From NCBI RefSeq assembly GCF_018334015.1, contig NZ_JAGXTI010000002.1: 64,000 nt of DNA; one strand, written 5' to 3'. The DNA comes from Silanimonas sp. (GTDB taxonomy: Bacteria > Pseudomonadota > Gammaproteobacteria > Xanthomonadales > Xanthomonadaceae). Below the pieces are notes generated by a model that was not told where the DNA came from, searched no databases, and saw nothing but the letters and a program-made list of their open reading frames with translations. Positions within the stretch are counted from its first letter, which is position 1, and each line of letters begins with the position of its first letter. Below are positions 1 through 64,000 of this stretch, piece after piece. A program made the translations under genes and the position numbers.

Positions 1-409
1 GATCGGCCAGCGCCAGCTCGGTGACGATGGTCTCGATGTCGGCGATCGGATCGACCCGGCCCGAGACGTGCACCACGTTCTCGTCGTCGAAACAGCGCAC
101 CACGTTGACGATGGCGTCGGTCTCGCGGATGTTGGCGAGGAACTGATTACCCAGGCCCTCGCCCTTGCTGGCACCGGCCACCAGGCCGGCGATGTCGACG
201 AACTCGACGATGGCCGGCTGCACTTTCTGCGGCTTGACGATGGCGGCGAGCTGCTGCAGGCGCGGGTCGGGCACCTCGACGATGCCGACATTCGGCTCGA
301 TGGTGCAGAACGGGTAGTTCTCGGCAGCGATGCCGGCCTTCGTCAGCGCGTTGAAAAGGGTGGACTTGCCGACGTTCGGCAGGCCGACGATGCCGCACTT
401 GATGCCCAT
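1..409 (-). CDS. ychF: Redox-regulated ATPase YchF, N-terminal part (truncated by window edge)
   Basis: Reverse translation from the ATG at 407-409 gives [36 protein letters not shown] (P-loop GxxxxGKS, typical YchF N-terminus). It runs off the left edge, so it is absent from the ORF track. The ychF-pth neighbourhood is conserved. Confidence 0.9.
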
Positions 410-445
410 GGTGACTCCGGTTCGGTGGCGCTTCGCGCGGTACGC

Positions 446-1030
446 TCAGCGTGAGACGGGGGTGTGGAGGCGCTTCATCGCCTCGTTGAAATCGCCGGCG
501 AGCGCCAGCGGCAGCGCGCTGAGCGCGTCAGCGATGGCGGCGCGGATGGCAGCTTCGTCGTCGCGGCCGGGGCGGCCGAGCACCCAGGGCGTGACCTTGG
601 TCTTGTCGCCGGGGTGGCCGATGCCGACCCGCAGGCGGTGGAATTTGCCGTGGCCCAACTGCGCCACGATGTCGCGCAGGCCGTTCTGGCCACCGTGGCC
701 GCCGTCGAACTTGAGGCGGGCCACGCCGGGGACGAGGTCGAGCTCGTCGTGGGCGACGAGGCAATGCTCGGGCTCGATCTTCCAGTAGCGCAGTGCCGCG
801 ACCACCGAGCGGCCGCAGGCGTTCATGTAGGTGCTGGGCTTGAGCAGCCACAGCGTGTGGCCGGCGAAATCGGCTTTGGCGACCTCGCCGTGCAGCTTGG
901 CATCGATGCCCCAGCGGGCGTTCGCCTGCTCTGCCAGGGCGTCGATAAACCAGAACCCGGCGTTGTGCCGGGTCCGGTCGTACTCGGCACCCGGATTCCC
1001 GAGGCCGATGATGAGGCGCAAGCCCGCCAT
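446..1030 (-). CDS. pth: Peptidyl-tRNA hydrolase
   Basis: MAGLRLIIGLGNPGAEYDRTRHNAGFW is the canonical Pth N-terminus. The ATG at 1028-1030 was chosen inside the longer 446-1210 ORF. An alternative ATG lies at 1045. Confidence 0.92.
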   Translation of the reverse strand: MAGLRLIIGLGNPGAEYDRTRHNAGFWFIDALAEQANARWGIDAKLHGEVAKADFAGHTLWLLKPSTYMNACGRSVVAALRYWKIEPEHCLVAHDELDLVPGVARLKFDGGHGGQNGLRDIVAQLGHGKFHRLRVGIGHPGDKTKVTPWVLGRPGRDDEAAIRAAIADALSALPLALAGDFNEAMKRLHTPVSR

Positions 1031-1091
1031 CGTTGATTCCGTCATCGCAACCCGCCGTGGCGCCGCTTGCGCGACGCCACGGACGGCACGA

Positions 1092-1784
1092 TCACTTCTT
1101 CTTCGGCTTGGCCGGAGCAGCAGCGGCGGCCGGCGCGGCCGCGGCCTTGGCGGCCTTGGTGCTCGGCACTTCGGCGGCGGTCGGCACAGCGGCGACGTCC
1201 TCGACGGCACGGGCGTGCTTGGCGATCACGACGGCGAGATCGTGCTCCTTGCCCAGCTTCAGCTCCGGGATGGTGACACCGGCCGGCAGCTTGAGCGCCG
1301 ACAGGTGGACGATGTCGCCGACACTGAGCGCCGAGAGGTCGACCTCGATGAACTCCGGCAGGTCCTTCGGCAGGGCCGAAACCTCGACGTCATTCAGTTC
1401 GTGGGTGATGACCACACCGGCCAGCTTGCCGGCCGGCGAGATGTCCTGGTTGATGAAGTGCAGCGGCACCTTGAAGCGGATCGGCGCGTTCTCGTCGATG
1501 CGCTGGAAGTCGACGTGCATGACGATCTGCTTGTAGGGATGCCGTTGCAGGTCACGCAGCAGCACTTTCTGCACGCTGCCGTCGATATCGAGACCGAGGA
1601 TGGAGGCGTAGAACCACTCGTTCTGCTGGATCAGCCAGAGCTTCTCGTGGTTGAGCTGGATCGGCTGCGGTGTGCCGTGGGCGCCGTAGACGATGCCCGG
1701 AACCTGGCCGGCACGACGCAGGCGGCGGCTCGCACCCTTCCCTTCGTCCTTGCGGCTGGTGGCGTTGATGGTGTGTTTGGACAT
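1092..1784 (-). CDS. rplY: 50S ribosomal protein L25 / general stress protein Ctc (long form)
   Basis: 230-aa ORF starting MSKHTINATSRKDEGKGASRRLRRAGQVPGIVYG, with an Ala/Lys-rich C-terminal tail. Sits between prs and pth as in many proteobacteria. Confidence 0.9.
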   Translation of the reverse strand: MSKHTINATSRKDEGKGASRRLRRAGQVPGIVYGAHGTPQPIQLNHEKLWLIQQNEWFYASILGLDIDGSVQKVLLRDLQRHPYKQIVMHVDFQRIDENAPIRFKVPLHFINQDISPAGKLAGVVITHELNDVEVSALPKDLPEFIEVDLSALSVGDIVHLSALKLPAGVTIPELKLGKEHDLAVVIAKHARAVEDVAAVPTAAEVPSTKAAKAAAAPAAAAAPAKPKKK

Positions 1785-1859
1785 GGTGGTGTTGCCTTGC
1801 TGGGGATGGACCGCCTTGCGGCGGCTTGGACACTGTCCCGCGACCAGGACAGTGGAAAC

Positions 1860-2816
1860 TCAATCGACGTACAGCTCGGAAACCGACTCGCCATAAGCGA
1901 TACGGCGGACGGTTTCGGCGAGCAGTTCGGCGACGCTGAGCTGGCGGATGCGCGGGCACAGGCGCGCGGTCTCGGCCAGCGGAATGGTGTCGGTGACCAC
2001 CAGCTCGTCGAGCTGGCTGTTGGTGATGTTGCTGATGGCCGCACCCGAGAGCACCGGATGGGTGCAATAGGCGACCACCTTGCGGGCACCGTGGCTCTTG
2101 AGGGCGACGGCGGCGGCGCAGAGCGTGCCGGCGGTGTCGACGATGTCATCGACCAGCACGCAGGTCTTGCCCTCGACATCGCCGATGATGTTCATCACGG
2201 TCGAGACGTTGGCGCGCGGCCGGCGCTTGTCGATGATGGCGAGATCGGCATCATCAAGGCGCTTGGCGATGCTGCGCGCCCGCACCACCCCGCCGACATC
2301 GGGCGAGACGACGATCAGGTTCTCGGTGCCGTGGTTGCGCCAGATGTCGGCCAGCATCAGCGGCGAGGAGTAGACGTTGTCGACCGGGATGTCGAAGAAG
2401 CCCTGGATCTGGTCGGCGTGCAGATCGATGGTGAGCAGGCGGTCGACACCGACCGCGGTGAACATCTTGGCGGCCACCTTGGCGGTGATCGGCACCCGCG
2501 CCGAGCGCGGCCGGCGATCCTGCCGGGCGTAGCCGAAATACGGCACCACCGCGGTGATGCTGGCGACCGAGGCGCGCTTCAGCGCATCGACCAGCACCAG
2601 CAGCTCCATCAGGTTCTCGGCGGTCGGCGCGCAGGTCGGCTGCAGCACGTAGACGTCCTGGGCGCGCACCGTCTCCTCGATCTCGACCTGCACCTCGCCG
2701 TCGGAAAACCGGCCGACCAGGGCCTTGCCGAGCGGCACGCCCAATTCGCGGCACACCGACAGCGCCAAGGGACGGTTGGCGTTGCCGGTGAACAGCAGCA
2801 GGTTCTGCTTGCGCAT
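1860..2816 (-). CDS. prs: Ribose-phosphate pyrophosphokinase
   Basis: Starts [18 protein letters not shown] and contains GYARQDRR and [12 protein letters not shown] (PRPP-binding loop). The ATG at 2814-2816 lies inside the longer 1860-3260 ORF. Confidence 0.93.
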
Positions 2817-2856
2817 GCGCTTGGGCTCCGGGAGGGTGCGGCCGGGCGGAACGGTG

Positions 2857-2933
2857 TGGCAGGGGCGGTAGGATTCGAACCTACGGATGCCGGGATCAAA
2901 ACCCGGTGCCTTGGGCCGCTTGGCGACGCCCCT
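2857..2933 (-). tRNA. tRNA-Gln (anticodon UUG)
   Basis: The reverse complement reads AGGGGCGTCGCCAAGCGGCCCAAGGCACCGGGTTTTGATCCCGGCATCCGTAGGTTCGAATCCTACCGCCCCTGCCA. It has a 7-bp acceptor stem, anticodon stem CCGGG/CCCGG with loop TTTTGAT (anticodon TTG), a GTTCGAATC T-loop and an encoded CCA. It closely resembles E. coli tRNA-Gln. Folded by hand only. Confidence 0.85.
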
Positions 2934-3867
2934 ACGAAAAATGCTGCCGCGGCAACGAGGCCGCGCCCGCCGGCACCCGGCCTTCGAGCGCGGCCCCGAG
3001 GGGCGAGCGGTCGATGCCGGCGCAGGCCCGACAAGCCCAGCCCTCGGCCGCCAGCTCCTGCTGCGCCGCCAAGGCCCCGGCCCGCGAGGGCAATTCGACA
3101 AAGCAAGCGCCCCCGGTTCCGGTGAGCCTTGCATCGCCGAATGCCCCCAGGCGGTCCAGCAGCCCTGCCACGAGCGGCGCGCGCTGGCGCAGCACCGGCT
3201 CGAAGGCATTGCCGAGGACCGTCCCGGAAAGGAAGTCGACGATTGTAGCCGGGGCGGCATCCCGAATCAAATCAGGGGCTTGGAACAGTTCGGCGGTGGG
3301 CACCGCAACCCCGGGGTCGGCCACCAGGTAATGCCGTTCGCCAAGCGTCAAGGGCACCAGCACCTCGCCCACGCCCTCCGCCCAGGCGCTCCGGCCATGG
3401 ACGAACACCGGCACGTCGGCGCCAAGGCTCAGGCCCAGCGCGGCCAGCCGCTCGAGGCCGAAGCCGGTGCCCCAGAGGACGTCGAGCGCCACCAGCACGC
3501 TGGCGGCATCCGAGGAACCGCCGCCAAGTCCGCCCCCGACCGGGATGCGCTTCTCGACGAAGAGCTCGACCCCGCGATCAAGCTTCGCCGATGCCTGCAG
3601 TGCGCTGGCGGCGCGCACGACCAGATCGCGGCTGCTGTCCGGGGCGTAGGCCGGCTCGCCGAGGCGGACGATGGCCCTGTCGCGGCGTGGCCGCAGCCAG
3701 ACCGTGTCGCCCCAGTCGAGCAGTTGGAAGACCGTCTGCAGGGCGTGGTAGCCGTCGGGGCGGCGGCCGGTGATGGCCAGAAACAGATTGAGCTTGGCCG
3801 GCGCCGGGACCGGGCACCAGCCCGCCGCCGGCTCGATGCCGGCGGGACGCGGCAAAGGCTGGGGCAT
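2932..3867 (-). CDS. ispE: 4-diphosphocytidyl-2-C-methyl-D-erythritol kinase
   Basis: [21 protein letters not shown] and [15 protein letters not shown] (GHMP kinase motif). ATG at 3865-3867. The stop codon overlaps the tRNA 5' end by 2 nt. Confidence 0.9.
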
Positions 3868-3872
3868 GCCGC

Positions 3873-4502
3873 TCACGGCGCGCCGCCGTCCACGCCGAGC
3901 GTCCACTCGCTCACCACGATCCGCACCGTGAGCGCATCGCGTTCGGCGAACAGCCGGCGCGGCAGCGGCGGCTCACCCGGCCACCAGTCGCGGTATTCAA
4001 GACGCCAGCCGGCCTGTTGCCAGCCAAGCGGCCGGCCCACGGCATCGAAAGCGATGGCGGCGACCGGCCCGGCACCGCGCATGCCGCGCACCCAGGCCGG
4101 GAACTGCGCCACCGGCAGTGCCCAGCCGGTGGCCTCGAGCAGCAGACGCTCGGCATCGGCGGCCTCGCGCGGACCGCCCTCCAGGCCATCGAGCCGGGCC
4201 CAGCCCGGCCGACCGGCCAGCCGCAGGCTGCGGCCGGTGACCGGCGCCTGCAGTTGGATGTCGAAGGCCTCGCCACGCTGCCGCCAGTCGATCTGCACGG
4301 TGGCGGATTCGCGACCGTCGGCGAAGGCCGCGCGACCGCGCAGCCGCCAGTCGGGCTGGGCGGCGAGTTCCGCCTCGCGCGCCGCCTGGGTGGCCCAGAA
4401 CACCGGATCCAGCCCGGCACCGGCGGCCGGTGCCAAGGGCCGATGGCTGGCGCAGGCCGCCAGCAGCAGCACCGGCAACAGGAGGGGCAGCAGGCGGCTC
4501 AT
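3873..4502 (-). CDS. lolB: Outer-membrane lipoprotein LolB
   Basis: MSRLLPLLLPVLLLAAC is a signal peptide plus lipobox. About 209 aa. Conserved position between ispE and the TPR gene. ATG at 4500-4502 inside a much longer shadow ORF. Confidence 0.8.
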   Translation of the reverse strand: MSRLLPLLLPVLLLAACASHRPLAPAAGAGLDPVFWATQAAREAELAAQPDWRLRGRAAFADGRESATVQIDWRQRGEAFDIQLQAPVTGRSLRLAGRPGWARLDGLEGGPREAADAERLLLEATGWALPVAQFPAWVRGMRGAGPVAAIAFDAVGRPLGWQQAGWRLEYRDWWPGEPPLPRRLFAERDALTVRIVVSEWTLGVDGGAP

Positions 4503-6073
4503 CGGCCGTAGCGTCGCACGGTGTCGGCCAGCACCGGATCGCCAGGATCGAGCGCGCGACCGCGCTGCCAGGCGCGCAAGGCGGCGTCGCGGTCGCCAAG
4601 CAGCCAGAGCGCCTCGCCCCAGATCGCCGCCGTGGGTGCGCCCGGCTCCTCGATCCAGGCCCGGGCCAGCACCGCCTCGGCTTCGCGCGGTCGGCGCTCG
4701 GCCAGCAGCAAGGCGCCGAGGGCACGCAGGGCCGGCGCGTGGCGGGGGTCGCGGGCGAGGATGCCGCGCAGTTCGGCCTCGGCCTCGGCGCTGCGGCCGG
4801 CGGCTCGGGCCAGCCGGGCGCGGGCGACACGCAGGCCGGGATCGTCCTCCAGCACCGCGAGGCCGCGGCCGAGCACGGCGGCCGCGGCGGCGCGGTCGCC
4901 CCGGGCCTCGGCCTGGTCGGCTTCGGCCAGGAAGGCATCGCGGCGCAGGGCGCCGTCGGCCTGCTCGTCGGTCTGCAGGGCAATCAAGACCGCGCGGGCC
5001 TCCTCGCCACGCCCCTGCCGGCCGAGCACGGCACCGAGCCGCAGCCGCGCCCGCTGCCCGGCCTCGCCACGATCGACCCGCCGGTACCAGCGTTCGGCCG
5101 CCGGCCAGTCCTGCCGGCGCTCGGCGATCTCGCCGGCCAGCAGGGCAAGCGCCGGCTGTTGCGGGTCGGCCAGGGCGGCGGCCTCGACCTCCAGCCCCAG
5201 CTCGCCCAGCGCATCGAGTCGGCCGGCCCGCGTCAACCAGCCCGCGCGCAGGCTGAGGCTCTGGATGTCCTGCGGCCCATCGGCCAAGGCCTGTGCCGCG
5301 CCCTGCGGATCGCCCAGCACGGCCAGCGCCTCGGCGGCGATCCGCCGCTGCCCGGTGGCCAGACCATCGCGGGCCAGCACCCGCCGGATTTCGGCGCGTG
5401 CGGCATCGCGCTGGCCGGCCCGGGCCAGCCGCTCGGCGCGCAGCAGGCCGGCACGCGGGTCGTCGGGGAAACGCCGCACCAGGGCATCGATCCACTGCCC
5501 GGCCAGATGGGCATCGCCCAGGCCCTGCGCCGCGCCGGCCAGGGCCAGCCAGTCTTCGATCCGCGCCACCGCCGGCTCGGGCAGCAGCAGGGCACGCAGG
5601 GCGGCGCGGGCCATCACCCCGCGGTCGGGGTAGGGCCGGGTCAGGGCCGAAGCCACCCGGCGCGCGCCCTCGGGCTGCGCCAGCAAGCGCCGGGCGGTGA
5701 GCACGGCGGCCTCCAGCTCGCCCTGCACCAGATGGAAGCGCAGGGCCAGCGCATCGCGGACCGGTGATTCCGGCTCCAAGGCGGTCCAGCGCGCGAGCGC
5801 GGCCTCGGCCCGCCGATGGTCGTCGGCCTCGATGGCCGCGAGCAGGGCCAGGGCGGCCAGGCCACGATCATCGGCCGCCTGCGCCGCCGCCAACTGCCAA
5901 GCCGCCGCCACCTCGCGATCGCCGGTCTGGCGGGCGAATTCGGCGGCCAGCAGCGCGGTCAGGGCGTCCGGCGTCGCGCTGGCCGCGGCGGCAGGCGTCG
6001 ATCCGGCGCTGGGCGGGATGGCAAGGAGCAGGACCGCCAGCACGGGCGCCAGGCTCCGGGAACGGCGATTCAT
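4499..6073 (-). CDS. Tetratricopeptide-repeat protein with signal peptide
   Basis: MNRRSRSLAPVLAVLLLAIPPSAG signal sequence followed by an Ala/Leu/Arg-rich repetitive TPR-like sequence. TCAT overlap with the lolB start. Divergent from hemA, as in Pseudomonas and Xanthomonas. Confidence 0.7.
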   Translation of the reverse strand: MNRRSRSLAPVLAVLLLAIPPSAGSTPAAAASATPDALTALLAAEFARQTGDREVAAAWQLAAAQAADDRGLAALALLAAIEADDHRRAEAALARWTALEPESPVRDALALRFHLVQGELEAAVLTARRLLAQPEGARRVASALTRPYPDRGVMARAALRALLLPEPAVARIEDWLALAGAAQGLGDAHLAGQWIDALVRRFPDDPRAGLLRAERLARAGQRDAARAEIRRVLARDGLATGQRRIAAEALAVLGDPQGAAQALADGPQDIQSLSLRAGWLTRAGRLDALGELGLEVEAAALADPQQPALALLAGEIAERRQDWPAAERWYRRVDRGEAGQRARLRLGAVLGRQGRGEEARAVLIALQTDEQADGALRRDAFLAEADQAEARGDRAAAAAVLGRGLAVLEDDPGLRVARARLARAAGRSAEAEAELRGILARDPRHAPALRALGALLLAERRPREAEAVLARAWIEEPGAPTAAIWGEALWLLGDRDAALRAWQRGRALDPGDPVLADTVRRYGR

Positions 6074-6130
6074 CGGCACTCCTAAGGCAGGCCGCTAGAA
6101 TAGCCTTCGCACCGCCGCAGCGCGCCCGCC

Positions 6131-7413
6131 ATGCCCCTGATCGCCCTAGGAGTGAACCACCAGACCGCGCCCGTCGATGTGCGCGAACGGGTGGCCGTGG
6201 GCGATGCGCAACTGCCCGCCACCCTGCGCAGCCTGTTGGCCGTGCCCGGTGTGGAGGAAGCCGCCCTGCTCTCCACCTGCAACCGCACCGAGTTGTATGC
6301 CCACCTCGACAACGGCGCCGCACCCGATCTCATCGGCTGGATGGCGCAGCAGCACGGCATCGATCGCCATGCACTCGCCACCTACACCTACCAGCACCAC
6401 GAGGCCGAAGCGGCGCGGCATCTGTTCCGGGTCGCCACCGGCCTCGATTCGCTGGTGCTGGGCGAGCCGCAGATCCTGGGCCAGGTCAAGGCCGCCTGGC
6501 AGTCGGCGCGGGGTGCCGGCAGCCTGCGCACACCGCTCGACCGCCTGTTCCAGCACGGCTTCCAGGTCGCCAAGCGGGTGCGCACCGACACCCGCATCGG
6601 CGCCCATCCGGTTTCGGTGGCCTACGCTGGTGTGCGTCTGGTGCGCCAGGTGTTCGCCGAACTCGACCGCGCCACCGTGCTGCTGATCGGCGCCGGCGAC
6701 ACCATCGAGCTGGCGGCCAAGCACCTGGTCAATGCCGATGCCAAGCGCCTGCTGATCGCCAACCGCACGCTGGAGCACGCCCAGGCCCTGGCCTCGCGGG
6801 TCGGCGGCTATGCCCTGGCCCTGAGCGAGACCGCACGCCACCTGCCCGAGGCCGATGTGGTGATCTCGGCCACCGCCGCCCGCGAGCCGGTGCTGCGGGC
6901 GGCGACGGTGCGCGAGGCGCTGAAGGCCCGCCGCCAGCGGCCGATGTTCCTGCTCGACCTCGCGGTGCCGCGTGACATCGAAGCGGCAGTGGCCGATCTG
7001 CCCGACGCCTACCTCTACACGGTCGACGACCTCGAACAGGTCATCAGCGAGAACAAGGCATCGCGCCAGATGGCGGCCGAACAGGCCGAGGTGATCATCG
7101 AACTCGCGGTCGAACACTACATGGCCTGGTGGCGGGCGCAGGATCGCCAGGACAGCCTGCGCGCCCTGCGCCGCAGCGCCGAGCGCGCCAAGGCCCTGGC
7201 CCTGGAGCGTGCCCGCGAGCGCCTCGCCAGCGGTGAACCGGCCGAAGCCGTGATGGCGCGACTGGCCCACCAGCTCACCAACCAGCTCCTGCATTCGCCC
7301 TCGACCGCCTTGCGCCAGGCGGCGATCGAAGGCGACAGCAGCCTGCTGGCGGCGGCGGCACGGCTGTTTCCCGATCCGGACGCAACGCCGCCCGGCACGC
7401 CCCCCGAGCGCGG

Positions 7414-7417
<4 letters not shown>
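6131..7417 (+). CDS. hemA: Glutamyl-tRNA reductase
   Basis: [31 protein letters not shown] (catalytic Cys) and [11 protein letters not shown] (NADPH-binding). 428 aa. Confidence 0.95.
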
Positions 7418-8499
<1,082 letters not shown>

Positions 8500-8503
8500 G
8501 GGC

Positions 8504-9322
8504 ATGCAGGAACGGCTGCGGAAGAAGGACTACCTGGAACGGCTGGCGCCCCTGCAACTCGCCCTCGCCGATGTCGAGCGCTGGGTGGCGGCTACCGGCC
8601 AGCGCCTGCTGCTGCTGGTCGAGGGCCGCGATGCCGCCGGCAAGGGTGGTGTGGTCCGCGCCCTCGCCGAAACCCTGAACCCGCGCCATTGCCGGGTCGT
8701 GGCGCTCGATAAACCGAGCGACCGCGAGCGCGGGCAGTGGTATTTCCAGCGCTACGTGGCGCAACTGCCGGCGCGCGGCGAGATCGTGCTGATGGACCGC
8801 AGCTGGTACAACCGCGCCGGCGTCGAGAAGGTGATGGGCTACTGCAGCGAATCCGAATACCGGCACTTCCTCGCCCAGGCACCGGTGTTCGAGTCGCTGC
8901 TGGTCGATGACGGCATCCTGCTCGCCAAGTACTGGCTGGGCGTCGATCAGGCGCAGCAGGAGCAGCGCTTCGCCGAACGCGCCATCGATCCCCTGAAACG
9001 CTGGAAGCTCTCGCCGGTCGATCTCAAGGCGCGCGAACACTACGCCGAATACGGCAAGGCCCGCGAGGCCATGCTGGCGGTGACGCACACCGCGCAGGCC
9101 CCCTGGACCATCGTCGATTTCAACGACCAGCGCCGTGGCCGGCTGAGCCTGATCCGCCACTGGCTGGAACAGCTGCCGTGCCAGGTGACACCGGAAAAAC
9201 GCCTGCGCCTGCCGCCGCTCGGCCACCGGCCGCTGCCGGAACGCTGGGGAGTGCTGGCACCGATCGCCGACAGCTCGGAGCGGACCGATCGACCGTCATT
9301 CACTCGCGCAAAGCGGAAGTGA
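8504..9322 (+). CDS. ppk2: Polyphosphate kinase 2 family protein
   Basis: VEGRDAAGKGG (Walker A), QWYFQRY and DRSWYNRAG are typical PPK2 signatures. ATG at 8504, just after the prfA stop. An alternative ATG at 8468 would overlap prfA. Confidence 0.85.
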   Translation: MQERLRKKDYLERLAPLQLALADVERWVAATGQRLLLLVEGRDAAGKGGVVRALAETLNPRHCRVVALDKPSDRERGQWYFQRYVAQLPARGEIVLMDRSWYNRAGVEKVMGYCSESEYRHFLAQAPVFESLLVDDGILLAKYWLGVDQAQQEQRFAERAIDPLKRWKLSPVDLKAREHYAEYGKAREAMLAVTHTAQAPWTIVDFNDQRRGRLSLIRHWLEQLPCQVTPEKRLRLPPLGHRPLPERWGVLAPIADSSERTDRPSFTRAKRK

Positions 9323-10478
9323 CCGGAATGCGCGCCGCCCGCAGTGCCGGCGCCAGCCCGCCGATGAAACCGATGAGCAGGGCGAGACCGAGACCGAAGC
9401 CGACCAGGGCCGGCGTCACCGCGAACTCGAAAGCGATCTGGGTGAAACCACCACCGAGCGTCGAGACCGCGTAGCCGTTGAAGGCGGCATAGGCCAGCAG
9501 CGCGCCGAGCAGACCACCGGCCAGGCTCAGCAGCAGTGCCTCGGCCATCACCGAGACCAGCACCGGTGCCGCACCGAAGCCGAGCGCCCGCAGGGTGCCG
9601 ATCTCGCGGGTGCGCGCCGAGACCGCCGAATACATGGTGTTGAGCGCACCGAACGCGGCACCGAAGGCCATGATCACCGCCACCACGCCGGCGAGCACGC
9701 CGATCGTGGCGGTGAGGTTGCCGCTCTGGCCTTTGTAGAAATCGAGTTGCGTGCTGGCTTCGACGTCGAGCTGCGGGTTTTCCCTCAGGCGTTCGGCCAT
9801 CACCGGCAGTTCGGCCGGCCGTGCGAGTTGCACCAGCACCGAGGACACCGCCGCCCGCCGCCAGGCGCTCTGCACCGTGCCGACGTCGCTCCACAGCTCG
9901 GAATCGTAGATGCCGCCGCCGGCGAAATGCCCGACCACGGTCCAGGTCGAGCCGCGGAAGCGCAGCGTCCGCCCGACCTCGAGACCGGCGAACTGCTGGG
10001 CCGCGCCGGCACCGACGATCAGCTCCTGCACACCGGGACGGAACAGGCGACCTTGGGTGATGCGGAAATCCTCGCGCAGGCCGAGGCCGACCGGCGGCAG
10101 GCCACGCAGGGTCACGTTGGCACCGGTGCGCTGGCCCGGACGCGGCACTTCGGTGATGACGATCAACTCGGCGCTGGCCAGCGGCATGCCCTCGGCATCG
10201 CGGGCGATCGCCGGATCCTGCTGGATCAGGGTGGCCGAACCGATCGAGAGAAAGCTCGACAACTCGCCATTGCTGCCGCCGCGGGTCACCACCACCTGAT
10301 CGGTGCGTCCGCCGCTGCCGAGGGTCTGCTGCAGGCCGGCCGACATCGAGAGCAGGGCCACCAGCACGCCGACCACGCCGGCGATGCCGACCACGATCAC
10401 CAGGCTCGGCCCGAGCCGCTCGGGGATCGAGCGCAGGTTCATCAGGGTGATCTCACGGATCTGGGTCCAGCGGCTCAT
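9300..10478 (-). CDS. ABC transporter permease, FtsX/MacB-like
   Basis: N-terminal TM helix, a large periplasmic domain, then three C-terminal TM helices (REIGTLRALGF motif). ATGA overlap with the upstream permease gene. Its 3' end overlaps the convergent ppk2 by 23 nt. Confidence 0.8.
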   Translation of the reverse strand: MSRWTQIREITLMNLRSIPERLGPSLVIVVGIAGVVGVLVALLSMSAGLQQTLGSGGRTDQVVVTRGGSNGELSSFLSIGSATLIQQDPAIARDAEGMPLASAELIVITEVPRPGQRTGANVTLRGLPPVGLGLREDFRITQGRLFRPGVQELIVGAGAAQQFAGLEVGRTLRFRGSTWTVVGHFAGGGIYDSELWSDVGTVQSAWRRAAVSSVLVQLARPAELPVMAERLRENPQLDVEASTQLDFYKGQSGNLTATIGVLAGVVAVIMAFGAAFGALNTMYSAVSARTREIGTLRALGFGAAPVLVSVMAEALLLSLAGGLLGALLAYAAFNGYAVSTLGGGFTQIAFEFAVTPALVGFGLGLALLIGFIGGLAPALRAARIPVTSALRE

Positions 10479-11644
10479 GATCCCGTCCGCCCGGCCAGTG
10501 CATCGACGATCTTGAGCCGCTGCGCGGTGAGCGCCGGCGGCAGCCCGACCAGTGCGGTGAGCAGCAGCACGCTGGCTCCGGCCACGGCCCAGACGAAGCC
10601 GTCGGCGGTGATCGGGAACTCCGGCGGCAGGCCCTGCATCACGAGCACGGCAAGCCCCATGCCGGCCAGGGCGCCCAGCGCGCAGAGCACGAAACTCTCG
10701 GCGAGCACGAGGCCCATCACCTGGCGGTCGCGGAAGCCCAGGCACTTGAGCACGGCAAGTTCGGGGATGCGTTCGCGCACCGCCTGGCTCATCGCCACGC
10801 CGGTGAGGAACAGGATCGAGAAGAACACCGCGCCAGTGATGAGGTTGACGATCAGGCCGATGTCACCCAGTTGCCTGAGGAAACCGAGCTGGAACTCCTG
10901 CTCGCTCTGGGTGCGCGTCTCGTCCGAGGAATTGGCGAAGCGGGCGTCGATGGCACTGGCGATGCGTTCGCTGTCACGCGGGTTGTCGACCTGCACCACG
11001 AACACACCGGCCAGGCCGCGTGCGCCGACGGGCCGGCCCTCGTCGAACTGGCCGAAATTGAGGTACATCAGGCCCGTGCGCTTCTGCCATTCCTCGTTGA
11101 CGCCATCGAAGATGCCGACCAGCCGCCACTCCCAGAGTCGCGAACCGTCGGCCCGGGTCCAGATGAAGCTGTTGAGCGGGATGATGTCGCCGACCTCCCA
11201 GCCGTTCTGCTCGGCCAGCACGCGGCCGGCGATGGCGCCGTCGCGGGTCGAGACGAACTGCCGCCAGGCATCCTCCGGCATCAGCCATTCGGGGTAGGTG
11301 TCACGCAGCCGTTGTGGGTTCACCGCGAACTGCGGGAAGAAACTGCGGCCGTCGCCGTACTGCCCACCGAAGAACTGCGAATGCGACACCGCGCGCACGC
11401 CCGGCACCGCCTCGATCTGCGGCATCAGCCGCATCGGCAGCGGCTGGGTGAAGCTGGTGCTGGCCTGGGTGATCAGGCGGTTGACGCCGAGGAAATCGGC
11501 CGCGCCCGAGAACAGCGAGTTCACCGCCTGCAGCAGGCCGAGCAGAGTGAAGGCCGCCACCAGCGAAAGGAAGGTGAGCGTGGTGCGCAGCTTCTTGCGG
11601 GTCAGGCCGGAAACCACCAGCCCGACGTATTTCAGCGCGCTCAC
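10475..11644 (-). CDS. ABC transporter permease, FtsX/MacB-like (second copy)
   Basis: Same architecture as the first permease (LAVLKCLGFRDRQV motif, four TM helices). GTG start overlaps the ATPase stop. Confidence 0.8.
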   Translation of the reverse strand: MSALKYVGLVVSGLTRKKLRTTLTFLSLVAAFTLLGLLQAVNSLFSGAADFLGVNRLITQASTSFTQPLPMRLMPQIEAVPGVRAVSHSQFFGGQYGDGRSFFPQFAVNPQRLRDTYPEWLMPEDAWRQFVSTRDGAIAGRVLAEQNGWEVGDIIPLNSFIWTRADGSRLWEWRLVGIFDGVNEEWQKRTGLMYLNFGQFDEGRPVGARGLAGVFVVQVDNPRDSERIASAIDARFANSSDETRTQSEQEFQLGFLRQLGDIGLIVNLITGAVFFSILFLTGVAMSQAVRERIPELAVLKCLGFRDRQVMGLVLAESFVLCALGALAGMGLAVLVMQGLPPEFPITADGFVWAVAGASVLLLTALVGLPPALTAQRLKIVDALAGRTGS

Positions 11645-12327
11645 CCGACCCGCCCCTTGTCGAGATGCACGGTGCGCCGGGCGTACTCGGCGGCCTTGGG
11701 GTCGTGGGTGACCATGATGATGGTCTTGCCGAACTCGCGGTTGAGCCGCTGCAGCAGGCGCAGCACCTCGTCGGCGGTCTTGCGGTCGAGATCGCCGGTG
11801 GGCTCGTCGCAGATCAGCAGCTTCGGGTCGCTGACCAGGGCGCGGGCGATGGCGACGCGCTGCTGCTGGCCGCCGGAGAGCTCGTTCGGCTTGTGCCCGG
11901 CACGGTCGCCAAGACCGACCAGTTCCAGCGCCAGTCGCGCCCGGCGGCGGCGTTCGGCGGCATCGAAATCGGTGAGCAGCAGCGGCAGTTCGACGTTCTT
12001 CTGCGCGCTGAGCACCGGCATCAGGTTGTAGCTCTGGAAGATGAAACCGACGGTCTGGGCGCGCCAGTCGGCCAGGGCGTCGGCGTCATAGTCGTCGATG
12101 CGCTGGCCACCCACCTTGAGCAGGCCCGAAGTCGGCGAGTCGATGCCGCCGATCAAGTTGAGCAAAGTGGTTTTGCCGGAGCCGGAGGGGCCCATCAGGG
12201 CGACGAAATCGCCCTCGGGGATGTCGAGGTCGATGCCGTGCAGCACCTCGATCACCTGTTTGCCGCGAACGTAGGCCTTGCACAGACCGCGGATCTCGAC
12301 GATGGGGAAGAGCGCGGCCTCGGCCAT
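11641..12327 (-). CDS. ABC transporter ATP-binding protein (MacB/LolD type)
   Basis: GPSGSGKTT (Walker A), LSGGQQQRVAIARAL (signature) and LLICDEPTGDLD (Walker B). Confidence 0.92.
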   Translation of the reverse strand: MAEAALFPIVEIRGLCKAYVRGKQVIEVLHGIDLDIPEGDFVALMGPSGSGKTTLLNLIGGIDSPTSGLLKVGGQRIDDYDADALADWRAQTVGFIFQSYNLMPVLSAQKNVELPLLLTDFDAAERRRRARLALELVGLGDRAGHKPNELSGGQQQRVAIARALVSDPKLLICDEPTGDLDRKTADEVLRLLQRLNREFGKTIIMVTHDPKAAEYARRTVHLDKGRVG

Positions 12328-12336
12328 GGCGGCGGC

Positions 12337-13572
12337 TCAGCGCGCGGCGCTGGCTTCGACCCGGTCGCCGTCGGCGAGCTCGGGCGGCGGGTTGGCGATC
12401 ACCTGCTCGCCACCGGACAGACCCTGACTGACCCGCCGCTCGGCCTGCAGCAGTTCGCCCAGCCCCACCTCAATGCGCCGGGCGCGGCCGTCCTCGACCA
12501 CGAACAGTGCCGCCGGGCCGGCTTCGCCGCCCTCCCCGGCTGCGCCGGCGAGGATCGCCGATTCCGGCACGAAGGCACCGCTGGGCGGCGGCGCATCGGC
12601 CGCGACCGGTTGCAGGAAAGCCACCCGCACGCCCATGTCGGGGACGATGCGCGAATCACGGCTGTCGAGGGCGATGCGCACCCGCACCGTGGCCTTGGTG
12701 CGGTCGGCGGTGGGCACGATGGCGATGACCGAGCCGGGAATGCGCCAGTCCGGGTAGGCATTGAGCATGGCCTGCACCACCATGCCCGGCTGCACGCGGC
12801 CGATGAAGGCCTCGTTGACATCGACATTGACCTCCAGCGAGTCCATGTCGACCAGGGTGCCGATGCCGGTGCGGGTGAAACCGCCGCCGGCCGACAGCGG
12901 CGAGACCATCTCACCCGGCTGTGCGGCCTTGGCCACGATCACGCCGGGAAAGGGTGCGCGCACCTCGGTGTGGTCCAGCCCGAGGCGAGCGAGGTCGAGC
13001 TGGCGGCGCGCCACTTCGACGGCCTTGCGCAGGCTGCTCAGGCGTGCGGCGCGGGCATCGCGGTCGGCCCGGGCCTGGTCGAGCGCGGCCGGTGCGCTCA
13101 GTTGCCGGGCGAGCAGTTCCTGCTGGCGGCGCAGCGTGGTCTCGGCGAGGGCGAGTTGGGCCTGCGCCTCGGCGAGCTGCGATTCGCTGGCGGCCACTTG
13201 CGCCGTCGCCAGCTCGAGCTGGGCGCGGGCATCGGCGGCATCCAGCCGGGCCAGCACCTGGCCCTCCTCGACCCGCATACCTTCCTCGATCAGCACCTCG
13301 TCGACCCGGCCGGTCACCCGCGAGGACACCGTGGCGATCCGCCGCGCGGTGACGAAACCCGAGGCGTCGAGCAGCACCGGCGGGCCGGCTTCGGCAGCGG
13401 AACGAGCGATCACCGTCTCGACCGCGATCGGGCCACCTCCGGCCAGCGCCCACAAGCCGCCCAGCCCGACCAGGGCCGCCACGCCCCAGGGCCAGTAGCG
13501 GCGGCGGCGCGGGGCTGGGCCAGGACGGCGGTCGATGCGGAGGTCGCGCAGCAGGTCTTCGGGACGGCTCAT
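12337..13572 (-). CDS. Efflux transporter periplasmic adaptor subunit (HlyD/MacA family)
   Basis: N-terminal TM anchor, a coiled-coil hairpin rich in A/Q/L/R, then a beta-barrel domain. First gene of the adaptor-ATPase-permease-permease operon. ATG at 13570-13572. Confidence 0.8.
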   Translation of the reverse strand: MSRPEDLLRDLRIDRRPGPAPRRRRYWPWGVAALVGLGGLWALAGGGPIAVETVIARSAAEAGPPVLLDASGFVTARRIATVSSRVTGRVDEVLIEEGMRVEEGQVLARLDAADARAQLELATAQVAASESQLAEAQAQLALAETTLRRQQELLARQLSAPAALDQARADRDARAARLSSLRKAVEVARRQLDLARLGLDHTEVRAPFPGVIVAKAAQPGEMVSPLSAGGGFTRTGIGTLVDMDSLEVNVDVNEAFIGRVQPGMVVQAMLNAYPDWRIPGSVIAIVPTADRTKATVRVRIALDSRDSRIVPDMGVRVAFLQPVAADAPPPSGAFVPESAILAGAAGEGGEAGPAALFVVEDGRARRIEVGLGELLQAERRVSQGLSGGEQVIANPPPELADGDRVEASAAR

Positions 13573-13678
13573 GGGGTCTCCAGTGCGATGCACAGGCTGG
13601 CGCAGCGGCGATGAAGGCACTGTGGCAGGAATGCCCGGGCACCGTCACTGACGGAAGTCACCCCGCTCGCGCCGCCGC

Positions 13679-14563
13679 TCAGGCCGGGCGTGGCGGCCGG
13701 GTCACCAGCGCGACGCTGGCGAGGATCACCGCCATCGCGATCCAAGTGTCGGCATCGAACCGCTCCTGCAGCACCAGGGTGCCCAGCAGCACGGCGATCG
13801 CCGGGTTGACGTAGGCGTAGGAGGTGGCCAGGGCCGGGCGGACATTGCCCAGCAACCAGACGTAGGCGCTGTAGCCGATGATGGAGCCGAACACGCCGAG
13901 GTAGACCACCGCCAGCACCGCGTCCAGCGAGGGCGGGCCAGTGAAGCGCTCGCCCAGCAGCAGCGAGGCCAGCGCCATCAGCACGCCGCCGCAGAGCATC
14001 TGGCCGGCGGCGTTCATGAAGGGCGAGGGCAGGTCCTGGTCGCGGCTCCAGACCGAACCCCAAGCCCAGGCCAGCGGCGCGACGACCAGACAGAGCATGC
14101 CGAGCAGCGAACCGGCCAGTTCGCTGCCCGCATTGAGCAGGCCGACGCCGAGCAGGCCGAGCGCGATGCCGGACCACTCAAGGCGACCAAGGCGGCGGCC
14201 CTTGAGGGTGGAGAACACCGCGACGAACAGCGGCATCGAGGCCACCGCGATGGCGGCCAGCCCGGAACTGACCTCGGTCTGGGCGAGGTTCACCAGACCG
14301 TTGGCGAACAGCACCATCAACGCGCCCATCACCCACAGATTGCGCCACTGCCTCGAAGTCGGTGCGGCCATGCCGCGCCAGCGCAGCACGGCATAGAACA
14401 GTGCGCCGGCGGCGAGCATACGGATGGCCCCCATCGCAAAAGGCGGGAAGCCCTCCAGACCGATGGCGATGGCGAGGTAGGTCGAGCCCCAGACCAGGTA
14501 GACCGCCGCCAAGGCAAGGGCCACCGCGAGTGGCCGCGGCGCGGCGGTGGCAGAACCACTCAC
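13679..14563 (-). CDS. EamA/DMT family transporter
   Basis: 294 aa with about 10 predicted TM helices. Begins LALAAVYLVWGSTYLAI, typical of EamA domains. GTG start overlaps the prc stop. Confidence 0.75.
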   Translation of the reverse strand: MSGSATAAPRPLAVALALAAVYLVWGSTYLAIAIGLEGFPPFAMGAIRMLAAGALFYAVLRWRGMAAPTSRQWRNLWVMGALMVLFANGLVNLAQTEVSSGLAAIAVASMPLFVAVFSTLKGRRLGRLEWSGIALGLLGVGLLNAGSELAGSLLGMLCLVVAPLAWAWGSVWSRDQDLPSPFMNAAGQMLCGGVLMALASLLLGERFTGPPSLDAVLAVVYLGVFGSIIGYSAYVWLLGNVRPALATSYAYVNPAIAVLLGTLVLQERFDADTWIAMAVILASVALVTRPPRPA

Positions 14564-16785
14564 TCGACCCAGACCCCCGCCCGGCTGGTGTGCGGCAGCA
14601 CCTTCGCGCTCAGCGCCGCGTCCTTGCTGAGCAGGCCGATGGCGTCGGCGAGCACGAAGGCCGATTCGCGCAGCAGCGGGTCGATATGCTTCTCGGCCGC
14701 CTCCTCGTCGGCGACCTGTTCGGCGACATCACGCTCATCGGCCTGCAAGCCGTCGTCGGCACGGTTGGGCAGGCCGTCGGCCAGACCGAGGCGCTGGCGT
14801 TCCGCGGCACGGGTCAGGCGCCGGGCCTCGGCCTCCTCGCGCTCGGCGCGCCGCGCCGCCACGTTGAGCGAGATCGTGCCGCGCTCTCGCTCGGCGCGGA
14901 AGCGGGCCACGTCCTCCTTCCACCACTGCACTTCGACGTTGTCGGCGACCCGGGCCTGATGGCGCTGCGCCAGCGGCAGCAGCAGGGGCGCGAAGTGGCC
15001 GTAGTCCTCGTGACGGACGGCGGCGATGCGCGAGGCCGGCAGGGCGTTGTCGTGGGTGCTCTCGCCGAACTCGGCGGCATTGAGCGTCACCGGGAAGGCG
15101 AGATCCGGCACCACGCCGTTGAACTGGGTGGTGCCGCCGTCGATGCGGAAGAACTGCGCCACGGTCAGCTTGAGGTGGCCGTAGCGCGGATCGCCACCGT
15201 TGCGGAAGCGGTCGAGGTTCTCGAGATTCTGCACGGTGCCCTTGCCGAAACTGGTCTCGCCCAGCACCAGGCCGCGGCCGTAGTCCTGGATGGCCGCCGC
15301 GAAGATCTCCGAAGCCGAGGCCGAGCTGCGGTCGATCAGCACCGCCAGCGGACCGTCCCAGGCCACGCCGGGACGGCGGTCGCCCTCGACGCTGATGCGA
15401 CCACCGGCCTCACGCACCTGCACCACCGGGCCGGTGTCGATGAACAGGCCGGTCAGTTCGATTGCCTCGGTCAGCGAACCGCCACCGTTGCCGCGCAGAT
15501 CAATGACCACGCCGTCAACTTGTGCGGCCTTCAATTCACCGAGCAGACGGGCGACATCGGAGGTGGCCGAACGGGCATCGGCATCGCCGCGGCGCTTGGC
15601 CTCGAAATCGGCGTAGAAGGTGGGCAGGCGGATGATGCCGATGCGGCGGCCGTCGGCCTCGATCTGCTGGCTCCGGGCGGCCTGCTCCTCCAGCCGGACC
15701 CGGTCACGGATCAGTTCGACCGCGCGCTGCGGGCCGTCGCTGCCGTGTGCCACCGGCACCACATCGAGCCGCACCCGGCTGCCTTTCGGTCCGCGCACCA
15801 GTTGCACCACGTCGTCGATCCGCCAGCCGATGACCTCGACCATCGGACCCTCGTCCTGACCGACCGCGACGATCCGGTCGCCCACCGCCAACTGGCCGGA
15901 ACGCGCCGCCGGGCCGCCCGGTACCAGGGTGCGGATCACCACGAAATCGTCCTGGTTCTGCAGCACCGCGCCGATGCCCTCCAGCGAGAGGCGCATGGCG
16001 AGATTGAAGTTCTCGGCGCTGCGCGGGCTCATGTAGGCCGTGTGCGGGTCGATCGCGCCGGCGTAGGCGTTCATGAAGGTCTCGAAGGCGTCCTCGGGCT
16101 TGAGCTGGCCGACGCGGGTGGCGAGCTGGGCGTAGCGGCGATCGAGCGTGGTGCGGATGGCCGCGGCATCACGGCCGGCGAGCTTGAGCCGCAGCCAGTC
16201 GTTCTTGACGTGCTTCTCCCAGAGCGTATCGAGTTCGGCGACATCGGTCGCCCAGGGAGCATCCTTGCGATTGAAGCGCCAATAGGCCTCGCTGCTGAAA
16301 TCGAATTCGCCCTGCAAGCGTTGGCGGGCAAAAGCGACGCGTTCACGAACCCGTTGCAGGTAGAGCACGTAGAGGTCGAAGGCGGGTTGCAGTTCGCCGT
16401 TGCGGATGGCCTCGTCGATGCTGGTCTTCCAGGGACGAAAGCGCTCAACGTCGGCGGCGGTGAAGAACAGCCGCTGCGGATCAAGGCGATCCAGGTAGTT
16501 GTTGAAGATCTCGATCGCCAGCGTGTCGTCGAGCGGCCTCGGCGCGTAGGCGAAACGACCGTCCGAGAGGTAGCGGTGGATCAGGTGGGCGACCGAGCGC
16601 TGGTCGGTGCTCGGTACGAAGGCCTCGACCGGTACCGGCGCCGCAGCGGCGGGTGGCCGGACGGCCGAGGCGGCGGCAGCAGCCGGTGCGGCGGAACTGG
16701 CACCGCTGGCGACCGGCACCAGCAGGGCGGCACCGATGGCGAGCGGCAGCAGCAGGGCGAGGACGAAGGGCAGGGACTTGGGCAT
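14560..16785 (-). CDS. prc: Carboxy-terminal processing (tail-specific) protease
   Basis: Signal peptide MPKSLPFVLALLLPLAIGA, a PDZ region and an S41 core (DLRGNGGGSL, ETSFGKGTVQ). ATG at 16783-16785 inside a longer ORF. Confidence 0.88.
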   Translation of the reverse strand: MPKSLPFVLALLLPLAIGAALLVPVASGASSAAPAAAAASAVRPPAAAAPVPVEAFVPSTDQRSVAHLIHRYLSDGRFAYAPRPLDDTLAIEIFNNYLDRLDPQRLFFTAADVERFRPWKTSIDEAIRNGELQPAFDLYVLYLQRVRERVAFARQRLQGEFDFSSEAYWRFNRKDAPWATDVAELDTLWEKHVKNDWLRLKLAGRDAAAIRTTLDRRYAQLATRVGQLKPEDAFETFMNAYAGAIDPHTAYMSPRSAENFNLAMRLSLEGIGAVLQNQDDFVVIRTLVPGGPAARSGQLAVGDRIVAVGQDEGPMVEVIGWRIDDVVQLVRGPKGSRVRLDVVPVAHGSDGPQRAVELIRDRVRLEEQAARSQQIEADGRRIGIIRLPTFYADFEAKRRGDADARSATSDVARLLGELKAAQVDGVVIDLRGNGGGSLTEAIELTGLFIDTGPVVQVREAGGRISVEGDRRPGVAWDGPLAVLIDRSSASASEIFAAAIQDYGRGLVLGETSFGKGTVQNLENLDRFRNGGDPRYGHLKLTVAQFFRIDGGTTQFNGVVPDLAFPVTLNAAEFGESTHDNALPASRIAAVRHEDYGHFAPLLLPLAQRHQARVADNVEVQWWKEDVARFRAERERGTISLNVAARRAEREEAEARRLTRAAERQRLGLADGLPNRADDGLQADERDVAEQVADEEAAEKHIDPLLRESAFVLADAIGLLSKDAALSAKVLPHTSRAGVWVE

Positions 16786-16864
16786 GGGCGGACCTGGGTG
16801 CTGGCCCTGCCAGCATGCGCTGAAGGGCGGTGATGCGGATGTGCCGGAGGTCGCGCCCCAGCGA

Positions 16865-17860
16865 TCAGGCACCGACGCCGGCTTCGGCGGCCGAGCGGTC
16901 GGCGTGGTAGGACGAGCGCACCATCGGCCCGGAAGCGACGTGGCTGAAGCCCAGACCCTCACCGAAGGCCTCGAGTTCCTTGAATTCCTCCGGCGTCCAA
17001 TACCGCATCACCGGGTGGTGGTGCGGCGTCGGCTGCAGGTACTGGCCGATGGTGACCATGTCGACGTCGTGCTCGCGCAAATGCCTCAGGCACTCCTTCA
17101 CCTGCTCCATCGTCTCGCCCAAACCCAGCATGATGCCGCTCTTGGTCGGCACCCCCGGATGCTGGGCCTTGAAGCGTTTGAGCAGCAGCAGCGACCAGTC
17201 GTAATCCGCGCCCGGCCGCACGTTCGGGTAGAGCGGCTGCACGGTTTCGAGATTGTGGTTGAACACATCCGGCGGCGCGGTGGCGAGAATCTCCAGCGCG
17301 CGGTCCATGCGGCCCTTGCCGCGGAAATCGGGCGTGAGGATCTCGATCTTCAGCGCCGGCGAGAGCGCGCGCGCCTCGCGGATGCAGTCGGCGAAGTGCT
17401 GGGCACCGCCATCGCGCAGGTCGTCGCGGTCGACCGAGGTGATCACGACGTACTTCAAGCGCATGTCGGCAATGGTCTGCGCCAGCTTCTTCGGCTCACC
17501 GGCATCCGGCGGCTTGGGTCGGCCGTGGGCCACATCGCAGAAGCTGCAGCGCCGCGTGCAGACCGCACCCAGGATCATGAAGGTGGCGGTGCCGTGGCTG
17601 AAGCACTCGTGGATGTTCGGGCAGCTCGCCTCCTCGCAGACCGTGACCAGCGCGTTCTCGCGCAGCCGGGCCTTGAGGGACTGCACGGCATTGCCCGCGG
17701 GGATCCGCACGCGGATCCAGCTTGGCTTGCGCAGCTTCGGCGCCTCGTCGAACTGCACCGGGCTGCGGCCGATCTTGTCGCCGCCCAACTGCTTCCGGCC
17801 GGCTTCGAGCGCGTCGGGCGTGAGCACGGTGAGCGGGATGGTCTTGGTCGGCGTGGGCAT
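16865..17860 (-). CDS. lipA: Lipoyl synthase
   Basis: [12 protein letters not shown] and [10 protein letters not shown] are the two Fe-S cluster motifs (auxiliary and radical-SAM). Confidence 0.95.
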
Positions 17861-17888
17861 CGGCAGGCGGACGTTGGGGTTGGGGCGC

Positions 17889-18581
17889 TCAGCCCAGCGC
17901 AGGCGGGTCGTCGTGCCACTCGGCGGCAAGACCGAGCTGCCGCGCGAGATGGGGCACAAGGCGCTCGGCCACAAGCCGCAGATCGCTAGGGCCTCCGCAG
18001 TCTAGCAGCGTGGTGACCGGCTGCCCGGCGTAGCCGCAGGGGTTGATGCGGGAATAGGGCTCGAGGTCCATCGCCACGTTGAAGGCGAGGCCGTGGAAGC
18101 TGCAGCCGCGGCGCACCCGCAGCCCGATCGCGGCGATCTTGGCATCCTCGGCGGTGTAGACCCCGGGTGCGCCGGCCTTGCGGAACACCGCGATGTCGAA
18201 GCCCGCGCAGGTGTCAATCACGGCCTGCTCGATGCCTTCGACCAGCGCCTTCACACCGATGCCGCGCCGTCGCAGATCGATCAGCGGGTAGGCCACCAGC
18301 TGGCCGGGGCCGTGGTAAGTGACCTGCCCGCCACGATCGACCGGGACCACCGGAATGTCGCCCGGCGCCAGCACATGCTCGGGCCGGCCGGCCTGGCCGA
18401 GGGTGAACACCGGATCGTGTTCGACCAGCCAGAGTTCGTCGGTCGTGCCGGCGTCGCGGGCATCGGTGAAGCGCTGCATGGCCCGCCAGACCGGCAGGTA
18501 GGGCCGGCGTCCGAGCCAGTGCACCAGCAGGCGTGCTGGATCGGTGTCAGGGCCGGCCGCGCTGCGGCTTACAGCGTCCAC
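17889..18581 (-). CDS. lipB: Octanoyltransferase
   Basis: [29 protein letters not shown] and FHGLAFNV. The GTG start at 18581 would overlap ybeD by 13 nt, so the exact start is uncertain. Confidence 0.88.
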
Positions 18582-18847
18582 TTGACCTCGGGCAGGGCGC
18601 GCAGCACGGCATGCGCGCGTTCATAGTCGGCGCGACTGGCCGCCTCGAAGCTGCAGGTGACCGAGACCCAGTTGCCCTTGGCCGAAGCACGCTGGCGCGG
18701 CTCGCCGGGGCAGACGACCAGACCGGCCGCCGCGAGTGCCGCCGGGACCCGTGCCTCCAGGCCGGCCGCGGCCGCGCCCATCGCGCTGATCTCGAACACA
18801 CCGGGAAACTGCAGGCCGCGGGCCGCCGGGTCAGCAGGATTCGACAT
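18569..18847 (-). CDS. ybeD: YbeD/DUF493 family protein
   Basis: 92 aa containing [13 protein letters not shown]. Conserved position between dacC and lipB. Confidence 0.75.
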
Positions 18848-18860
18848 GGCGCCGCCCAAC

Positions 18861-20093
18861 TTACTCGGCGTTCCACCAGAGCCGGAACCCATCGATCATG
18901 CGACCGACGAAGCCCGCCTCCGGCACATCCGCCAGCGCCACCAGCGGGGCGCTGGCCACCAGCTCGCCATCGAGCATCACCCGCACGGTGCCGATCGCCT
19001 GGCCGCGGGCGATGGGCGCGATCAGATGGCGCGGCACGTCGATCTGCGGTCTCAAATCGCCGTAGCGGCCACGCGGCAAAGTCACGTGCAAAGTCCGCGC
19101 GACGCCGAGCGGCAGGGCATCGGTCTCGCCCTTGAACACCCGCTGCGTGGTCAGGGCCGTGACCGGGTCGAACAGGGCATGCGTTTCGAAAAAGCGGAAA
19201 CCCCAGTTCAGCAAGGCGAGGTTGTCGGTCTCACGCAGACGGAAGGACTCGGCGCGGGTCGGCGCATCGATGCCCATCACCACCGAGATGAGCCGCATGC
19301 CGTTGCGTTCGGCCGAGGCGGCGAGGTTGAAGCCGGCGGTCCGGGTGAAGCCGGTCTTGACACCATCGACGCTGGCATCGCGCCAGAGCAGGCCGTTGCG
19401 GTTGTGCTGGGTGATGCCGTTCCAGGTGAATTCCTTGCGCGAATGCAGGGCATAGGCCGCGGGGAAATGGTTGACCAGCGCCCGCACCAGGGTCGCCATG
19501 TCACGAGCACTCATCACCTGCCCTTCGGCATCCAGGCCGTGTGAGTTGACGAAACGCGTCTGGCGCAGGCCCAGACGCTCGGCGTGCTGGTTCATGAGGT
19601 GGACGAAGGCCTCTTCGCTGCCGGCGATGTGCTCGGCCAGGGCGATCGAGGCATCGTTGCCGCTCTGCACCACCATGCCGGTCATCACCGCCTCCAGCGG
19701 TGCGCGGCTGTTGACCTCGAAGCCGGAAAAACTGCCGGCGGTGCCCGCCCCGCCCTCGCGCCAGGCGCGCTCGGAGATCAGCACCGCGTCGTCCAGACGG
19801 ATGCGGCCGGCGGCCAGTTCGGAGGCGACCACGTAGGACGTCATCACCTTGGTGAGCGAGGCCGGCGAACGCGGCACCTCCTCATTGCGAGCGGCGAGGA
19901 TGCGCCCGCTGGCGGCGTCCATCAGGATCCAGGCGGCGGCGCTGGAGGCCGGTGCCGGCGGCATGGCCACCGGGACCGGGACCGGGACCGGCACGGGCAC
20001 CGGCTGCGGCACCGGCTGCGGCACCGGGGTCTGGGCGAAGAGCGTGGCGGTGGCCAGCAGCAGCGGCAGGGCGATCAGGACGGCAGGACGCAT
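18861..20093 (-). CDS. dacC: D-alanyl-D-alanine carboxypeptidase (PBP5/6 class)
   Basis: Signal peptide, then the SLTKVMT (SxxK), SGN and KTGFT (KTG) motifs and a C-terminal beta-sandwich. ATG at 20091-20093. Confidence 0.9.
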   Translation of the reverse strand: MRPAVLIALPLLLATATLFAQTPVPQPVPQPVPVPVPVPVPVAMPPAPASSAAAWILMDAASGRILAARNEEVPRSPASLTKVMTSYVVASELAAGRIRLDDAVLISERAWREGGAGTAGSFSGFEVNSRAPLEAVMTGMVVQSGNDASIALAEHIAGSEEAFVHLMNQHAERLGLRQTRFVNSHGLDAEGQVMSARDMATLVRALVNHFPAAYALHSRKEFTWNGITQHNRNGLLWRDASVDGVKTGFTRTAGFNLAASAERNGMRLISVVMGIDAPTRAESFRLRETDNLALLNWGFRFFETHALFDPVTALTTQRVFKGETDALPLGVARTLHVTLPRGRYGDLRPQIDVPRHLIAPIARGQAIGTVRVMLDGELVASAPLVALADVPEAGFVGRMIDGFRLWWNAE

Positions 20094-20163
20094 GGGGTGC
20101 AACGGACTCCGGACACGGCGTGATGGAACGAGGGTAAGCGGGCGCGGCTTAACGCCGGGCGGC

Positions 20164-21123
20164 TCAGGGTTGGGCGTGGAGCAGCCTTGGCGCGGCCAGA
20201 CCACTGGCCAGAATACGGTCGGCCAGTGCGGCGGCAGCCTCGGCAGCTTGTGCCGGAAAACGCACGCGCCAGACGCTGCGTTCGCCGACGATGGCGTGGT
20301 CGAGGGCCGCTCCCGGCAGGCCCGCCTGAGCAAGCTGCTGGGCCAGGCGTTCGGCGTTCAGGCGGTCGGCGAAGGCACCCACCTGCACCACCTGCGGTCC
20401 GGCAGGCGCCGGGCCACGAGCTGTCGGTCTCGGATCGGGGCGGGCCTCGGCGAAACGCAGGTACGGCCCTTTCAGCACACGCACTTCGACCGGTGCGACA
20501 CCGGCCTCGACCATGCCGATGCGCCGCGCCGCGGCATAGCTCAGGTCGATGACGCGGTTGTCGTGGAAAGGGCCCCGGTCGTTGACCCGGACCACCACAC
20601 TGCGCCCGTTTTCCAGATGGGTGACGCGCACATAGCTCGGCAGGGGCAGGTGGCGATGCGCGGCGGTGAAGGCGCACATGTCATAAAGCTCGCGGCTCGA
20701 GGTGTGCCGGCCATGGAACTTGTAGCCGTACCAGCTGGCGATGCCGCGCTCGACAAAACCTTCGGCCGATTCCATCACCCGGAACGTGCGACCCAGCACG
20801 GTGTAGCTCGGCATGTTGCCGTGGCGGGAACGCGGCTCACGGCGCGGCACCGGCTCGGGCAGGTGATCCACGTTCACCCGCACCGGCGGCCCGCGGTCGG
20901 GCACGCCGGGCGCGTACAAGCCACCGGCGGTGTAGAGCGATTCGTCGTGCTCGCGCATCGGCACGCAGTGCGGCGGTGGCAGCGACTCCGGCTGGGCGCG
21001 GGCGGCATCGGTGGCCGCCGCCGCGGCCGCCGCCGGCTGCGGACGCTGCGGGGCGGTGGCGCAGCCGCTCAGCAGCAGCAGAGCGAGCAGACCCGCAGCA
21101 GCCGGGAGCATGGAGCGATTCAC
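20164..21123 (-). CDS. rlpA: Septal ring lytic transglycosylase RlpA (DPBB + SPOR)
   Basis: Lipobox LLLSGC, DPBB core GIASWYGYKFHGRHTSSRELYD...VRVNDRGPF, and a C-terminal SPOR-like VQVGAFADRLNAERL. Start is GTG at 21123 or ATG at 21111. Confidence 0.88.
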   Translation of the reverse strand: MNRSMLPAAAGLLALLLLSGCATAPQRPQPAAAAAAATDAARAQPESLPPPHCVPMREHDESLYTAGGLYAPGVPDRGPPVRVNVDHLPEPVPRREPRSRHGNMPSYTVLGRTFRVMESAEGFVERGIASWYGYKFHGRHTSSRELYDMCAFTAAHRHLPLPSYVRVTHLENGRSVVVRVNDRGPFHDNRVIDLSYAAARRIGMVEAGVAPVEVRVLKGPYLRFAEARPDPRPTARGPAPAGPQVVQVGAFADRLNAERLAQQLAQAGLPGAALDHAIVGERSVWRVRFPAQAAEAAAALADRILASGLAAPRLLHAQP

Positions 21124-22136
21124 GGCAGTGCCGCTGCCGTTGTGGCCTCCGGCGCGGCCAGCGCCTGGGCGAGCTGGTGGACGGCCAGCGCGTACATCAC
21201 CGAGCGGTTGTAGCGGGTGATCACGTAGAAATTACGGAAGCCCAGCCAGTGCTCGGTGCCGTCAGCTCCCTGGAGAGTGACCAGCAGGGCCGGCGCCTCC
21301 TGCGCCAGCGGCGAGGCCGGACGGAAGCCCTTGGCGGCCAGTTCGGCGAGGCTGCGGCGCGGCTCCATGCCGACCGGCGCATAAGCGGCACCGGCCTCAG
21401 CCACCGCCGGCACCACCACCGGCATACCGGGCTGCCAGTCGTGGGCCACAAAGTAGTTGGCGACCGAGGCGAACACATCGGGCAGCGAATTGAACAGGTC
21501 GCGTCGACCGTCGCCGTCGCCGTCCTTCGCGTAGGCGCGGTAGCTCGAGGGCATGAACTGGCCCCAGCCCATCGCCCCGGCATGGCTGCCCAACTGCGCC
21601 GGAATGTCGATGCCTTCCTCACGGGCCAGCAGCAGGGACTGCGCCAACTCATCGCGGAAGAAGGCGCCACGCCGGGCCTCACGCTCGGGGTTGCCGAGGC
21701 TCGGGTAATGGAAGCCCAGGGTGTAGAGCGCGTCCAGCACGCGGTGGCGGCCGGTGATGCGGCCGTAGCTGGTTTCGACGCCGAGGATGGCGACGATGTA
21801 GGACTTCGGCACGCCGGTGGCGTCCTCGACCCGCTGCAGGGCCTCGCGGTGCGTCAGGAGAAAATGCCGGCCTTCGCGGATGCGCGCCTCGGTGATGAAG
21901 ATCGGCCGGTACTCGCGCCAGGTGAGCACGCGCTCGGCCGGCCGCGACATCAGATCGACGATGCCCTGACGGTACTGGGCCTTGCCGAGCCAGGCGGTGA
22001 TTTCCTCAGGAGCAAGTCCGTGCCGCGTGCCGGCTTCGGCGATGAAGGCGGCTTTGGCTTCCGGATCGGTCCGGGTCGCACCGGCCGGAAGGGCGAAGGC
22101 CGCGAACAGGGCGGCGGGCAGCAGGACGTAGCGCAT
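21120..22136 (-). CDS. mltB: Lytic murein transglycosylase B
   Basis: Starts MRYVLLPAALFAAFALPAGA and contains GVETSYGRITG and GAMGWGQFMPSS. ATG at 22134-22136 inside a longer ORF. Confidence 0.88.
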   Translation of the reverse strand: MRYVLLPAALFAAFALPAGATRTDPEAKAAFIAEAGTRHGLAPEEITAWLGKAQYRQGIVDLMSRPAERVLTWREYRPIFITEARIREGRHFLLTHREALQRVEDATGVPKSYIVAILGVETSYGRITGRHRVLDALYTLGFHYPSLGNPEREARRGAFFRDELAQSLLLAREEGIDIPAQLGSHAGAMGWGQFMPSSYRAYAKDGDGDGRRDLFNSLPDVFASVANYFVAHDWQPGMPVVVPAVAEAGAAYAPVGMEPRRSLAELAAKGFRPASPLAQEAPALLVTLQGADGTEHWLGFRNFYVITRYNRSVMYALAVHQLAQALAAPEATTAAALP

Positions 22137-22220
22137 CGGGGACAGGCCGGATTCCCGCGCGGCAAAGGGGCCGCGCATCGGTCGAAAATGTAGCACGCAG
22201 CACGGCGGGCGTTCGGGCGC

Positions 22221-22350
22221 GGGTGGCGGGCGTTCGCCGCAGGCAGCGACCGGTGGTCGCTCAAGCGCCTGCGTCTCCATCCGGCCCGCCACAGGGTGGC
22301 GGGCGTTCGCCGCAGGCAGCGACCGGTGGTCGCTCAAGCGCCTGCGTCTC
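22221..22350. repeat. Two tandem copies of a 57-bp intergenic element, each containing a 7-bp-stem hairpin
   Basis: gggtggcgggcgttcgccgcaggcagcgaccggtggtcgctcaagcgcctgcgtctc occurs identically at 22221-22277 and 22294-22350 (period 73). Each copy has the internal palindrome agcgacc-ggt-ggtcgct. A partial third copy (ggcgggcgttcg) lies at about 22205. Confidence 0.9.
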
Positions 22351-23458
22351 ACCCACCCCAGCGGCGGCGGTGGGCGCCAGCGGCCATGACGATGCCGAAA
22401 CCGGCGAGCAACGACACCGCCGAGGTGCCGCCGTAACTGAGCAGGGGCATCGGTACACCGACCACCGGCAGGAAGCCGGCGACCATGCCGGCATTGACCA
22501 CGACATAGACCGAGAAAGTCAGTGTCAGCGCACCGGCCAAAAGCCGACTGTAGGTATCGCGTGCCTGCGCAGCCAGCCACAGGCCTCGCAGGGTGACGAA
22601 CAGGTACAGGCCGAGCAGCACCAGCACACCGATCCAGCCGAATTCCTCGGCGAACACCGAGAACACGAAATCGGTGGTGTGCTCCGGCAGGAAATCGAGC
22701 TGCGCCTGGGTGCCCTGCCCCCAACCCTTGCCGTCGATCCCGCCGGAGCCGATGGCGATCTTCGACTGGATGATGTTCCAACCAGCGCCGAGCGGGTCCG
22801 ATTCAGGGTCGAGGAAGGTCAGCACGCGATCCTTCTGGTAGGGCATCAGGAACTGCCAGGCGACCGGCAAAGCGGCCAGACCGATGCCGGCGAACAGGGC
22901 GATCCGCCACCAGGCGATGCCGGCCAGAAACACCACGAAGACCCCGGAAGCGCCGACCAGTAAGCCGGTGCCGAGATCGGGCTGCAGGATGGTGAGCGCC
23001 ACCGGCAGACCGATGATCACCGCGCACAGCGCCAAGCTGCGCCAGCCCGGCGGTAGCCGGGCCTGGTGCAGGAACCAGGCCGCCATCATCGGCACGCTCA
23101 GTTTCAGCAGCTCGCCCGGTTGCAGGTAGAACACCCCGAGGTCGAGCCAGAGATCAGCGCTGCGGCCTTGGCCAAACAGGAACACGAGCCCGATCAGACC
23201 GAGGCTGCCCAGGTAGGCGAGCGGCGTCCATTCACGCAGGAAGGTCGGCGAAAGACGGCTCAAGATCAGCAGGGCGACCAGACCCACGGCGAAGCGCACA
23301 CCCTGGGCCAGCACGGCGCGCAGTTCGCCATCAGCAGCACTGGCCTGAACCAGCAGGCTGGCCGCCATGATCGCCAGCAGGCCGGCGAGCAGCGGCCCGT
23401 CGACGCGATCGAGCAGACGCCCGGCCAAAGCGGTGAGCCAGCGCAGCAGCCCGCTCAT
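22349..23458 (-). CDS. rodA: Peptidoglycan glycosyltransferase RodA (SEDS family)
   Basis: 369-aa polytopic membrane protein ending PLLSYGGTSAVSLL. ATGA overlap with mrdA. Confidence 0.92.
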   Translation of the reverse strand: MSGLLRWLTALAGRLLDRVDGPLLAGLLAIMAASLLVQASAADGELRAVLAQGVRFAVGLVALLILSRLSPTFLREWTPLAYLGSLGLIGLVFLFGQGRSADLWLDLGVFYLQPGELLKLSVPMMAAWFLHQARLPPGWRSLALCAVIIGLPVALTILQPDLGTGLLVGASGVFVVFLAGIAWWRIALFAGIGLAALPVAWQFLMPYQKDRVLTFLDPESDPLGAGWNIIQSKIAIGSGGIDGKGWGQGTQAQLDFLPEHTTDFVFSVFAEEFGWIGVLVLLGLYLFVTLRGLWLAAQARDTYSRLLAGALTLTFSVYVVVNAGMVAGFLPVVGVPMPLLSYGGTSAVSLLAGFGIVMAAGAHRRRWGG

Positions 23459-25341
23459 GGTGCGGCCTCGTCCGGCGCGACCGCGGTCGGCGGCAGGGCC
23501 ATCCAGGCATCGAAGATGCGCCGAGCCACCGCCGCCGCCACCGCGCCCGAGCCGCCGTGCTCAACGATCACCGCCACCGCGATGCTCGGCTGTTCGACCG
23601 GCGCATAACCCACGAACAGCGCCTGATGGCGAAGATGCAGGGGCAGTCGGGCCGAATCGATGCGCGCATCGCCCTGCCGCCCGACCCGCTGCGCGGTGCC
23701 GGTCTTGCCAGCGATCCGGTAGGCGGCCCCCTCGCCAGAAAGCCTTGCGGTACCGGTTGGACCGTGCAGGGCGGCGACCAACCCGGCTTCGACGGCGGCC
23801 AGGGCCGCAGGGTCGCGGACCACCTGCTGCGGTGCCGGCTGCGGTAAAGCCTGCATGGGCTGGTCGAAACCGGCACGGACAGCGCGCACCAGATGCGGCC
23901 GACGCAACCTCCCATCGTCGGCGAGGGCTGCGGTGGCGCGGGCCAGTTGCAGCGGCGTGGTGACCCAGTAGCCCTGACCGATACCGGCGATGACCGTTTC
24001 GCCGGGAAACCAGGGCTGGCGGAAACGCGCCTGCTTCCAGGCCCGCGAGGGCAGCACGCCACTCGACTCGCCGCGCAGATCGATACCGGTCGGCTGGCCA
24101 AAACCATAGACCGCGAGATCGCGGCTGATGCCATCGATGCCGAGCTTCATCGCCAGCTCGAAGTAATAGGTGTTGACCGACTGCGCCAGCGATTCGACGA
24201 GAGCGACCCGGCCATGCCCACCGGGTCGCCAGTCGCGGTATTCACGGGCCTGGCCGGGCAAACGGAAAGCACCGGTCGAGAGCACCGTCCACTGCGGCGT
24301 GATCAGCCCGGCCTCCAGCCCGGCCAGGGCGAGGAAGGGCTTGAGCGTGGACCCCGGCGGAAAGCCTCCCAGCACATTGCGGTTGAACAGTGGCCGGGCC
24401 GGGTCCTCGTTGAGACGCCGGAAGTCGGCCACCGGGATGCCGCCGACGAAAAGATTGGGGTCGAAGGCCGGCAGGCTGACCATGCCAAGGATCTCGCCGG
24501 TCGTGGGCTCGATCGCCACGGCCGCGCCGTACTGGCCCTGGAAGGCCTCGACCATGGCCTGCTGCAGGCGGATATCGAGGCCAAGCTGCAGATCCTGTCC
24601 AGGCCGGGCGTCGTGGCGGCGCAAGACCCGCAGGGGCCGGTTCTCGACATTGGTCTCGACCGCCTGGTGACCGACCTCACCGCGCAACCGCGCCTCGTGG
24701 TAGCGCTCGATGCCGGTCCGGCCAAGATGTGGCAACACGCTGAAGCGCCGCTCGCCACGGGCCTCCAACGCGGCGAGGTCATCCGCATCGGGCCGGCCGA
24801 CATAACCGACCACGTGCGCGGTCAGGGCACCGAAGGGATAGCGCCGGGTCAGGTAGGGCACCACCTCGACGCCGGGGAAACGGTGGCGGTCGATCGCCAA
24901 CCGGGCGATCTCGGCCTCATCGAGCCGGGCTTTCAGCGGCACCGGTTGAAAGCGGCGGCTGGCACGACGGGCGGCCTCGAAACGGGCCAGATCGTTGGCA
25001 TCGAGGGCGACGATGCGGCCCAGTTCGTCGAGCAACGCAGGCAGGTCGGGCACCCGTTCCGGCACGATATCCAGCCGGTAGGCCGGGGCGTTGTCGGCCA
25101 GCAGCACGCCGTTGCGGTCGAACACCAGCCCACGGGCGGGGATGATCGGTTCGAGCCGGATGCGGTTCTCGTCCGAACGGGTGGCGTATTCCTCGTGGAG
25201 CAGGATCTGCAGTCGGCCGTAGCCCAGGGCCAAGGCCACAAGCAATGCGGTGACCACGATTCCGGCCAGCAACGCACGCCGGCGGAACTGCGTCGCCTCG
25301 TCGGCGGAGCGGCCGAGCGGACCTGGCCGCCAGCGGTTCAT
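23455..25341 (-). CDS. mrdA: Penicillin-binding protein 2 (elongasome transpeptidase)
   Basis: RSDENRIRLEPIIPARG, STLKP (SxxK) and KTGTAQ (KTG). ATG at 25339-25341 inside a longer ORF, overlapping the mreD stop. Confidence 0.92.
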   Translation of the reverse strand: MNRWRPGPLGRSADEATQFRRRALLAGIVVTALLVALALGYGRLQILLHEEYATRSDENRIRLEPIIPARGLVFDRNGVLLADNAPAYRLDIVPERVPDLPALLDELGRIVALDANDLARFEAARRASRRFQPVPLKARLDEAEIARLAIDRHRFPGVEVVPYLTRRYPFGALTAHVVGYVGRPDADDLAALEARGERRFSVLPHLGRTGIERYHEARLRGEVGHQAVETNVENRPLRVLRRHDARPGQDLQLGLDIRLQQAMVEAFQGQYGAAVAIEPTTGEILGMVSLPAFDPNLFVGGIPVADFRRLNEDPARPLFNRNVLGGFPPGSTLKPFLALAGLEAGLITPQWTVLSTGAFRLPGQAREYRDWRPGGHGRVALVESLAQSVNTYYFELAMKLGIDGISRDLAVYGFGQPTGIDLRGESSGVLPSRAWKQARFRQPWFPGETVIAGIGQGYWVTTPLQLARATAALADDGRLRRPHLVRAVRAGFDQPMQALPQPAPQQVVRDPAALAAVEAGLVAALHGPTGTARLSGEGAAYRIAGKTGTAQRVGRQGDARIDSARLPLHLRHQALFVGYAPVEQPSIAVAVIVEHGGSGAVAAAVARRIFDAWMALPPTAVAPDEAAP

Positions 25342-25832
25342 CGCCCCCCCACGCGTTCGCGATGGCGCAGGCGCAAGGCGTCGAGCAGCAGGAACACCCA
25401 GGGCCAGAGCAGGGTGCCGAGCAGTGGCGCCAGCAGCACGCCGAGCGGCGGCAGACCCGCCCCGCCGATGCCGCGCAGAACCAGCATCAACACCAGATCG
25501 TTGAGCAGCATCAGGCCCACCGCCGCGGCCTGCTGCCAAGCCGGGAAGAAGCGCAGTTGCGCACGGAAGCGCTGCACCAGAAACACCAGCACCGCCAGCC
25601 GCAGGGCCTGTTCGCCCAGCAGGGTGCCGGTCAGCACGTCGGCCAACAGGCCCAGCAGCCATGCCGCAACGATGCCGCCCGTACCCGGCGCTTCGAGTGC
25701 CCAGTAGACCAGCACCAGGGCCAGCAGGTAGGGCCGCATGTCGTCGAAGAGCGCGGGCAGCGGCAGCACCAGCACGAGCAGGCCGACGATCACGCTGCCA
25801 AGTCGCAGCCAGAGGGGCGTGGGACGGTTCAT
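25338..25832 (-). CDS. mreD: Rod shape-determining protein MreD
   Basis: 164-aa hydrophobic protein directly between mreC and mrdA, with overlapping stops and starts. Confidence 0.85.
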   Translation of the reverse strand: MNRPTPLWLRLGSVIVGLLVLVLPLPALFDDMRPYLLALVLVYWALEAPGTGGIVAAWLLGLLADVLTGTLLGEQALRLAVLVFLVQRFRAQLRFFPAWQQAAAVGLMLLNDLVLMLVLRGIGGAGLPPLGVLLAPLLGTLLWPWVFLLLDALRLRHRERVGGR

Positions 25833-26704
25833 GGACCGTTCTCGGGCGGTCCGACCGGACCTTCCGGGTCGCCGCGCATCACCAGCAGCACCTCGCGGCC
25901 GCGGTCGATCCGGGCCGCCGGCACCGCCTCGGCCTCGAGGAACAGACGACTCTCATCGGGCGCGATGCTCACCACCCGACCCACCGCGAAACCGGCCGGA
26001 AAACGCCCGCCGATGCCCGAGGTCACCAGCACATCATCGATCTGGACATCGGCCGAACGCGGGATGTTGGGCACCCGCAGGGCATCGCTGCGGCCGGTGC
26101 CGACCGCCACCAGACGCAGGCCGGTGCGCACCACCTGCACCGGCACAGCGTGGTTGGCGTCGGTGAGCAGCAAGGCGGTAGCGCCCCGCCCGGAGACCTC
26201 GATGACTTGGCCCAGCATACCGCCGGCATCGATCATCGCCTGGCCAACCTCGACGCCCTCGGCGCTGCCGAGATCGAGCCGCACCCGCTGCCGCCAGGGA
26301 TCAAGATCGACCTCGACGATGCCGGCCATCCGCACAGCAAGGCGGTAGCCGGCCTTGCCGCCGAGCAGTTCGCGCAGCCGGGCGTTCTCCTGGGCCACCG
26401 CCTCCAAGCGGGCGATCTGGGCATCGCGCAATTGCAGCTCGCGGCGCAGGGCGATGTTCTCGCCGGCCAGCCGTTCCTGCCGCGACAGATGGGTCTCGCC
26501 CCAGCCCCACACCCGCATCGGCAGGGCGGCGAGCTGCCAGATCGGCTCGACCGCGGTGGTCAGCGTGGCGCGGACGCGGGGCGAGAGCTCGCCACGGTGA
26601 TCGGCCACCATCAGCACCACCGAGAGCGCGATGCAGGCCAGCAGGGGCAGCGAGCCGGCAGCCGCTTCCGAGAGTTTCGGTGCTGGCGCGCCGGACTGGA
26701 TCAC
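25829..26704 (-). CDS. mreC: Rod shape-determining protein MreC
   Basis: N-terminal TM helix, coiled-coil (LRRELQLRDAQIARLEA), then beta-barrel domains. GTG start. Located downstream of mreB. Confidence 0.88.
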   Translation of the reverse strand: MIQSGAPAPKLSEAAAGSLPLLACIALSVVLMVADHRGELSPRVRATLTTAVEPIWQLAALPMRVWGWGETHLSRQERLAGENIALRRELQLRDAQIARLEAVAQENARLRELLGGKAGYRLAVRMAGIVEVDLDPWRQRVRLDLGSAEGVEVGQAMIDAGGMLGQVIEVSGRGATALLLTDANHAVPVQVVRTGLRLVAVGTGRSDALRVPNIPRSADVQIDDVLVTSGIGGRFPAGFAVGRVVSIAPDESRLFLEAEAVPAARIDRGREVLLVMRGDPEGPVGPPENGP

Positions 26705-26737
26705 GGGCGGGGCGGGAACGGACCGCGACGGGGCGGG

Positions 26738-27820
<1,083 letters not shown>

Positions 27821-27935
27821 TCAAAGAGTAGCAACCGGGGGTGCCTGCCCACAAGGAAAAAGCCCGTTAAACCGGCCACTTCCGGTATTCTGTGCGGCCT
27901 TTCCGCCCCCGAATCCGCCCGAGGACCCGACCCGA

Positions 27936-28871
27936 ATGAGTGCTGCCCTGATCTGCGGCTCGCTGGCCTACGACACCATCATGGTGTTCCCCGACCAGTT
28001 CAAGAACCACATCCTGCCGGACAAGGTGCACATCCTGAACGTGTCCTTCCTGGTGCCGCGGATGCGTCGCGAGTTCGGCGGCTGCGCCGGCAACATCGCC
28101 TACAACCTGCACCTTTTGGGCGGCAAACCGCTGCCGATGGCCACCGTCGGCGAGGATTTCGGCCCCTATCGGGCGCATTTCGAGGCCCTCGGCATCCCGC
28201 TCGACCACGTCAAGGAAATCGCCGGGCTCTTCACCGCGCAGGCCTTCATCACCACCGACCTCGACGACAACCAGATCACCGCCTTCCACCCCGGCGCGAT
28301 GATGCGCAGCTTCGAGAACCACGTCCGCGAGGTGCCGGGGGTCAGCTTCGGCATCGTCGGCCCGGACGGCTACGAGGCCATGCTGCAGAACTGCGCCGAG
28401 TTCGCCGAATGCGGCATCCCCTTCATCTTCGACCCCGGCCAGGCCATGCCGCTTTACAACGGCGAGGAACTGCGGCGGATGATCGACCAAGCCACTTACG
28501 TCACGGTCAACGACTACGAGTCGAGCCTGCTGCAGGAGCGCACCGGCTGGTCGGCCGAGGTGATCGCCAGCAAGGTCAAAGCCTACTTCATCACCCGCGG
28601 CCCGAAGGGTTCCGAGGTGCACACGCCGGAGGGCATGGTCCACATCCCTTCGGCCACCGCCATGCGTGTGGTCGACCCGACCGGCTGTGGCGACGCCTAC
28701 CGCGCCGGCCTGATCTTCGGCTTCATGAATGATCTCGACCTCGCCACCACCGGCCGCATCGCCAGCCTGATGGGCGCGCTCAAGATCGAGCATCTGGGTC
28801 CGCAGAACCAGCGCTTCGACTACGCCGATTTCGCTGAGCAGTTCCGCCAGCAGTTCGGGTACGCGCTCTAA
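27936..28871 (+). CDS. PfkB-family carbohydrate/nucleoside kinase
   Basis: GGCAGNIAYNL and DPTGCGDAYRAG (PfkB signature 2). Its substrate cannot be determined from sequence. ATG at 27936. Confidence 0.8.
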   Translation: MSAALICGSLAYDTIMVFPDQFKNHILPDKVHILNVSFLVPRMRREFGGCAGNIAYNLHLLGGKPLPMATVGEDFGPYRAHFEALGIPLDHVKEIAGLFTAQAFITTDLDDNQITAFHPGAMMRSFENHVREVPGVSFGIVGPDGYEAMLQNCAEFAECGIPFIFDPGQAMPLYNGEELRRMIDQATYVTVNDYESSLLQERTGWSAEVIASKVKAYFITRGPKGSEVHTPEGMVHIPSATAMRVVDPTGCGDAYRAGLIFGFMNDLDLATTGRIASLMGALKIEHLGPQNQRFDYADFAEQFRQQFGYAL

Positions 28872-28926
28872 GCCGGGCGACAGAGGCCCCTGCCCGGCGC
28901 GCGTCGAGCCCCTCCGGCGCGGCGGC

Positions 28927-29682
28927 TCAGTGGCCGAGCAAGGCGCGCTCCTCCGCCGCCAGCAGCCGCCACGCGCCTGCCGCCAGTCCGAGCGCATCAA
29001 GGCTCAGGCCGCCGATCGCCTCGCGGTGCAGGGTGAGCACCGCGTTGCCGGTGGCAGCGAACATCCGCCGCACCTGGTGGTAGCGGCCCTCGTGCAGAGT
29101 GAGGCGGGCCTCGCGCGGGCCCAGCACCTCAAGCACGGCAGGCAGCAAGGGCTTGGTCTCGCCCTCGAGCAGCAGGCTGCCGGCAGCGAACAGTTCGGCC
29201 TCGTTGCCGCGCAGGTCTTCGGCAAGCGTGGCGCGATAGACCTTCGGCTGGTGGTGCTTCGGGCTGGTCAGCCGGTGCAGCAGCTGGCCGTCGTCGGTGA
29301 ACAGCAGCAGGCCCGAGCTGTCCTTGTCGAGCCGCCCCACCGGCGAGACGATCGGCTCGCGCGCCTTCCAGCGCGCGGGCAGCAGGTCGTAGACCACGCG
29401 ACCGGGGTCCTTGGTCGAGCAGGTCACGCCGATGGGCTTGTGCATGGCCACCAGCAGGCCCTGCGCCGGATCGAGCGGCAGGCCATCGACGCGCAGCGCC
29501 GCATGCGGCAGCCGGTGGCCGCCGCGCACGGGTGTGCCCTCGCCCACTTCATCATCGACGTAGAGCGCCTCGCCCCCGGCATCGGTGACGCGGCCTTCGG
29601 CGAGCAGCGCCTCGACCTCGCGGCGCGTGCCGTAGCCGAGCGATTGCAGGTATTGGCGGAGCTTGACCGGTTTGGCCGCCAT
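28927..29682 (-). CDS. rsuA: rRNA pseudouridine synthase, RsuA family
   Basis: N-terminal S4-like segment (KLRQYLQSLGYGTRREVEALLAEGRV) and the catalytic motif GRLDKDSSGLLL. Assignment to RsuA rather than RluB/E is tentative. Confidence 0.75.
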   Translation of the reverse strand: MAAKPVKLRQYLQSLGYGTRREVEALLAEGRVTDAGGEALYVDDEVGEGTPVRGGHRLPHAALRVDGLPLDPAQGLLVAMHKPIGVTCSTKDPGRVVYDLLPARWKAREPIVSPVGRLDKDSSGLLLFTDDGQLLHRLTSPKHHQPKVYRATLAEDLRGNEAELFAAGSLLLEGETKPLLPAVLEVLGPREARLTLHEGRYHQVRRMFAATGNAVLTLHREAIGGLSLDALGLAAGAWRLLAAEERALLGH

Positions 29683-29687
29683 GCGCG

Positions 29688-30776
29688 TCAGCCCGGCGCC
29701 TTCGGCGACCACGCCCGGTAGACCTTGAAACCGCCCTGCTCGGCCAAGGCCTCGCCGCGCCCGAACAAGGCGCGCAGCTCGTCCTCGTAGGGCAGGTGGC
29801 GGTTGGCGACCAGCAGCAATGACCCGTCCGCGGTCAGCGCCCTGACCGCGGCGGCGATGAAGGCACGACCCAGCGCCGGCACGCTGCGCACGCCGACATG
29901 GAAGGGCGGGTTGCTAACGATGGCGTCGAAGCGGCCCGGAACCCCGGCGGCGACGTCGTGCCAGTGGTAGGCCACCGGCAGACGCGCACCGTCGAGGTTG
30001 CGCCGGGCAAGATCGATGGCACGGGCCTCGGCTTCGAACAGATCGAGCGCGGTGAGGCCGGGGCAGCGCTCCAGCACCGCCCGCGCCAACAGGCCGCTGC
30101 CGGCGCCGAGATCGGCCACACGACCGCGCAGGACCTTCGGCAGGTGCTCGATCAGCAAGGCCGAACCGGCATCGAGCCGGCCTTCGTTGAACACACCGGG
30201 GCGCGTCCACAGGCCGGTTGCAGCATCGCGGCGTGGCGCATCGGCGGCGAGCCAGCGCTCGGCCAACGCCTGCCGCTCAGGGTCGAGCAGCGCCGGGCGT
30301 GGCACCGTCCAGAACGCGCGGCCGTGCGCCTTGCTGATGACGCCCGCCAGTGGCGAGAGCGCAGCGAGGTCTTTCTCGAAGGACTTGGCGCCTTCGTCGT
30401 TGAGCGCGGCCGCCAGCACGCGGCCGCCCGGTGCGACATCGAGCACCGCCCGCGCCAGCAGGCCACGGCCCTCCTCGCGCGAGCGCGGCGGCAGCACGAT
30501 CACCGCATCGAGTGAGCCTCGCCCATCGTCCGAAGATGGACCGGCCTCGGAGGCAGCCGCAGCCGACGGAGCGCCCCGGACTGGGATGCCTTCGGCGGCG
30601 AGCGCGGAATGCGCCGGCAGGAAGCCCTGCTCGGCCCGCCAACGGATGCCGGCCGGGGTGCCGTAACTCAAGCCCGGCAGGGCACGCAGCACATCGATGC
30701 GTGGCGTGGGCGGCAGCGCTTCGCACAGACGCGGCAGGGCCGCGCGGAGCACGGCAAGCGGGTTGGACTCGGGCAT
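29688..30776 (-). CDS. rsmC: 16S rRNA m2G methyltransferase, RsmC-like
   Basis: Two-domain methyltransferase with DLGAGSGLL (SAM motif I) and SNPPFH (N-methyltransferase motif IV). Confidence 0.7.
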   Translation of the reverse strand: MPESNPLAVLRAALPRLCEALPPTPRIDVLRALPGLSYGTPAGIRWRAEQGFLPAHSALAAEGIPVRGAPSAAAASEAGPSSDDGRGSLDAVIVLPPRSREEGRGLLARAVLDVAPGGRVLAAALNDEGAKSFEKDLAALSPLAGVISKAHGRAFWTVPRPALLDPERQALAERWLAADAPRRDAATGLWTRPGVFNEGRLDAGSALLIEHLPKVLRGRVADLGAGSGLLARAVLERCPGLTALDLFEAEARAIDLARRNLDGARLPVAYHWHDVAAGVPGRFDAIVSNPPFHVGVRSVPALGRAFIAAAVRALTADGSLLLVANRHLPYEDELRALFGRGEALAEQGGFKVYRAWSPKAPG

Positions 30777-30840
30777 ACCGCCAGTGTAAGGGCAGCGCTG
30801 CGCTGAGGCTGCCCGCGCGGGTGTTGGCGTGGATCGCGCC

Positions 30841-31197
30841 TCAGCCTGCCGTCGTGCCGGCCCGCCGAGCAGCGATGAAGGAACGGACCATCAGCACCAG
30901 CAGAGCCACCGACAACGCCAGCATGCCGGCATTGACCCAGAAGGCCAGCGGGCTCATCTGCGCGGCGCGGATCGCCATCGCCGCCGCCGGTGCCAGCGCA
31001 CCGAGCAGGGCCACCACCGCCGCCACATGCATCAGGTGCTTGCGCGCGCCGTTGAAGGCGAGCGCGAGACCGGCCAGCAGGGCCAGCACGAGGCCCAGGT
31101 AAGCCGGCAGCAGCGCGGTACGGGTCGAGGAGATGCCGAAAGCACCGAGCCCGAGGGCGATCAGCAGGGCGGCGAAAATCAGCGTGGTCTTGGGCAT
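30841..31197 (-). CDS. Small integral membrane protein (four predicted TM helices), function unknown
   Basis: 118-aa hydrophobic ORF beginning MPKTTLIFAALLIALGLGAFG. It is the first gene beyond the left end of the R-M island. Confidence 0.6.
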   Translation of the reverse strand: MPKTTLIFAALLIALGLGAFGISSTRTALLPAYLGLVLALLAGLALAFNGARKHLMHVAAVVALLGALAPAAAMAIRAAQMSPLAFWVNAGMLALSVALLVLMVRSFIAARRAGTTAG

Positions 31198-31268
31198 CGG
31201 GATGGCGCTCGGAGAAGTTGGATCATGAGTGTGCCCGGTTTGTCGTCACCGGGGCGTCATCGGCGTCC

Positions 31269-31306
31269 TCACACCCCGATCGGGTTGGCCTTCTCGGCGT
31301 CGATGT
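31269..31306. repeat. Left copy of the 38-bp direct repeat (duplicate of the aceE 3' end)
   Basis: tcacaccccgatcgggttggccttctcggcgtcgatgt is identical to 36590-36627. The flanking bases differ (c versus t on one side, c versus t on the other). Confidence 0.95.
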
Positions 31307-34277
31307 CGCTGAAGTGCCGGAACTCCAGCGTCCCTTGCCAATTCTGATCCAGCAGAAGATCGCACTCGATCGTGATGCCATCGGCGTTCTCCAGCGACAG
31401 CGCACCGACTGGAGCGCGCGGGCCGTCGCTGAACATCCGGGTCAGTCGCTCCAGCAGCGCTTGTTTGTACGCCGTGTCCACCGAACCGCCCAAGTGGGCA
31501 CCTTTGGTCTCCAGCACGACCATGCGGCTGAGCCCGCCCTCGCCCACTTTGCCAAAGATAAAGTCCGGGTAGACCTTGTTGCGCTTCCAGCCCTGCAAGC
31601 CGTATTGCGCCTTCGCCACGTTGCGGTGCCACCACTGCAGCGCAGTACGACTGTCCAGATAGCCGGCGAACGCTGCTTCGAAATCATTGAAGTCGGGGAG
31701 CCGCAAGGCCGGTTCCAGCAGGCTTTTCTCAACCGGGCGCGCATCGGGCCGCTGCAGTGGCGCGGCCGCACCGGAAAGGTCGACCCTCTGCTCGACGGGC
31801 AGTTCGTAGTCGGCCGCATCGGCGCGCAGGCTGAAGGTGGCCCGGCCTGCGGCCACCATCGCATCGAAATGGGCCTGGGCGAGGCGGTCACGCTCCGCTT
31901 CAATGTCGACCCGCAACGCCTCGATCAGCGAAGCCGATGACCGGGCGATATCGGTCTCGGTAACGCCACTCTCCTTGAGGCGGTCCACCACGTCTGTCAC
32001 CCATCGCCAGACCCACCAGGCATTGGGTGCCAGATCGAGCAGCGCCCTGACGATCCGCGCCCTGTCCAACCCGGCCGTCGCGGTGGCTTCGGACGCGGCT
32101 TGGCTCACGCCGCCGCCATGAAGCACGCCAAGATCGACCAAGACGTGATCGCTCCCCGGCGTCTGCGAGGACGGCGCCCACCGGGCGGCCAATCGACGGG
32201 CATCGACGGCGGACCAGTCCAAGCCGGACAGCACGTCGCTCTCGTAGACCAACTCGCGGCGCATCGTGCCCTCGTTCCAGGTCACACGAGGCAGGAACAG
32301 CCGCAAACCCGCGAAGGCCGCGCGTCGCCGCAGGATCAAGGTATGGGCATCTTCTTTCGCTACATCACCGCCCTTCACCTGCGAGCTCAGATCACCCATA
32401 CCCTCGCCTTCCAATGCCTTGCGGATGCGATGGACCACCTCGCCCGTCTGTGCGTCATGGCAATAGACATAGCAACTGTCCAAGGCCTCGTGCCGTGTCT
32501 TCACCGTGCCGGGCTGGCGCAGGATGCGACCGACCAACTGGGTCATCGCCGCCGCATTGCGGCTGCTCGCCAGGGCGCAGAGCACGTAGGCGAACGGGCA
32601 ATCCCAACCCTCCTGCAGCGCCTGCTTGGTGATGATCACCCGCACCTCATTCTGCGGTGACAGCAAGTCGAGGTTCTCCGGCTGCTTGAGCTCGTCTTTC
32701 TCGGAGGTCTTGATGGCGATCTGCCGGGGCTTGAGCCCCAGCTGGAGCAGGTAGGCCTGCGCATCCTCGGCATGGATGAAGCCGGCATCGCGCTGGTCCT
32801 TGCCGGTACGTTCGACCTGCACCAGCAGAATCGGCCGGATGTAGCGGGCCGTCTCGCCCCGCAGCCGCTCGGCCTCGCGCTGAAGTTCGTCCAGCTTGGC
32901 CACCGACGCCGCGATGCAGCTCTGCCAGTCGGTCCAGCGTTTTGCCTCGACGTGGATCGGCAGTTTGATCATCTGTGCGTCGTCGAGATCGGTGCCACGC
33001 ACGTCGACCAGAATGTTCGAACCGTTGCCCTTGGCGGAGGCCACCCGAGGTGTCGCGGAAAGCTCCAGCAGGAACGACGGATTGAACCCGTCCAGCGTCG
33101 AAAGCGCGTTCTCGGTGTAGGCGTGGTGGCCCTCGTCCATCACGATCATCGGGCGCAGCAGTCGCATCACATTGCCCAATGAACTTTTGACGATGCTGCC
33201 CTTCTGGCGCCGGGCCGCTTCCTGCGATTGACCAACAGGCGCATAGACGTCGAGGTTCGGGACCTGCTGAAGCAGTGCCCAGTGTGCCTCGATGTCATCC
33301 TCGCGCGGGAGGAACCCGAGCACATTGCCGCGATCACGGAACAGGCGGAGCGTCTCCTTGCTCACCCGCGCCGCCGAGGCCAGCATCAACACCATCACGC
33401 ACAGGTGCGAGTCGGTATCGAGACGCGTCAATGGCGAGGTCTTCTCGAGGATCTTGACCCGTCCGGCGGCCGCGACGTTGAGGATCTGCCGATACGGATG
33501 ATCCCGGTCGGAAAGCGCCTTCAGCGTCTGCCGGTAGATCGCCTCGTTGGGCACCACCCACAGGGCCAACCCCGTCTGCCTTTTCAGGTAGAGCGAGAAG
33601 ACCCGCGCCACACTCGCCGCGGCCAGCAGGGTCTTGCCACCGCCGGTGGGAATCTTGAAGCAGAGGTTGGGGATGGCGTGGCCGGCACCGTCAAAGCGGC
33701 TCGAATGCGCGGCGCCCGCGTTGGTCCTGGGCAGCTTGTTCCCGCTCCTCAACTCTTCCCAGGCTTTGCGGGGGAAATCCCGGAGTTCGGCCGGAGTATC
33801 GAGATCGGCGACGCGGAGCACCTTCTCGGCGGCATCGGCCTTACCCTTCTGCCGCTGCAAGGCAGCGAGATAGTCATCCAGACGCTCCAGCACCGTCGAC
33901 TGGAAGGGCTTGAGAGAGATGCCACCCATGGCTTCGGCGCTGGCTGCGTAGCGCTTGCGCTGCCAGAACACGCATCGATCGCGTTCGATCCGCTGCCGGA
34001 AACCAGTCTCGATATCGTCCTGCCAGCGCGCCACATCGATCCGGTACAGGATGTCGAGATCGCGAAGTGCGTTCGACAACTGCGCCCACTCCCCGGGCGT
34101 CGCGGACGGGCAGTCGAGCACCAGATCGATGTCGGAATCGTTCCGTTCATCGCCGCGCGCTCGCGAGCCGTAGATCCACGCGACCTCCACGAACGGTGCC
34201 GCATCAAGGAGGGCGATGATCTTCGCCGCACTGGCAGGAGCGATGCCGAAACCCGGTTTGGGCGACACCGTCGACAT
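31269..34277 (-). CDS. res: Type III restriction enzyme Res subunit with an N-terminal MNT nucleotidyltransferase domain fused in-frame
   Basis: Residues about 1-105 are an NTase fold (GSRARGDERNDSDIDLVLD, i.e. GSx10DxD). The rest is an SF2 helicase (PTGGGKT, VMDEGHH, LELSATP, QLVGRILR) followed by a C-terminal PD-(D/E)xK nuclease (YPDF...VVLETKG). There is no stop codon between the domains. A possible internal start (MGGISLKPFQ) lies at 33929. Confidence 0.85.
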   Translation of the reverse strand: MSTVSPKPGFGIAPASAAKIIALLDAAPFVEVAWIYGSRARGDERNDSDIDLVLDCPSATPGEWAQLSNALRDLDILYRIDVARWQDDIETGFRQRIERDRCVFWQRKRYAASAEAMGGISLKPFQSTVLERLDDYLAALQRQKGKADAAEKVLRVADLDTPAELRDFPRKAWEELRSGNKLPRTNAGAAHSSRFDGAGHAIPNLCFKIPTGGGKTLLAAASVARVFSLYLKRQTGLALWVVPNEAIYRQTLKALSDRDHPYRQILNVAAAGRVKILEKTSPLTRLDTDSHLCVMVLMLASAARVSKETLRLFRDRGNVLGFLPREDDIEAHWALLQQVPNLDVYAPVGQSQEAARRQKGSIVKSSLGNVMRLLRPMIVMDEGHHAYTENALSTLDGFNPSFLLELSATPRVASAKGNGSNILVDVRGTDLDDAQMIKLPIHVEAKRWTDWQSCIAASVAKLDELQREAERLRGETARYIRPILLVQVERTGKDQRDAGFIHAEDAQAYLLQLGLKPRQIAIKTSEKDELKQPENLDLLSPQNEVRVIITKQALQEGWDCPFAYVLCALASSRNAAAMTQLVGRILRQPGTVKTRHEALDSCYVYCHDAQTGEVVHRIRKALEGEGMGDLSSQVKGGDVAKEDAHTLILRRRAAFAGLRLFLPRVTWNEGTMRRELVYESDVLSGLDWSAVDARRLAARWAPSSQTPGSDHVLVDLGVLHGGGVSQAASEATATAGLDRARIVRALLDLAPNAWWVWRWVTDVVDRLKESGVTETDIARSSASLIEALRVDIEAERDRLAQAHFDAMVAAGRATFSLRADAADYELPVEQRVDLSGAAAPLQRPDARPVEKSLLEPALRLPDFNDFEAAFAGYLDSRTALQWWHRNVAKAQYGLQGWKRNKVYPDFIFGKVGEGGLSRMVVLETKGAHLGGSVDTAYKQALLERLTRMFSDGPRAPVGALSLENADGITIECDLLLDQNWQGTLEFRHFSDIDAEKANPIGV

Positions 34278-34678
34278 CAGTGCTTCGCCAGCACCTGGGC
34301 CAGCGCATCGAAGGCGGCCACCGCCTCGGCACGAATAAAAGCCGCCACCTCGATGGCTTTCGCGGCGTCGTAGGTGTGGCTGGTTTCGTCGCGATAGTCC
34401 TTGATGCGCTCCCACGCCTGAGCATCGGCAATGTACCGGGCAACGAATGCCGCCTGCAGCACCGGGCGCACCATCTTCGGCGGATTCTCCCCCTGCAGCC
34501 GCAGCAGGTCGTACATCGCCTTCCACGCCAGCTCGAAGGTGAACTCGAAGCGCTGGATCAAGGCATCGCGGACAATGTCGGTCTCGTCGACGGCAAGGGC
34601 CTCATGCAGGCGCTGCAGCGCCTTGACGTACTGCGCGCGATGCAGATCGAAGCGCTCGCGTTGCATGTTCATGCTCAC
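34277..34678 (-). CDS. HEPN-domain protein, HI0074 family (nucleotidyltransferase substrate-binding protein; putative RNase toxin)
   Basis: IQRFEFTFELAWKAMYDLL is typical of HI0074-like proteins. The Rx4H motif RDETSH (residues 96-101) is followed by Tyr103. GTGA overlap with the mod stop, and a 1-nt TGATG overlap with the MNT-res start. Confidence 0.85.
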   Translation of the reverse strand: MSMNMQRERFDLHRAQYVKALQRLHEALAVDETDIVRDALIQRFEFTFELAWKAMYDLLRLQGENPPKMVRPVLQAAFVARYIADAQAWERIKDYRDETSHTYDAAKAIEVAAFIRAEAVAAFDALAQVLAKH

Positions 34679-36588
34679 GCCTCCCGGTACAGGGCGAAGG
34701 GCAGCGGCGCGTAGTCGATGGCATAGTCGCCCAACTGCCGGTTGCTCAGGTACTTGGCTGGCGCGAACACCAGATGGCGCTTGCGCTCGCCACGCGTGGC
34801 GTCGTGCTCCAGACCCCAGTCATGGAAGGACTTCGCCAACGAAAGCGTCAGCGCCGCTTCGGGGCTGGTCAGGAAGGCCAGCACAGGCTCATACACCAGC
34901 CAGACATGGGCATCGCGGGCCTCGCCGAGGTACCACTTCGGCACCTTCTTCGGCGCGGGCGGCAAGGCACCTCCGGTGGCGGTGTGGAACAGCCACTCGC
35001 CCAGCGCCGACCGGGCCGGCAGCGACTCGCCAGACAGCAGTTTGTCGAGATCCAGCGGCTCACCCAGGGTGCAGTAGGTGAAGCCGCCACCCAAACCGTC
35101 CACGCGCTCGGAGATCTTCTTCTCGCCTTCGACGCGCAGCACGCCCTCATCCAGCTTCACACTGATCCTGTCGAAGCGTTTCGTCTTCGCCGTTCCCTGA
35201 TCGACGAGATCGCCCTCGACGAAGCCCTCGCGCGCCTTGATCGCTTCGATCCTGGCGAGCCATTCATCGGCCTTCTTGAACTGCGTGAAGGTGATCTTCT
35301 GCTCCAGCAGGGTCTCCTTCTGCGTGCCCAACCAGGCGTAGCCCTGGATGACGCGACGCACGCGCTCGGCGGTGAGGCGGTCGGCGTAGTCCTCGCCTTC
35401 GACGAGGATGAAACGACGCGAACCGCCGTCGGCGGCGTTGGCCTTGAGCACCGCATGAGCGGTGGTGCCCGAGCCGGCGAAGCTGTCGAGGACAAGGGCG
35501 TCTTCATTCGAAACGATTTCTATCAGTCGCTGAATCAAGGCTACTGGCTTGGGGAAATCGAAAGAATTTGATCCAAGAATCTCAGTGACCGTCCTTCGTG
35601 CCAGATCCATGTTTAGCTCGGCATCAAGCCAAACTGTTTTTGGCTTGGTTGTTGCCTCTTCTCCATCCTCCGCAATCAAGTAGTCCTTACGGAAAACTCG
35701 CCAAGTTCCGTCGGAGGTTTTGCGACCGACCAAAAAAAGAAAATCTTTCCTGATCTTTGGGACGCTCCAAGTCCAGCAAGTAGGCTCACCCCGAGAGTCA
35801 AGCGGCAACGCTTCAGCGACGTGAAAGGCATCCCTCTCGACCGAGACGCTGCCTGTGTCTGGCCGAACATACAGAGGGAAGTAGAGATTTGGACGCGTAC
35901 CCGGATTGAATGCGGAGTTTCGATTCCGGAGCTCAATCAAACGATAGCGACCGCGCCCATCCTGCTCTCGATACTCCGCGACCATTTTCTCAGTCTTCGC
36001 TGCGCCATTAAATGCAGCATGCTGAGCACTCTTCGCGAAAACGAGCACATACTCATGCGTTTTCGCGAAGTGTTTATCTAAGTGACGACCTTTTGGATTA
36101 AGCCTTGCAACAATTCGGCCTAGGTTGTTGTCAGATCCGAAAATCTCGTCGAGCATCATCTCAAGTCGGTGCGACTCGTGATCGTCAATCGTTACGAAGA
36201 TCACACCAGCCTCGGAGAGCAGCTCTCGCAGCAACACCAGCCGCGGCCACATCATGCACAGCCACTTGTCGTGGCGAAGCATGTCCTCGGCGTCCACCGG
36301 GTTGGTGGACAGCCACTCCTTCATGATCGGGCTGTTGACGCCGTCGCTGTAGCACCAGCCCTCGTTGCCGGTGTTGTAGGGCGGGTCGATGAAGACCAGA
36401 TCGACCTTGCCGGCATAGCGCGGCAGCAGGCTCTTCAGGGCGTGCAGGTTGTCGCCGTGGATCACCAGGTTGCCGCCAAGATCGGGGGCACCCACGCTTT
36501 TTTCCGCATGCGTAACCAGCGGCCGGAACGGTACCGTCAGATGATGGTTGTAGACGTATTCCTTGCCCTTGAAGACGATTTCCGGCAT
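34675..36588 (-). CDS. mod: Type III R-M DNA methyltransferase Mod subunit (beta-class N6-adenine methyltransferase)
   Basis: VFIDPPYNTGN (motif IV) lies N-terminal to DSFAGSGTTAHAV (motif I), with a variable central region between them. ATG at 36586-36588, 1 nt after the aceE stop. Confidence 0.88.
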   Translation of the reverse strand: MPEIVFKGKEYVYNHHLTVPFRPLVTHAEKSVGAPDLGGNLVIHGDNLHALKSLLPRYAGKVDLVFIDPPYNTGNEGWCYSDGVNSPIMKEWLSTNPVDAEDMLRHDKWLCMMWPRLVLLRELLSEAGVIFVTIDDHESHRLEMMLDEIFGSDNNLGRIVARLNPKGRHLDKHFAKTHEYVLVFAKSAQHAAFNGAAKTEKMVAEYREQDGRGRYRLIELRNRNSAFNPGTRPNLYFPLYVRPDTGSVSVERDAFHVAEALPLDSRGEPTCWTWSVPKIRKDFLFLVGRKTSDGTWRVFRKDYLIAEDGEEATTKPKTVWLDAELNMDLARRTVTEILGSNSFDFPKPVALIQRLIEIVSNEDALVLDSFAGSGTTAHAVLKANAADGGSRRFILVEGEDYADRLTAERVRRVIQGYAWLGTQKETLLEQKITFTQFKKADEWLARIEAIKAREGFVEGDLVDQGTAKTKRFDRISVKLDEGVLRVEGEKKISERVDGLGGGFTYCTLGEPLDLDKLLSGESLPARSALGEWLFHTATGGALPPAPKKVPKWYLGEARDAHVWLVYEPVLAFLTSPEAALTLSLAKSFHDWGLEHDATRGERKRHLVFAPAKYLSNRQLGDYAIDYAPLPFALYREA

Positions 36589-36589
36589 T

Positions 36590-36627
36590 TCACACCCCGA
36601 TCGGGTTGGCCTTCTCGGCGTCGATGT
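36590..36627. repeat. Right copy of the 38-bp direct repeat (the authentic aceE 3' end)
   Basis: Identical to 31269-31306. Encodes the aceE stop codon plus the last 11 codons (IDAEKANPIGV). Confidence 0.95.
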
Positions 36628-39274
36628 TGAACACCTTGATGGCGCGGGCCACATCCTTCGCGTTCATCCTGCCCTCGGCCGCGAGCGCGGCGACCGCGGC
36701 GTGCGCGATGTAGTAGCGGTCGACCTCGAAGTGGCGGCGCAGGTTCGCACGGGTGTCCGAGCGGCCGAAGCCATCGGTGCCGAGCACGGTGTACTTCATC
36801 GGCACGAAGGCGCGGATCTGGTCGGCAAACTGGCGCACGTAGTCGGTCGCGGCGATCGCCGGCCCTTGGCGGCCTTCCAGCAGCTCGGTCACATAGGCCT
36901 TGCGCGGCGTCTTCGCTTCCGGGTGCAGGCGGTTCCAACGCTCGGCGTCGAAGCCGTCGCGGCGCAGCTCGGTGAAGCTCGGGCAGCTCCAGATATCGGA
37001 GGACACGCCGAACTCCTTGTCGAGCAGCTCGGCGGCGAAGATCGCCTCGCGCAGGATCGTGCCCGAGCCCAACAGCTGCACACGCAGCTCGCCCTTCTTC
37101 GGCTTGCCGGCGTCCTTGAGCAGGTACATGCCCTTGATGATCCCCTCGGCTGCACCCTCCGGCATCTCCGGGTGGGCGTAGTTCTCGTTCATCAGGGTCA
37201 GGTAGTAATACTCGTCCACCTGCTCGGTCATCATCCGCTGCATGCCGTGCTGCAGGATCACCGCGACCTCGTAGGCGAAGGTCGGATCAAAGGGGCGGCA
37301 GTTCGGGATGTTGCCGGCCAGCAGGTGCGAGTGGCCGTCCTCGTGCTGGAGCCCTTCACCGTTGAGCGTGGTGCGGCCGGCGGTGGCACCCAGCAGGAAG
37401 CCGCGGGCGCGCATGTCGGCGGCCTGCCAGGCCGAATCACCGATGCGCTGGAAGCCGAACATCGAATAGAAGATGTAGAACGGCAGCATCGGCACGTTGT
37501 TCGTGCTGTAGCTGGTGGCTGCCGCCATCCAGCTGGCGAAGCTGCCGGCTTCGTTGATGCCTTCCTGCAGCACCTGGCCGGCCGCGTCCTCGCGGTAGAA
37601 CATCAGCTGGTCGGCATCGACCGGCTTGTATTTCTGGCCGTGCGGCGAATAGATGCCGATCTGCCGGAACAGACCCTCCATGCCGAAGGTGCGCGCCTCG
37701 TCGCAGATGATCGGCACCGTGCGCGGGCCGATCGCCTTGTCGCGCAGGATCACGTTCAGTGCCTGCACGAAGGCCATCGTGGTGCTGATCTCGCGCTCGC
37801 CGCTGCTCTTCAGCAGGCGGTCGAAGACCTCGAGCGCCGGCGTCGGCAGCGATTCGCTGGCCTTGATGCGGCGCTGCGGTAATGGGCCGCCGAGTGCTTC
37901 GCGGCGGGCTTTCAGGTACTGCACTTCCGGCGCGTCGGGACCGGGGTGGTAGAACGGCACCTCGGGCAGTTGCTCGTCGCTCACCGGGATGTTGAAGCGG
38001 TCGCGGAACGCCTTCACCGCCGCGTCGTCGAGCTTCTTCTGCTGGTGGGTGATGTTGATCGACTCGCCGGCCTTGCCCATGCCGTAGCCTTTCACCGTCT
38101 TGGCGAGGATCACGGTGGGCTGGCCCTTGTGCGCGCTGGCGGCGGCATAGGCGGCGTACACCTTGTGCGGGTCGTGGCCGCCGCGGTTGAGGCGCCAGAT
38201 GTCCTCGTCGGACAGCGAGGCGACCATCTGCTTGGTCTCCTCGTACTTGCCGAAGAAATGCTCGCGCGTGTACGCGCCGCCGAAGGCCTTGCAGTTCTGG
38301 TACTCGCCGTCGACGGTTTCCATCATCAGCTTCTTCAGCACGCCGTTGCTGTCCTTGGCCAGCAGCGGGTCCCAGTAACTGCCCCAGACCACCTTCAGCG
38401 CATTCCAGCCGGCGCCACGGAACTGGCCTTCCAGCTCCTGAATGATCTTGCCGTTGCCGCGCACCGGGCCATCCAACCGCTGCAGGTTGCAGTTGATGAC
38501 GAAGATGAGGTTGTCGAGGCCCTCGCGGCCGGCCAGCGAGATGGCACCGAGGCTCTCGGGCTCGTCGCATTCGCCGTCGCCGAGGAAGCACCAGACCTTG
38601 CGGTCGCTGACCGGCATCAGGCCACGGGCTTCGAGGTACTTCCAGAAGCGCGCTTGGTAGATCGCCGCGATGGGCCCCAGACCCATCGACACCGTGGGCG
38701 TCTGCCAGAAGTCCGGCATCAGCCACGGGTGGGGGTAGCTGGAAATGCCTTTGCCGTCGACCTCCATGCGGAAGTGGTCGAGCTGCTGCTCGGTCAACCG
38801 GCCTTCCAGGAAGGCGCGGGCGTAGACGCCCGGCGAGCTGTGCCCCTGGATGAACAGCAGGTCGCCGGGATGCTGGTCGCTGGGCGCGCGCCAGAAGTGG
38901 TTGAAGCCGACGTCGTACAGCGTGGCCGCCGACGCGAAGCTGGCGATATGGCCGCCGAGCTCTCCGGGCTTGCGGTTGGCGCGCACCACCATCGCCAGCG
39001 CGTTCCAGCGGATCAGCGAACGCAGCCGCCACTCCATCTGCGCATCGCCCGGGCTCTTGGCTTCGAGGTGCGTCGGGATGGTGTTGACGTATTCGGTGGT
39101 CGGCGCGAAGGGCAGGTGGGCGCCGGCGCGGCGGGTGAGTTCGACCATCCGCTCGAGCAGGTGGTGGGCACGCTCCGGACCGTCGGCATCGATGACCGCT
39201 TTCAGCGACTCCAGCCACTCCCGGGTCTCGGTGGGGTCGAGGTCGTTCGCCAGGATCTCCTGCAGCCAGTTCAT
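36590..39274 (-). CDS. aceE: Pyruvate dehydrogenase E1 component (homodimeric type)
   Basis: 894 aa starting MNWLQEILANDLDPTETREWLESL. Contains the ThDP motif GDGECDEPES. Full-length similarity to AceE by eye. Confidence 0.95.
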   Translation of the reverse strand: MNWLQEILANDLDPTETREWLESLKAVIDADGPERAHHLLERMVELTRRAGAHLPFAPTTEYVNTIPTHLEAKSPGDAQMEWRLRSLIRWNALAMVVRANRKPGELGGHIASFASAATLYDVGFNHFWRAPSDQHPGDLLFIQGHSSPGVYARAFLEGRLTEQQLDHFRMEVDGKGISSYPHPWLMPDFWQTPTVSMGLGPIAAIYQARFWKYLEARGLMPVSDRKVWCFLGDGECDEPESLGAISLAGREGLDNLIFVINCNLQRLDGPVRGNGKIIQELEGQFRGAGWNALKVVWGSYWDPLLAKDSNGVLKKLMMETVDGEYQNCKAFGGAYTREHFFGKYEETKQMVASLSDEDIWRLNRGGHDPHKVYAAYAAASAHKGQPTVILAKTVKGYGMGKAGESINITHQQKKLDDAAVKAFRDRFNIPVSDEQLPEVPFYHPGPDAPEVQYLKARREALGGPLPQRRIKASESLPTPALEVFDRLLKSSGEREISTTMAFVQALNVILRDKAIGPRTVPIICDEARTFGMEGLFRQIGIYSPHGQKYKPVDADQLMFYREDAAGQVLQEGINEAGSFASWMAAATSYSTNNVPMLPFYIFYSMFGFQRIGDSAWQAADMRARGFLLGATAGRTTLNGEGLQHEDGHSHLLAGNIPNCRPFDPTFAYEVAVILQHGMQRMMTEQVDEYYYLTLMNENYAHPEMPEGAAEGIIKGMYLLKDAGKPKKGELRVQLLGSGTILREAIFAAELLDKEFGVSSDIWSCPSFTELRRDGFDAERWNRLHPEAKTPRKAYVTELLEGRQGPAIAATDYVRQFADQIRAFVPMKYTVLGTDGFGRSDTRANLRRHFEVDRYYIAHAAVAALAAEGRMNAKDVARAIKVFNIDAEKANPIGV

Positions 39275-39965
39275 GCATGCCTCTTGATGCGCCGTTTAGA
39301 GCTCGGATTCTAACAGGAGGCTCCAACCGCTGGCCGAGGCCGTGCCGCCTCAGCCCAGCCTCAGCCTGAGCCTTGCCAGCGCGGCCTCAGGAACAGCCAA
39401 GCGAGCCATGGAAGGGGTAGCGGGCCGCGGCGCCTGAGCCATGGCGCCCGGAGCCCCCCCCGCCGCGGCAGGCCGGAGGCCTGCGGCGGACTCGGGCCGG
39501 TAGATGTGCGGCAAGAAACCCGACGGGCCGACCGATGGGCACATCCTGTGCCCGCGGTCGGTGCGCCCATCCAGGGCGCACCCTGCGGGCCTGACGTCTG
39601 ATCGCCGGGCTGGCCCTCGAAATCCGCCGCAAGCCCCCAGCCTGCCTTGCGGGGTGCTTCGCGGCTGCGGCGGTCATGAAGAGAACAGCACGAATCTTGG
39701 TTTCGCTTCGCATCCTTTGGGTGGATCGCATCCTTCGGCCAATGCCCGTCAACGAGCGCCGCGCCAGCGCGGCCTGACGGACAGCGAAGCGAGCCATGGA
39801 GGGCGAGCGGCGGCGAATGCGGAGCGGGACGCGGAGCCTGAGCCGTCGCGTCCGCAGGTCGCGCAAGGCAGGCGCGTCGGCAGACGCGTCGGCAGACGCG
39901 AGGGGGTGGTCCTGAATGCGCGTTCCAGAAGGCCGGCACATACAGCAGGCCACAGCCGCGCCACC
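39275..39965. repeat. 691-bp intergenic region packed with repeat units and stable hairpins
   Basis: Related units at about 39383-39450 and 39774-39857. Nested hairpins at 39528-39561 and a 9-bp-stem hairpin at 39560-39582. 12-bp tandem duplication gcgtcggcagac x2 at 39874-39897. No credible ORF. Confidence 0.8.
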
Positions 39966-40964
39966 TTAGCCCAGCCGCAGCCAGCGCCTGGGCAGCAGCA
40001 GCTTGAGGGCACGCTCGGCGCTTTTGCGGCGCAGACCGCGCTGCCTGAGGCCGGCGAGGATCGGCGCGAGCCATTCCCGGCGCGGCCGCTCGAGCAGGGT
40101 CTCGCGGGCATCGGCCTCGATGCGGTACATGGCGATGATGTCGGTGGCGGCACGAGCGACCCGCGGATCGGCGGGCCGGCCGGCGCGATCGAGGCAGGCC
40201 GCCAGATCGGCCGCCACCGCGCGGTACATGGCGATGGTGCGCCGGTAGCGGCGCTCGCGGGCCGCCGGACCGACCTCGCCGCGGGCGAACAGCCACTGGC
40301 CGAGGCTGTCCGGGCTGCGCCGGTAGCGCACCAGCGGCTGCGGCAGGTTGAGGCCGCCGCCCAGCAGGGCACCACGCAGGCTCAGCACATTGTCCTCGAC
40401 ATGGCCGGCCAGCGGACCGAAACGTTCGACGAGCTCGCGGCGGAACGCGAGGGTGGCGCCGAGCAGGGTGCTCATGCCACCGCTGGCGACAAAATCGGCA
40501 AGACCGAACCGCGCCGGCAGACGGGTGCGTTCGACCCGTTCCGGGCGGCCGTCACCGAAAGCCCGCCAGGCGGAACCAGCGACGAAAGCACCCGGGTCGG
40601 CATCGAAGGCGGTCAGCAGGGTCGCTACCCGCTCGGGCAGGCTGATGTCATCGGCGGCCATCACCACGATCAGCTCGCCGCCGGCCTCGGCCAGCAGGCG
40701 GTTGAGGTGGGCGGTGAGGCCGAGGTTCACCGGCTGGCGCAGCAACCGCACCGTGTGGGCGGCGGCCATCGGCGGCGATCCGGCAAGAAAAGCCGCGGCG
40801 CGCTCGAACCCCGCGTCCGGCGAGGCATCGTCCGAGCAGAGGATCTCGCAAGGCACGGTCTGCGCCAGGGCGCCCTGCAGGGCCTCGACGATGGTGGCCT
40901 CGGCCTTCCACGCCAGCATCAGGACACTGACGCGGGGCGCGGTCACGGTCGCTGACGCCGCCAC
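39966..40964 (-). CDS. Glycosyltransferase family 2 protein
   Basis: N-terminal VSVLMLAWKAEATIVEALQGALAQT...ILCSDDASPD (GT-A fold with a DD motif). GTG start, exact position uncertain. Confidence 0.6.
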   Translation of the reverse strand: MAASATVTAPRVSVLMLAWKAEATIVEALQGALAQTVPCEILCSDDASPDAGFERAAAFLAGSPPMAAAHTVRLLRQPVNLGLTAHLNRLLAEAGGELIVVMAADDISLPERVATLLTAFDADPGAFVAGSAWRAFGDGRPERVERTRLPARFGLADFVASGGMSTLLGATLAFRRELVERFGPLAGHVEDNVLSLRGALLGGGLNLPQPLVRYRRSPDSLGQWLFARGEVGPAARERRYRRTIAMYRAVAADLAACLDRAGRPADPRVARAATDIIAMYRIEADARETLLERPRREWLAPILAGLRQRGLRRKSAERALKLLLPRRWLRLG

Positions 40965-40966
40965 GC

Positions 40967-43246
<2,280 letters not shown>

Positions 43247-43380
43247 CGCGGCTGTCGGTGGAAGCGGAGCCGCATTCTAGCGAGCCGCCGCGTCGGCGGC
43301 GGACGCCGGCGTACGGGCCAGCTCGGCGCGCGTGATCCGGCAATGCGCCTGCACGCCTGCGACGCTGGGCCTCGCTGCGC

Positions 43381-43751
43381 GCCTGCCACGCTGGGCCACG
43401 GGTCACAGCCGGCGACGGCTACGCGTCCCGCTCCGCAGTCGCCGGACGGCGCACGTCCTGTGCGCCTCTTTGTGATCCCATGGCCCGCGGGCGCGGCGCT
43501 CGATGCCAGTCTCTCGGCCAAGGGGGGAGGTGCGTAGTGGTGGTGCAAGGCGGGATAGGTGAAGTACGGCGACCTCCAGCCCGCCGCGCGCGTGGGGGCT
43601 GACGGAACGCGGAGCGAGGCAGGACGCCGAGCGACGGCGCGTATGGAGCGGGACGCGGAATCCGCGCCGGCCGCGTCCGCAGACCCCACGCAGACAGGCA
43701 GGCGGGTTGGCGTCAGGCACCCGCCGTGACCCATGGCCCCGCGTGGCAGGC
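43381..43751. repeat. 371-bp intergenic segment bounded by 26-bp imperfect inverted repeats (MITE-like or structured element)
   Basis: gcctgccacgctgggccacgggtcac (43381-43406) matches the reverse complement of gtgacccatggccccgcgtggcaggc (43726-43751) at 24/26 positions. The interior holds an 84-nt unit (43599-43682) related to 39774-39857, an inverted partial copy (about 43417-43445) and a hairpin at 43448-43466. Confidence 0.7.
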
Positions 43752-43821
43752 GTGCAGGCAAGCAGGCGGCAAGTGCGATCACGGCCCTACCTTGAAGCGT
43801 CGGAGGATGCGATGTACCTCG

Positions 43822-45129
43822 CTATCGCCCGGCTTCGCGGGCTTCCGATGCGGTATGGCCGAACAGTTCGGGCAAGGCGTCCTCGCGCTCAATGTCGACG
43901 CGATCGAGGCGAATGCTGTTGGCGAATAGCGAGAAAGCCAGCAGGCCGGCCAAACCGTGGGCGCGCCGCGCCCAGGGCGGCAGGAAGCGGGGCGGTGCGA
44001 TGCTGCCGTCCTCGAAAGCTGGGGCCAGGTCAAACACGTCCTGCAGGGCCATCTTGCCGGCGAACAACCGGTGGGTGAGCGCCAGCTTCTTCTGTCGCAG
44101 GCACCAGCGGAAGAAGGTGTGCACCCGCACCAGCCCGGCGAGGTAGACGCCGTCCTTGGTGAAGGCCGCGCCGCCGGTCACCGGCACGCCGCGGAAGATC
44201 CGCGCCGCCGAGGCGAAGCTCTCCGGCTCGCGCTGACCGGCCTCGAGAAAGAAGCGGAACACATCGATGAAATCGGCCCCGCGCAGGGCCATGTCGATGG
44301 CGAGGATGCGCAGGCTGATGCGCTTCATGCGCTCGATGTCGATGTGCCCGGTGATCAGCTCGGCGAAGGTGGCGAGCCCCTCCTGGGTGGCGGTGATCCG
44401 CGGCGAGCTGCCGGCCAACGAGGCGAAATGCGGCTGCGAACGGCCGTTGAGGGCGGTCAGGGTGTGGATGTAGGCCTCGTGCTCGCGCAACTGGTGCAGG
44501 TCGTAGCTGCTGAAGGCGGCCCCGGCGCGCAGGCGGATGCGGGTCGGCCCGGCGGCGGCCTTGGCGATCAGGTCGGGGTCGAGCTCGACCGCCACCTGCC
44601 CGGCACCGAAGAAGCCGTCCAACTCGTTCTGCAGGCGTTCGCGAACTTCGGTGGCGGCAATCGCGTCCTCGTCGTCGCCGGCCCGCAGTTCGGCGTCCAG
44701 CTCGTCGGCGATCCGCACGAAATGCAGGGCGGCGTCCAGACCCGAAACCTGGCCACCGGGCAGCATGTCACCGGGGCGACCGAACAGGCGGATCGAATGC
44801 TCGGTGACTTCGGCGGTGCCGACCGCCTCCAGCAGCAGCGCGGTGGTGTGCCAGCTCTCGGCGGTGCGCTTGAGGTAGAGGCCAAGCGGCGTGTCCGGGT
44901 CGCAGGCGGCGGCGACCTCGCGCAGTTCGGCGCGCAGATCGCTGTGGTCCTCGACCAGGTACTCCGGCTCCGGCAGGCGCTGCACGCCGCGCTGCCAACG
45001 ATCGAGGAAAGTCTGCTGCACCGGCCGGGTCCAGCTCACCGCCTGCAGCAGGCGCAGCCGACGCGAGGCCCGCACGATGCGGGCATCGAGCGCAGCCAGA
45101 CGGGCAAGATCAGCGGTGGAGGCGGCCAT
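43822..45129 (-). CDS. DUF1704 / QEGLA-motif protein (flavohemoglobin expression-modulating family; MATCAP-like putative metallopeptidase)
   Basis: Contains TATQEGLATFAE (QEGLA motif) and HEAYIH (HExxxH). 435 aa. Confidence 0.75.
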   Translation of the reverse strand: MAASTADLARLAALDARIVRASRRLRLLQAVSWTRPVQQTFLDRWQRGVQRLPEPEYLVEDHSDLRAELREVAAACDPDTPLGLYLKRTAESWHTTALLLEAVGTAEVTEHSIRLFGRPGDMLPGGQVSGLDAALHFVRIADELDAELRAGDDEDAIAATEVRERLQNELDGFFGAGQVAVELDPDLIAKAAAGPTRIRLRAGAAFSSYDLHQLREHEAYIHTLTALNGRSQPHFASLAGSSPRITATQEGLATFAELITGHIDIERMKRISLRILAIDMALRGADFIDVFRFFLEAGQREPESFASAARIFRGVPVTGGAAFTKDGVYLAGLVRVHTFFRWCLRQKKLALTHRLFAGKMALQDVFDLAPAFEDGSIAPPRFLPPWARRAHGLAGLLAFSLFANSIRLDRVDIEREDALPELFGHTASEAREAGR

Positions 45130-45237
45130 CGAAGCTCGAAAACAGGTCGGCCTCGAGCATAGCGCTGCATCCCCCGCCCGGGGTGCTGCCGGCCTGCGGT
45201 CATGCTCGGCAGGAGCGACAGCACGTTCCGCAAACGA

Positions 45238-46326
45238 TCAGCGCCGCCCGAACTTGTCCTTGCCACCCGGCTTGCGCGCCGTGCCCTTCGGCGCCTGCCG
45301 GGCTTCCTGCCGGCGCGCGGCCAGGGTGGTCGCGGCGGCGTCGCGCTCATCGCGCAGTTTCATGTAATGCGCCCAGCGCGTCTCCTCGAGCTCACCGCTG
45401 TCCAGTGCGGCCAGCACCGCACAGCCGGGCTCGTTCAAGTGCGCGCAATCGCGGAAGCGGCACTGCGAGGCCAGCGCCTCGATGTCCTCGAACACCTTGT
45501 CGGCGAGATCCTCCTCGCCGATCAGCTTGAGTTCGCGCATGCCGGGCGTGTCGATCAGGCAAGCCCCCAGCGGCAGCGGAATCAGCACCCGCGAGGTGGT
45601 GGTGTGGCGGCCGCGCGAGTCGGTTTCGCGCACCTCGGCGGTTTTCATGGTCTCGCGGCCGAGCAGGGTGTTGGTCAGCGTGGATTTGCCGGCGCCCGAG
45701 CTGCCGACCAGCACGCAACTGCGGCCCGGCCCAAGGTAGGGCGCCAGCACGGCGGCACTCGCCGCATCCTTGCCGTTGAGCACATGCAGCGGAAAGCCGG
45801 CATCGACCAGCGGCTGCAGCAGATCGGCGGCCTCGCTGGCCGCCTCACCGGCGAGATCGGCTTTGGTCAGCACCAGCACCGGCGCCGCACCGCTGGCCTG
45901 CACCAGCAGCAGGTAGCGCTCGATCCGGCGCGGATTGAAATCGCCGTCCAACCCGGTCACCACCAGCACGAAATCGATGTTCGCGGCGATCGGCTGCTGC
46001 TGGTAATGCTCGCCGGCCGCGGCGCGGCGCAGCAGAGCGTGGCGCGGCAGCAGGGTGGCGATGGCCTCGCCCTTGGCATCGAGCAGCACCCAGTCGCCGA
46101 CCACGGCACGGTCCTCGGCGCGGAAGCGCGGGCGTGTCCAGGCGGCGGGAGGCTGGACACGGCGGGCTTCATCGAGTGTCGTGGCGACCACGTAGGCATT
46201 GCGGTGCTGGCCGACCACGCGGGCCAGCGCCGCCTTCGGCCGCCCGGCCAGCGCCAGAGCGGCGGGCGCGTCGTCGCGCCAGCCCATCGGCCGCAGGGCC
46301 TCGAAGTCATCGGCAGTCCACGTCAT
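45238..46326 (-). CDS. rsgA: Ribosome small-subunit-dependent GTPase A
   Basis: LTKADL (G4), GSSGAGKSTL (G1), DTPG (G3) in circularly permuted order, plus the Zn motif CRFRDCAHLNEPGC. Confidence 0.9.
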   Translation of the reverse strand: MTWTADDFEALRPMGWRDDAPAALALAGRPKAALARVVGQHRNAYVVATTLDEARRVQPPAAWTRPRFRAEDRAVVGDWVLLDAKGEAIATLLPRHALLRRAAAGEHYQQQPIAANIDFVLVVTGLDGDFNPRRIERYLLLVQASGAAPVLVLTKADLAGEAASEAADLLQPLVDAGFPLHVLNGKDAASAAVLAPYLGPGRSCVLVGSSGAGKSTLTNTLLGRETMKTAEVRETDSRGRHTTTSRVLIPLPLGACLIDTPGMRELKLIGEEDLADKVFEDIEALASQCRFRDCAHLNEPGCAVLAALDSGELEETRWAHYMKLRDERDAAATTLAARRQEARQAPKGTARKPGGKDKFGRR

Positions 46327-46385
46327 CGACCGCAGTGTACGCGGGCTTCCCGCCGCCTTGATCCGATTGCGGGCATAGTGAGTGA

Positions 46386-46778
46386 ATGAACACCTACCGC
46401 GCCCTCGTGCTCACCCTCGCCGGCCTCGGCTTTCTGGGCTTCGGCCTGTGGTTTCTGGTCGATCCCTTCGCCCCGCTCGCCGCCATCGGCATCAGCGCCA
46501 GCGGCCCGGCTGCCGCCACCGAGTTCCGTGCTTTCTACGGCGGTCTGGAAGTGGGTCTGGCGGCCTTGCTGCTGGTGGCGGCAAGCCGCCGCGACTGGCA
46601 CCGGGCCGGCCTTTGGCTGGTGCTGGCGGCCAATGCCGGCATCGCCGCCGGCCGACTGCTGGGCATCGCCATCGACGGCGTCTGGGTGCCTTTTTTCGCT
46701 TACGCCCTGGTTTGGGAAATCGGCTTCGTGGCCCTGGCCGCCTTCGGTCTGCGCGGCATGAAAGCCCCGGCCAGCTGA
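46386..46778 (+). CDS. DUF4345-like small membrane protein
   Basis: 130 aa with four hydrophobic helices, including EFRAFYGGLEVGLA. Family assignment is from memory. Confidence 0.55.
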   Translation: MNTYRALVLTLAGLGFLGFGLWFLVDPFAPLAAIGISASGPAAATEFRAFYGGLEVGLAALLLVAASRRDWHRAGLWLVLAANAGIAAGRLLGIAIDGVWVPFFAYALVWEIGFVALAAFGLRGMKAPAS

Positions 46779-46866
46779 GCGGAGTGCGGCTTTGTGGCTC
46801 CCTCTGGGGGCCAGCCACAGGGTTGGGCTTGCGTTACCCTCGCTTTTTGCCGCCCACCGCCCGTCC

Positions 46867-48111
46867 ATGCTGTCGAACACCCTGCCCACCCGCGAACGCC
46901 TGCGCGAAGTGCGCTATGAGATCCGCGGTGAACTCGCCCGCCGTGCCCGTGAACTGGAAAGTCAGGGCCACCGTCTGATCAAGCTGAACATCGGCAACCC
47001 GGGCGCTTTCGGCTTCCGCGCGCCCGAGCACCTGCAACGGGCCATCGCCGACCACATCGCCGATACCGACCCCTACACCCACCAGCAAGGCCTGCCGCAG
47101 GCGCGCGAGGTGATCGCTGCGCATTACCGGGCGCGCGGCCTGCCACAGGCCCATGCCGACCGGGTGTTCATTGGCAACGGGGTGTCCGAGCTGATCGACA
47201 TCGCCCTGCGCGCCCTGCTCAACCTCGGCGACGAGGTGCTGCTGCCGAGCCCGGACTACCCGCTGTGGAGTGCCGCGACCATCCTCAACGACGGCATCCC
47301 GCGCTACTACCGCTGCCGTGCCGAAGACGGCTTCCTGCCCGATCCGGACGAGATCGAGCGGATGATCGGCCCGAAGACCCGCGCGCTGGTGCTGATCAAC
47401 CCGAACAACCCGACCGGTGCGAGCTACCCGAAGGCACTGCTCGAGAGGCTCGTCGCGATCGCCGCGAAGTACCGCCTGCTGCTGATGGCCGACGAGATCT
47501 ACGACGGCATCCTCTACGACGACCACAGCTTCCAGCCGCTGGCGCCGCTGGCCGGCGATGTGCCCTGCCTCAGCTTCAGCGGCCTGTCGAAGGTGCACCG
47601 CGCCTGCGGCTGGCGCGTCGGCTGGGCGGTGCTCTCCGGCGATCCGCTGCGCAGCGGCGACTACCACCACGCGCTCGACCTGCTTGGCGCGCTGCGCTTG
47701 TGCGCCAACGTGCCGGGCCAGTTCGCCATCGAGGCCGCGCTGACCGGTGGCGACACCATCAGCGCGCTCACCGCGCCGGGCGGCCGCCTGCACGCCTCGC
47801 GGGCCGCCGTCATCGCCGCCTGTGCGCAAAGCCGCTTCCTTTCGCTGGTGCCGCCGCAGGGCGCGCTGTATGCCTTTCCGAAGATCGACACCACGCAACT
47901 GCCCGGCTTCGACGACTACCGTTTCGCCCTCGACCTGCTCGAAACCGAGCATGTGCTGGTGGTGCCGGGCAGCAGCTTCAACATGCCCGAGCGCGACCAT
48001 TTCCGCGTCACCCTGCTGCCGCAGGCCGAGGAGATCCGCGAAGTCTTCCGCCGCATCGAGCGCTCGCTGTCGCAGTACGCCGACCGCGGCGGCGCGCGCC
48101 ATGTGGCGTGA
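46867..48111 (+). CDS. alaA: Glutamate-pyruvate (alanine) aminotransferase, AlaA-like
   Basis: Collinear by eye with E. coli AlaA (LKLNIGNP, NPNNPTG, SGLSKVHRACGWRVGW with the PLP lysine, LCANVPGQ). ATG at 46867. Confidence 0.85.
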   Translation: MLSNTLPTRERLREVRYEIRGELARRARELESQGHRLIKLNIGNPGAFGFRAPEHLQRAIADHIADTDPYTHQQGLPQAREVIAAHYRARGLPQAHADRVFIGNGVSELIDIALRALLNLGDEVLLPSPDYPLWSAATILNDGIPRYYRCRAEDGFLPDPDEIERMIGPKTRALVLINPNNPTGASYPKALLERLVAIAAKYRLLLMADEIYDGILYDDHSFQPLAPLAGDVPCLSFSGLSKVHRACGWRVGWAVLSGDPLRSGDYHHALDLLGALRLCANVPGQFAIEAALTGGDTISALTAPGGRLHASRAAVIAACAQSRFLSLVPPQGALYAFPKIDTTQLPGFDDYRFALDLLETEHVLVVPGSSFNMPERDHFRVTLLPQAEEIREVFRRIERSLSQYADRGGARHVA

Positions 48112-48127
48112 GCTGGGAGCGCTGCTG

Positions 48128-48808
48128 ATGTCGGCCGCGATGTCCACCGCCACCGCCGCCATCCCGCCGGCGCCCGACACGCCCGCGCCGCGCGCTCTGG
48201 CCCTCGGCGACAGCTACAGCATCGGCGAGGGCGTGCCCGAAGCCGCACGCTGGCCGGCGCAGCTCGCCGCCCTGCTGCGCGCGCGCGGCGTCGTCATCGA
48301 CGAACCACGCATCATCGCGAAAACGGGCTGGACGACCGACGAGCTCGATGCGGGCATCGACGCGGCGCACGCCATCGAGCCGATCCCGACCGACCACGCG
48401 CTGGTCTCGCTGCTGATCGGCGTCAACAACCAGTACCGCGGGCGGCCGCTCGCCGAGTACGAGGTGCAGTTCGCCAGCCTGCTCGAACGCGCCATCGGTT
48501 TCGCGGGTGGTGAGGCATCGCGCGTGATCGTCCTCGCCATCCCCGACTGGGGCGTGACGCCCTTCGCGATGCAGTCCGGCCGCGACCGCGCGCAGATCGC
48601 GTCGCAGCTCGATGCGTTCAATGCGGCCGCACAGCGCATCGCCGAAGCCCGGGGAGCGCGTTTCGTCGACACCGCGCCGGTGAGCCGCGAGCGTGGCGGC
48701 GAGCCCGCCATGCTGAGCGCCGACGGCCTGCACCCCTCGGCGGCGATGTACACGCTGTGGGCGGCCCTGGCGGCCTCCTCGACGGGCAGGCCGGAACTCT
48801 GGGCGTAG
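48128..48808 (+). CDS. SGNH/GDSL-family hydrolase
   Basis: LALGDSYSIGEG (block I, GDS), IGVNNQ (block III) and DGLHPS (block V, DxxH). Start is ATG at 48128 or at 48101. Confidence 0.75.
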   Translation: MSAAMSTATAAIPPAPDTPAPRALALGDSYSIGEGVPEAARWPAQLAALLRARGVVIDEPRIIAKTGWTTDELDAGIDAAHAIEPIPTDHALVSLLIGVNNQYRGRPLAEYEVQFASLLERAIGFAGGEASRVIVLAIPDWGVTPFAMQSGRDRAQIASQLDAFNAAAQRIAEARGARFVDTAPVSRERGGEPAMLSADGLHPSAAMYTLWAALAASSTGRPELWA

Positions 48809-48809
48809 A

Positions 48810-49472
48810 ATGGCCCAGACCCGAACCTCGCCCACCCTGCCCGCCATGAGCCTCCCGCCCGAAACCCGCGCCCGCATCGAATCCATCCTCAGCTCGCACG
48901 AGGTCGTGCTGTTCATGAAAGGCAGCCCCGAGCGGCCGCAGTGCGGCTTCTCGATGAAGGCCGCCAGCATGGTCGGCGGCCTCGTCGCCGACTACGCGCA
49001 CGTCGATGTGCTGCAGGACCCGGAGATCCGCGAGGGCATCAAGGTCTACGGCCAGTGGCCGACCATCCCGCAGCTCTACATCAAAGGCGAACTGGTCGGC
49101 GGTTCCGACATCATCGCCCAGCTGCACGACAGCGGCGAACTGCACGCTCTGCTGGGCAGCAGTCCGGCCGAGCCGGTGGTACCGAACCTCAGCATCACCG
49201 ACGCCGCCGCCCGGCAGATCCGCCAGGCCTTGGCCGAGCAGGGCGAAGGTCTGGCCCTTTACATGGCGGTCGATGCCCGGTTCAACAGCCGCTTTGAACT
49301 GAAAGCCCCCGACGCGAACGCGGTGGTGGCCGAATCGAACGGTATCCGCGTGCATTTCGACCGTGCCAGCGCGGCGCGAGCCGACGGCATCGTCATCGAC
49401 TGGGTCGACCGCGGCGTGCAGGGTGCCGGGCTTTCGATCCACAATCCGAACGCGCCCGTCCGTCCCCAGTGA
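48810..49472 (+). CDS. grxD: Monothiol (CGFS) glutaredoxin fused to a cysteine-less IscA/HesB-like domain
   Basis: N-terminal VVLFMKGSPERPQCGFS...WPTIPQLYIKGELVGGSDI. The C-terminal half resembles IscA (LSITDAAARQIRQAL...IDWVD...GLSIHNPNA) but lacks the three Cys ligands. Confidence 0.75.
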   Translation: MAQTRTSPTLPAMSLPPETRARIESILSSHEVVLFMKGSPERPQCGFSMKAASMVGGLVADYAHVDVLQDPEIREGIKVYGQWPTIPQLYIKGELVGGSDIIAQLHDSGELHALLGSSPAEPVVPNLSITDAAARQIRQALAEQGEGLALYMAVDARFNSRFELKAPDANAVVAESNGIRVHFDRASAARADGIVIDWVDRGVQGAGLSIHNPNAPVRPQ

Positions 49473-49489
49473 CCACCCGGAGAACGCCG

Positions 49490-49810
49490 ATGACCCGCAG
49501 CCTCACCACCGCCACCCTGGCCGCCCTGGCCCTTGCCGGTTGCGGTGCGCCCCCGGGCCCGGCCGATCTCGCCGCCCAGGCCTGCGACGCGCAAGTGCAA
49601 GAGCAGGTGCAGAGTCGGCCCTACCGGCTCGACCTGGCCGAACTGGCCGCCAGCAAGGCCGACGACGGCCGCGGCGGCTTCCTGCTGGCCGCGCCGGTCA
49701 CCGTCAACCTCGGCCTGGCCGATGAAACCGTCCAGCGGCTCGAATGCGTGGTCCGGCTTTCCGGGGAACCGCCGGTGGCCGAGGTCGTGAACCTCCGTTT
49801 CATCTGGTGA
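49490..49810 (+). CDS. Hypothetical lipoprotein
   Basis: MTRSLTTATLAALALAGC is a signal peptide plus lipobox. 106 aa. No recognisable family. Confidence 0.5.
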   Translation: MTRSLTTATLAALALAGCGAPPGPADLAAQACDAQVQEQVQSRPYRLDLAELAASKADDGRGGFLLAAPVTVNLGLADETVQRLECVVRLSGEPPVAEVVNLRFIW

Positions 49811-49826
49811 ACCGGGCCGCCCCGGC

Positions 49827-50600
49827 TCAATCGAAGCGCAGGTGCTTGACCGACTTGCCGTGACGGCGCACCAGCTTCAGCGCCTCGATGCCGACGCGGA
49901 TGTGGTTCTCGACGAAATTGCTGCTGACCACCTGGTCGGAGGCCTCGGTCTTGACCCCTTCCGGGATCATCGGCTGGTCGGACACCAGCAGCAGGGCCCC
50001 CGAGGGCAGGCTGTTGGCGAAACCGGCGGCAAACACCGTGGCGGTCTCCATGTCGATGGCCATGCAGCGTAGCCGGCGCAGGTACTCCTTGAAGGCCTCG
50101 TCGTGCTCCCAGACGCGGCGGTTGGTGGTGTAGACCGTGCCGGTCCAGTAGTCGAACTCGAGGTCGCGGATCATGGTCGACACTGCGCGCTGCAGGGCGA
50201 AGGCCGGCAGCGCCGGCACCTCAGGCGGCAGGTAGTCGTTGCTGGTGCCCTCGCCGCGGATCGCGGCGATCGGCAGGATCAGATCGCCCAGCTGGTTTTT
50301 CTTCTTCAGACCGCCGCACTTGCCGAGGAACAGCACGGCCTTCGGGCCGTAGGCGCCGAGCAGGTCCATCACGGTGGCGGCGTTGGCGCTGCCCATGCCG
50401 AAATTGATCATGGTGATGCCGTCGCTGGTGGCGCTGGGCATCGGCCGGTCGCGACCCACCACCTCGGCGCCGGTGAGCCGGGCGAACACCTCGAGGTAGC
50501 CACCGAAATTGGTCAGCAGCACGTGCGCGCCGAAGTGCTCCAGCGGCACGCCGGTGTAGCGCGGCAGCCAGTTGGCGACGATCTCGTGTTTGTCTTTCAT
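49827..50600 (-). CDS. AMP nucleosidase-like nucleoside phosphorylase (short form, PNP_UDP_1 fold)
   Basis: Starts MKDKHEIVANWLPRYTG and contains FGMGSANAATVMDLL, FLGKCGGL and MAIDMETATVFA. ATG at 50598-50600. Confidence 0.7.
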   Translation of the reverse strand: MKDKHEIVANWLPRYTGVPLEHFGAHVLLTNFGGYLEVFARLTGAEVVGRDRPMPSATSDGITMINFGMGSANAATVMDLLGAYGPKAVLFLGKCGGLKKKNQLGDLILPIAAIRGEGTSNDYLPPEVPALPAFALQRAVSTMIRDLEFDYWTGTVYTTNRRVWEHDEAFKEYLRRLRCMAIDMETATVFAAGFANSLPSGALLLVSDQPMIPEGVKTEASDQVVSSNFVENHIRVGIEALKLVRRHGKSVKHLRFD

Positions 50601-50739
50601 GCAGGCTCCCGCGCCGTGTCGATCGGTCGATTCTGCCATGCCGGCCAGCGCGCGAGGGCGACATCGGCATGACTTCTGACCCCCTTGGAGCGCGACCGCC
50701 ATCCGGCTAGGGTAGAGCCTGTTTTCGCCGGAGCCCGCG

Positions 50740-52104
50740 ATGCCCTCGCCAGCCTTTCGACCCAGCCTGCTCGCCGGCCTGCTGGCCCTCGCCCTCGGCA
50801 GCGTTGCCGATGCCCGTACGCCGGTGCTCGGCGACGACCCCTACCCCAGCACCTACCGACCGGTGCCCGCCGGCCCGGTGCTGATCCGCAACGCCACCGT
50901 ACTGATCGGCGACGGCTCCCGGATGGACGGCGCCGATGTGCTGTTCCGGGATGGCGAGATCCGCCGGGTCGGTCGCGACCTCGATGCCCCCGCCGGTGCC
51001 ACGGTGATCGAGGCCGAAGGGCGCTGGGTCACGCCCGGCCTGATCGACGTGCACTCGCACCTCGGCGTGTTCCCCGCGCCGGCCCTGGACGCGCACCAGG
51101 ACGTGAACGAGATGACCAACCCGATCACCGCGCAGGTCTGGGCCGAGCACGGCATCTGGCCGCAGGACCCGGGCTTCGCCACGGCCTTGGCCGGTGGCGT
51201 GACCTCGCTGCTGGTCCTGCCGGGCAGCGCCAACCTGATCGGCGGGCGCAGCATCGTGCTCAAGAACGTGCCCGCCGAAACCTACCAGGCGATGAAGTTC
51301 CCCGGCGCGCCCTGGAGCCTCAAGATGGCCTGCGGTGAGAACCCGAAGCGGGTCTACGGCCAGCTCCGCAACGTCGCCCCGATGACCCGCATGGGCAATG
51401 TGGCGGGCTACCGCAACGCCTTCATCGACGCCCGCGAATACCTCGAGAAACTCGACGACGAGGAGCCGCCCAAGCAGGACCTGCGGCTGGAGACCCTGGC
51501 CGCCGCCATGACCGGCGAGATCAAGGTCCAGGTGCACTGCTACCGCAGCGATGAAATGGCGATCATGCTCGACTTGGCCGAGGAGTTCGGCTTCCAGATC
51601 GCTGCCTTCCATCACGCCGTCGAGGCCTTCAAGATCGCCGACCAGATGGCCGAGGCCGGCACCTGCGGCGCGCTCTGGGCCGACTGGTGGGGCTTCAAGG
51701 CCGAGGCCTGGGATTCGATCCCGGAGAACCTGCTGCTGGTCGAGCGCGGCGGCGGCGGTACCGGCTGCGGCATCGTCCATTCCGATTCACCCGAGGGCAT
51801 CCAGCGCCTCAACCAGGAAGCCGCCAAGATGATCGGCACGGCGCGCCGCATCGGCATCGAGATCAGCCCCGAGCACGCCATCCGCTGGATCACCCAGAAC
51901 CCGGCCCGGGCCATGGGCATCCTCGACCAGACCGGCACGCTCGAACGCGGCAAGATGGCCGACGTGGTGCTCTGGAACCAGAACCCCTTCAGCGTCTACG
52001 CCCGCGCCGACAAGGTCTGGATCGACGGCGCCCTGCTGTTCGACCGCAACGATCCGACCCGCCAGCCCGTCTCCGACTTCCTGCTCGGCAAGGACCATTA
52101 CTGA
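50740..52104 (+). CDS. Secreted amidohydrolase-family metallohydrolase
   Basis: Signal peptide, then VTPGLIDVHSHLG (HxH metal motif). 454 aa. Confidence 0.8.
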   Translation: MPSPAFRPSLLAGLLALALGSVADARTPVLGDDPYPSTYRPVPAGPVLIRNATVLIGDGSRMDGADVLFRDGEIRRVGRDLDAPAGATVIEAEGRWVTPGLIDVHSHLGVFPAPALDAHQDVNEMTNPITAQVWAEHGIWPQDPGFATALAGGVTSLLVLPGSANLIGGRSIVLKNVPAETYQAMKFPGAPWSLKMACGENPKRVYGQLRNVAPMTRMGNVAGYRNAFIDAREYLEKLDDEEPPKQDLRLETLAAAMTGEIKVQVHCYRSDEMAIMLDLAEEFGFQIAAFHHAVEAFKIADQMAEAGTCGALWADWWGFKAEAWDSIPENLLLVERGGGGTGCGIVHSDSPEGIQRLNQEAAKMIGTARRIGIEISPEHAIRWITQNPARAMGILDQTGTLERGKMADVVLWNQNPFSVYARADKVWIDGALLFDRNDPTRQPVSDFLLGKDHY

Positions 52105-53444
52105 TGCGCCCGCTGACCCAGCTCGCCGGTGCCATCGCACTGGCCCTCGCCGCCGCCCTGCCGGTGCAGGCGGCCTCCGTGTTCATCGACAACGCCCGCG
52201 TCCACACCGCCGGACCGGCGGGCACGCTGGCCAAGGGCGACGTGCTGGTGCGCGACGGCGTGATCGCCGCCGTCGGCCCGGAGCTGACCGCCCCGGCCGG
52301 CGTCACCCGCATCGACGCCGGCGGCCAGCCGCTCACACCGGGCCTGTTCGCCGGGCTGACCGCGCTGGGCCTGGTCGAGATCAATGCCGAAGCCAGCACC
52401 GTGCACAACGTCTTCGGCGCGCCGATGCCGCACGACCACAACGCCGAGACACGCTGGCGGCCGGAGTTCGACGTGACGCCGGCCTTCAACCCGCGCTCCT
52501 CGGTGATCCCGGTCAACCGCAAGGAGGGCCTGACCTTCACCGCGCTCACCCCGGCCGCCCTGCGCGAGGGCAGCTTCATCACCGGCCAGGGCGGCGTGGT
52601 GCGCCTCGACGGCAGTTGGGACGGCGTGCTGGCCGGTGGCGACACCCTCTACATCGACCTGCGCTCGAGCGCGGCCGAGGGCGCCGGCGGCAGCCGCGCC
52701 AGCATGTACATGCTGCTCGATCAAGCCATCCGCGAGGCCCGTCCGGCGCCTTCGCCGATGATGATGGCCGCCCTGCCGAGCCATGGCCTGCTCACCCCGG
52801 CCGGCCGCGACGCGCTCTCGCGCTACCTGCGCGGCGGGCGCGTGGTGTTCTTCGTCGATCGCGCCGCCGACATCCTGCAGGTGCTGGCCCTGGCCCGCCG
52901 CCACGGCTTCCAGCCGGTGCTGGCGGGGGCCACCGGCGGCTGGAAGGTGGCCGACCGCATCGCCGCCGCCGGGGCCACGGTCATCGTCGATCCGCTGCAG
53001 AACCTGCCCAGCACCTTCGACCAGATCGGTGCCCGCATGGACAACGCCGCCCTGCTGCGGCGGGCCGGCGTGCCGGTGGTGATCTCGCAGTTCGATGACC
53101 TCGGCACCCACAACGCCCGCAAGATCCGCCAGTTGGCCGGCAATGCGGTGGCCCACGGCCTGCCCTGGGAGGACGCGCTCCGCGCCATCACCGCCGAGCC
53201 GGCCCGCACCTTCGGCGTGGGCGACCGCATCGGCAGCATCGAAGTCGGCAAGCGCGCCGACCTCGTGCTCTGGAACGGCGATCCGCTCGAACTGACCAGC
53301 ACGCCCACCGCCGTCCTGATCGACGGCATCAACCGGCCGCTGGTGTCGCGCCAAAGCCTGCTGCGCGACCGCTACATGGGGCCGCCCGGCCCGTTACCGC
53401 GGCAGTTTCCCAACGCCACCGGGGCCGGCACGCGAAGCGAATGA
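52104..53444 (+). CDS. Secreted amidohydrolase-family protein (paralogous partner; degenerate metal motif)
   Basis: Signal peptide MRPLTQLAGAIALALAAALPVQA. Has an amidohydrolase-like N-terminal barrel (VLVRDGVIAAVG...LTPGLFAG) but no obvious HxH. ATGA overlap with the upstream paralogue. Confidence 0.65.
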   Translation: MRPLTQLAGAIALALAAALPVQAASVFIDNARVHTAGPAGTLAKGDVLVRDGVIAAVGPELTAPAGVTRIDAGGQPLTPGLFAGLTALGLVEINAEASTVHNVFGAPMPHDHNAETRWRPEFDVTPAFNPRSSVIPVNRKEGLTFTALTPAALREGSFITGQGGVVRLDGSWDGVLAGGDTLYIDLRSSAAEGAGGSRASMYMLLDQAIREARPAPSPMMMAALPSHGLLTPAGRDALSRYLRGGRVVFFVDRAADILQVLALARRHGFQPVLAGATGGWKVADRIAAAGATVIVDPLQNLPSTFDQIGARMDNAALLRRAGVPVVISQFDDLGTHNARKIRQLAGNAVAHGLPWEDALRAITAEPARTFGVGDRIGSIEVGKRADLVLWNGDPLELTSTPTAVLIDGINRPLVSRQSLLRDRYMGPPGPLPRQFPNATGAGTRSE

Positions 53445-53556
53445 CGCCGAAGGCGAGCGAAAGCTTCGCCACCGTGCGGGGGGCCTTCCGAGCGCTGTGG
53501 GCGCACCCGCACGATGGCGCGCCGCTGCCCGGCGAACAGGGCATCGCGCCGACCGG

Positions 53557-55050
53557 CTAGCCCAGGCGTCGCCAGCCACCCAGCCCCTCGAAACGCGCCA
53601 GCGCGATTCGCGCCCACGCCGTGGCGTCGTGGGCCGCCACGTGCGCGCGCATCGCCGCCATCCGTTCGCGCCGTTCGCCTTCGGCCATGTCGATCGCGGT
53701 ATCGATGGCTTCATCCATCCGGCTCATGCTGTAGGGATTGGTGAGGACGGCCTGCGGCAGCTCCACCGCGGTGCCGGCGAACTCCGACAGCACCAGTATG
53801 CCGTCGCCATCGACCCGTGCCGCCACGTACTCCTTCGCCACCAGATTCATGCCATCACGAAGCGGCGTGATCCAAGCGATGTCGGCGGCACCGTAGGCGG
53901 CCACCACTTCCTCGAAGGGCATCGGCCGGGTGGAAAGCACCACCGGCGTCCAGTCGAGGCGGCCATGACGGCCGTTGATGTGCCCGACCAGCTGTTCGAT
54001 CTCGCGCTGCACCGCCTTGTAGACGACCATGCCGTCGGCCGCCGCCGCCGCGACCAGCAGCAGACGCACCCGCCCCTGCAGCTCGGGACGGCGCTCGAGC
54101 AGCCGCGCGAAAGCTTCGAGCTGCTGGCGGATGCCCTTGACGTAATCGACGCGGCCGATGGAGAGGATGCGCAGACCGTCACCCAGCTCGGTGGCGATGC
54201 ACTGCGCGCGGTCGCGCACGTCGTCGCGCCGCGCCACGTCGGCGATGTAGGACGCCGGTACCGAGATCGGCCAGCTGTCGATGTCGATGCTGCGATCGCC
54301 GAGGCGCAGCCTCGCGGGCCGTCGCCGCTCCGACAGCGCTTGCCCGAGCGCGCCCATCCACGGCTCGACGGGCACTTCCTCGACTTCGACGGCACCACGC
54401 AGCGCCTCGGCAAGCTGGCAGAAATTGCGCGCGTAGCGCGGAATGTGGAAGCCGATCTGGTCACAGGCGAGCAGCGAATCGAGGATCTCGTCACGCCACG
54501 GCAGCATCGCGAACAGGTCCGGCGACGGGAACGCGGTGTGGTGGAAGAAGGCGATGCGCAGGTCCGGCCGCCACTCGCGGATGAAACCCGGTGCCAGCCA
54601 GAGGTTGTAGTCGTGCAGCCACACCACCGCACCCGGCGCGGCGGCGTCGCAGGCCGCCCGCGCGAAGCGGCGGTTGACTTCGCGGAACACCGCCCAGCGC
54701 GTGTTGTGGGTGGCGTAGTGGCCCGGCGACGAGTTGATGACGGGCCACAGCGCCTCTTTCGAGGTGACGTGGTAGAACTGCGATACCTCCTCGGTGGACA
54801 AGGGCACGCGCACCACCTGGTAGTCGCAGCGTCCGCCGCGGATCCGCACCACATCGGTGGCGCGGGCTTCCGAGGTCTTGCCGTGATGGCGCGTCCACGC
54901 CACCCAGCGCGCATCGTCCACATGCTCGAAGAAGCCGCGCAGGATCGGGATGATGCCGTTCGGGCTGCGGTGCTCGCGGTACTCCACGCCGCCCTCGACC
55001 ACCACCTCCTCGAAGGGCTGGCGGTGGTAGACGATGACCAGGCCGCTCAT
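53557..55050 (-). CDS. ggpS: Glucosylglycerol-phosphate synthase
   Basis: Collinear by eye with cyanobacterial GgpS ([87 protein letters not shown]). GT20 family. Confidence 0.85.
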
Positions 55051-55784
55051 GCCACCGCGCCTGGCCGCGCGGCGTGCATCGCCTGCAGTGCCGGCAGAAT
55101 GGCCCCGGCCCCGGGCGGCACCGCGCGCTCGACGTTCGGCAGGTCGGCCACGCGCGCCAGCAGTGCCTCTTCGCTGCCGCCGACCGCAACGCCACGCAGG
55201 CCAACCTGGAACAGCGCCAGGTCGTTCATGGTGTCGCCGGCGACCAGCGTTCGCCCGCGCGGCAGGCCAAGCGCGTCCAGCAGGCGCAGCAGTGTCGTGC
55301 CCTTGTTCACCCCGTGCGGCAGCACGTCGAAGTAGCGCCCCGCCGAGGCCAGCGGATCGAAGCCGGCCTCGCGCACGACCGCCCCGAGCACATCGAGCGG
55401 CACGCATTCGTCGTAGAAGTAGGACAGGCGACGTCCCTCCACCACCGGCTGCGGCTCGAGAGCCGGGAATTCGCGCGCCAAGCGCGCGGCAAGCCGTGCC
55501 GCGGCGTCCGAGCGCCAGCGCATGTCCAACCATTCTTCGACATCGGGATGCGGCGCCCACGCCGGTCCGAGCAGCGCCGAGGTTCCGACGTTCGCAACGA
55601 GGTGGTCCGGCTGCAGTGGGAGGGACTCCAGCACATCGCGCATCGTCGTCAGGCTGCGCCCGGTGACGTAGATCAGGGTGATGCCGGCGCGACGCTCGGT
55701 GATCCACGAATACAGCGCATCGCGCTGCGCATCGCTTCCACCGAGGAAGGTGCCATCGAGGTCGGTGGCGAGGATCGTGGTCAT
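55047..55784 (-). CDS. HAD-IIB phosphatase, probable glucosylglycerol-phosphate phosphatase
   Basis: DLDGTFL (motif I), VTGRS (motif II) and GDTMNDL (motif IV). ATGA overlap with the ggpS start. The substrate is inferred from context only. Confidence 0.65.
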   Translation of the reverse strand: MTTILATDLDGTFLGGSDAQRDALYSWITERRAGITLIYVTGRSLTTMRDVLESLPLQPDHLVANVGTSALLGPAWAPHPDVEEWLDMRWRSDAAARLAARLAREFPALEPQPVVEGRRLSYFYDECVPLDVLGAVVREAGFDPLASAGRYFDVLPHGVNKGTTLLRLLDALGLPRGRTLVAGDTMNDLALFQVGLRGVAVGGSEEALLARVADLPNVERAVPPGAGAILPALQAMHAARPGAVA

Positions 55785-56851
55785 TCGGGCTCCTTGGTGC
55801 TGGAAGCGGTATGCACGTGCAGCGTGCGGGTCGGTAAGGCGAAGCTGATGCCGGCCTCGACGAAGCGCCGCAGCAGCGCGAGGTTGATGGCCTGCTGGAC
55901 GTCCATGAACACCCCGTAGTCGGGCGAGACGACCCAGTAGACGACTTCGAAGTCGAGGCTCGATTCACCGAACGCAACGAAATGCGCGCGGTCGAAACGG
56001 ACGCCGTCGAGAGCTTCGATGACTTCGCGCACCATGGCGGGCACCGCGGCCACCTGATCGGCCAGCGTGGCGTACTCGATCCCGAAGCGGAAGGCCACGC
56101 GTCGCTCGCGCATCAGGCGGAAGTTCCGAAGCCGGGCCTGCGTCAGGTCGGCGTTGCCGAACACGATCACTTCGCCGTCAAGGCTGCGCACGCGCGTGGT
56201 CTTGATGCCGATGTGCTCGACCGTGCCGTTCATGCCGTCGACGATGATGAAGTGGCCGACTTCGAAGGGCTTGTCGAACAGGATCGCGAAATAGGCGAAC
56301 AGATCGCCGAGCACTCTCTGCACGGCGAGGCCGACCGCGATGCCGCCGACGCCGAGGCCCGCGAGCAGGGTTCCGACGTCAACACCGAGGTTGTCGAGCA
56401 GGAGGATGCCGAGGAGGATCCACAACCCCGCTCTTGCGATGAAGCTCAACGCGGCGAGCCCGGTGCTGCTCCTGCCTTTCTCGTCGCATCGATCGCGAGC
56501 ATGGCGGATGGCATGGTCGATGAAAGCGGAGGCCACCAGCGCCAACTGCAATGCGGCGGCGATCCAGGCGGCAGAGCTCAGCACCTCGCGGGCGGTGCCC
56601 GCGATCAGCGGTTCCGGCAACGCCACCAGCAAGGCGAGGGGCAGGCACCAGGCCCACCGGAGCGCGCCGAGGGCATGCGCCACCGCGTCATCGAAGCCGT
56701 TTTCGGTCCGCCCCGCCCAGCGCCGGATCGCCGGCACCACGGTCGTCCGCGCGAGTCGGACCGCGCCCCACCACCCGACGGCGACCAGCAGGCCTTGGGC
56801 CAGTGCCACCATCGAAGGCCACGGGAGGGGCGCTCCCATCCACATGTCCAT
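55781..56851 (-). CDS. Mechanosensitive ion channel (MscS family)
   Basis: N-terminal TM helices, then GDLFAYFAILFDKPFEVGHFIIVDGMNGTVEHIGIKTTRVRSLDGEVIVFGN (MscS beta-domain). 4-nt overlap with the HAD gene. Confidence 0.85.
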   Translation of the reverse strand: MDMWMGAPLPWPSMVALAQGLLVAVGWWGAVRLARTTVVPAIRRWAGRTENGFDDAVAHALGALRWAWCLPLALLVALPEPLIAGTAREVLSSAAWIAAALQLALVASAFIDHAIRHARDRCDEKGRSSTGLAALSFIARAGLWILLGILLLDNLGVDVGTLLAGLGVGGIAVGLAVQRVLGDLFAYFAILFDKPFEVGHFIIVDGMNGTVEHIGIKTTRVRSLDGEVIVFGNADLTQARLRNFRLMRERRVAFRFGIEYATLADQVAAVPAMVREVIEALDGVRFDRAHFVAFGESSLDFEVVYWVVSPDYGVFMDVQQAINLALLRRFVEAGISFALPTRTLHVHTASSTKEPE

Positions 56852-56992
56852 CGAGGCAGGGTAGACGCGGCGGTCGCCCGATCCAAGTTGAAATGTTAAG
56901 ACGCGTTCAGACTAATCGCCGCCAGGCCCCGTCCTTGCCGGATGGAACATCGCGCCGCCGACGCGCACGGCAGGGCGCGCGCCGGGGCCACC

Positions 56993-59584
<2,592 letters not shown>

Positions 59585-59635
59585 GGGGCGTCTCCGAGGG
59601 GGCGGCGGCCCACGGAACGGGCCGCGATGGCTATC

Positions 59636-59664
59636 AGATGCGGATGATGGCGGGGTGATTCAAG
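59636..59664 (-). promoter_or_regulatory. Candidate sigma-32 (RpoH) heat-shock promoter of clpB
   Basis: The minus strand reads CTTGAA-15 nt-CCGCATCT, compared with the consensus CTTGAA-13..17-CCCCATnT. It lies 52-80 nt upstream of the clpB ATG. Pattern match only. Confidence 0.45.
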
Positions 59665-59682
59665 AGCGTGGAGCGCAGCTCA

Positions 59683-61188
59683 TCAGAGACCCCTGGACGT
59701 GGCGATGGCCGCTGTGCTCGTCCCGTCCTGTCCATCGCGAAGCGCCTCTTCGATGCGTTCGAACGCCGATGCGGGCACTTCGTGAGCGAACTGGTCGCGC
59801 CGTCGCTGCGACACCCTGCCTTCCTTCAATGCACCCGTCACCAGCGTGGCAAGCGTGCTGCCTCGGATGTCGAAGGCCTCGCCGACGGCACGACTGATGC
59901 GATCAAAGCGGATCAGGAAGTCCGTCTCCTGTTGGAGTTCGTGAGCCAGTGCTTGCTCGGCCATCCGGCAGCCGAACTCGACGCAGGCCGTCGCATCCCA
60001 GTAGCGGTACACGCCAAAATCCCCATCGCCCCTGTAGTCGAAGGTGTAGTTACCCTCGTCGATGTAGCCCACCCGCCAAAGCTCGCGCAGTGGCCGCGAG
60101 TAGCTGCGAAGGACCTGCATGTACTCGGCCTCATGCTTTTTCATCGCGATCGACACCGGCAGGAGGAGCCCGTTCGGCAAGGCTCCCGTCCGGCAGAGCG
60201 TCTGGTGGTAGAGGAAGCGCGACACGCGTCCGTTGCCATCCATGAACGGATGGAGAAAGACGAAGCCGAACTTGACCACCGCCGCGGCCACCAGCGGCTC
60301 GATCGCACCGGTCTGGGCGTTCGCGAAATCCATCAACTCGATCATCAATGCACCGACGATCGCCGGTGGCGGCGGCACATAGCTGACGGCGGGCGCGCCG
60401 CGTCCGGGACCTTGGAGCCAGTTCTGCTCGTGCCGGAAAGCCACCGCCCGATGGAACGGATTACTGATCGCCGCCTGCTGCAACTCGGACAAGTAATCCT
60501 CCGACAGCGGACGCTTCTCGTGCGCCTGATGCAGCAAGGCGACGAAGGCCTTGGCGCGCTCCTCCGAAGGCGTTTCACGCTCGATGGCATACGAGTTCTG
60601 TGTCTCGTCCATGTAAGCCCACGCCAGAATCCGATCGCGCAACTCACTGCCGAGTGAGGCCACGTGATCCTGCGTCCGCTGCAACACACCCGCTTCGAGC
60701 AAGGCCTTCAAGGCCGGTGTGCGCTCTACCGTGGCGCAGTAGCGGATCGAGCCGAGACCATTGAAGTCCACCCGCCATCGCGGGTTGCGAATGGCCGGGC
60801 CGGTCACGTACCGCTCGGGGTCGAACAAGGGATGTGCATGGCCCGCCGTCCCGGAGGCGTCCAGGCCCGGGCCATTGGCGGCCTCCCACAGAAACCCGAG
60901 CGCTCGCGCGTAGACGCCGGTTGGCGTGCGTCGGAGTTCATCCTGGACCTCGCTCGCCGGGATCTTGCGCATCGCCTCCATCAGGATCCCGAGTGCCGTC
61001 CCCTCGTGCTTCAGGGCAAAGAGCAGGTGCTCCAGCGGACGGTTCGAACGAGGGGCGACGTGGCTCGGCACGGCAAGATGGTCGGACAGCCGCTCCACGC
61101 GGGTCACCGGCCGAACACGAGCCGGCAACTGCGGCGGGAGGGCCGCGAGCTTCAGAACCTCGCGAACGTGGGCGTAGCCGATGGCCAT
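59683..61188 (-). CDS. fic: Fic/DOC family protein (putative AMPylase) with long N- and C-terminal extensions
   Basis: Canonical active-site motif [13 protein letters not shown] Fic_N-like segment reads NSYAIERE. Strong RBS GGAGGAAAG precedes the ATG at 61188. Confidence 0.85.
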
Positions 61189-61245
61189 CTTTCCTCCACC
61201 ACGGGTCGGATTTTTCTACATACTGCCCGGCTGGCCGGTTTTTTT

Positions 61246-62079
61246 CTACCGCCCCATCGGTGGTCGCGATGGCGGCGCGTGTCGCCACACCAAGCTCGCC
61301 ATGCGCCCCGTTCGCGCCTCGCGGCGGTGCGAGAAGAAGGCCTGCGGCTCGCCGATCGTGCAGCGTCCGCCGCCATGCACGCGGCCGACGCCCAGCGCCG
61401 CGAGCCGCCGCCGCGCCAGCGCGTAGAGATCGACCCGCCAGTGGCCGGGACGGGTGGCGACGAAGGCCGCTGCCGCGCCGGGGTCAGCATCGACGAAAGC
61501 GGCGAACACCTCCTCCCCGACCTCGTAGTTCGCCGGCCCGGCCGCCGGGCCGAGCCAAGCGATCAGGCGCTCGCCGGGCAGGCGCATCGCCGCCACCGTG
61601 GCTTCGACCACGCCCGCCGCCAACCCGCGCCAGCCGGCGTGGGCGGCGCCCAGCGCTTCGCCGTCATCGGCGCAGAGCAGCAGCGGCAGGCAGTCGGCGT
61701 GCAGCACGGCGAGCACCACACCGGCACGGCGGGTCACGGCGGCGTCGGCTTCGGGCTCAAGAGCTGCGGCTTCGGGCTCAAGGCCCACGGCCTCGCCCGG
61801 CGCGGTGTCGGCATCGGCATCGGCATCGAGCACGCGCGTGCCGTGCACTTGGCGCAACCACAGCGGCGCGGCCGGCAGCGCGAGCGCCTCGACCAGCGCC
61901 GCGCGATTGGCCCGCACGTTCGCCGCCGTGTCGCCGTTCGCCAAGCGATGACCGCCAAGGTTCAGCGTATCGAAGGGCGCGGTCGAGACGCCGAGGCCGT
62001 GGCGAAGCGTGCTACCGCCCCGCACGCCGGGCGGCGCCGGCCAATCGGCCCCGAGGAAGAAGGGCGAGCGGTCACTCAT
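61246..62079 (-). CDS. pgeF: Peptidoglycan editing factor PgeF (YfiH/DUF152, purine nucleoside phosphorylase-like)
   Basis: WLRQVHG, HADCLP and AHAGWRG. Conserved rluD-pgeF neighbourhood. Confidence 0.88.
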   Translation of the reverse strand: MSDRSPFFLGADWPAPPGVRGGSTLRHGLGVSTAPFDTLNLGGHRLANGDTAANVRANRAALVEALALPAAPLWLRQVHGTRVLDADADADTAPGEAVGLEPEAAALEPEADAAVTRRAGVVLAVLHADCLPLLLCADDGEALGAAHAGWRGLAAGVVEATVAAMRLPGERLIAWLGPAAGPANYEVGEEVFAAFVDADPGAAAAFVATRPGHWRVDLYALARRRLAALGVGRVHGGGRCTIGEPQAFFSHRREARTGRMASLVWRHAPPSRPPMGR

Positions 62080-62128
62080 GCGCCGACGCGGAACGCCGAC
62101 GCGAACGATGCAAGGGCGGCCGATCGCT

Positions 62129-63151
62129 TCACTTGATCCCCTTCGCCACGGCCTCGGCGCTGTCCTCGCGCAGGGTCGCCAGCAGCCGCAGCATGTCGTC
62201 GGGCAGGGTCGAACTGAAACTCAGGGTCTCGCCGCTGGCCGGGTGCACGAAGGCCAGCGATTCGGCGTGCAGGGCCTGGCGCTTGAAACCGCGCAGGGCC
62301 TCGACCAGAGCCTCGGTGGCGCCGCGCGGCAGGCGCAGGTTGCCGCCGTAAAGCGGATCGCCCACCAGCGGATGCCGCACATGGGCCATGTGCACACGAA
62401 TCTGATGGGTGCGGCCGGTTTCCAGCTTGCACTCGACCAGGGTATGGCTGCGGAAGCGCTCGCGCACCCGGTAATGCGTGATCGCCTCGCGGCCGGATTC
62501 GGTGACGGCCTGGCGGATGCGGTCGGAGGGGTGCCGGCCGATCGGCGCATTCACCGAGCCACCGGCCACCATCGCGCCACCGACCACGGCCAGATACTGG
62601 CGGTGCACTTCGCGGCTGGAGAGCTGCTGCACCAGCGCGGCATGCGCGCGCAGGCTGCGCGCCACCACCATCAGCCCCGAGGTGTCCTTGTCGAGCCGGT
62701 GGACGATGCCGGCGCGCGGTAACTCGGCGAGCTTGGCGTCGAAATGCAGCAGCGCGTTCACCAGCGTGCCGCGCGGGTTGCCCGCGCCCGGATGCACCAC
62801 CAGCCCCGCCGGCTTGTGCAGGACGATCACCTCGTCGTCGGCATGGCGGAGGTCGAGGTCGATGGGCTCCGGCTCGGCGACGGTCTCGATGGTGGGCGTG
62901 ACCCAGACGGTGAGCGTCTCGCCGCCGCGCAGGGCCTGCTTGGGCTTGGCCTCGGCACCGTCGAGCAGGGCCTCGCCGGATTTGATCCAGGCGGTGAGCC
63001 GCGAGCGCGAGAACTCCGGGAACAGCTCGGCCAGCACCTGGTCGAAGCGGCGGCCGGCCTGCTCCAGGGGCACCACGGCTTCGAGCAGTTCGCGCTCCTC
63101 GTCCGGGGCGGTGTCGGTGGGGTAAGGGTGCGACGGGGCAGGCAGGGTCAT
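62129..63151 (-). CDS. rluD: 23S rRNA pseudouridine(1911/1915/1917) synthase RluD
   Basis: S4 domain ([25 protein letters not shown]), [12 protein letters not shown] and [13 protein letters not shown] at 63149-63151 inside a longer ORF. Confidence 0.92.
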
Positions 63152-63224
63152 GGGCGCGGCGCGGGGCCGGGATTCAGGCGATTCGGCTATTATCGGGCCT
63201 TCCGCTCCTGCCGGTGCCGCGCCC

Positions 63225-64000
63225 GTGTCGCTCAAGCCCCACCTTCTTGCCCGATTCACCCTGCTGGCCGCCCTGCTGCTGGTGCTGCCCGGTTGCCAGA
63301 CCCTGGGCGGCTGGTTCAGCAATCAGGAGCCGGCCACCGAAACCCTGCCGGTCGAGGCCCTCTACGCCGAAGCCCGCCAGTCACGCGATGCCGGCAATTA
63401 CAGCCGCGCCGAGACCTACCTCACCCGACTGGTCGCCCGCTTCCCGTTCGGCCCCTACACCGAACAGGCCCTGCTCGACCTCGCCTTCGTGCAGTACCGG
63501 CAGAACAAGCACGAGGAGTCGGAGGCCACACTCAACCGCTTCATCCGCACCTACCCCACCCACGCCGCGATCGACTACGCCTTCTACCTGCGTGCTTTGA
63601 ACGGCTTCGACCGCGACAATTTCTTCCTGCAGCGCATCGCCCGCGCCGACATGTCGGCCCGCGACCTCACCCGCGTGCAGGCCAGCTTCGAGGCCTTCGC
63701 CGAATTGCTGCGGCGCTTCCCGGAGAGCCGCTACGCCGCCGATGCCCGCCAGCGCATGGTCTACCTGCGCAATTTCATGGCCCGCCACGAGCTCACCACC
63801 GGCCTGTACTACTACCGTCGTGGGGCCTACGTCTCGGCGCTCAACCGCGCCCGTTTCCTGCTGGAAACCTACCCGCAAAGCATCTACGAGGCCGATGGCG
63901 TGGCTCTGCTGGCCGCCAGCCACGCCGCCCTCGGCCAGGAGACGCTGGCCGCCGATGCCCGCCGGGTGCTGGCACTGAACGCCCCCGAGCACCCCTACCT
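63225..64000 (+). CDS. bamD: Outer membrane protein assembly factor BamD (truncated by window edge)
   Basis: The frame from the GTG at 63225 gives [25 protein letters not shown] (lipobox) followed by TPR-like [23 protein letters not shown]...[13 protein letters not shown]. It stays open to the window end, so it is missing from the ORF track. Divergent from rluD, as in E. coli. Confidence 0.85.

Follow-up and report, generated by a model that had tools for sequence, protein, structure and literature searches.

A HEPN gene between mod and res and an MNT::Res fusion in a Type III restriction-modification operon

Known HEPN/MNT pairs and HEPN genes of restriction loci

The closest solved structures for both partners described here come from the type VII HEPN-MNT pair lpg2920/lpg2921 of L. 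pneumophila (8xdj, 8xeo, 8xeh), in which MNT poly-AMPylates Y105 of HEPN (PMC11586414). Class I pairs, such as HepT/MntA of S. oneidensis and HEPN/MNT of Aphanizomenon flos-aquae, are defined by the motifs RX4HXY and GSX10DXD (PMC7641770). MNT is "almost always" located 5' in HEPN/MNT pairs (PMC3710099). The family namesake, HI0073/HI0074 of Haemophilus influenzae (1no5, 1jog), is a free-standing pair historically read as a two-subunit nucleotidyltransferase. To our knowledge, it has no link to a restriction-modification (R-M) system.

The general idea of HEPN genes in R-M loci as suicide back-up dates from 2012-13 (PMC3506569, PMC3710099). PrrC, encoded with the Type I enzyme EcoprrI, is thought to be kept latent by the restriction complex as such a back-up (PMC3632139, PMC3710099), and its trigger (T4 Stp) is known. 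Anantharaman et al. 2013 linked at least 16 HEPN clades to R-M systems, through restriction or helicase subunits and not methylases, with HEPN itself fused to REases or helicases, while a companion review points to immunity loci without recognisable antitoxins (PMC3632139). Our locus shares this general theme; unlike in those cases, the toxin here is a separate protein, and what is fused to Res is a domain recognisable as an antitoxin.

Architecture of the locus

The features found in the window (the whole analysed stretch of 64,000 nucleotides) are collected in Table 1. The order on the minus strand is mod, HEPN, MNT::Res, which confirmed the HEPN-first arrangement between mod and res reported in the initial annotation. 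The identities proposed there, a toxin-type HEPN, an antitoxin-type MNT, a complete Res and a Type III Mod, were borne out by folds and by profile HMMs, with matches to the HEPN, Polbeta, Mod and Res models above curated cutoffs.

Table 1. Coordinates of the operon, its domains and the flanking repeat
Feature	Position	Strand	Description
mod	34675..36588	minus	Type III DNA methyltransferase, 637 aa
HEPN gene	34277..34678	minus	HI0074/NTase_sub_bind family
RX4HXY motif of HEPN	34370..34393	minus	R96-D-E-T-S-H101-T-Y103 (GTG numbering); RNase motif and predicted AMPylation Tyr
MNT::Res fusion ORF	31269..34277	minus	one uninterrupted frame, 1002 aa
MNT domain	33954..34250	minus	aa ~10-108 of the fusion
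Linker	33915..33953	minus	aa 109-121, 13 aa between MNT and Res core; predicted disordered
Res core	31269..33914	minus	aa 122-1002; SF2 helicase and C-terminal PD…ETK nuclease
38-bp direct repeat, upstream copy	36590..36627	minus	perfect; last 12 codons and stop of aceE (…NIDAEKANPIGV, stop)
38-bp direct repeat, downstream copy	31269..31306	minus	5321 bp from first copy; supplies Res C-terminal tail and stop codon

The mod product contains FIDPPY and FAGSGTT motifs and matches Pfam N6_N4_Mtase (8.5e-34) and PADLOC MTase_III PDLC03640 (2.4e-174). The HEPN ORF, 34678 (GTG)-34277, contains IQRFEFTFELAWK and scores 91 bits with Pfam NTase_sub_bind (PF08780; E=5.7e-26, cutoff 31.8) and 86 bits with TIGR01987 HI0074 (cutoff 55.8), whereas HepT belongs to DUF86 (PF01934). 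It is modelled as a small five-helix protein (AF2 pLDDT 96.7), for which the top Foldseek match is the L. pneumophila HEPN toxin 8xdj (TM 0.90 at 30% identity). Y105 of that toxin aligns with Y103 (Tyr101 in ATG numbering), and Q40 and E43 (ATG numbering), the equivalents of its metal-site residues, are conserved. In R-M-embedded homologues R96 and E49 are retained in 51/51, H101 and Y103 in 50/51.

MNT matches Pfam Polbeta PF18765 over aa 19-107 (E=5e-12) and carries GSX10DXD at aa 37-51 (34125-34169, G37-S38-x10-D49-x-D51), with G37, S38, D49 and D51 invariant in 20/20 aligned family members. Its AF2 model (pLDDT ~90) is most similar to 8xeo, the MNT antitoxin of L. pneumophila (TMt 0.92, rmsd 1.4 Å), then to HI0073 and MntA, thus HMM and structure analysis supported both the HEPN fold and an NTase fold at the Res N-terminus; both folds also match those of HI0073/HI0074. 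The score with the NCBIfam MntA equivalog model is 33 bits, under the 60-bit cutoff, and MntA, unlike MNT here, is a 139-aa protein with an α4 helix encoded upstream of its toxin. Both motifs defining class I, shared with the pairs of S. oneidensis and of A. flos-aquae, are present exactly. The likeness to the L. pneumophila pair comprises RX4HXY with aligned acceptor Tyr residues, GSX10DXD, a short MNT lacking the long C-terminal α4 helix, and overlapping genes. In contrast to those free-standing small proteins, MNT here makes up the N-terminal domain of a restriction subunit 1002 aa long, and the pair resides inside an R-M operon.

The claim that MNT continues without a stop codon into a complete Res was confirmed, as both lie in a single ORF. 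Model confidence falls below pLDDT 50 at aa 110-116 of the linker, and the alignment of unfused relatives begins at aa ~121. The Res core has a ResIII match and the helicase motifs PTGGGKT, DEGHH and QLVGRILR; direct sequence similarity to EcoP15I Res (4zcf) is weak, only ~20 bits. Since aa 121-981 cover positions 2-875 of the 883 in the PADLOC REase_III model PDLC03653 (E=3e-194), MNT is an N-terminal add-on to a complete Res. Compared with classical Type III systems (EcoP15I/EcoPI) and unfused PDLC03653 proteins, the operon keeps Mod and Res, mod upstream of res and all helicase and nuclease motifs, and differs by the extra gene between mod and res and by the ~120-aa N-terminal extension. 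The internal ATG at 33929 (Met116, within the linker) is not conserved, being I, V, L or T in 19/19 other aligned family members.

The reported TGATG overlap is present, with the A shared by the HEPN stop (TGA, 34279-34277) and the fusion ATG at 34277. At the other junction mod and HEPN are tightly coupled and the GTGA overlap with the mod stop does exist, but it is probably not the means of coupling. Instead of GTG 34678 (133 aa), the more likely HEPN start is ATG 34672 (131 aa), which has a GGGAGG Shine-Dalgarno sequence 7 nt upstream and is also the choice of gene callers (P0271). HEPN starts 1-2 nt past the mod stop in 4/5 called homologues and overlaps it in L093. With three genes so tightly stacked, toxin and Res-antitoxin should be made together.

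Distribution, insertion and evolution

All 120 best homologues are fused at full length with the same architecture, so the fusion is neither an artefact that hides a stop codon or frameshift between MNT and Res nor a chance product of GC-rich DNA. One MNT::Res ORF of ~980-1036 aa was found in 51 species-representative genomes (GTDB; Burkholderiales, Xanthomonadales). At every locus of this set where the contig extends far enough mod lies upstream; HEPN is immediately 5' of MNT::Res in about 49/50 loci with readable upstream sequence (all bar one deletion), and in at least 36/50 the HEPN stop codon overlaps with the start of Res. The mod-HEPN-MNT::res arrangement therefore recurs, in at least 51 bacterial species. 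The initial annotation, which knew of no characterisation of the fusion, allowed for a common and already characterised Type III variant: it is common in databases, but our literature search found no published description or characterisation, nor does the architecture appear in the main text of Anantharaman et al. 2013. The HEPN-first order is unusual, although less exceptional than the initial annotation held, as HEPN-first free-standing pairs occur among relatives.

Among the best 150 matches in a 50%-identity library the only fused proteins are P0121, a single full-length representative, and P0178, an N-terminal fragment, and the closest unfused Res proteins (47-49% identity; ≤49%) belong to plain operons with mod directly abutting res. 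By this pattern the fusion has a single origin, HEPN/MNT having been captured once in an ancestor of one Res clade. In some family members the slot between mod and res also acquired other genes, DUF6978 and DUF1828/1829.

The mod ATG is located 1 nt past the aceE stop, and the last 12 Res codons with the stop sit in the duplicated aceE 3' end, a small correction to the description of Res. L084 has the same 38-bp repeat pair; direct repeats of 33 bp flank the cassette in L050 and of 19 bp in L012, and cassette GC is lower than that of the flanks. The repeat copies indicate insertion of the cassette at the 3' end of aceE, where 38 bp of the target were duplicated.

Relative to L084, dN/dS equals 0.14 for HEPN, 0.16 for MNT and 0.25 for Res, values that place HEPN and MNT under purifying selection. 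Distances of HEPN correlate with those of MNT (Mantel r=0.42, p=0.0002) and show no such correlation with those of Res (p=0.10, Mantel r=0.12) or those of Mod (r=-0.01); HEPN and MNT co-evolve with each other and not with Res or Mod. The toxin-antitoxin parts evolve faster (mean distance 0.56-0.57 vs 0.34-0.36 for Res and Mod). Decay follows a toxin-antitoxin asymmetry: HEPN is gone and MNT kept in L035 and L054, and no HEPN turned up without MNT. In L055 HEPN and an MNT-only gene form a stand-alone pair that is closely related; the natural remnants in L054 and L055 encode MNT of ~115-130 aa without Res.

Possible roles of the coupled pair

We favour, with moderate confidence, the view that a Type III R-M cassette took up a HEPN/MNT pair of class I (type VII) in the space between mod and res and that Res acts as the keeper of HEPN. 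The Res-borne MNT would bind HEPN oligomers and (poly)AMPylate Tyr103 using ATP, keeping the RNase silent by the logic predicted for HepT/MntA, in which an RNase toxin is silenced by oligo-AMPylation of the Tyr beside RX4H. HEPN escaping modification, because the Res polypeptide is unmade, destroyed or blocked, ATP falls or AMP is removed, would cleave cellular RNA and stop growth. The fusion would link the antitoxin, both physically and in stoichiometry, to Res and not to Mod, and the cassette may gain a second, RNA-directed line of defence and/or resist loss.

By analogy with PrrC, an abortive-infection back-up freed by Res loss or inhibition is a plausible proposal. The likeness drawn initially holds for a HEPN RNase gene among R-M genes, but PrrC has an N-terminal ABC-ATPase sensor domain, no MNT and a Type I partner, and is silenced by protein association instead of the covalently tethered modifying enzyme proposed here. 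EcoPI, a Type III enzyme, escapes inhibition by ArdA and Ocr (DNA-mimic anti-restriction) and by ArdB (PMC10149784), and with no known anti-restriction protein acting on Type III enzymes the proposed phage trigger is without precedent. That antitoxin supply depends on intact Res stands only in part, since a flexible linker sets MNT apart as a domain of its own and, as its Res-free remnants in L054 and L055 show, neutralisation can do without the Res body. Nonsense or nuclease-dead mutations in res would thus leave the toxin in check, and freeing it would take the loss of res translation, of the 5' end or of the whole polypeptide. Because the AMP is attached covalently, losing the genes would not obviously set active toxin free either. 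The fusion could also be a frozen accident, as re-splitting needs a new res start site, and it may thus persist without any selection for tethering.

It is unlikely that the pair is solely a selfish stabiliser of a mobile Type III cassette, with restriction irrelevant to the toxin. A Type III unit may not kill on loss by itself, and the pair would make deletion hard: Type II systems show post-segregational killing and examined Type I systems do not, while the same review cites no test for Type III, remarking only that there is no restriction unless Mod is bound to Res (PMC3874152). The flanking repeats and lower GC mark the cassette as a mobile unit, HEPN is kept in nearly all assessable loci, and in L084 HEPN and MNT::Res are intact although mod is split by an IS. 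However, toxin that carries covalently attached AMP stays off once the genes are gone, and killing would depend on de-AMPylation or on toxin left unmodified; the antitoxin would need to be more labile than the toxin, and turnover of this 1002-aa enzyme would waste Res; and the MNT::Res family was not found on plasmids in PLSDB, where addiction modules are most useful.

An ordinary HEPN/MNT toxin-antitoxin module may merely have come to lie between mod and res, followed by loss of the stop codon of MNT and a fusion frozen because it is hard to undo, with R-M and toxin-antitoxin functions independent. Co-evolution independent of Res and Mod is as expected for such a self-contained passenger; the faster evolution of the pair, MNT as a separate domain behind a low-confidence linker, the other genes taken up by the slot and the stand-alone pair of L055 agree with it. 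Still, we consider it slightly less likely than the selfish stabiliser. Toxin-antitoxin modules usually have a scattered distribution and are readily lost, yet this one is kept with the cassette in at least 49 species, its catalytic residues are intact, its dN/dS is ~0.15-0.2, and no split MNT and Res version occurs among the 120 homologues and 51 genomes. Moreover, R-M-linked HEPN repeatedly accompany the restriction/helicase subunit, never the methylase (PMC3710099), a pattern that argues for function.

HEPN docked on Res through MNT might be switched on or released by an ATPase-driven conformational change when Res engages unmethylated foreign DNA, RNA cleavage then accompanying DNA cleavage instead of backing up its failure. 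MNT adjoins the ATPase lobe at the N-terminus of Res, co-translation at 1:1 is in keeping with the scheme, and Type III Res employs ATP hydrolysis as a conformational switch (PMC8259958). We consider the scheme highly improbable. Sequence does not distinguish it from Res as keeper; the strict conservation of the transferase residues, together with the acceptor Tyr, favours enzymatic silencing over mere docking; and the literature searched held no precedent. Barely credible is HEPN as a substrate-binding subunit that with MNT nucleotidylates a third target in restriction (DNA ends, Res or Mod, a phage protein, a small molecule), for although HI0073/HI0074 were so read from their structures, public annotation still says "nucleotidyltransferase substrate-binding subunit" and Pol-beta NTases fused to inactive HEPN act in this way, e.g. 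kanamycin NTase and GlnE (PMC3710099), domesticated HEPN typically lack RX4-6H (PMC3710099), while here R, H, Y and the acidic residues hardly vary, and the nearest homologues with solved structures are a proven toxin and the antitoxin that AMPylates it (PMC11586414).

The locus is a Type III operon with a captured toxin-antitoxin pair, in which the restriction enzyme carries a built-in antitoxin. If the mechanism of Res as keeper is true, the restriction subunit would double as the guardian of a suicide or dormancy RNase.

Gene order and flanking repeats of the cassette

In the classical restriction-modification (R-M) operon of Type III, mod abuts res, whereas in the window a gene for an HI0074-type HEPN protein, a predicted RNase toxin, is placed between them, with the mod…res order and the tight stacking kept. 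The locus belongs to the Type III R-M systems and has a non-classical operon. As a class, these systems are defined by ATP-dependent cutting by Mod2Res where unmethylated sites stand in inverse orientation, hemimethylation giving protection. The HEPN gene is joined to a reading frame which begins with a minimal nucleotidyltransferase (MNT), a domain of the antitoxin class, and continues into Res; the last base of the HEPN stop codon doubles as the first base of the MNT::Res start codon. For HEPN itself we prefer the ATG start, two bases beyond the mod stop, over the GTG, because GGGAGG lies 7 nt upstream of it, gene callers choose it (database protein P0271) and the starts of homologues agree. 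Of five homologues with called genes, four have the HEPN start 1-2 nt past the mod stop, and in the fifth, at homologous locus L093, it overlaps the stop. Residue numbers below follow the GTG start unless stated; those from the ATG are 2 lower.

Two other starts were considered. The initial annotation allowed for free Res made from an internal ATG at 33929; the corresponding Met116 is not conserved among family members, so a conserved second product is unsupported. A 1085-aa frame from GTG 34526 is a GC-rich read-through overlapping HEPN out of frame, and homologues begin at the ATG at 34277. Many long spurious ORFs are found on both strands between 27000 and 39000 (such as 25661-28732, with 1023 aa, and 33228-34373, which runs antisense to res), as is typical of GC-rich DNA, so ORF length alone is no proof of a gene here. 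A promoter and terminator scan of 30700-37300, uninformative in DNA of 65-70% GC, gave no promoter-like site and one weak terminator-like site within HEPN, fewer than expected by chance; Rfam and tRNA scans gave no match near the cassette. Elsewhere in the window, 4000-6000 reaches 78% GC, compared with about 69% in the remainder, and overlaps a LolB-domain ORF with a long N-terminal extension (3873-5495, minus) and a TPR protein ORF (4499-6079, minus).

Coordinates of the cassette, its repeats and related loci (numbering of L loci, which are homologous loci in other genomes, is their own)
Feature	Position	Strand	Remark
aceE (pyruvate dehydrogenase E1)	ends 36590	minus	
mod	ATG 36588 to 34675	minus	637 aa; start 1 nt past aceE stop
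mod stop TGA	34677-34675	minus	overlapped by GTG 34678
HEPN ORF	GTG 34678 or ATG 34672; stop TGA 34279-34277	minus	133 aa from GTG, 131 aa from ATG
MNT::Res ORF	ATG 34277 to 31269	minus	1002 codons, uninterrupted
38-bp perfect direct repeat	31269-31306 and 36590-36627		5321 bp apart; identical to aceE 3' end
DUF6978 / DUF1828-1829 insert, L097-L100 (Metallibacterium)	~3785-5004		
DUF6978 / DUF1828-1829 insert, L033	4440-5341		
DUF6978 / DUF1828-1829 insert, L041	4315-5537		
HEPN-first free-standing pairs, relatives of MNT	L055, L059, L072, L080-L082		

The repeat pair brackets exactly the three-gene cassette, a 5321-bp unit with three ORFs inside, and Res extends into the downstream copy, taking the last 12 codons and the stop of aceE (…DIDAEKANPIGV). 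No integrase or transposase was found within the bracketed cassette, whose GC content is 0.58-0.65 compared with about 0.70 in the flanks. The R-M "insertion with long target duplication" is defined by an insert below 20 kb with R and M genes and no other mobility gene, flanked by a target-derived direct repeat longer than 30 bp (Furuta et al. 2010, PMC2853133), and on its sequence the window cassette appears to fit this definition. The same insertion is seen at L084, the locus of an 88%-identical relative, where the downstream repeat copy has two synonymous changes; units of about 5.5 kb are flanked by direct repeats of 33 bp at L050 (3538/9004) and 19 bp at L012 (3541/9092). Because flanking repeats occur also at these two loci, we suggest that mod-HEPN-MNT::res is mobile as one piece, through the same repeat-generating mechanism. 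At most other loci flanking repeats of at least 12 bp are absent. The aceE flank of the window shares 99% identity with that of L084, the cassette only 83-88%, which hints at exchange of the cassette or its fast evolution.

A 75%-identical cassette in a Lysobacteraceae MAG (L086, 1-10722) shares its chromosomal surroundings with that of the window, namely aceE … cassette, a 118-aa membrane ORF, an rsmC-like methyltransferase and a pseudouridine synthase; this locus has an additional 284-aa ORF after aceE and the repeat is absent. A betaproteobacterial member (L001, 1-7600) is located about 3.8 kb from aceE.

Domain content, recurrence and origin of the fusion

Each part of the cassette was recognized by profile and motif. 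Mod matches Pfam N6_N4_Mtase (8.5e-34) and PADLOC MTase_III (2.4e-174) and has FIDPPY and FAGSGTT, corresponding to motif IV, (D/S)PP(Y/F), and the AdoMet motif FxGxG of the N6/N4 DNA methyltransferase that characterizes a Type III Mod. Res matches Pfam ResIII (1.3e-12) and carries PTGGGKT, DEGHH, QLVGRILR and PD…ETK, i.e. the SF2 helicase motifs and, after them, the C-terminal PD-(D/E)xK nuclease that characterize a Type III Res. The PADLOC model REase_III (PDLC03653, E=3e-194) aligns aa 121-981 with model positions 2-875 of 883, and since the model is covered nearly entirely, MNT is an add-on ahead of a complete Res. The sole domain of HEPN is Pfam NTase_sub_bind (PF08780, 5.7e-26), with 86 bits to TIGR01987 HI0074 (cutoff 55.8); the protein carries IQRFEFTFELAWK and, at aa 96-103, the RX4HXY motif R96-DETS-H101-T-Y103. 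In the MNT part, aa 19-107 match Polbeta (PF18765, 5e-12), NTP_transf_2 scores 21.7 bits against a cutoff of 21, and GSX10DXD is present as G37-S38-RARGDERNDS-D49-I-D51; its score to the NCBIfam MntA equivalog NF047752, 33 bits, is below the cutoff of 60. PADLOC offered only the candidate models "PDC-S09" and "PDC-M05A" for MNT, and no HEPN model apart from one spurious JetB match.

Single-chain AlphaFold2 models, built on family alignments, agree with the initial assignment of the HEPN and MNT folds. HEPN is modelled as five helices (mean pLDDT 96.7), and the N-terminal 215 residues of the fusion as a compact α/β domain (aa 10-108, pLDDT about 90), a linker of low confidence (aa 110-116) and a long Res helix (aa 124-156). 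The best Foldseek match of HEPN in the PDB is the AMPylated Legionella pneumophila HEPN toxin 8xdj (TM 0.90, rmsd 1.4 Å), followed by TTHA0048, HI0074 (1jog) and HepT; that of MNT is the L. pneumophila MNT antitoxin 8xeo (TMt 0.92, rmsd 1.4 Å), followed by the HEPN-MNT complex 8xeh, HI0073 (1no5) and MntA. The structure 6m6u was also among the matches. Both proteins have the folds of a class I type VII toxin-antitoxin pair.

The arrangement proposed in the initial annotation, HEPN first and MNT fused to Res, is widespread. In a search of 5.8 billion proteins the best 120 homologues of MNT::Res were 61-99% identical, and 119 of them had about 973-1024 aa; 115 of these 119 have precomputed Polbeta beside ResIII, four are labelled ResIII only, and the three of the latter with visible N-termini (P0078, P0080 and P0102) show intact GS…DxD. 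The one short exception, P0012 (865 aa, 76% identity), might be taken for an unfused homologue and is an assembly-gap artefact, as at its locus L083 MNT runs into a stretch of Ns. When one genome per GTDB species was scanned by pattern, with tblastn and ORF tracing as confirmation, at least 51 species were listed with MNT and Res, forming a single ORF of about 980-1036 aa wherever the contig is long enough. HEPN lies directly upstream in 49 of the 51, the other two being L035, where it is deleted, and L026, where the contig starts inside MNT; mod is upstream in all listed loci with enough contig, and in at least 36 of 50 loci the stop codon of HEPN shares bases with the start of Res, as ATGA, as TGATG or over 8 nt. 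Most of the listed hosts belong to Burkholderiales (Rhodoferax, Polaromonas, Hydrogenophaga, Limnohabitans, Rubrivivax, Ideonella, Ramlibacter, Roseateles, Aquabacterium, Methylopumilus, Dechloromonas), the rest being relatives within Xanthomonadales (Luteimonas, Silanimonas, Rhodanobacteraceae, Metallibacterium). HEPN forms about 400 clusters at 90% identity. No fused homologue was found in PLSDB plasmids, INPHARED/GenBank phages or IMG/VR. Public annotation names the proteins "DEAD/DEAH box helicase family protein", "type III restriction enzyme" or [quoted passage not shown].

Within the top 150 matches in a 50%-identity library, the fused form amounts to one full-length representative, P0121 (aligned from residue 8), and an N-terminal fragment, P0178. 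The other full-length relatives are at most 49% identical, have 820-880 aa and give alignments that start no earlier than residue ~120; the remaining shorter matches are fragments without the N-terminus. Since the two nearest unfused Res proteins come from classical operons with mod abutting res and the fused form has about one representative, HEPN-MNT was inserted once into an ordinary Type III operon. The architecture is confirmed and strengthened as conserved, under selection and of single origin. An ancestor among solo pairs with HEPN first was considered: L055 aside, such pairs are no nearer to the MNT::Res family than MNT-first ones among the matches listed. The HEPN-first order had been regarded as exceptional, which is true in general (PMC3710099) but less so among the free-standing relatives in the matches listed, six of which are HEPN-first and twelve MNT-first.

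In some members genes for a DUF6978 protein (138 aa) and a DUF1828/DUF1829 protein (268 aa) lie between mod and HEPN, the latter gene overlapping the HEPN start, and the mod|res junction looks like a place where accessory genes gather. In the closest unfused Type III relative (L090/L091, 2533-3126) a gene with the antitoxin-type domain SocA_Panacea stands immediately upstream of mod, another toxin-antitoxin-like neighbour of the same Res family.

Conservation, co-variation and decay of HEPN and MNT

The motif residues of both partners are conserved. In MNT, G37, S38, D49 and D51 are invariant in 20 of 20 diverse members and D81 nearly so. In 51 R-M-embedded HEPN homologues R96, E49 and W89 are present in all, H101 and Y103 in 50 each; in a closer set (n=39) Q40, E43 and E47 (ATG numbering) are invariant or nearly invariant. 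Against L084, dN/dS is 0.14 for HEPN, 0.16 for MNT and 0.25 for Res. Over 31 complete loci the mean amino-acid distance is 0.56 for HEPN and 0.57 for MNT versus 0.36 for the Res core and 0.34 for Mod. In Mantel tests on these loci HEPN distances correlate with those of MNT (r=0.42, p=0.0002; partial r given Res 0.41) and are uncorrelated with those of Res (r=0.12, p=0.10) or Mod (r=-0.01), the species being phylogenetically non-independent, a flaw common to all matrix pairs.

Decayed loci are asymmetric. One has lost HEPN and kept mod and MNT::Res (L035); another retains a mod remnant and a 130-aa MNT with few Res residues, HEPN being absent (L054); in a third (L055) HEPN is 60% identical with intact motif, the MNT gene stops just past the family linker motif FWEPR, and Res and Mod are absent. 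HEPN without MNT was not found at any locus examined. That MNT may outlast HEPN and never the reverse is as toxin-antitoxin logic predicts. At L084 an IS1595-family transposase splits mod (1229-4193) and leaves HEPN and MNT::Res intact; Res without Mod should be unable to restrict. The initial suggestion that antitoxin supply depends on intact Res holds for the first ~120 codons and for translation and stability of the polypeptide, but not for the rest of Res: because MNT stands as a domain by itself, and remnants consisting of MNT alone occur both with and without a neighbouring HEPN, a Res that is cut short or has lost its nuclease activity would still be neutralising.

Known systems and the proposed role of the cassette

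Class I HepT/MntA systems are defined by RX4HXY (PF01934 or PF08780) and GSX10DXD (PF01909 clan) in neighbouring genes (PMC7641770). In such systems the HEPN protein is a toxic RNase, which MNT neutralises through (poly)AMPylation of the motif Tyr. The window locus agrees with them in motifs, adjacency and fold, its HEPN passing the family cutoff and its MNT falling below the MntA equivalog; however, class I pairs are two small separate proteins with the antitoxin gene first, whereas here the toxin comes first and MNT lies within a 1002-aa protein. In L. pneumophila MNT, which is without the long α4 helix, poly-AMPylates HEPN at Tyr105 (PMC11586414). Tyr105, R98 and H103 of that toxin align with Y103, R96 and H101 of the window HEPN, and its proposed metal-site residues Q44 and E47 with Q42 and E45.

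PrrC of EcoprrI is likewise a toxin gene embedded in an R-M operon; there the restriction complex keeps the toxin silent and a phage anti-restriction factor releases it. PrrC is a HEPN protein with an N-terminal ABC-ATPase domain and has a Type I partner, whereas the window HEPN has 131-133 aa, a single PF08780 domain and a Type III partner. Silencing of the latter by Res we infer from the fused MNT, and the working likeness to PrrC would be an analogy only. That toxins encoded in immunity loci act as back-ups through suicide or dormancy is an established hypothesis, whose authors described such loci as lacking recognisable antitoxins (PMC3506569, PMC3632139, PMC3710099); the MNT::Res family is a clear exception. 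R-M-linked HEPN domains join restriction, helicase or ATPase subunits, never methylases (PMC3710099), and the fusion fits this pattern. A 2021 survey of Type III diversity reports an extra ATPase 5' of mod and no arrangement like MNT::Res (PMC8259958), and full-text literature searches, which covered the main text of the 2013 HEPN census, found no paper describing MNT fused to Res. The cassette is built from two known kinds of system, is common in environmental Beta- and Gammaproteobacteria and is apparently uncharacterised.

By comparison with the solved homologues, the Res-borne MNT would bind HEPN oligomers and AMPylate Tyr103 using ATP, thereby silencing the RNase. Activation of HEPN would then require escape from modification, through absence of the Res polypeptide, a blocked MNT, low ATP or a phosphodiesterase removing AMP; the L. 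pneumophila HEPN-MNT model invokes such routes (PMC11586414). Two triggers named earlier fare poorly. Phage anti-restriction is disfavoured, since ArdA, ArdB and Ocr are ineffective on the Type III enzyme EcoPI (PMC10149784) and no protein inhibitor directed at Type III enzymes was found in the literature searched. Loss of the island would not obviously free the toxin, as covalent AMPylation does not decay just through absence of the gene. The fusion might equalize dosage, keep the toxin docked to the restriction complex, or bring in control through the conformation or turnover of Res.

The molecular reading of Res as carrier of a tethered AMPylating antitoxin is, by homology, well supported. 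Its biological role may be that of an abortive-infection back-up, an addiction device, an activation-coupled effector or a passenger. Joined into one account, Res would be the tethered keeper of a suicide RNase: MNT would continuously AMPylate or sequester HEPN, removal, blocking or overwhelming of Res or drainage of ATP would lead to RNA cleavage, and the three genes would form a self-sufficient mobile element, inserting by long target duplication and bearing its own addiction device. We offer this account tentatively and consider it rather improbable as a whole; if true, it would be the first molecularly explicit wiring of "immunity-suicide coupling" in R-M, in which the restriction enzyme itself contains, as a covalent part, a recognisable antitoxin.

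More than ten years ago comparative genomics led to the proposal that toxins in R-M and CRISPR loci tie suicide or dormancy to immunity. To our knowledge, PrrC is the one case in which the wiring of this coupling is known. In the present family the wiring can be read from sequence, as a proven class of enzymatic antitoxin is fused to a restriction subunit with the cognate RNase gene just upstream, which makes the hypothesis directly testable with few constructs. The finding also draws attention to several hundred database proteins whose sole label is "DEAD/DEAH box helicase" or "nucleotidyltransferase substrate-binding subunit", and points to the mod|res junction as a collecting slot for accessory defence genes. 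Should the fusion be just a frozen accident, the finding would shrink to a tidy case of a toxin-antitoxin module that rides along in a mobile R-M cassette. The architecture is neat and moderately surprising; it is not a new principle, and it renders an old hypothesis testable.

Follow-up and report, generated by a model that had tools for sequence, protein, structure and literature searches.

A Type III restriction-modification island bounded by a duplicated aceE tail and probably inserted without a recombinase

In an uncultured Lysobacteraceae bacterium, a predicted Type III restriction-modification (R-M) gene block follows the stop codon of aceE and lies between two copies of a long direct repeat, which raises the question of how it entered the chromosome. 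How R-M systems move without a recombinase has been an open question since 2000, the year in which R-M gene insertion with long target duplication was reportedly described by Nobusato et al. (Gene 259:99). The window analysed here is the whole stretch of 64,000 nucleotides, and the features of the locus in it are as follows.

30841..31197, minus strand: smp, small membrane protein of 118 aa, no family; conserved right-hand neighbour (gene call, profile search)
31198..31268, minus strand: native spacer between aceE and smp, 71 nt (aligned in the window, L089 and L093)
31269..31306, minus strand: left repeat copy, the duplicated aceE tail; last 12 codons and TGA of res, in frame; downstream
31307..34277, minus strand: MNT::res gene body, codons 1-990; Polbeta PF18765 (residues 19-107) and ResIII PF04851
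34277..34672, minus strand: HEPN-type gene (NTase_sub_bind), 131 aa; PF08780 6e-26, TIGR01987 2e-24
34675..36588, minus strand: mod, predicted Type III N6-adenine DNA methyltransferase, 637 aa; PF01555 8e-34, PADLOC MTase_III 2e-174
36589, minus strand: one nucleotide, A on the coding strand, separating the aceE TGA from the mod ATG; left edge of the inserted block
31307-36589, minus strand: inserted block (mod, HEPN, MNT::res), 5,283 bp between aceE and the native downstream spacer
36590..36627, minus strand: right repeat copy, last 11 codons plus 2 nt and TGA of aceE; upstream in gene orientation
36590..39274, minus strand: aceE, pyruvate dehydrogenase E1, 894 aa, the intact target gene; TIGR00759, Pfam PDH_E1_M and transketolase domains

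A search of the whole window placed exact matches of the 38-mer TCACACCCCGATCGGGTTGGCCTTCTCGGCGTCGATGT at 31269-31306 and 36590-36627, in direct orientation and exactly twice, as an earlier note on this DNA had stated; no third site was present in the window at up to 3 mismatches on both strands. The repeat period is 5,321 nt from start to start, with 5,283 bp separating the two copies, and identity stops at 38 nt with no extension on either side. Translation bore out the description of the right copy as the aceE stop and last 11 codons, to which a further 2 nt belong. The left copy had been placed 5.3 kb downstream and 71 nt before smp, and this position is correct (the smp ATG, at 31197, is 71 nt beyond the end of the copy), but the copy is not intergenic, being the in-frame 3' end of res, which the note had missed. 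The C-terminus of Res reads ...RHFSD-IDAEKANPIGV* and that of AceE ...VFN-IDAEKANPIGV*. At the other end of the block, the aceE/mod junction reads ...GGGGTGTGA-A-ATGCCGGAA, and the nucleotide corresponding to the single A is G in the relative L091. Because the mod ATG starts 1 nt past the aceE TGA, the block is without a leader, and it also lacks its own stop codon. Neither junction showed convincing microhomology; one candidate (TTCAGC versus TTCAAC) was rejected, as its register mismatches the observed joint.

Profile searches agreed with the earlier note that only mod, HEPN and MNT-res genes lie between the copies, and the antisense ORFs of the island gave zero Pfam families above threshold. 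The target gene aceE scored 1465 bits against TIGR00759 (cut-off 860). The Mod translation contains FIDPPYNT (catalytic DPPY) and DSFAGSGTT (AdoMet-binding FxGxG), and the variable target-recognition region of mod is its low-GC centre, at ~35400-36200 in the GC profile; this centre is 49-58% identical to the window in L091 and L092. The HEPN protein carries RDETSH, an Rx4H motif, and the stop of its gene overlaps the res ATG by 1 nt. With the left repeat copy included, the whole MNT(Polbeta)::ResIII ORF runs from 34277 to 31269, and its body, lacking its own stop codon, joins a minimal nucleotidyltransferase at the N-terminus to a Type III Res helicase-nuclease. Res contains TGGGKT and DEGHH (helicase) and YPDF...LETKG (PD-(D/E)xK nuclease), PADLOC REase_III (3e-194) spans its residues 121-981, and an MNT motif of the GSx(n)DxD type, GSRARGDERNDSDIDL, is present in its N-terminus. 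By these motifs and profiles, and by the position of res downstream of mod, the two genes are predicted to form a Type III R-M system. The Rx4H and MNT motifs, together with matches to PF08780, PF18765 and NF047752, suggest a HEPN/MNT (type VII toxin-antitoxin-like) pair in which the MNT is fused to Res, not free.

No recombinase or transposase was found in the island or in the 10 kb flanking it on each side, where all genes are housekeeping genes; no tRNA lies within 28 kb, and there are no inverted repeats at the block ends. The earlier claim that recombinase, tRNA and terminal inverted repeat are all lacking was upheld for the island and these flanks. A duplication of 38 bp, versus less than 15 bp for DNA transposons and IS elements, is out of keeping with that class, as is the lack of terminal inverted repeats and transposase. 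For an integrative element, a tyrosine or serine recombinase gene is missing from the island, and within the 64-kb window the att-type core is duplicated, yet no non-coding arm DNA lies beside it. A promoter and terminator scan found no consensus and was uninformative on transcription from aceE.

Sites without the island were located via exact-protein look-ups of smp homologues. Four conspecific metagenome contigs (L093, L095, L096 and L097) have one tail copy and neither mod nor res: the aceE TGA runs directly into GGACGCCAATGACGCCCCGGTGACGG..., a spacer of ~71-72 nt, and then smp, and the same GGACGCCAATGACGCCCCGGTGACGG... is the window sequence after the left repeat copy. An empty site of exactly this kind, joining the aceE stop to the sequence downstream of the left copy, had been named beforehand as a check, and the single-copy sites support the reading of the earlier note, insertion with long target duplication. 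The empty-site contigs are 98.8% identical to the window in aceE nucleotides and 92% in the downstream flank. Two filled strains, L184 and L089, share the chromosomal background of L093 (flanks 97.4-97.9% and 99.3% identical to L093), and filled and empty alleles coexist within one species. The filled arrangement is old and is also common to diverged relatives (Res 79-99% identical); in relatives the repeat is 39 nt long, with copies differing at 1-2 positions. Across 2.3 Mb of fetched loci the 38-mer, at up to 5 mismatches, occurred only at aceE ends and res ends. Two observations had been listed that would refute an insertion, a dispersed repeat unrelated to aceE and R-M-less relatives carrying both copies; the former was absent from these loci, and the R-M-less relatives have one copy. 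Scanning a genome collection with the aceE C-terminus found mod/res after aceE in 0 of 80 loci (closest genera 80-85% AceE identity), and it gave no usable empty site because smp directly followed aceE in none; in Arenimonas an M28 peptidase takes this place. Plasmid and viral-contig searches yielded no close counterpart and no vehicle, the viral contigs holding only distant relatives (at most 46% identical). The context of P0164 was set aside as an unrelated locus.

The inserted fragment starts 1 nt ahead of the mod ATG and stops two codons beyond the conserved ...RYF end of Res. Thousands of Res homologues end in ...RYFx plus a variable tail, the native end being ...RYF(S/A/G) followed by 0-20 variable residues, and the aceE tail was found on Res only in the aceE-linked variants P0001-P0004. 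The idea that Res C-terminal tails are generally copies of the 3' end of the upstream neighbour was rejected on 37 complete loci, among which flanking repeats occurred only in L129 and L138 (REP-like palindromic repeats) and L117 (paralogous segments). The res gene of L184 is 100% identical to the window over 2.9 kb and falls to ~91% exactly at the tail boundary, and L184 has a tail, spacer and smp of the type seen in L093; a recombination breakpoint coincides exactly with the junction of res and tail. L089 matches the window at 100% over a stretch that begins 430 nt inside aceE and takes in 1.2 kb of mod, and its res 3' end is 62-76% identical. The repeat copies covary, the window having AAG/AAC/ATC in both copies, L091 having GTC in both, and the L093 lineage having AAA/AAT both in the aceE tail of the empty site and in the L184 and L089 res tails. 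Between lineages the tail is conserved at 33-37 of 38 positions, with the adjacent res at 64-82% and the spacer at 40-63%. The left repeat copy behaves as chromosomal flank. Two Res C-terminal alleles (69% amino-acid identity) both have the tail at the same junction codon. Purifying selection on the tail peptide within Res was considered, since the differences are mostly synonymous, but they mirror the aceE-tail polymorphisms, and the L184 tail has a non-synonymous A-to-V change; copying from aceE accounts for the pattern with no need for selection in Res.

We consider it probable that the block is foreign DNA, introduced by one illegitimate insertion of the Kobayashi type, independent of a recombinase and with long target duplication. 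This event would have taken place in the ancestor of a Lysobacteraceae subclade, and not recently in this genome. At insertion the last 38-39 nt of aceE would have been duplicated on both sides of the block, leaving aceE intact, and res would have taken its last 12 codons and stop codon from the duplicated tail. The placement of mod 1 nt behind the aceE stop would make read-through transcription from aceE and translational coupling likely. Later, the block has been exchanged between conspecific chromosomes, and probably lost from some, via ordinary homologous recombination, with aceE, the repeat and the smp side supplying the homology. As a result of such exchange the downstream copy is effectively the aceE tail of the resident chromosome and remains nearly identical to it. 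Recombination between the repeat copies would delete the island precisely, restoring the wild-type aceE locus.

The ends of the insert coincide almost exactly with the mod start codon and the last res codons, a precision that a random illegitimate event leaves unexplained. The presence of the same-junction tail on two very different Res alleles requires later allele replacement or repeated conversion. Homologous units elsewhere are generally without flanking long repeats, and this counts against a single insertion with target duplication.

The same aceE-smp gap holds the same three genes in more distant Lysobacteraceae, L181, L185 and P0005, with Res 72-78% identical to the window, roughly in step with flank divergence (73-75% at the nucleotide level); the contexts of P0005 and P0008 rest on gene tables. 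These islands have their own leader (45-90 nt with an AGGAGC ribosome-binding site in L181 and L185) and end in a Res tail of their own, with no duplicated tail that could be recognised. The res stop codon meets the beginning of the homologous spacer, GG(AC)GC(C)(G/A)ATGACGCC, in each of the three layouts, and all of these lie within ~12 nt of one stop codon, that of aceE. In L181, L185 and P0005 the Res tails are G/S/P-rich, and those of L181 and L185 are partly alike by eye, so that they look native; their derivation from a decayed aceE tail was not significant for L181 (36 of 300 shuffles reach the score) or L185 (146 of 300).

Since related islands with other junctions occupy the same gap, an island may predate the repeat. 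An older resident island could have lost its leader and gained an ectopic aceE tail at the res 3' end by template switch or gene conversion, in which case the repeat would not derive from insertion and the empty sites would be precise deletions through the repeat. The shared gap, the parallel divergence of Res and flanks and the constant abutment of res stop and spacer all fit such remodelling in place, and the covariation of the copies within lineages shows the tail to be subject to conversion or homologous recombination. However, at least two independent base-precise events would be needed against one, the tails of L181 and L185 are not significantly similar to the aceE tail, and clean empty sites are found in the same species as filled ones. 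In addition L098, at a distance from the window similar to that of L181 and L185, is empty. We regard remodelling as rather unlikely.

A targeted process is hinted at by the three layouts within ~12 nt of the aceE stop, the res stop abutting the flank, and the junction codon common to divergent Res alleles. The block might then be a distinct recombinase-less, 'ORF-precise' defence cassette without promoter or stop, which docks where a highly expressed housekeeping gene has its stop codon and takes its transcription and last codons from that gene, with the duplicated tail as the active joint through which it is gained, precisely lost and passed between strains; we find this decidedly doubtful. 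It is very improbable that the 38-mer is an att core at the aceE 3' end and the island non-autonomous and, like cis-mobilisable elements, moved by a recombinase encoded elsewhere. A long direct repeat over a gene 3' end that restores the gene is the classical integrase signature, the foreign DNA of L181 likewise starts immediately after the aceE TGA, and related islands in three layouts use the same few chromosomal nucleotides. Yet no integrase is encoded in the island or within 10 kb of it, and there is no room for att arms, as only 1 nt separates the core from the mod ATG and the res frame continues into the core. The second core copy is missing in L181 and L185, homologous units elsewhere have no common flanking core, and the searches for a vehicle returned no close plasmid match and only the distant viral-contig relatives.

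A chance repeat or an assembly artefact, namely a chimeric contig created where two sequences share a k-mer, is refuted: short-read k-mer assemblies do break at the repeat, and the left copy is exactly where the Logan contig L007 begins, but none of 100 shuffled sequences gave a single 38-mer match, six independent assemblies from different pipelines (L001-L006) span both copies with identical structure and so argue against an artefact, and diverged relatives share the architecture with slightly differing copies.

Insertion with long target duplication, the reading we prefer, has been defined for R-M systems by the presence of R and M homologues inside an insert of less than 20 kb, a duplication of more than 30 bp, the lack of mobility genes and a single-copy empty site (Furuta, Abe & Kobayashi 2010, NAR 38:2428; PMC2853133). 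Here mod and res lie inside an insert of 5,283 bp, the duplication is 38/38 in the window, and the empty sites L093, L095, L096 and L097 align with both repeats; no mobility or phage genes were found nearby and the repeat is not multi-copy, in the window and 2.3 Mb of loci. The locus shares with that class the absence of a mobility gene, a direct repeat above 30 bp and a single-copy empty site in a related genome. In the published class such repeats often span a stop codon, gene fusions can result, and Type III examples are reported (PMC2853133); the target gene survives there because the repeat spans the stop codon, and the same applies here. The present case differs from the published insertions in its host, an uncultured Lysobacteraceae bacterium, in the HEPN/MNT pair within the unit, and in an insert whose limits match, to within a codon, the operon's first start codon and its last sense codons. 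It differs further in an R gene that uses a duplicated central-metabolism tail as its own C-terminus and stop, and in population data that reveal the repeat as a recombination boundary with covarying copies.

The natural case is unusually clean, with filled and empty alleles in one species, junctions at base level, a coding repeat and a repeat that forms a recombination boundary. It indicates that an incoming gene can obtain a C-terminus and stop codon from a target duplication, and that expression of a defence system may be physically tied to a central-metabolism gene. The value of the locus is that of a well-documented, testable example.

Like the classical Type III systems EcoP1I and EcoP15I, the island has the mod-res order, DPPY and FxGxG in Mod, and a superfamily-2 helicase with C-terminal PD...ExK motifs in Res, features known here from sequence; unlike them, it has a HEPN gene between mod and res, an MNT fused to the Res N-terminus and no promoter region of its own. 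As in integrase islands at gene or tRNA 3' ends, the repeat includes the target 3' end, the gene stays intact and the island varies among strains, but integrase, att arms and tRNA are lacking and the repeat codes for the end of the island's last gene. Homology-facilitated illegitimate recombination, which de Vries and Wackernagel are said to have described in 2002 in natural transformation, usually involves deletion of recipient DNA and 3-8 bp of microhomology at the joint. That process would leave a donor-type anchor copy upstream and a recipient-type copy downstream, as in L089, although convincing junction microhomology was not found here. The locus reveals no new mechanism and is a clear further example of a known, poorly understood entry route.

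The direct 38-mer occurs in exactly two copies in the window, at 31269-31306 and 36590-36627, with the copies 5,321 nt apart and no extension of the repeat beyond 38 nt at either end. No further match was found in the window at up to 3 mismatches, or in 100 shuffles. Over the window and 2.3 Mb of additional loci, the 38-mer was seen only at aceE ends and res ends, and not as a dispersed repeat independent of aceE. Re-mapping of the 31269-36627 region agreed with the coordinates and gene content of the earlier note. A point that the note does not make is that the left copy lies outside intergenic DNA: the res open reading frame runs through it in frame.

Features of the aceE-smp region
39274-36590, minus strand, aceE (TIGR00759, 1465 bits, well over cut-off)
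36588-34675, minus strand, mod, Type III methyltransferase gene
34672-34277, minus strand, HEPN/NTase_sub_bind gene
34277-31269, minus strand, MNT(Polbeta)::res, 1002 aa, N-terminus a minimal nucleotidyltransferase and the remainder Type III Res
between the res end and smp, minus strand, spacer of 71 nt
31197-30841, minus strand, smp, uncharacterised 118-aa membrane protein

A single nucleotide separates the aceE TGA from the mod ATG (…GGGGTGTGA-A-ATGCCGGAA…), followed by 2 nt between mod and the HEPN gene and a 1-nt overlap between the latter and res. The GC content of the mod centre is 52-55%, compared with 65-72% in the flanks. Res ends in …RHFSD-IDAEKANPIGV-stop and AceE in …VFN-IDAEKANPIGV-stop. 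Homologues of Res typically close on a conserved …W.G.LE.RYF(S/A/G), to which 0-20 residues of unrelated sequence are added, and the PADLOC REase_III profile stops at Res residue 981. Among the matches listed, the aceE tail was present only on the four closest homologues, P0001-P0004 (79-99% identical). Because of the one nucleotide before the mod ATG, the native Res ends and the restriction of the tail to these four proteins, the inserted block starts just before the first start codon and ends just past the last conserved codons of the last gene. The block has neither a leader nor a stop codon of its own.

A scan of AceE C-termini, using one genome per species, assigned the organism to Lysobacteraceae (closest genera 80-85% AceE identity); it found R-M genes nowhere after aceE, but smp was nowhere in that position either, and therefore no clean empty site was obtained. 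Among the collected genomes, AceE was matched best by L009 (JAIBEO010000045.1), at 89% across the 299 C-terminal residues. This contig bears the label 'Rhizobium sp.' MAG but has an aceE of Lysobacteraceae type, and is therefore probably mis-binned. Empty sites were obtained using smp homologues and their contigs. Four of these, L093, L095, L096 and L097, match the window at 98.8% in aceE and at 92% in the flank downstream. Immediately after aceE…TGA they continue with GGACGCCAATGACGCCCCGGTGACGG…, reaching smp 72 nt on; mod and res are absent. A more distant relative, L098, is also empty. Since these sites run from the aceE TGA through the spacer to smp, the filled allele equals the empty site plus an A, mod to res without its stop, and a second copy of the aceE tail. 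The junction of the aceE stop with the native spacer is that expected by the earlier note, and the R-M-free relatives have one tail copy each rather than both.

The identical arrangement, with 100% identical proteins, is present in six independent assemblies (ENA, NCBI GCA_018334115.1 and four JGI metagenomes), and an assembly artefact was rejected on this agreement. Logan contigs, which are built from k-mers, are interrupted at the repeat: L007 (1-110) begins exactly at the first base of the left 38-mer, and L008 (1-102) begins a few bases inside it. These breaks are consistent with those expected of a k-mer graph at a repeat, and have no bearing on excision.

As the earlier note had stated, the island has no recombinase, tRNA or terminal inverted repeat; no integrase was found within 10 kb of it on either side, and the sole tRNA of the window is at 2857. 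Antisense ORFs within the island gave no family match above threshold. Over 10 kb in each direction lie genes for malic enzyme, a glycosyltransferase, an rRNA-methyltransferase-like protein, pseudouridine synthase, PfkB, MreBCD, PBP2, RodA and a lytic transglycosylase. A search for a close copy of the R-M unit on plasmids found none, and viral contigs held only distant relatives, 46% or less identical.

The window architecture is shared by diverged relatives (Res identity 99% in L184, 88% in L089 and L090, 87% in L092 and 79% in L091), and in these the tail copies differ (36/38 in L089; 1 difference in 39 in L091). The flanks of the filled L184 and L089 are 97.4-97.9% and 99.3% identical to those of the empty L093, and because of this common chromosomal background the island is a presence/absence polymorphism inside one species. 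In L184, res is 100% identical to the window over 2.9 kb, as far as the tail, and the sequence becomes L093-type from the first tail bases on (tail 35/38 and spacer 62% to the window; downstream flank 91% to the window versus ~98% to L093). Because L184 switches sequence type exactly there, the res/tail junction (31306/31307) behaves as the real edge of the island, and the repeat copy downstream of it as part of the chromosome.

L089 has a mosaic structure. Its identity to the window is 100% over a stretch that starts 430 nt inside aceE and covers 1.2 kb of mod, returns to 100% in the 5' half of res, and is just 62-76% in the 3' 1.1 kb of res. An IS1595-family transposase gene (DDE_Tnp_IS1595) interrupts mod in this locus (1790-2740; SRR34065956), with HEPN and res intact. 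The C-terminal third of Res (31307-32400; P0003, P0004) has two strongly diverged alleles, with 69% amino-acid identity, whereas over the first 620 residues the window and P0003 agree at 99%; this is a sharp intragenic recombination mosaic. The mod centre, ~35400-36200, has been replaced in L091 and L092 (49-58% nucleotide identity versus 84-93% either side). This is probably the target-recognition domain swapped between alleles, from which it would follow that strains likely differ in specificity.

The two tail copies covary. Both copies have AAG/AAC/ATC in the window and a derived GTC (Ile to Val) in L091, and in the L093 lineage the empty strains have AAA/AAT in their aceE tail, as do the filled L184 and L089 in their res tail; the aceE-side copy of L089 arrived with window-type DNA. 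Across lineages the res tail is 33-37/38 identical, compared with 64-82% for the 300 nt of res before it and 40-63% for the spacer after it, an excess with binomial P of 1e-5 to 6e-3 in most pairs with differing res 3' ends. The pattern is read most simply as repeated re-setting of the downstream copy to the resident aceE tail, possibly by gene conversion or, when DNA is transferred, by a crossover within or beside the tail. Re-setting from aceE would account for the mostly synonymous tail differences, and selection on the Res tail is not needed; the L184 tail has a non-synonymous A-to-V change.

The aceE-smp gap also holds related islands that have their own leader and Res tail.

Leader-type islands
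L181 (Res 74-75% identical): aceE-TGA, then ORF284, ~760 nt and mod-HEPN-res, then spacer-smp
L185 (Res 72-73%): aceE-TGA, 91-nt spacer and mod-HEPN-res, then spacer-smp

An smp-sized gene follows P0005 (Res 78-79%) too. By Res identity, the window type, P0005 with P0006, and P0007 form groups apart from the rest. The mod leaders of L181 and L185 are homologous and contain the ribosome-binding site AGGAGC, and in these islands as well the res stop adjoins the start of the homologous spacer. The G/S/P-rich Res tails of L181, L185 and P0005 had no significant similarity to the aceE tail. In L181 (1012-2700; Lysobacteraceae MAG, GCA_046315915.1) foreign DNA starts directly after the aceE TGA, with a 284-aa ORF without known family preceding the homologous mod-HEPN-res; a weak partial aceE-tail match, AACACCGACGCCGACGAAG, whose score was reached in 0/300 shuffles, is located ~215 nt ahead of mod. 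The 91-nt spacer of L185 (440-532) contains a terminator-like hairpin (GGGCGGC…GCCGCCC) and then TTTCTTTT. The 7-nt TAGGCGC at both junctions of this island (440-532 and 5800-5815), which takes in the res stop codon, could be a short target duplication, although a 7-mer match is at chance level here (E ~3).

Of two readings of the shared gap, we rank first the one in which R-M units would have long occupied this site and the window type would have entered an empty allele separately, as a truncated insertion. Remodelling of the window type in situ from a leader-bearing ancestor would take two or more base-precise events and is therefore ranked second. Judged from the 64-kb window, an integrase supplied in trans is disfavoured, since no room is left for att arms. 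In the preferred separate insertion, the founding step would be a single illegitimate event in which 38-39 nt of aceE were duplicated. This model leaves unexplained the exact match of the fragment ends to ORF ends and, likewise, the same junction codon in two Res C-terminal alleles only 69% identical. Transcripts of aceE probably run on into mod, with probable translational coupling at TGAAATG; a scan of the sequence showed neither a promoter nor a terminator consensus. The island would spread among conspecifics via homologous recombination, and recombination between the copies could allow precise loss, restoring an intact aceE locus. If a circular form exists, its joint would read ...TTCAGCG + 38-mer + AATGCCGG.

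Type III R-M units of the HEPN plus MNT::Res form are very common (6,051 Res matches at E≤1e-10, with the MNT (Polbeta) fusion in most of the best 120), and no description of this form was found in the literature searched. The HEPN gene lies between mod and res (window 31269-34678) whenever Res has an N-terminal MNT domain, as in most of loci L101-L155 (57-68% Res identity). The more distant L156-L180 (47-49%), in which Res starts at about residue 115-120, lack it. Flanking repeats were present in just 3/37 complete homologous units from metagenomes, and were rejected as a general property of the family. These are a 41-nt repeat, 95% identical, in L129 (3536-3576 and 8983-9023), a 21-nt repeat in L138 (3554-3574 and 9012-9032), and paralogous segments in L117. 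The direct repeats of L129 and L138, contigs taken to be betaproteobacterial, are REP-like and palindromic (…ATAGCTGC.AGCGCTT…), and the downstream copy begins directly after the res stop; this may be a further case of long target duplication, or no more than a dispersed repeat present twice.

The island lacks the transposase and terminal inverted repeats of transposons and the recombinase gene of integrase-type elements; it does have a duplicated core, with no non-coding arm DNA beside it. Insertion with long target duplication, as defined by Furuta, Abe & Kobayashi (2010; PMC2853133), involves an insert of <20 kb containing both R and M, a duplication of >30 bp, no mobility genes, and an empty site whose only copy aligns with the repeats. 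It was reported for Types I-IV, Type III included; a start or stop codon often lies within the repeats, so that the target gene survives, and one fusion gene arose in this way. Every one of the defining properties is found at aceE, the empty site included, and on sequence comparison the island can be regarded, in line with the earlier note, as a real and well-supported case of R-M insertion with long target duplication.
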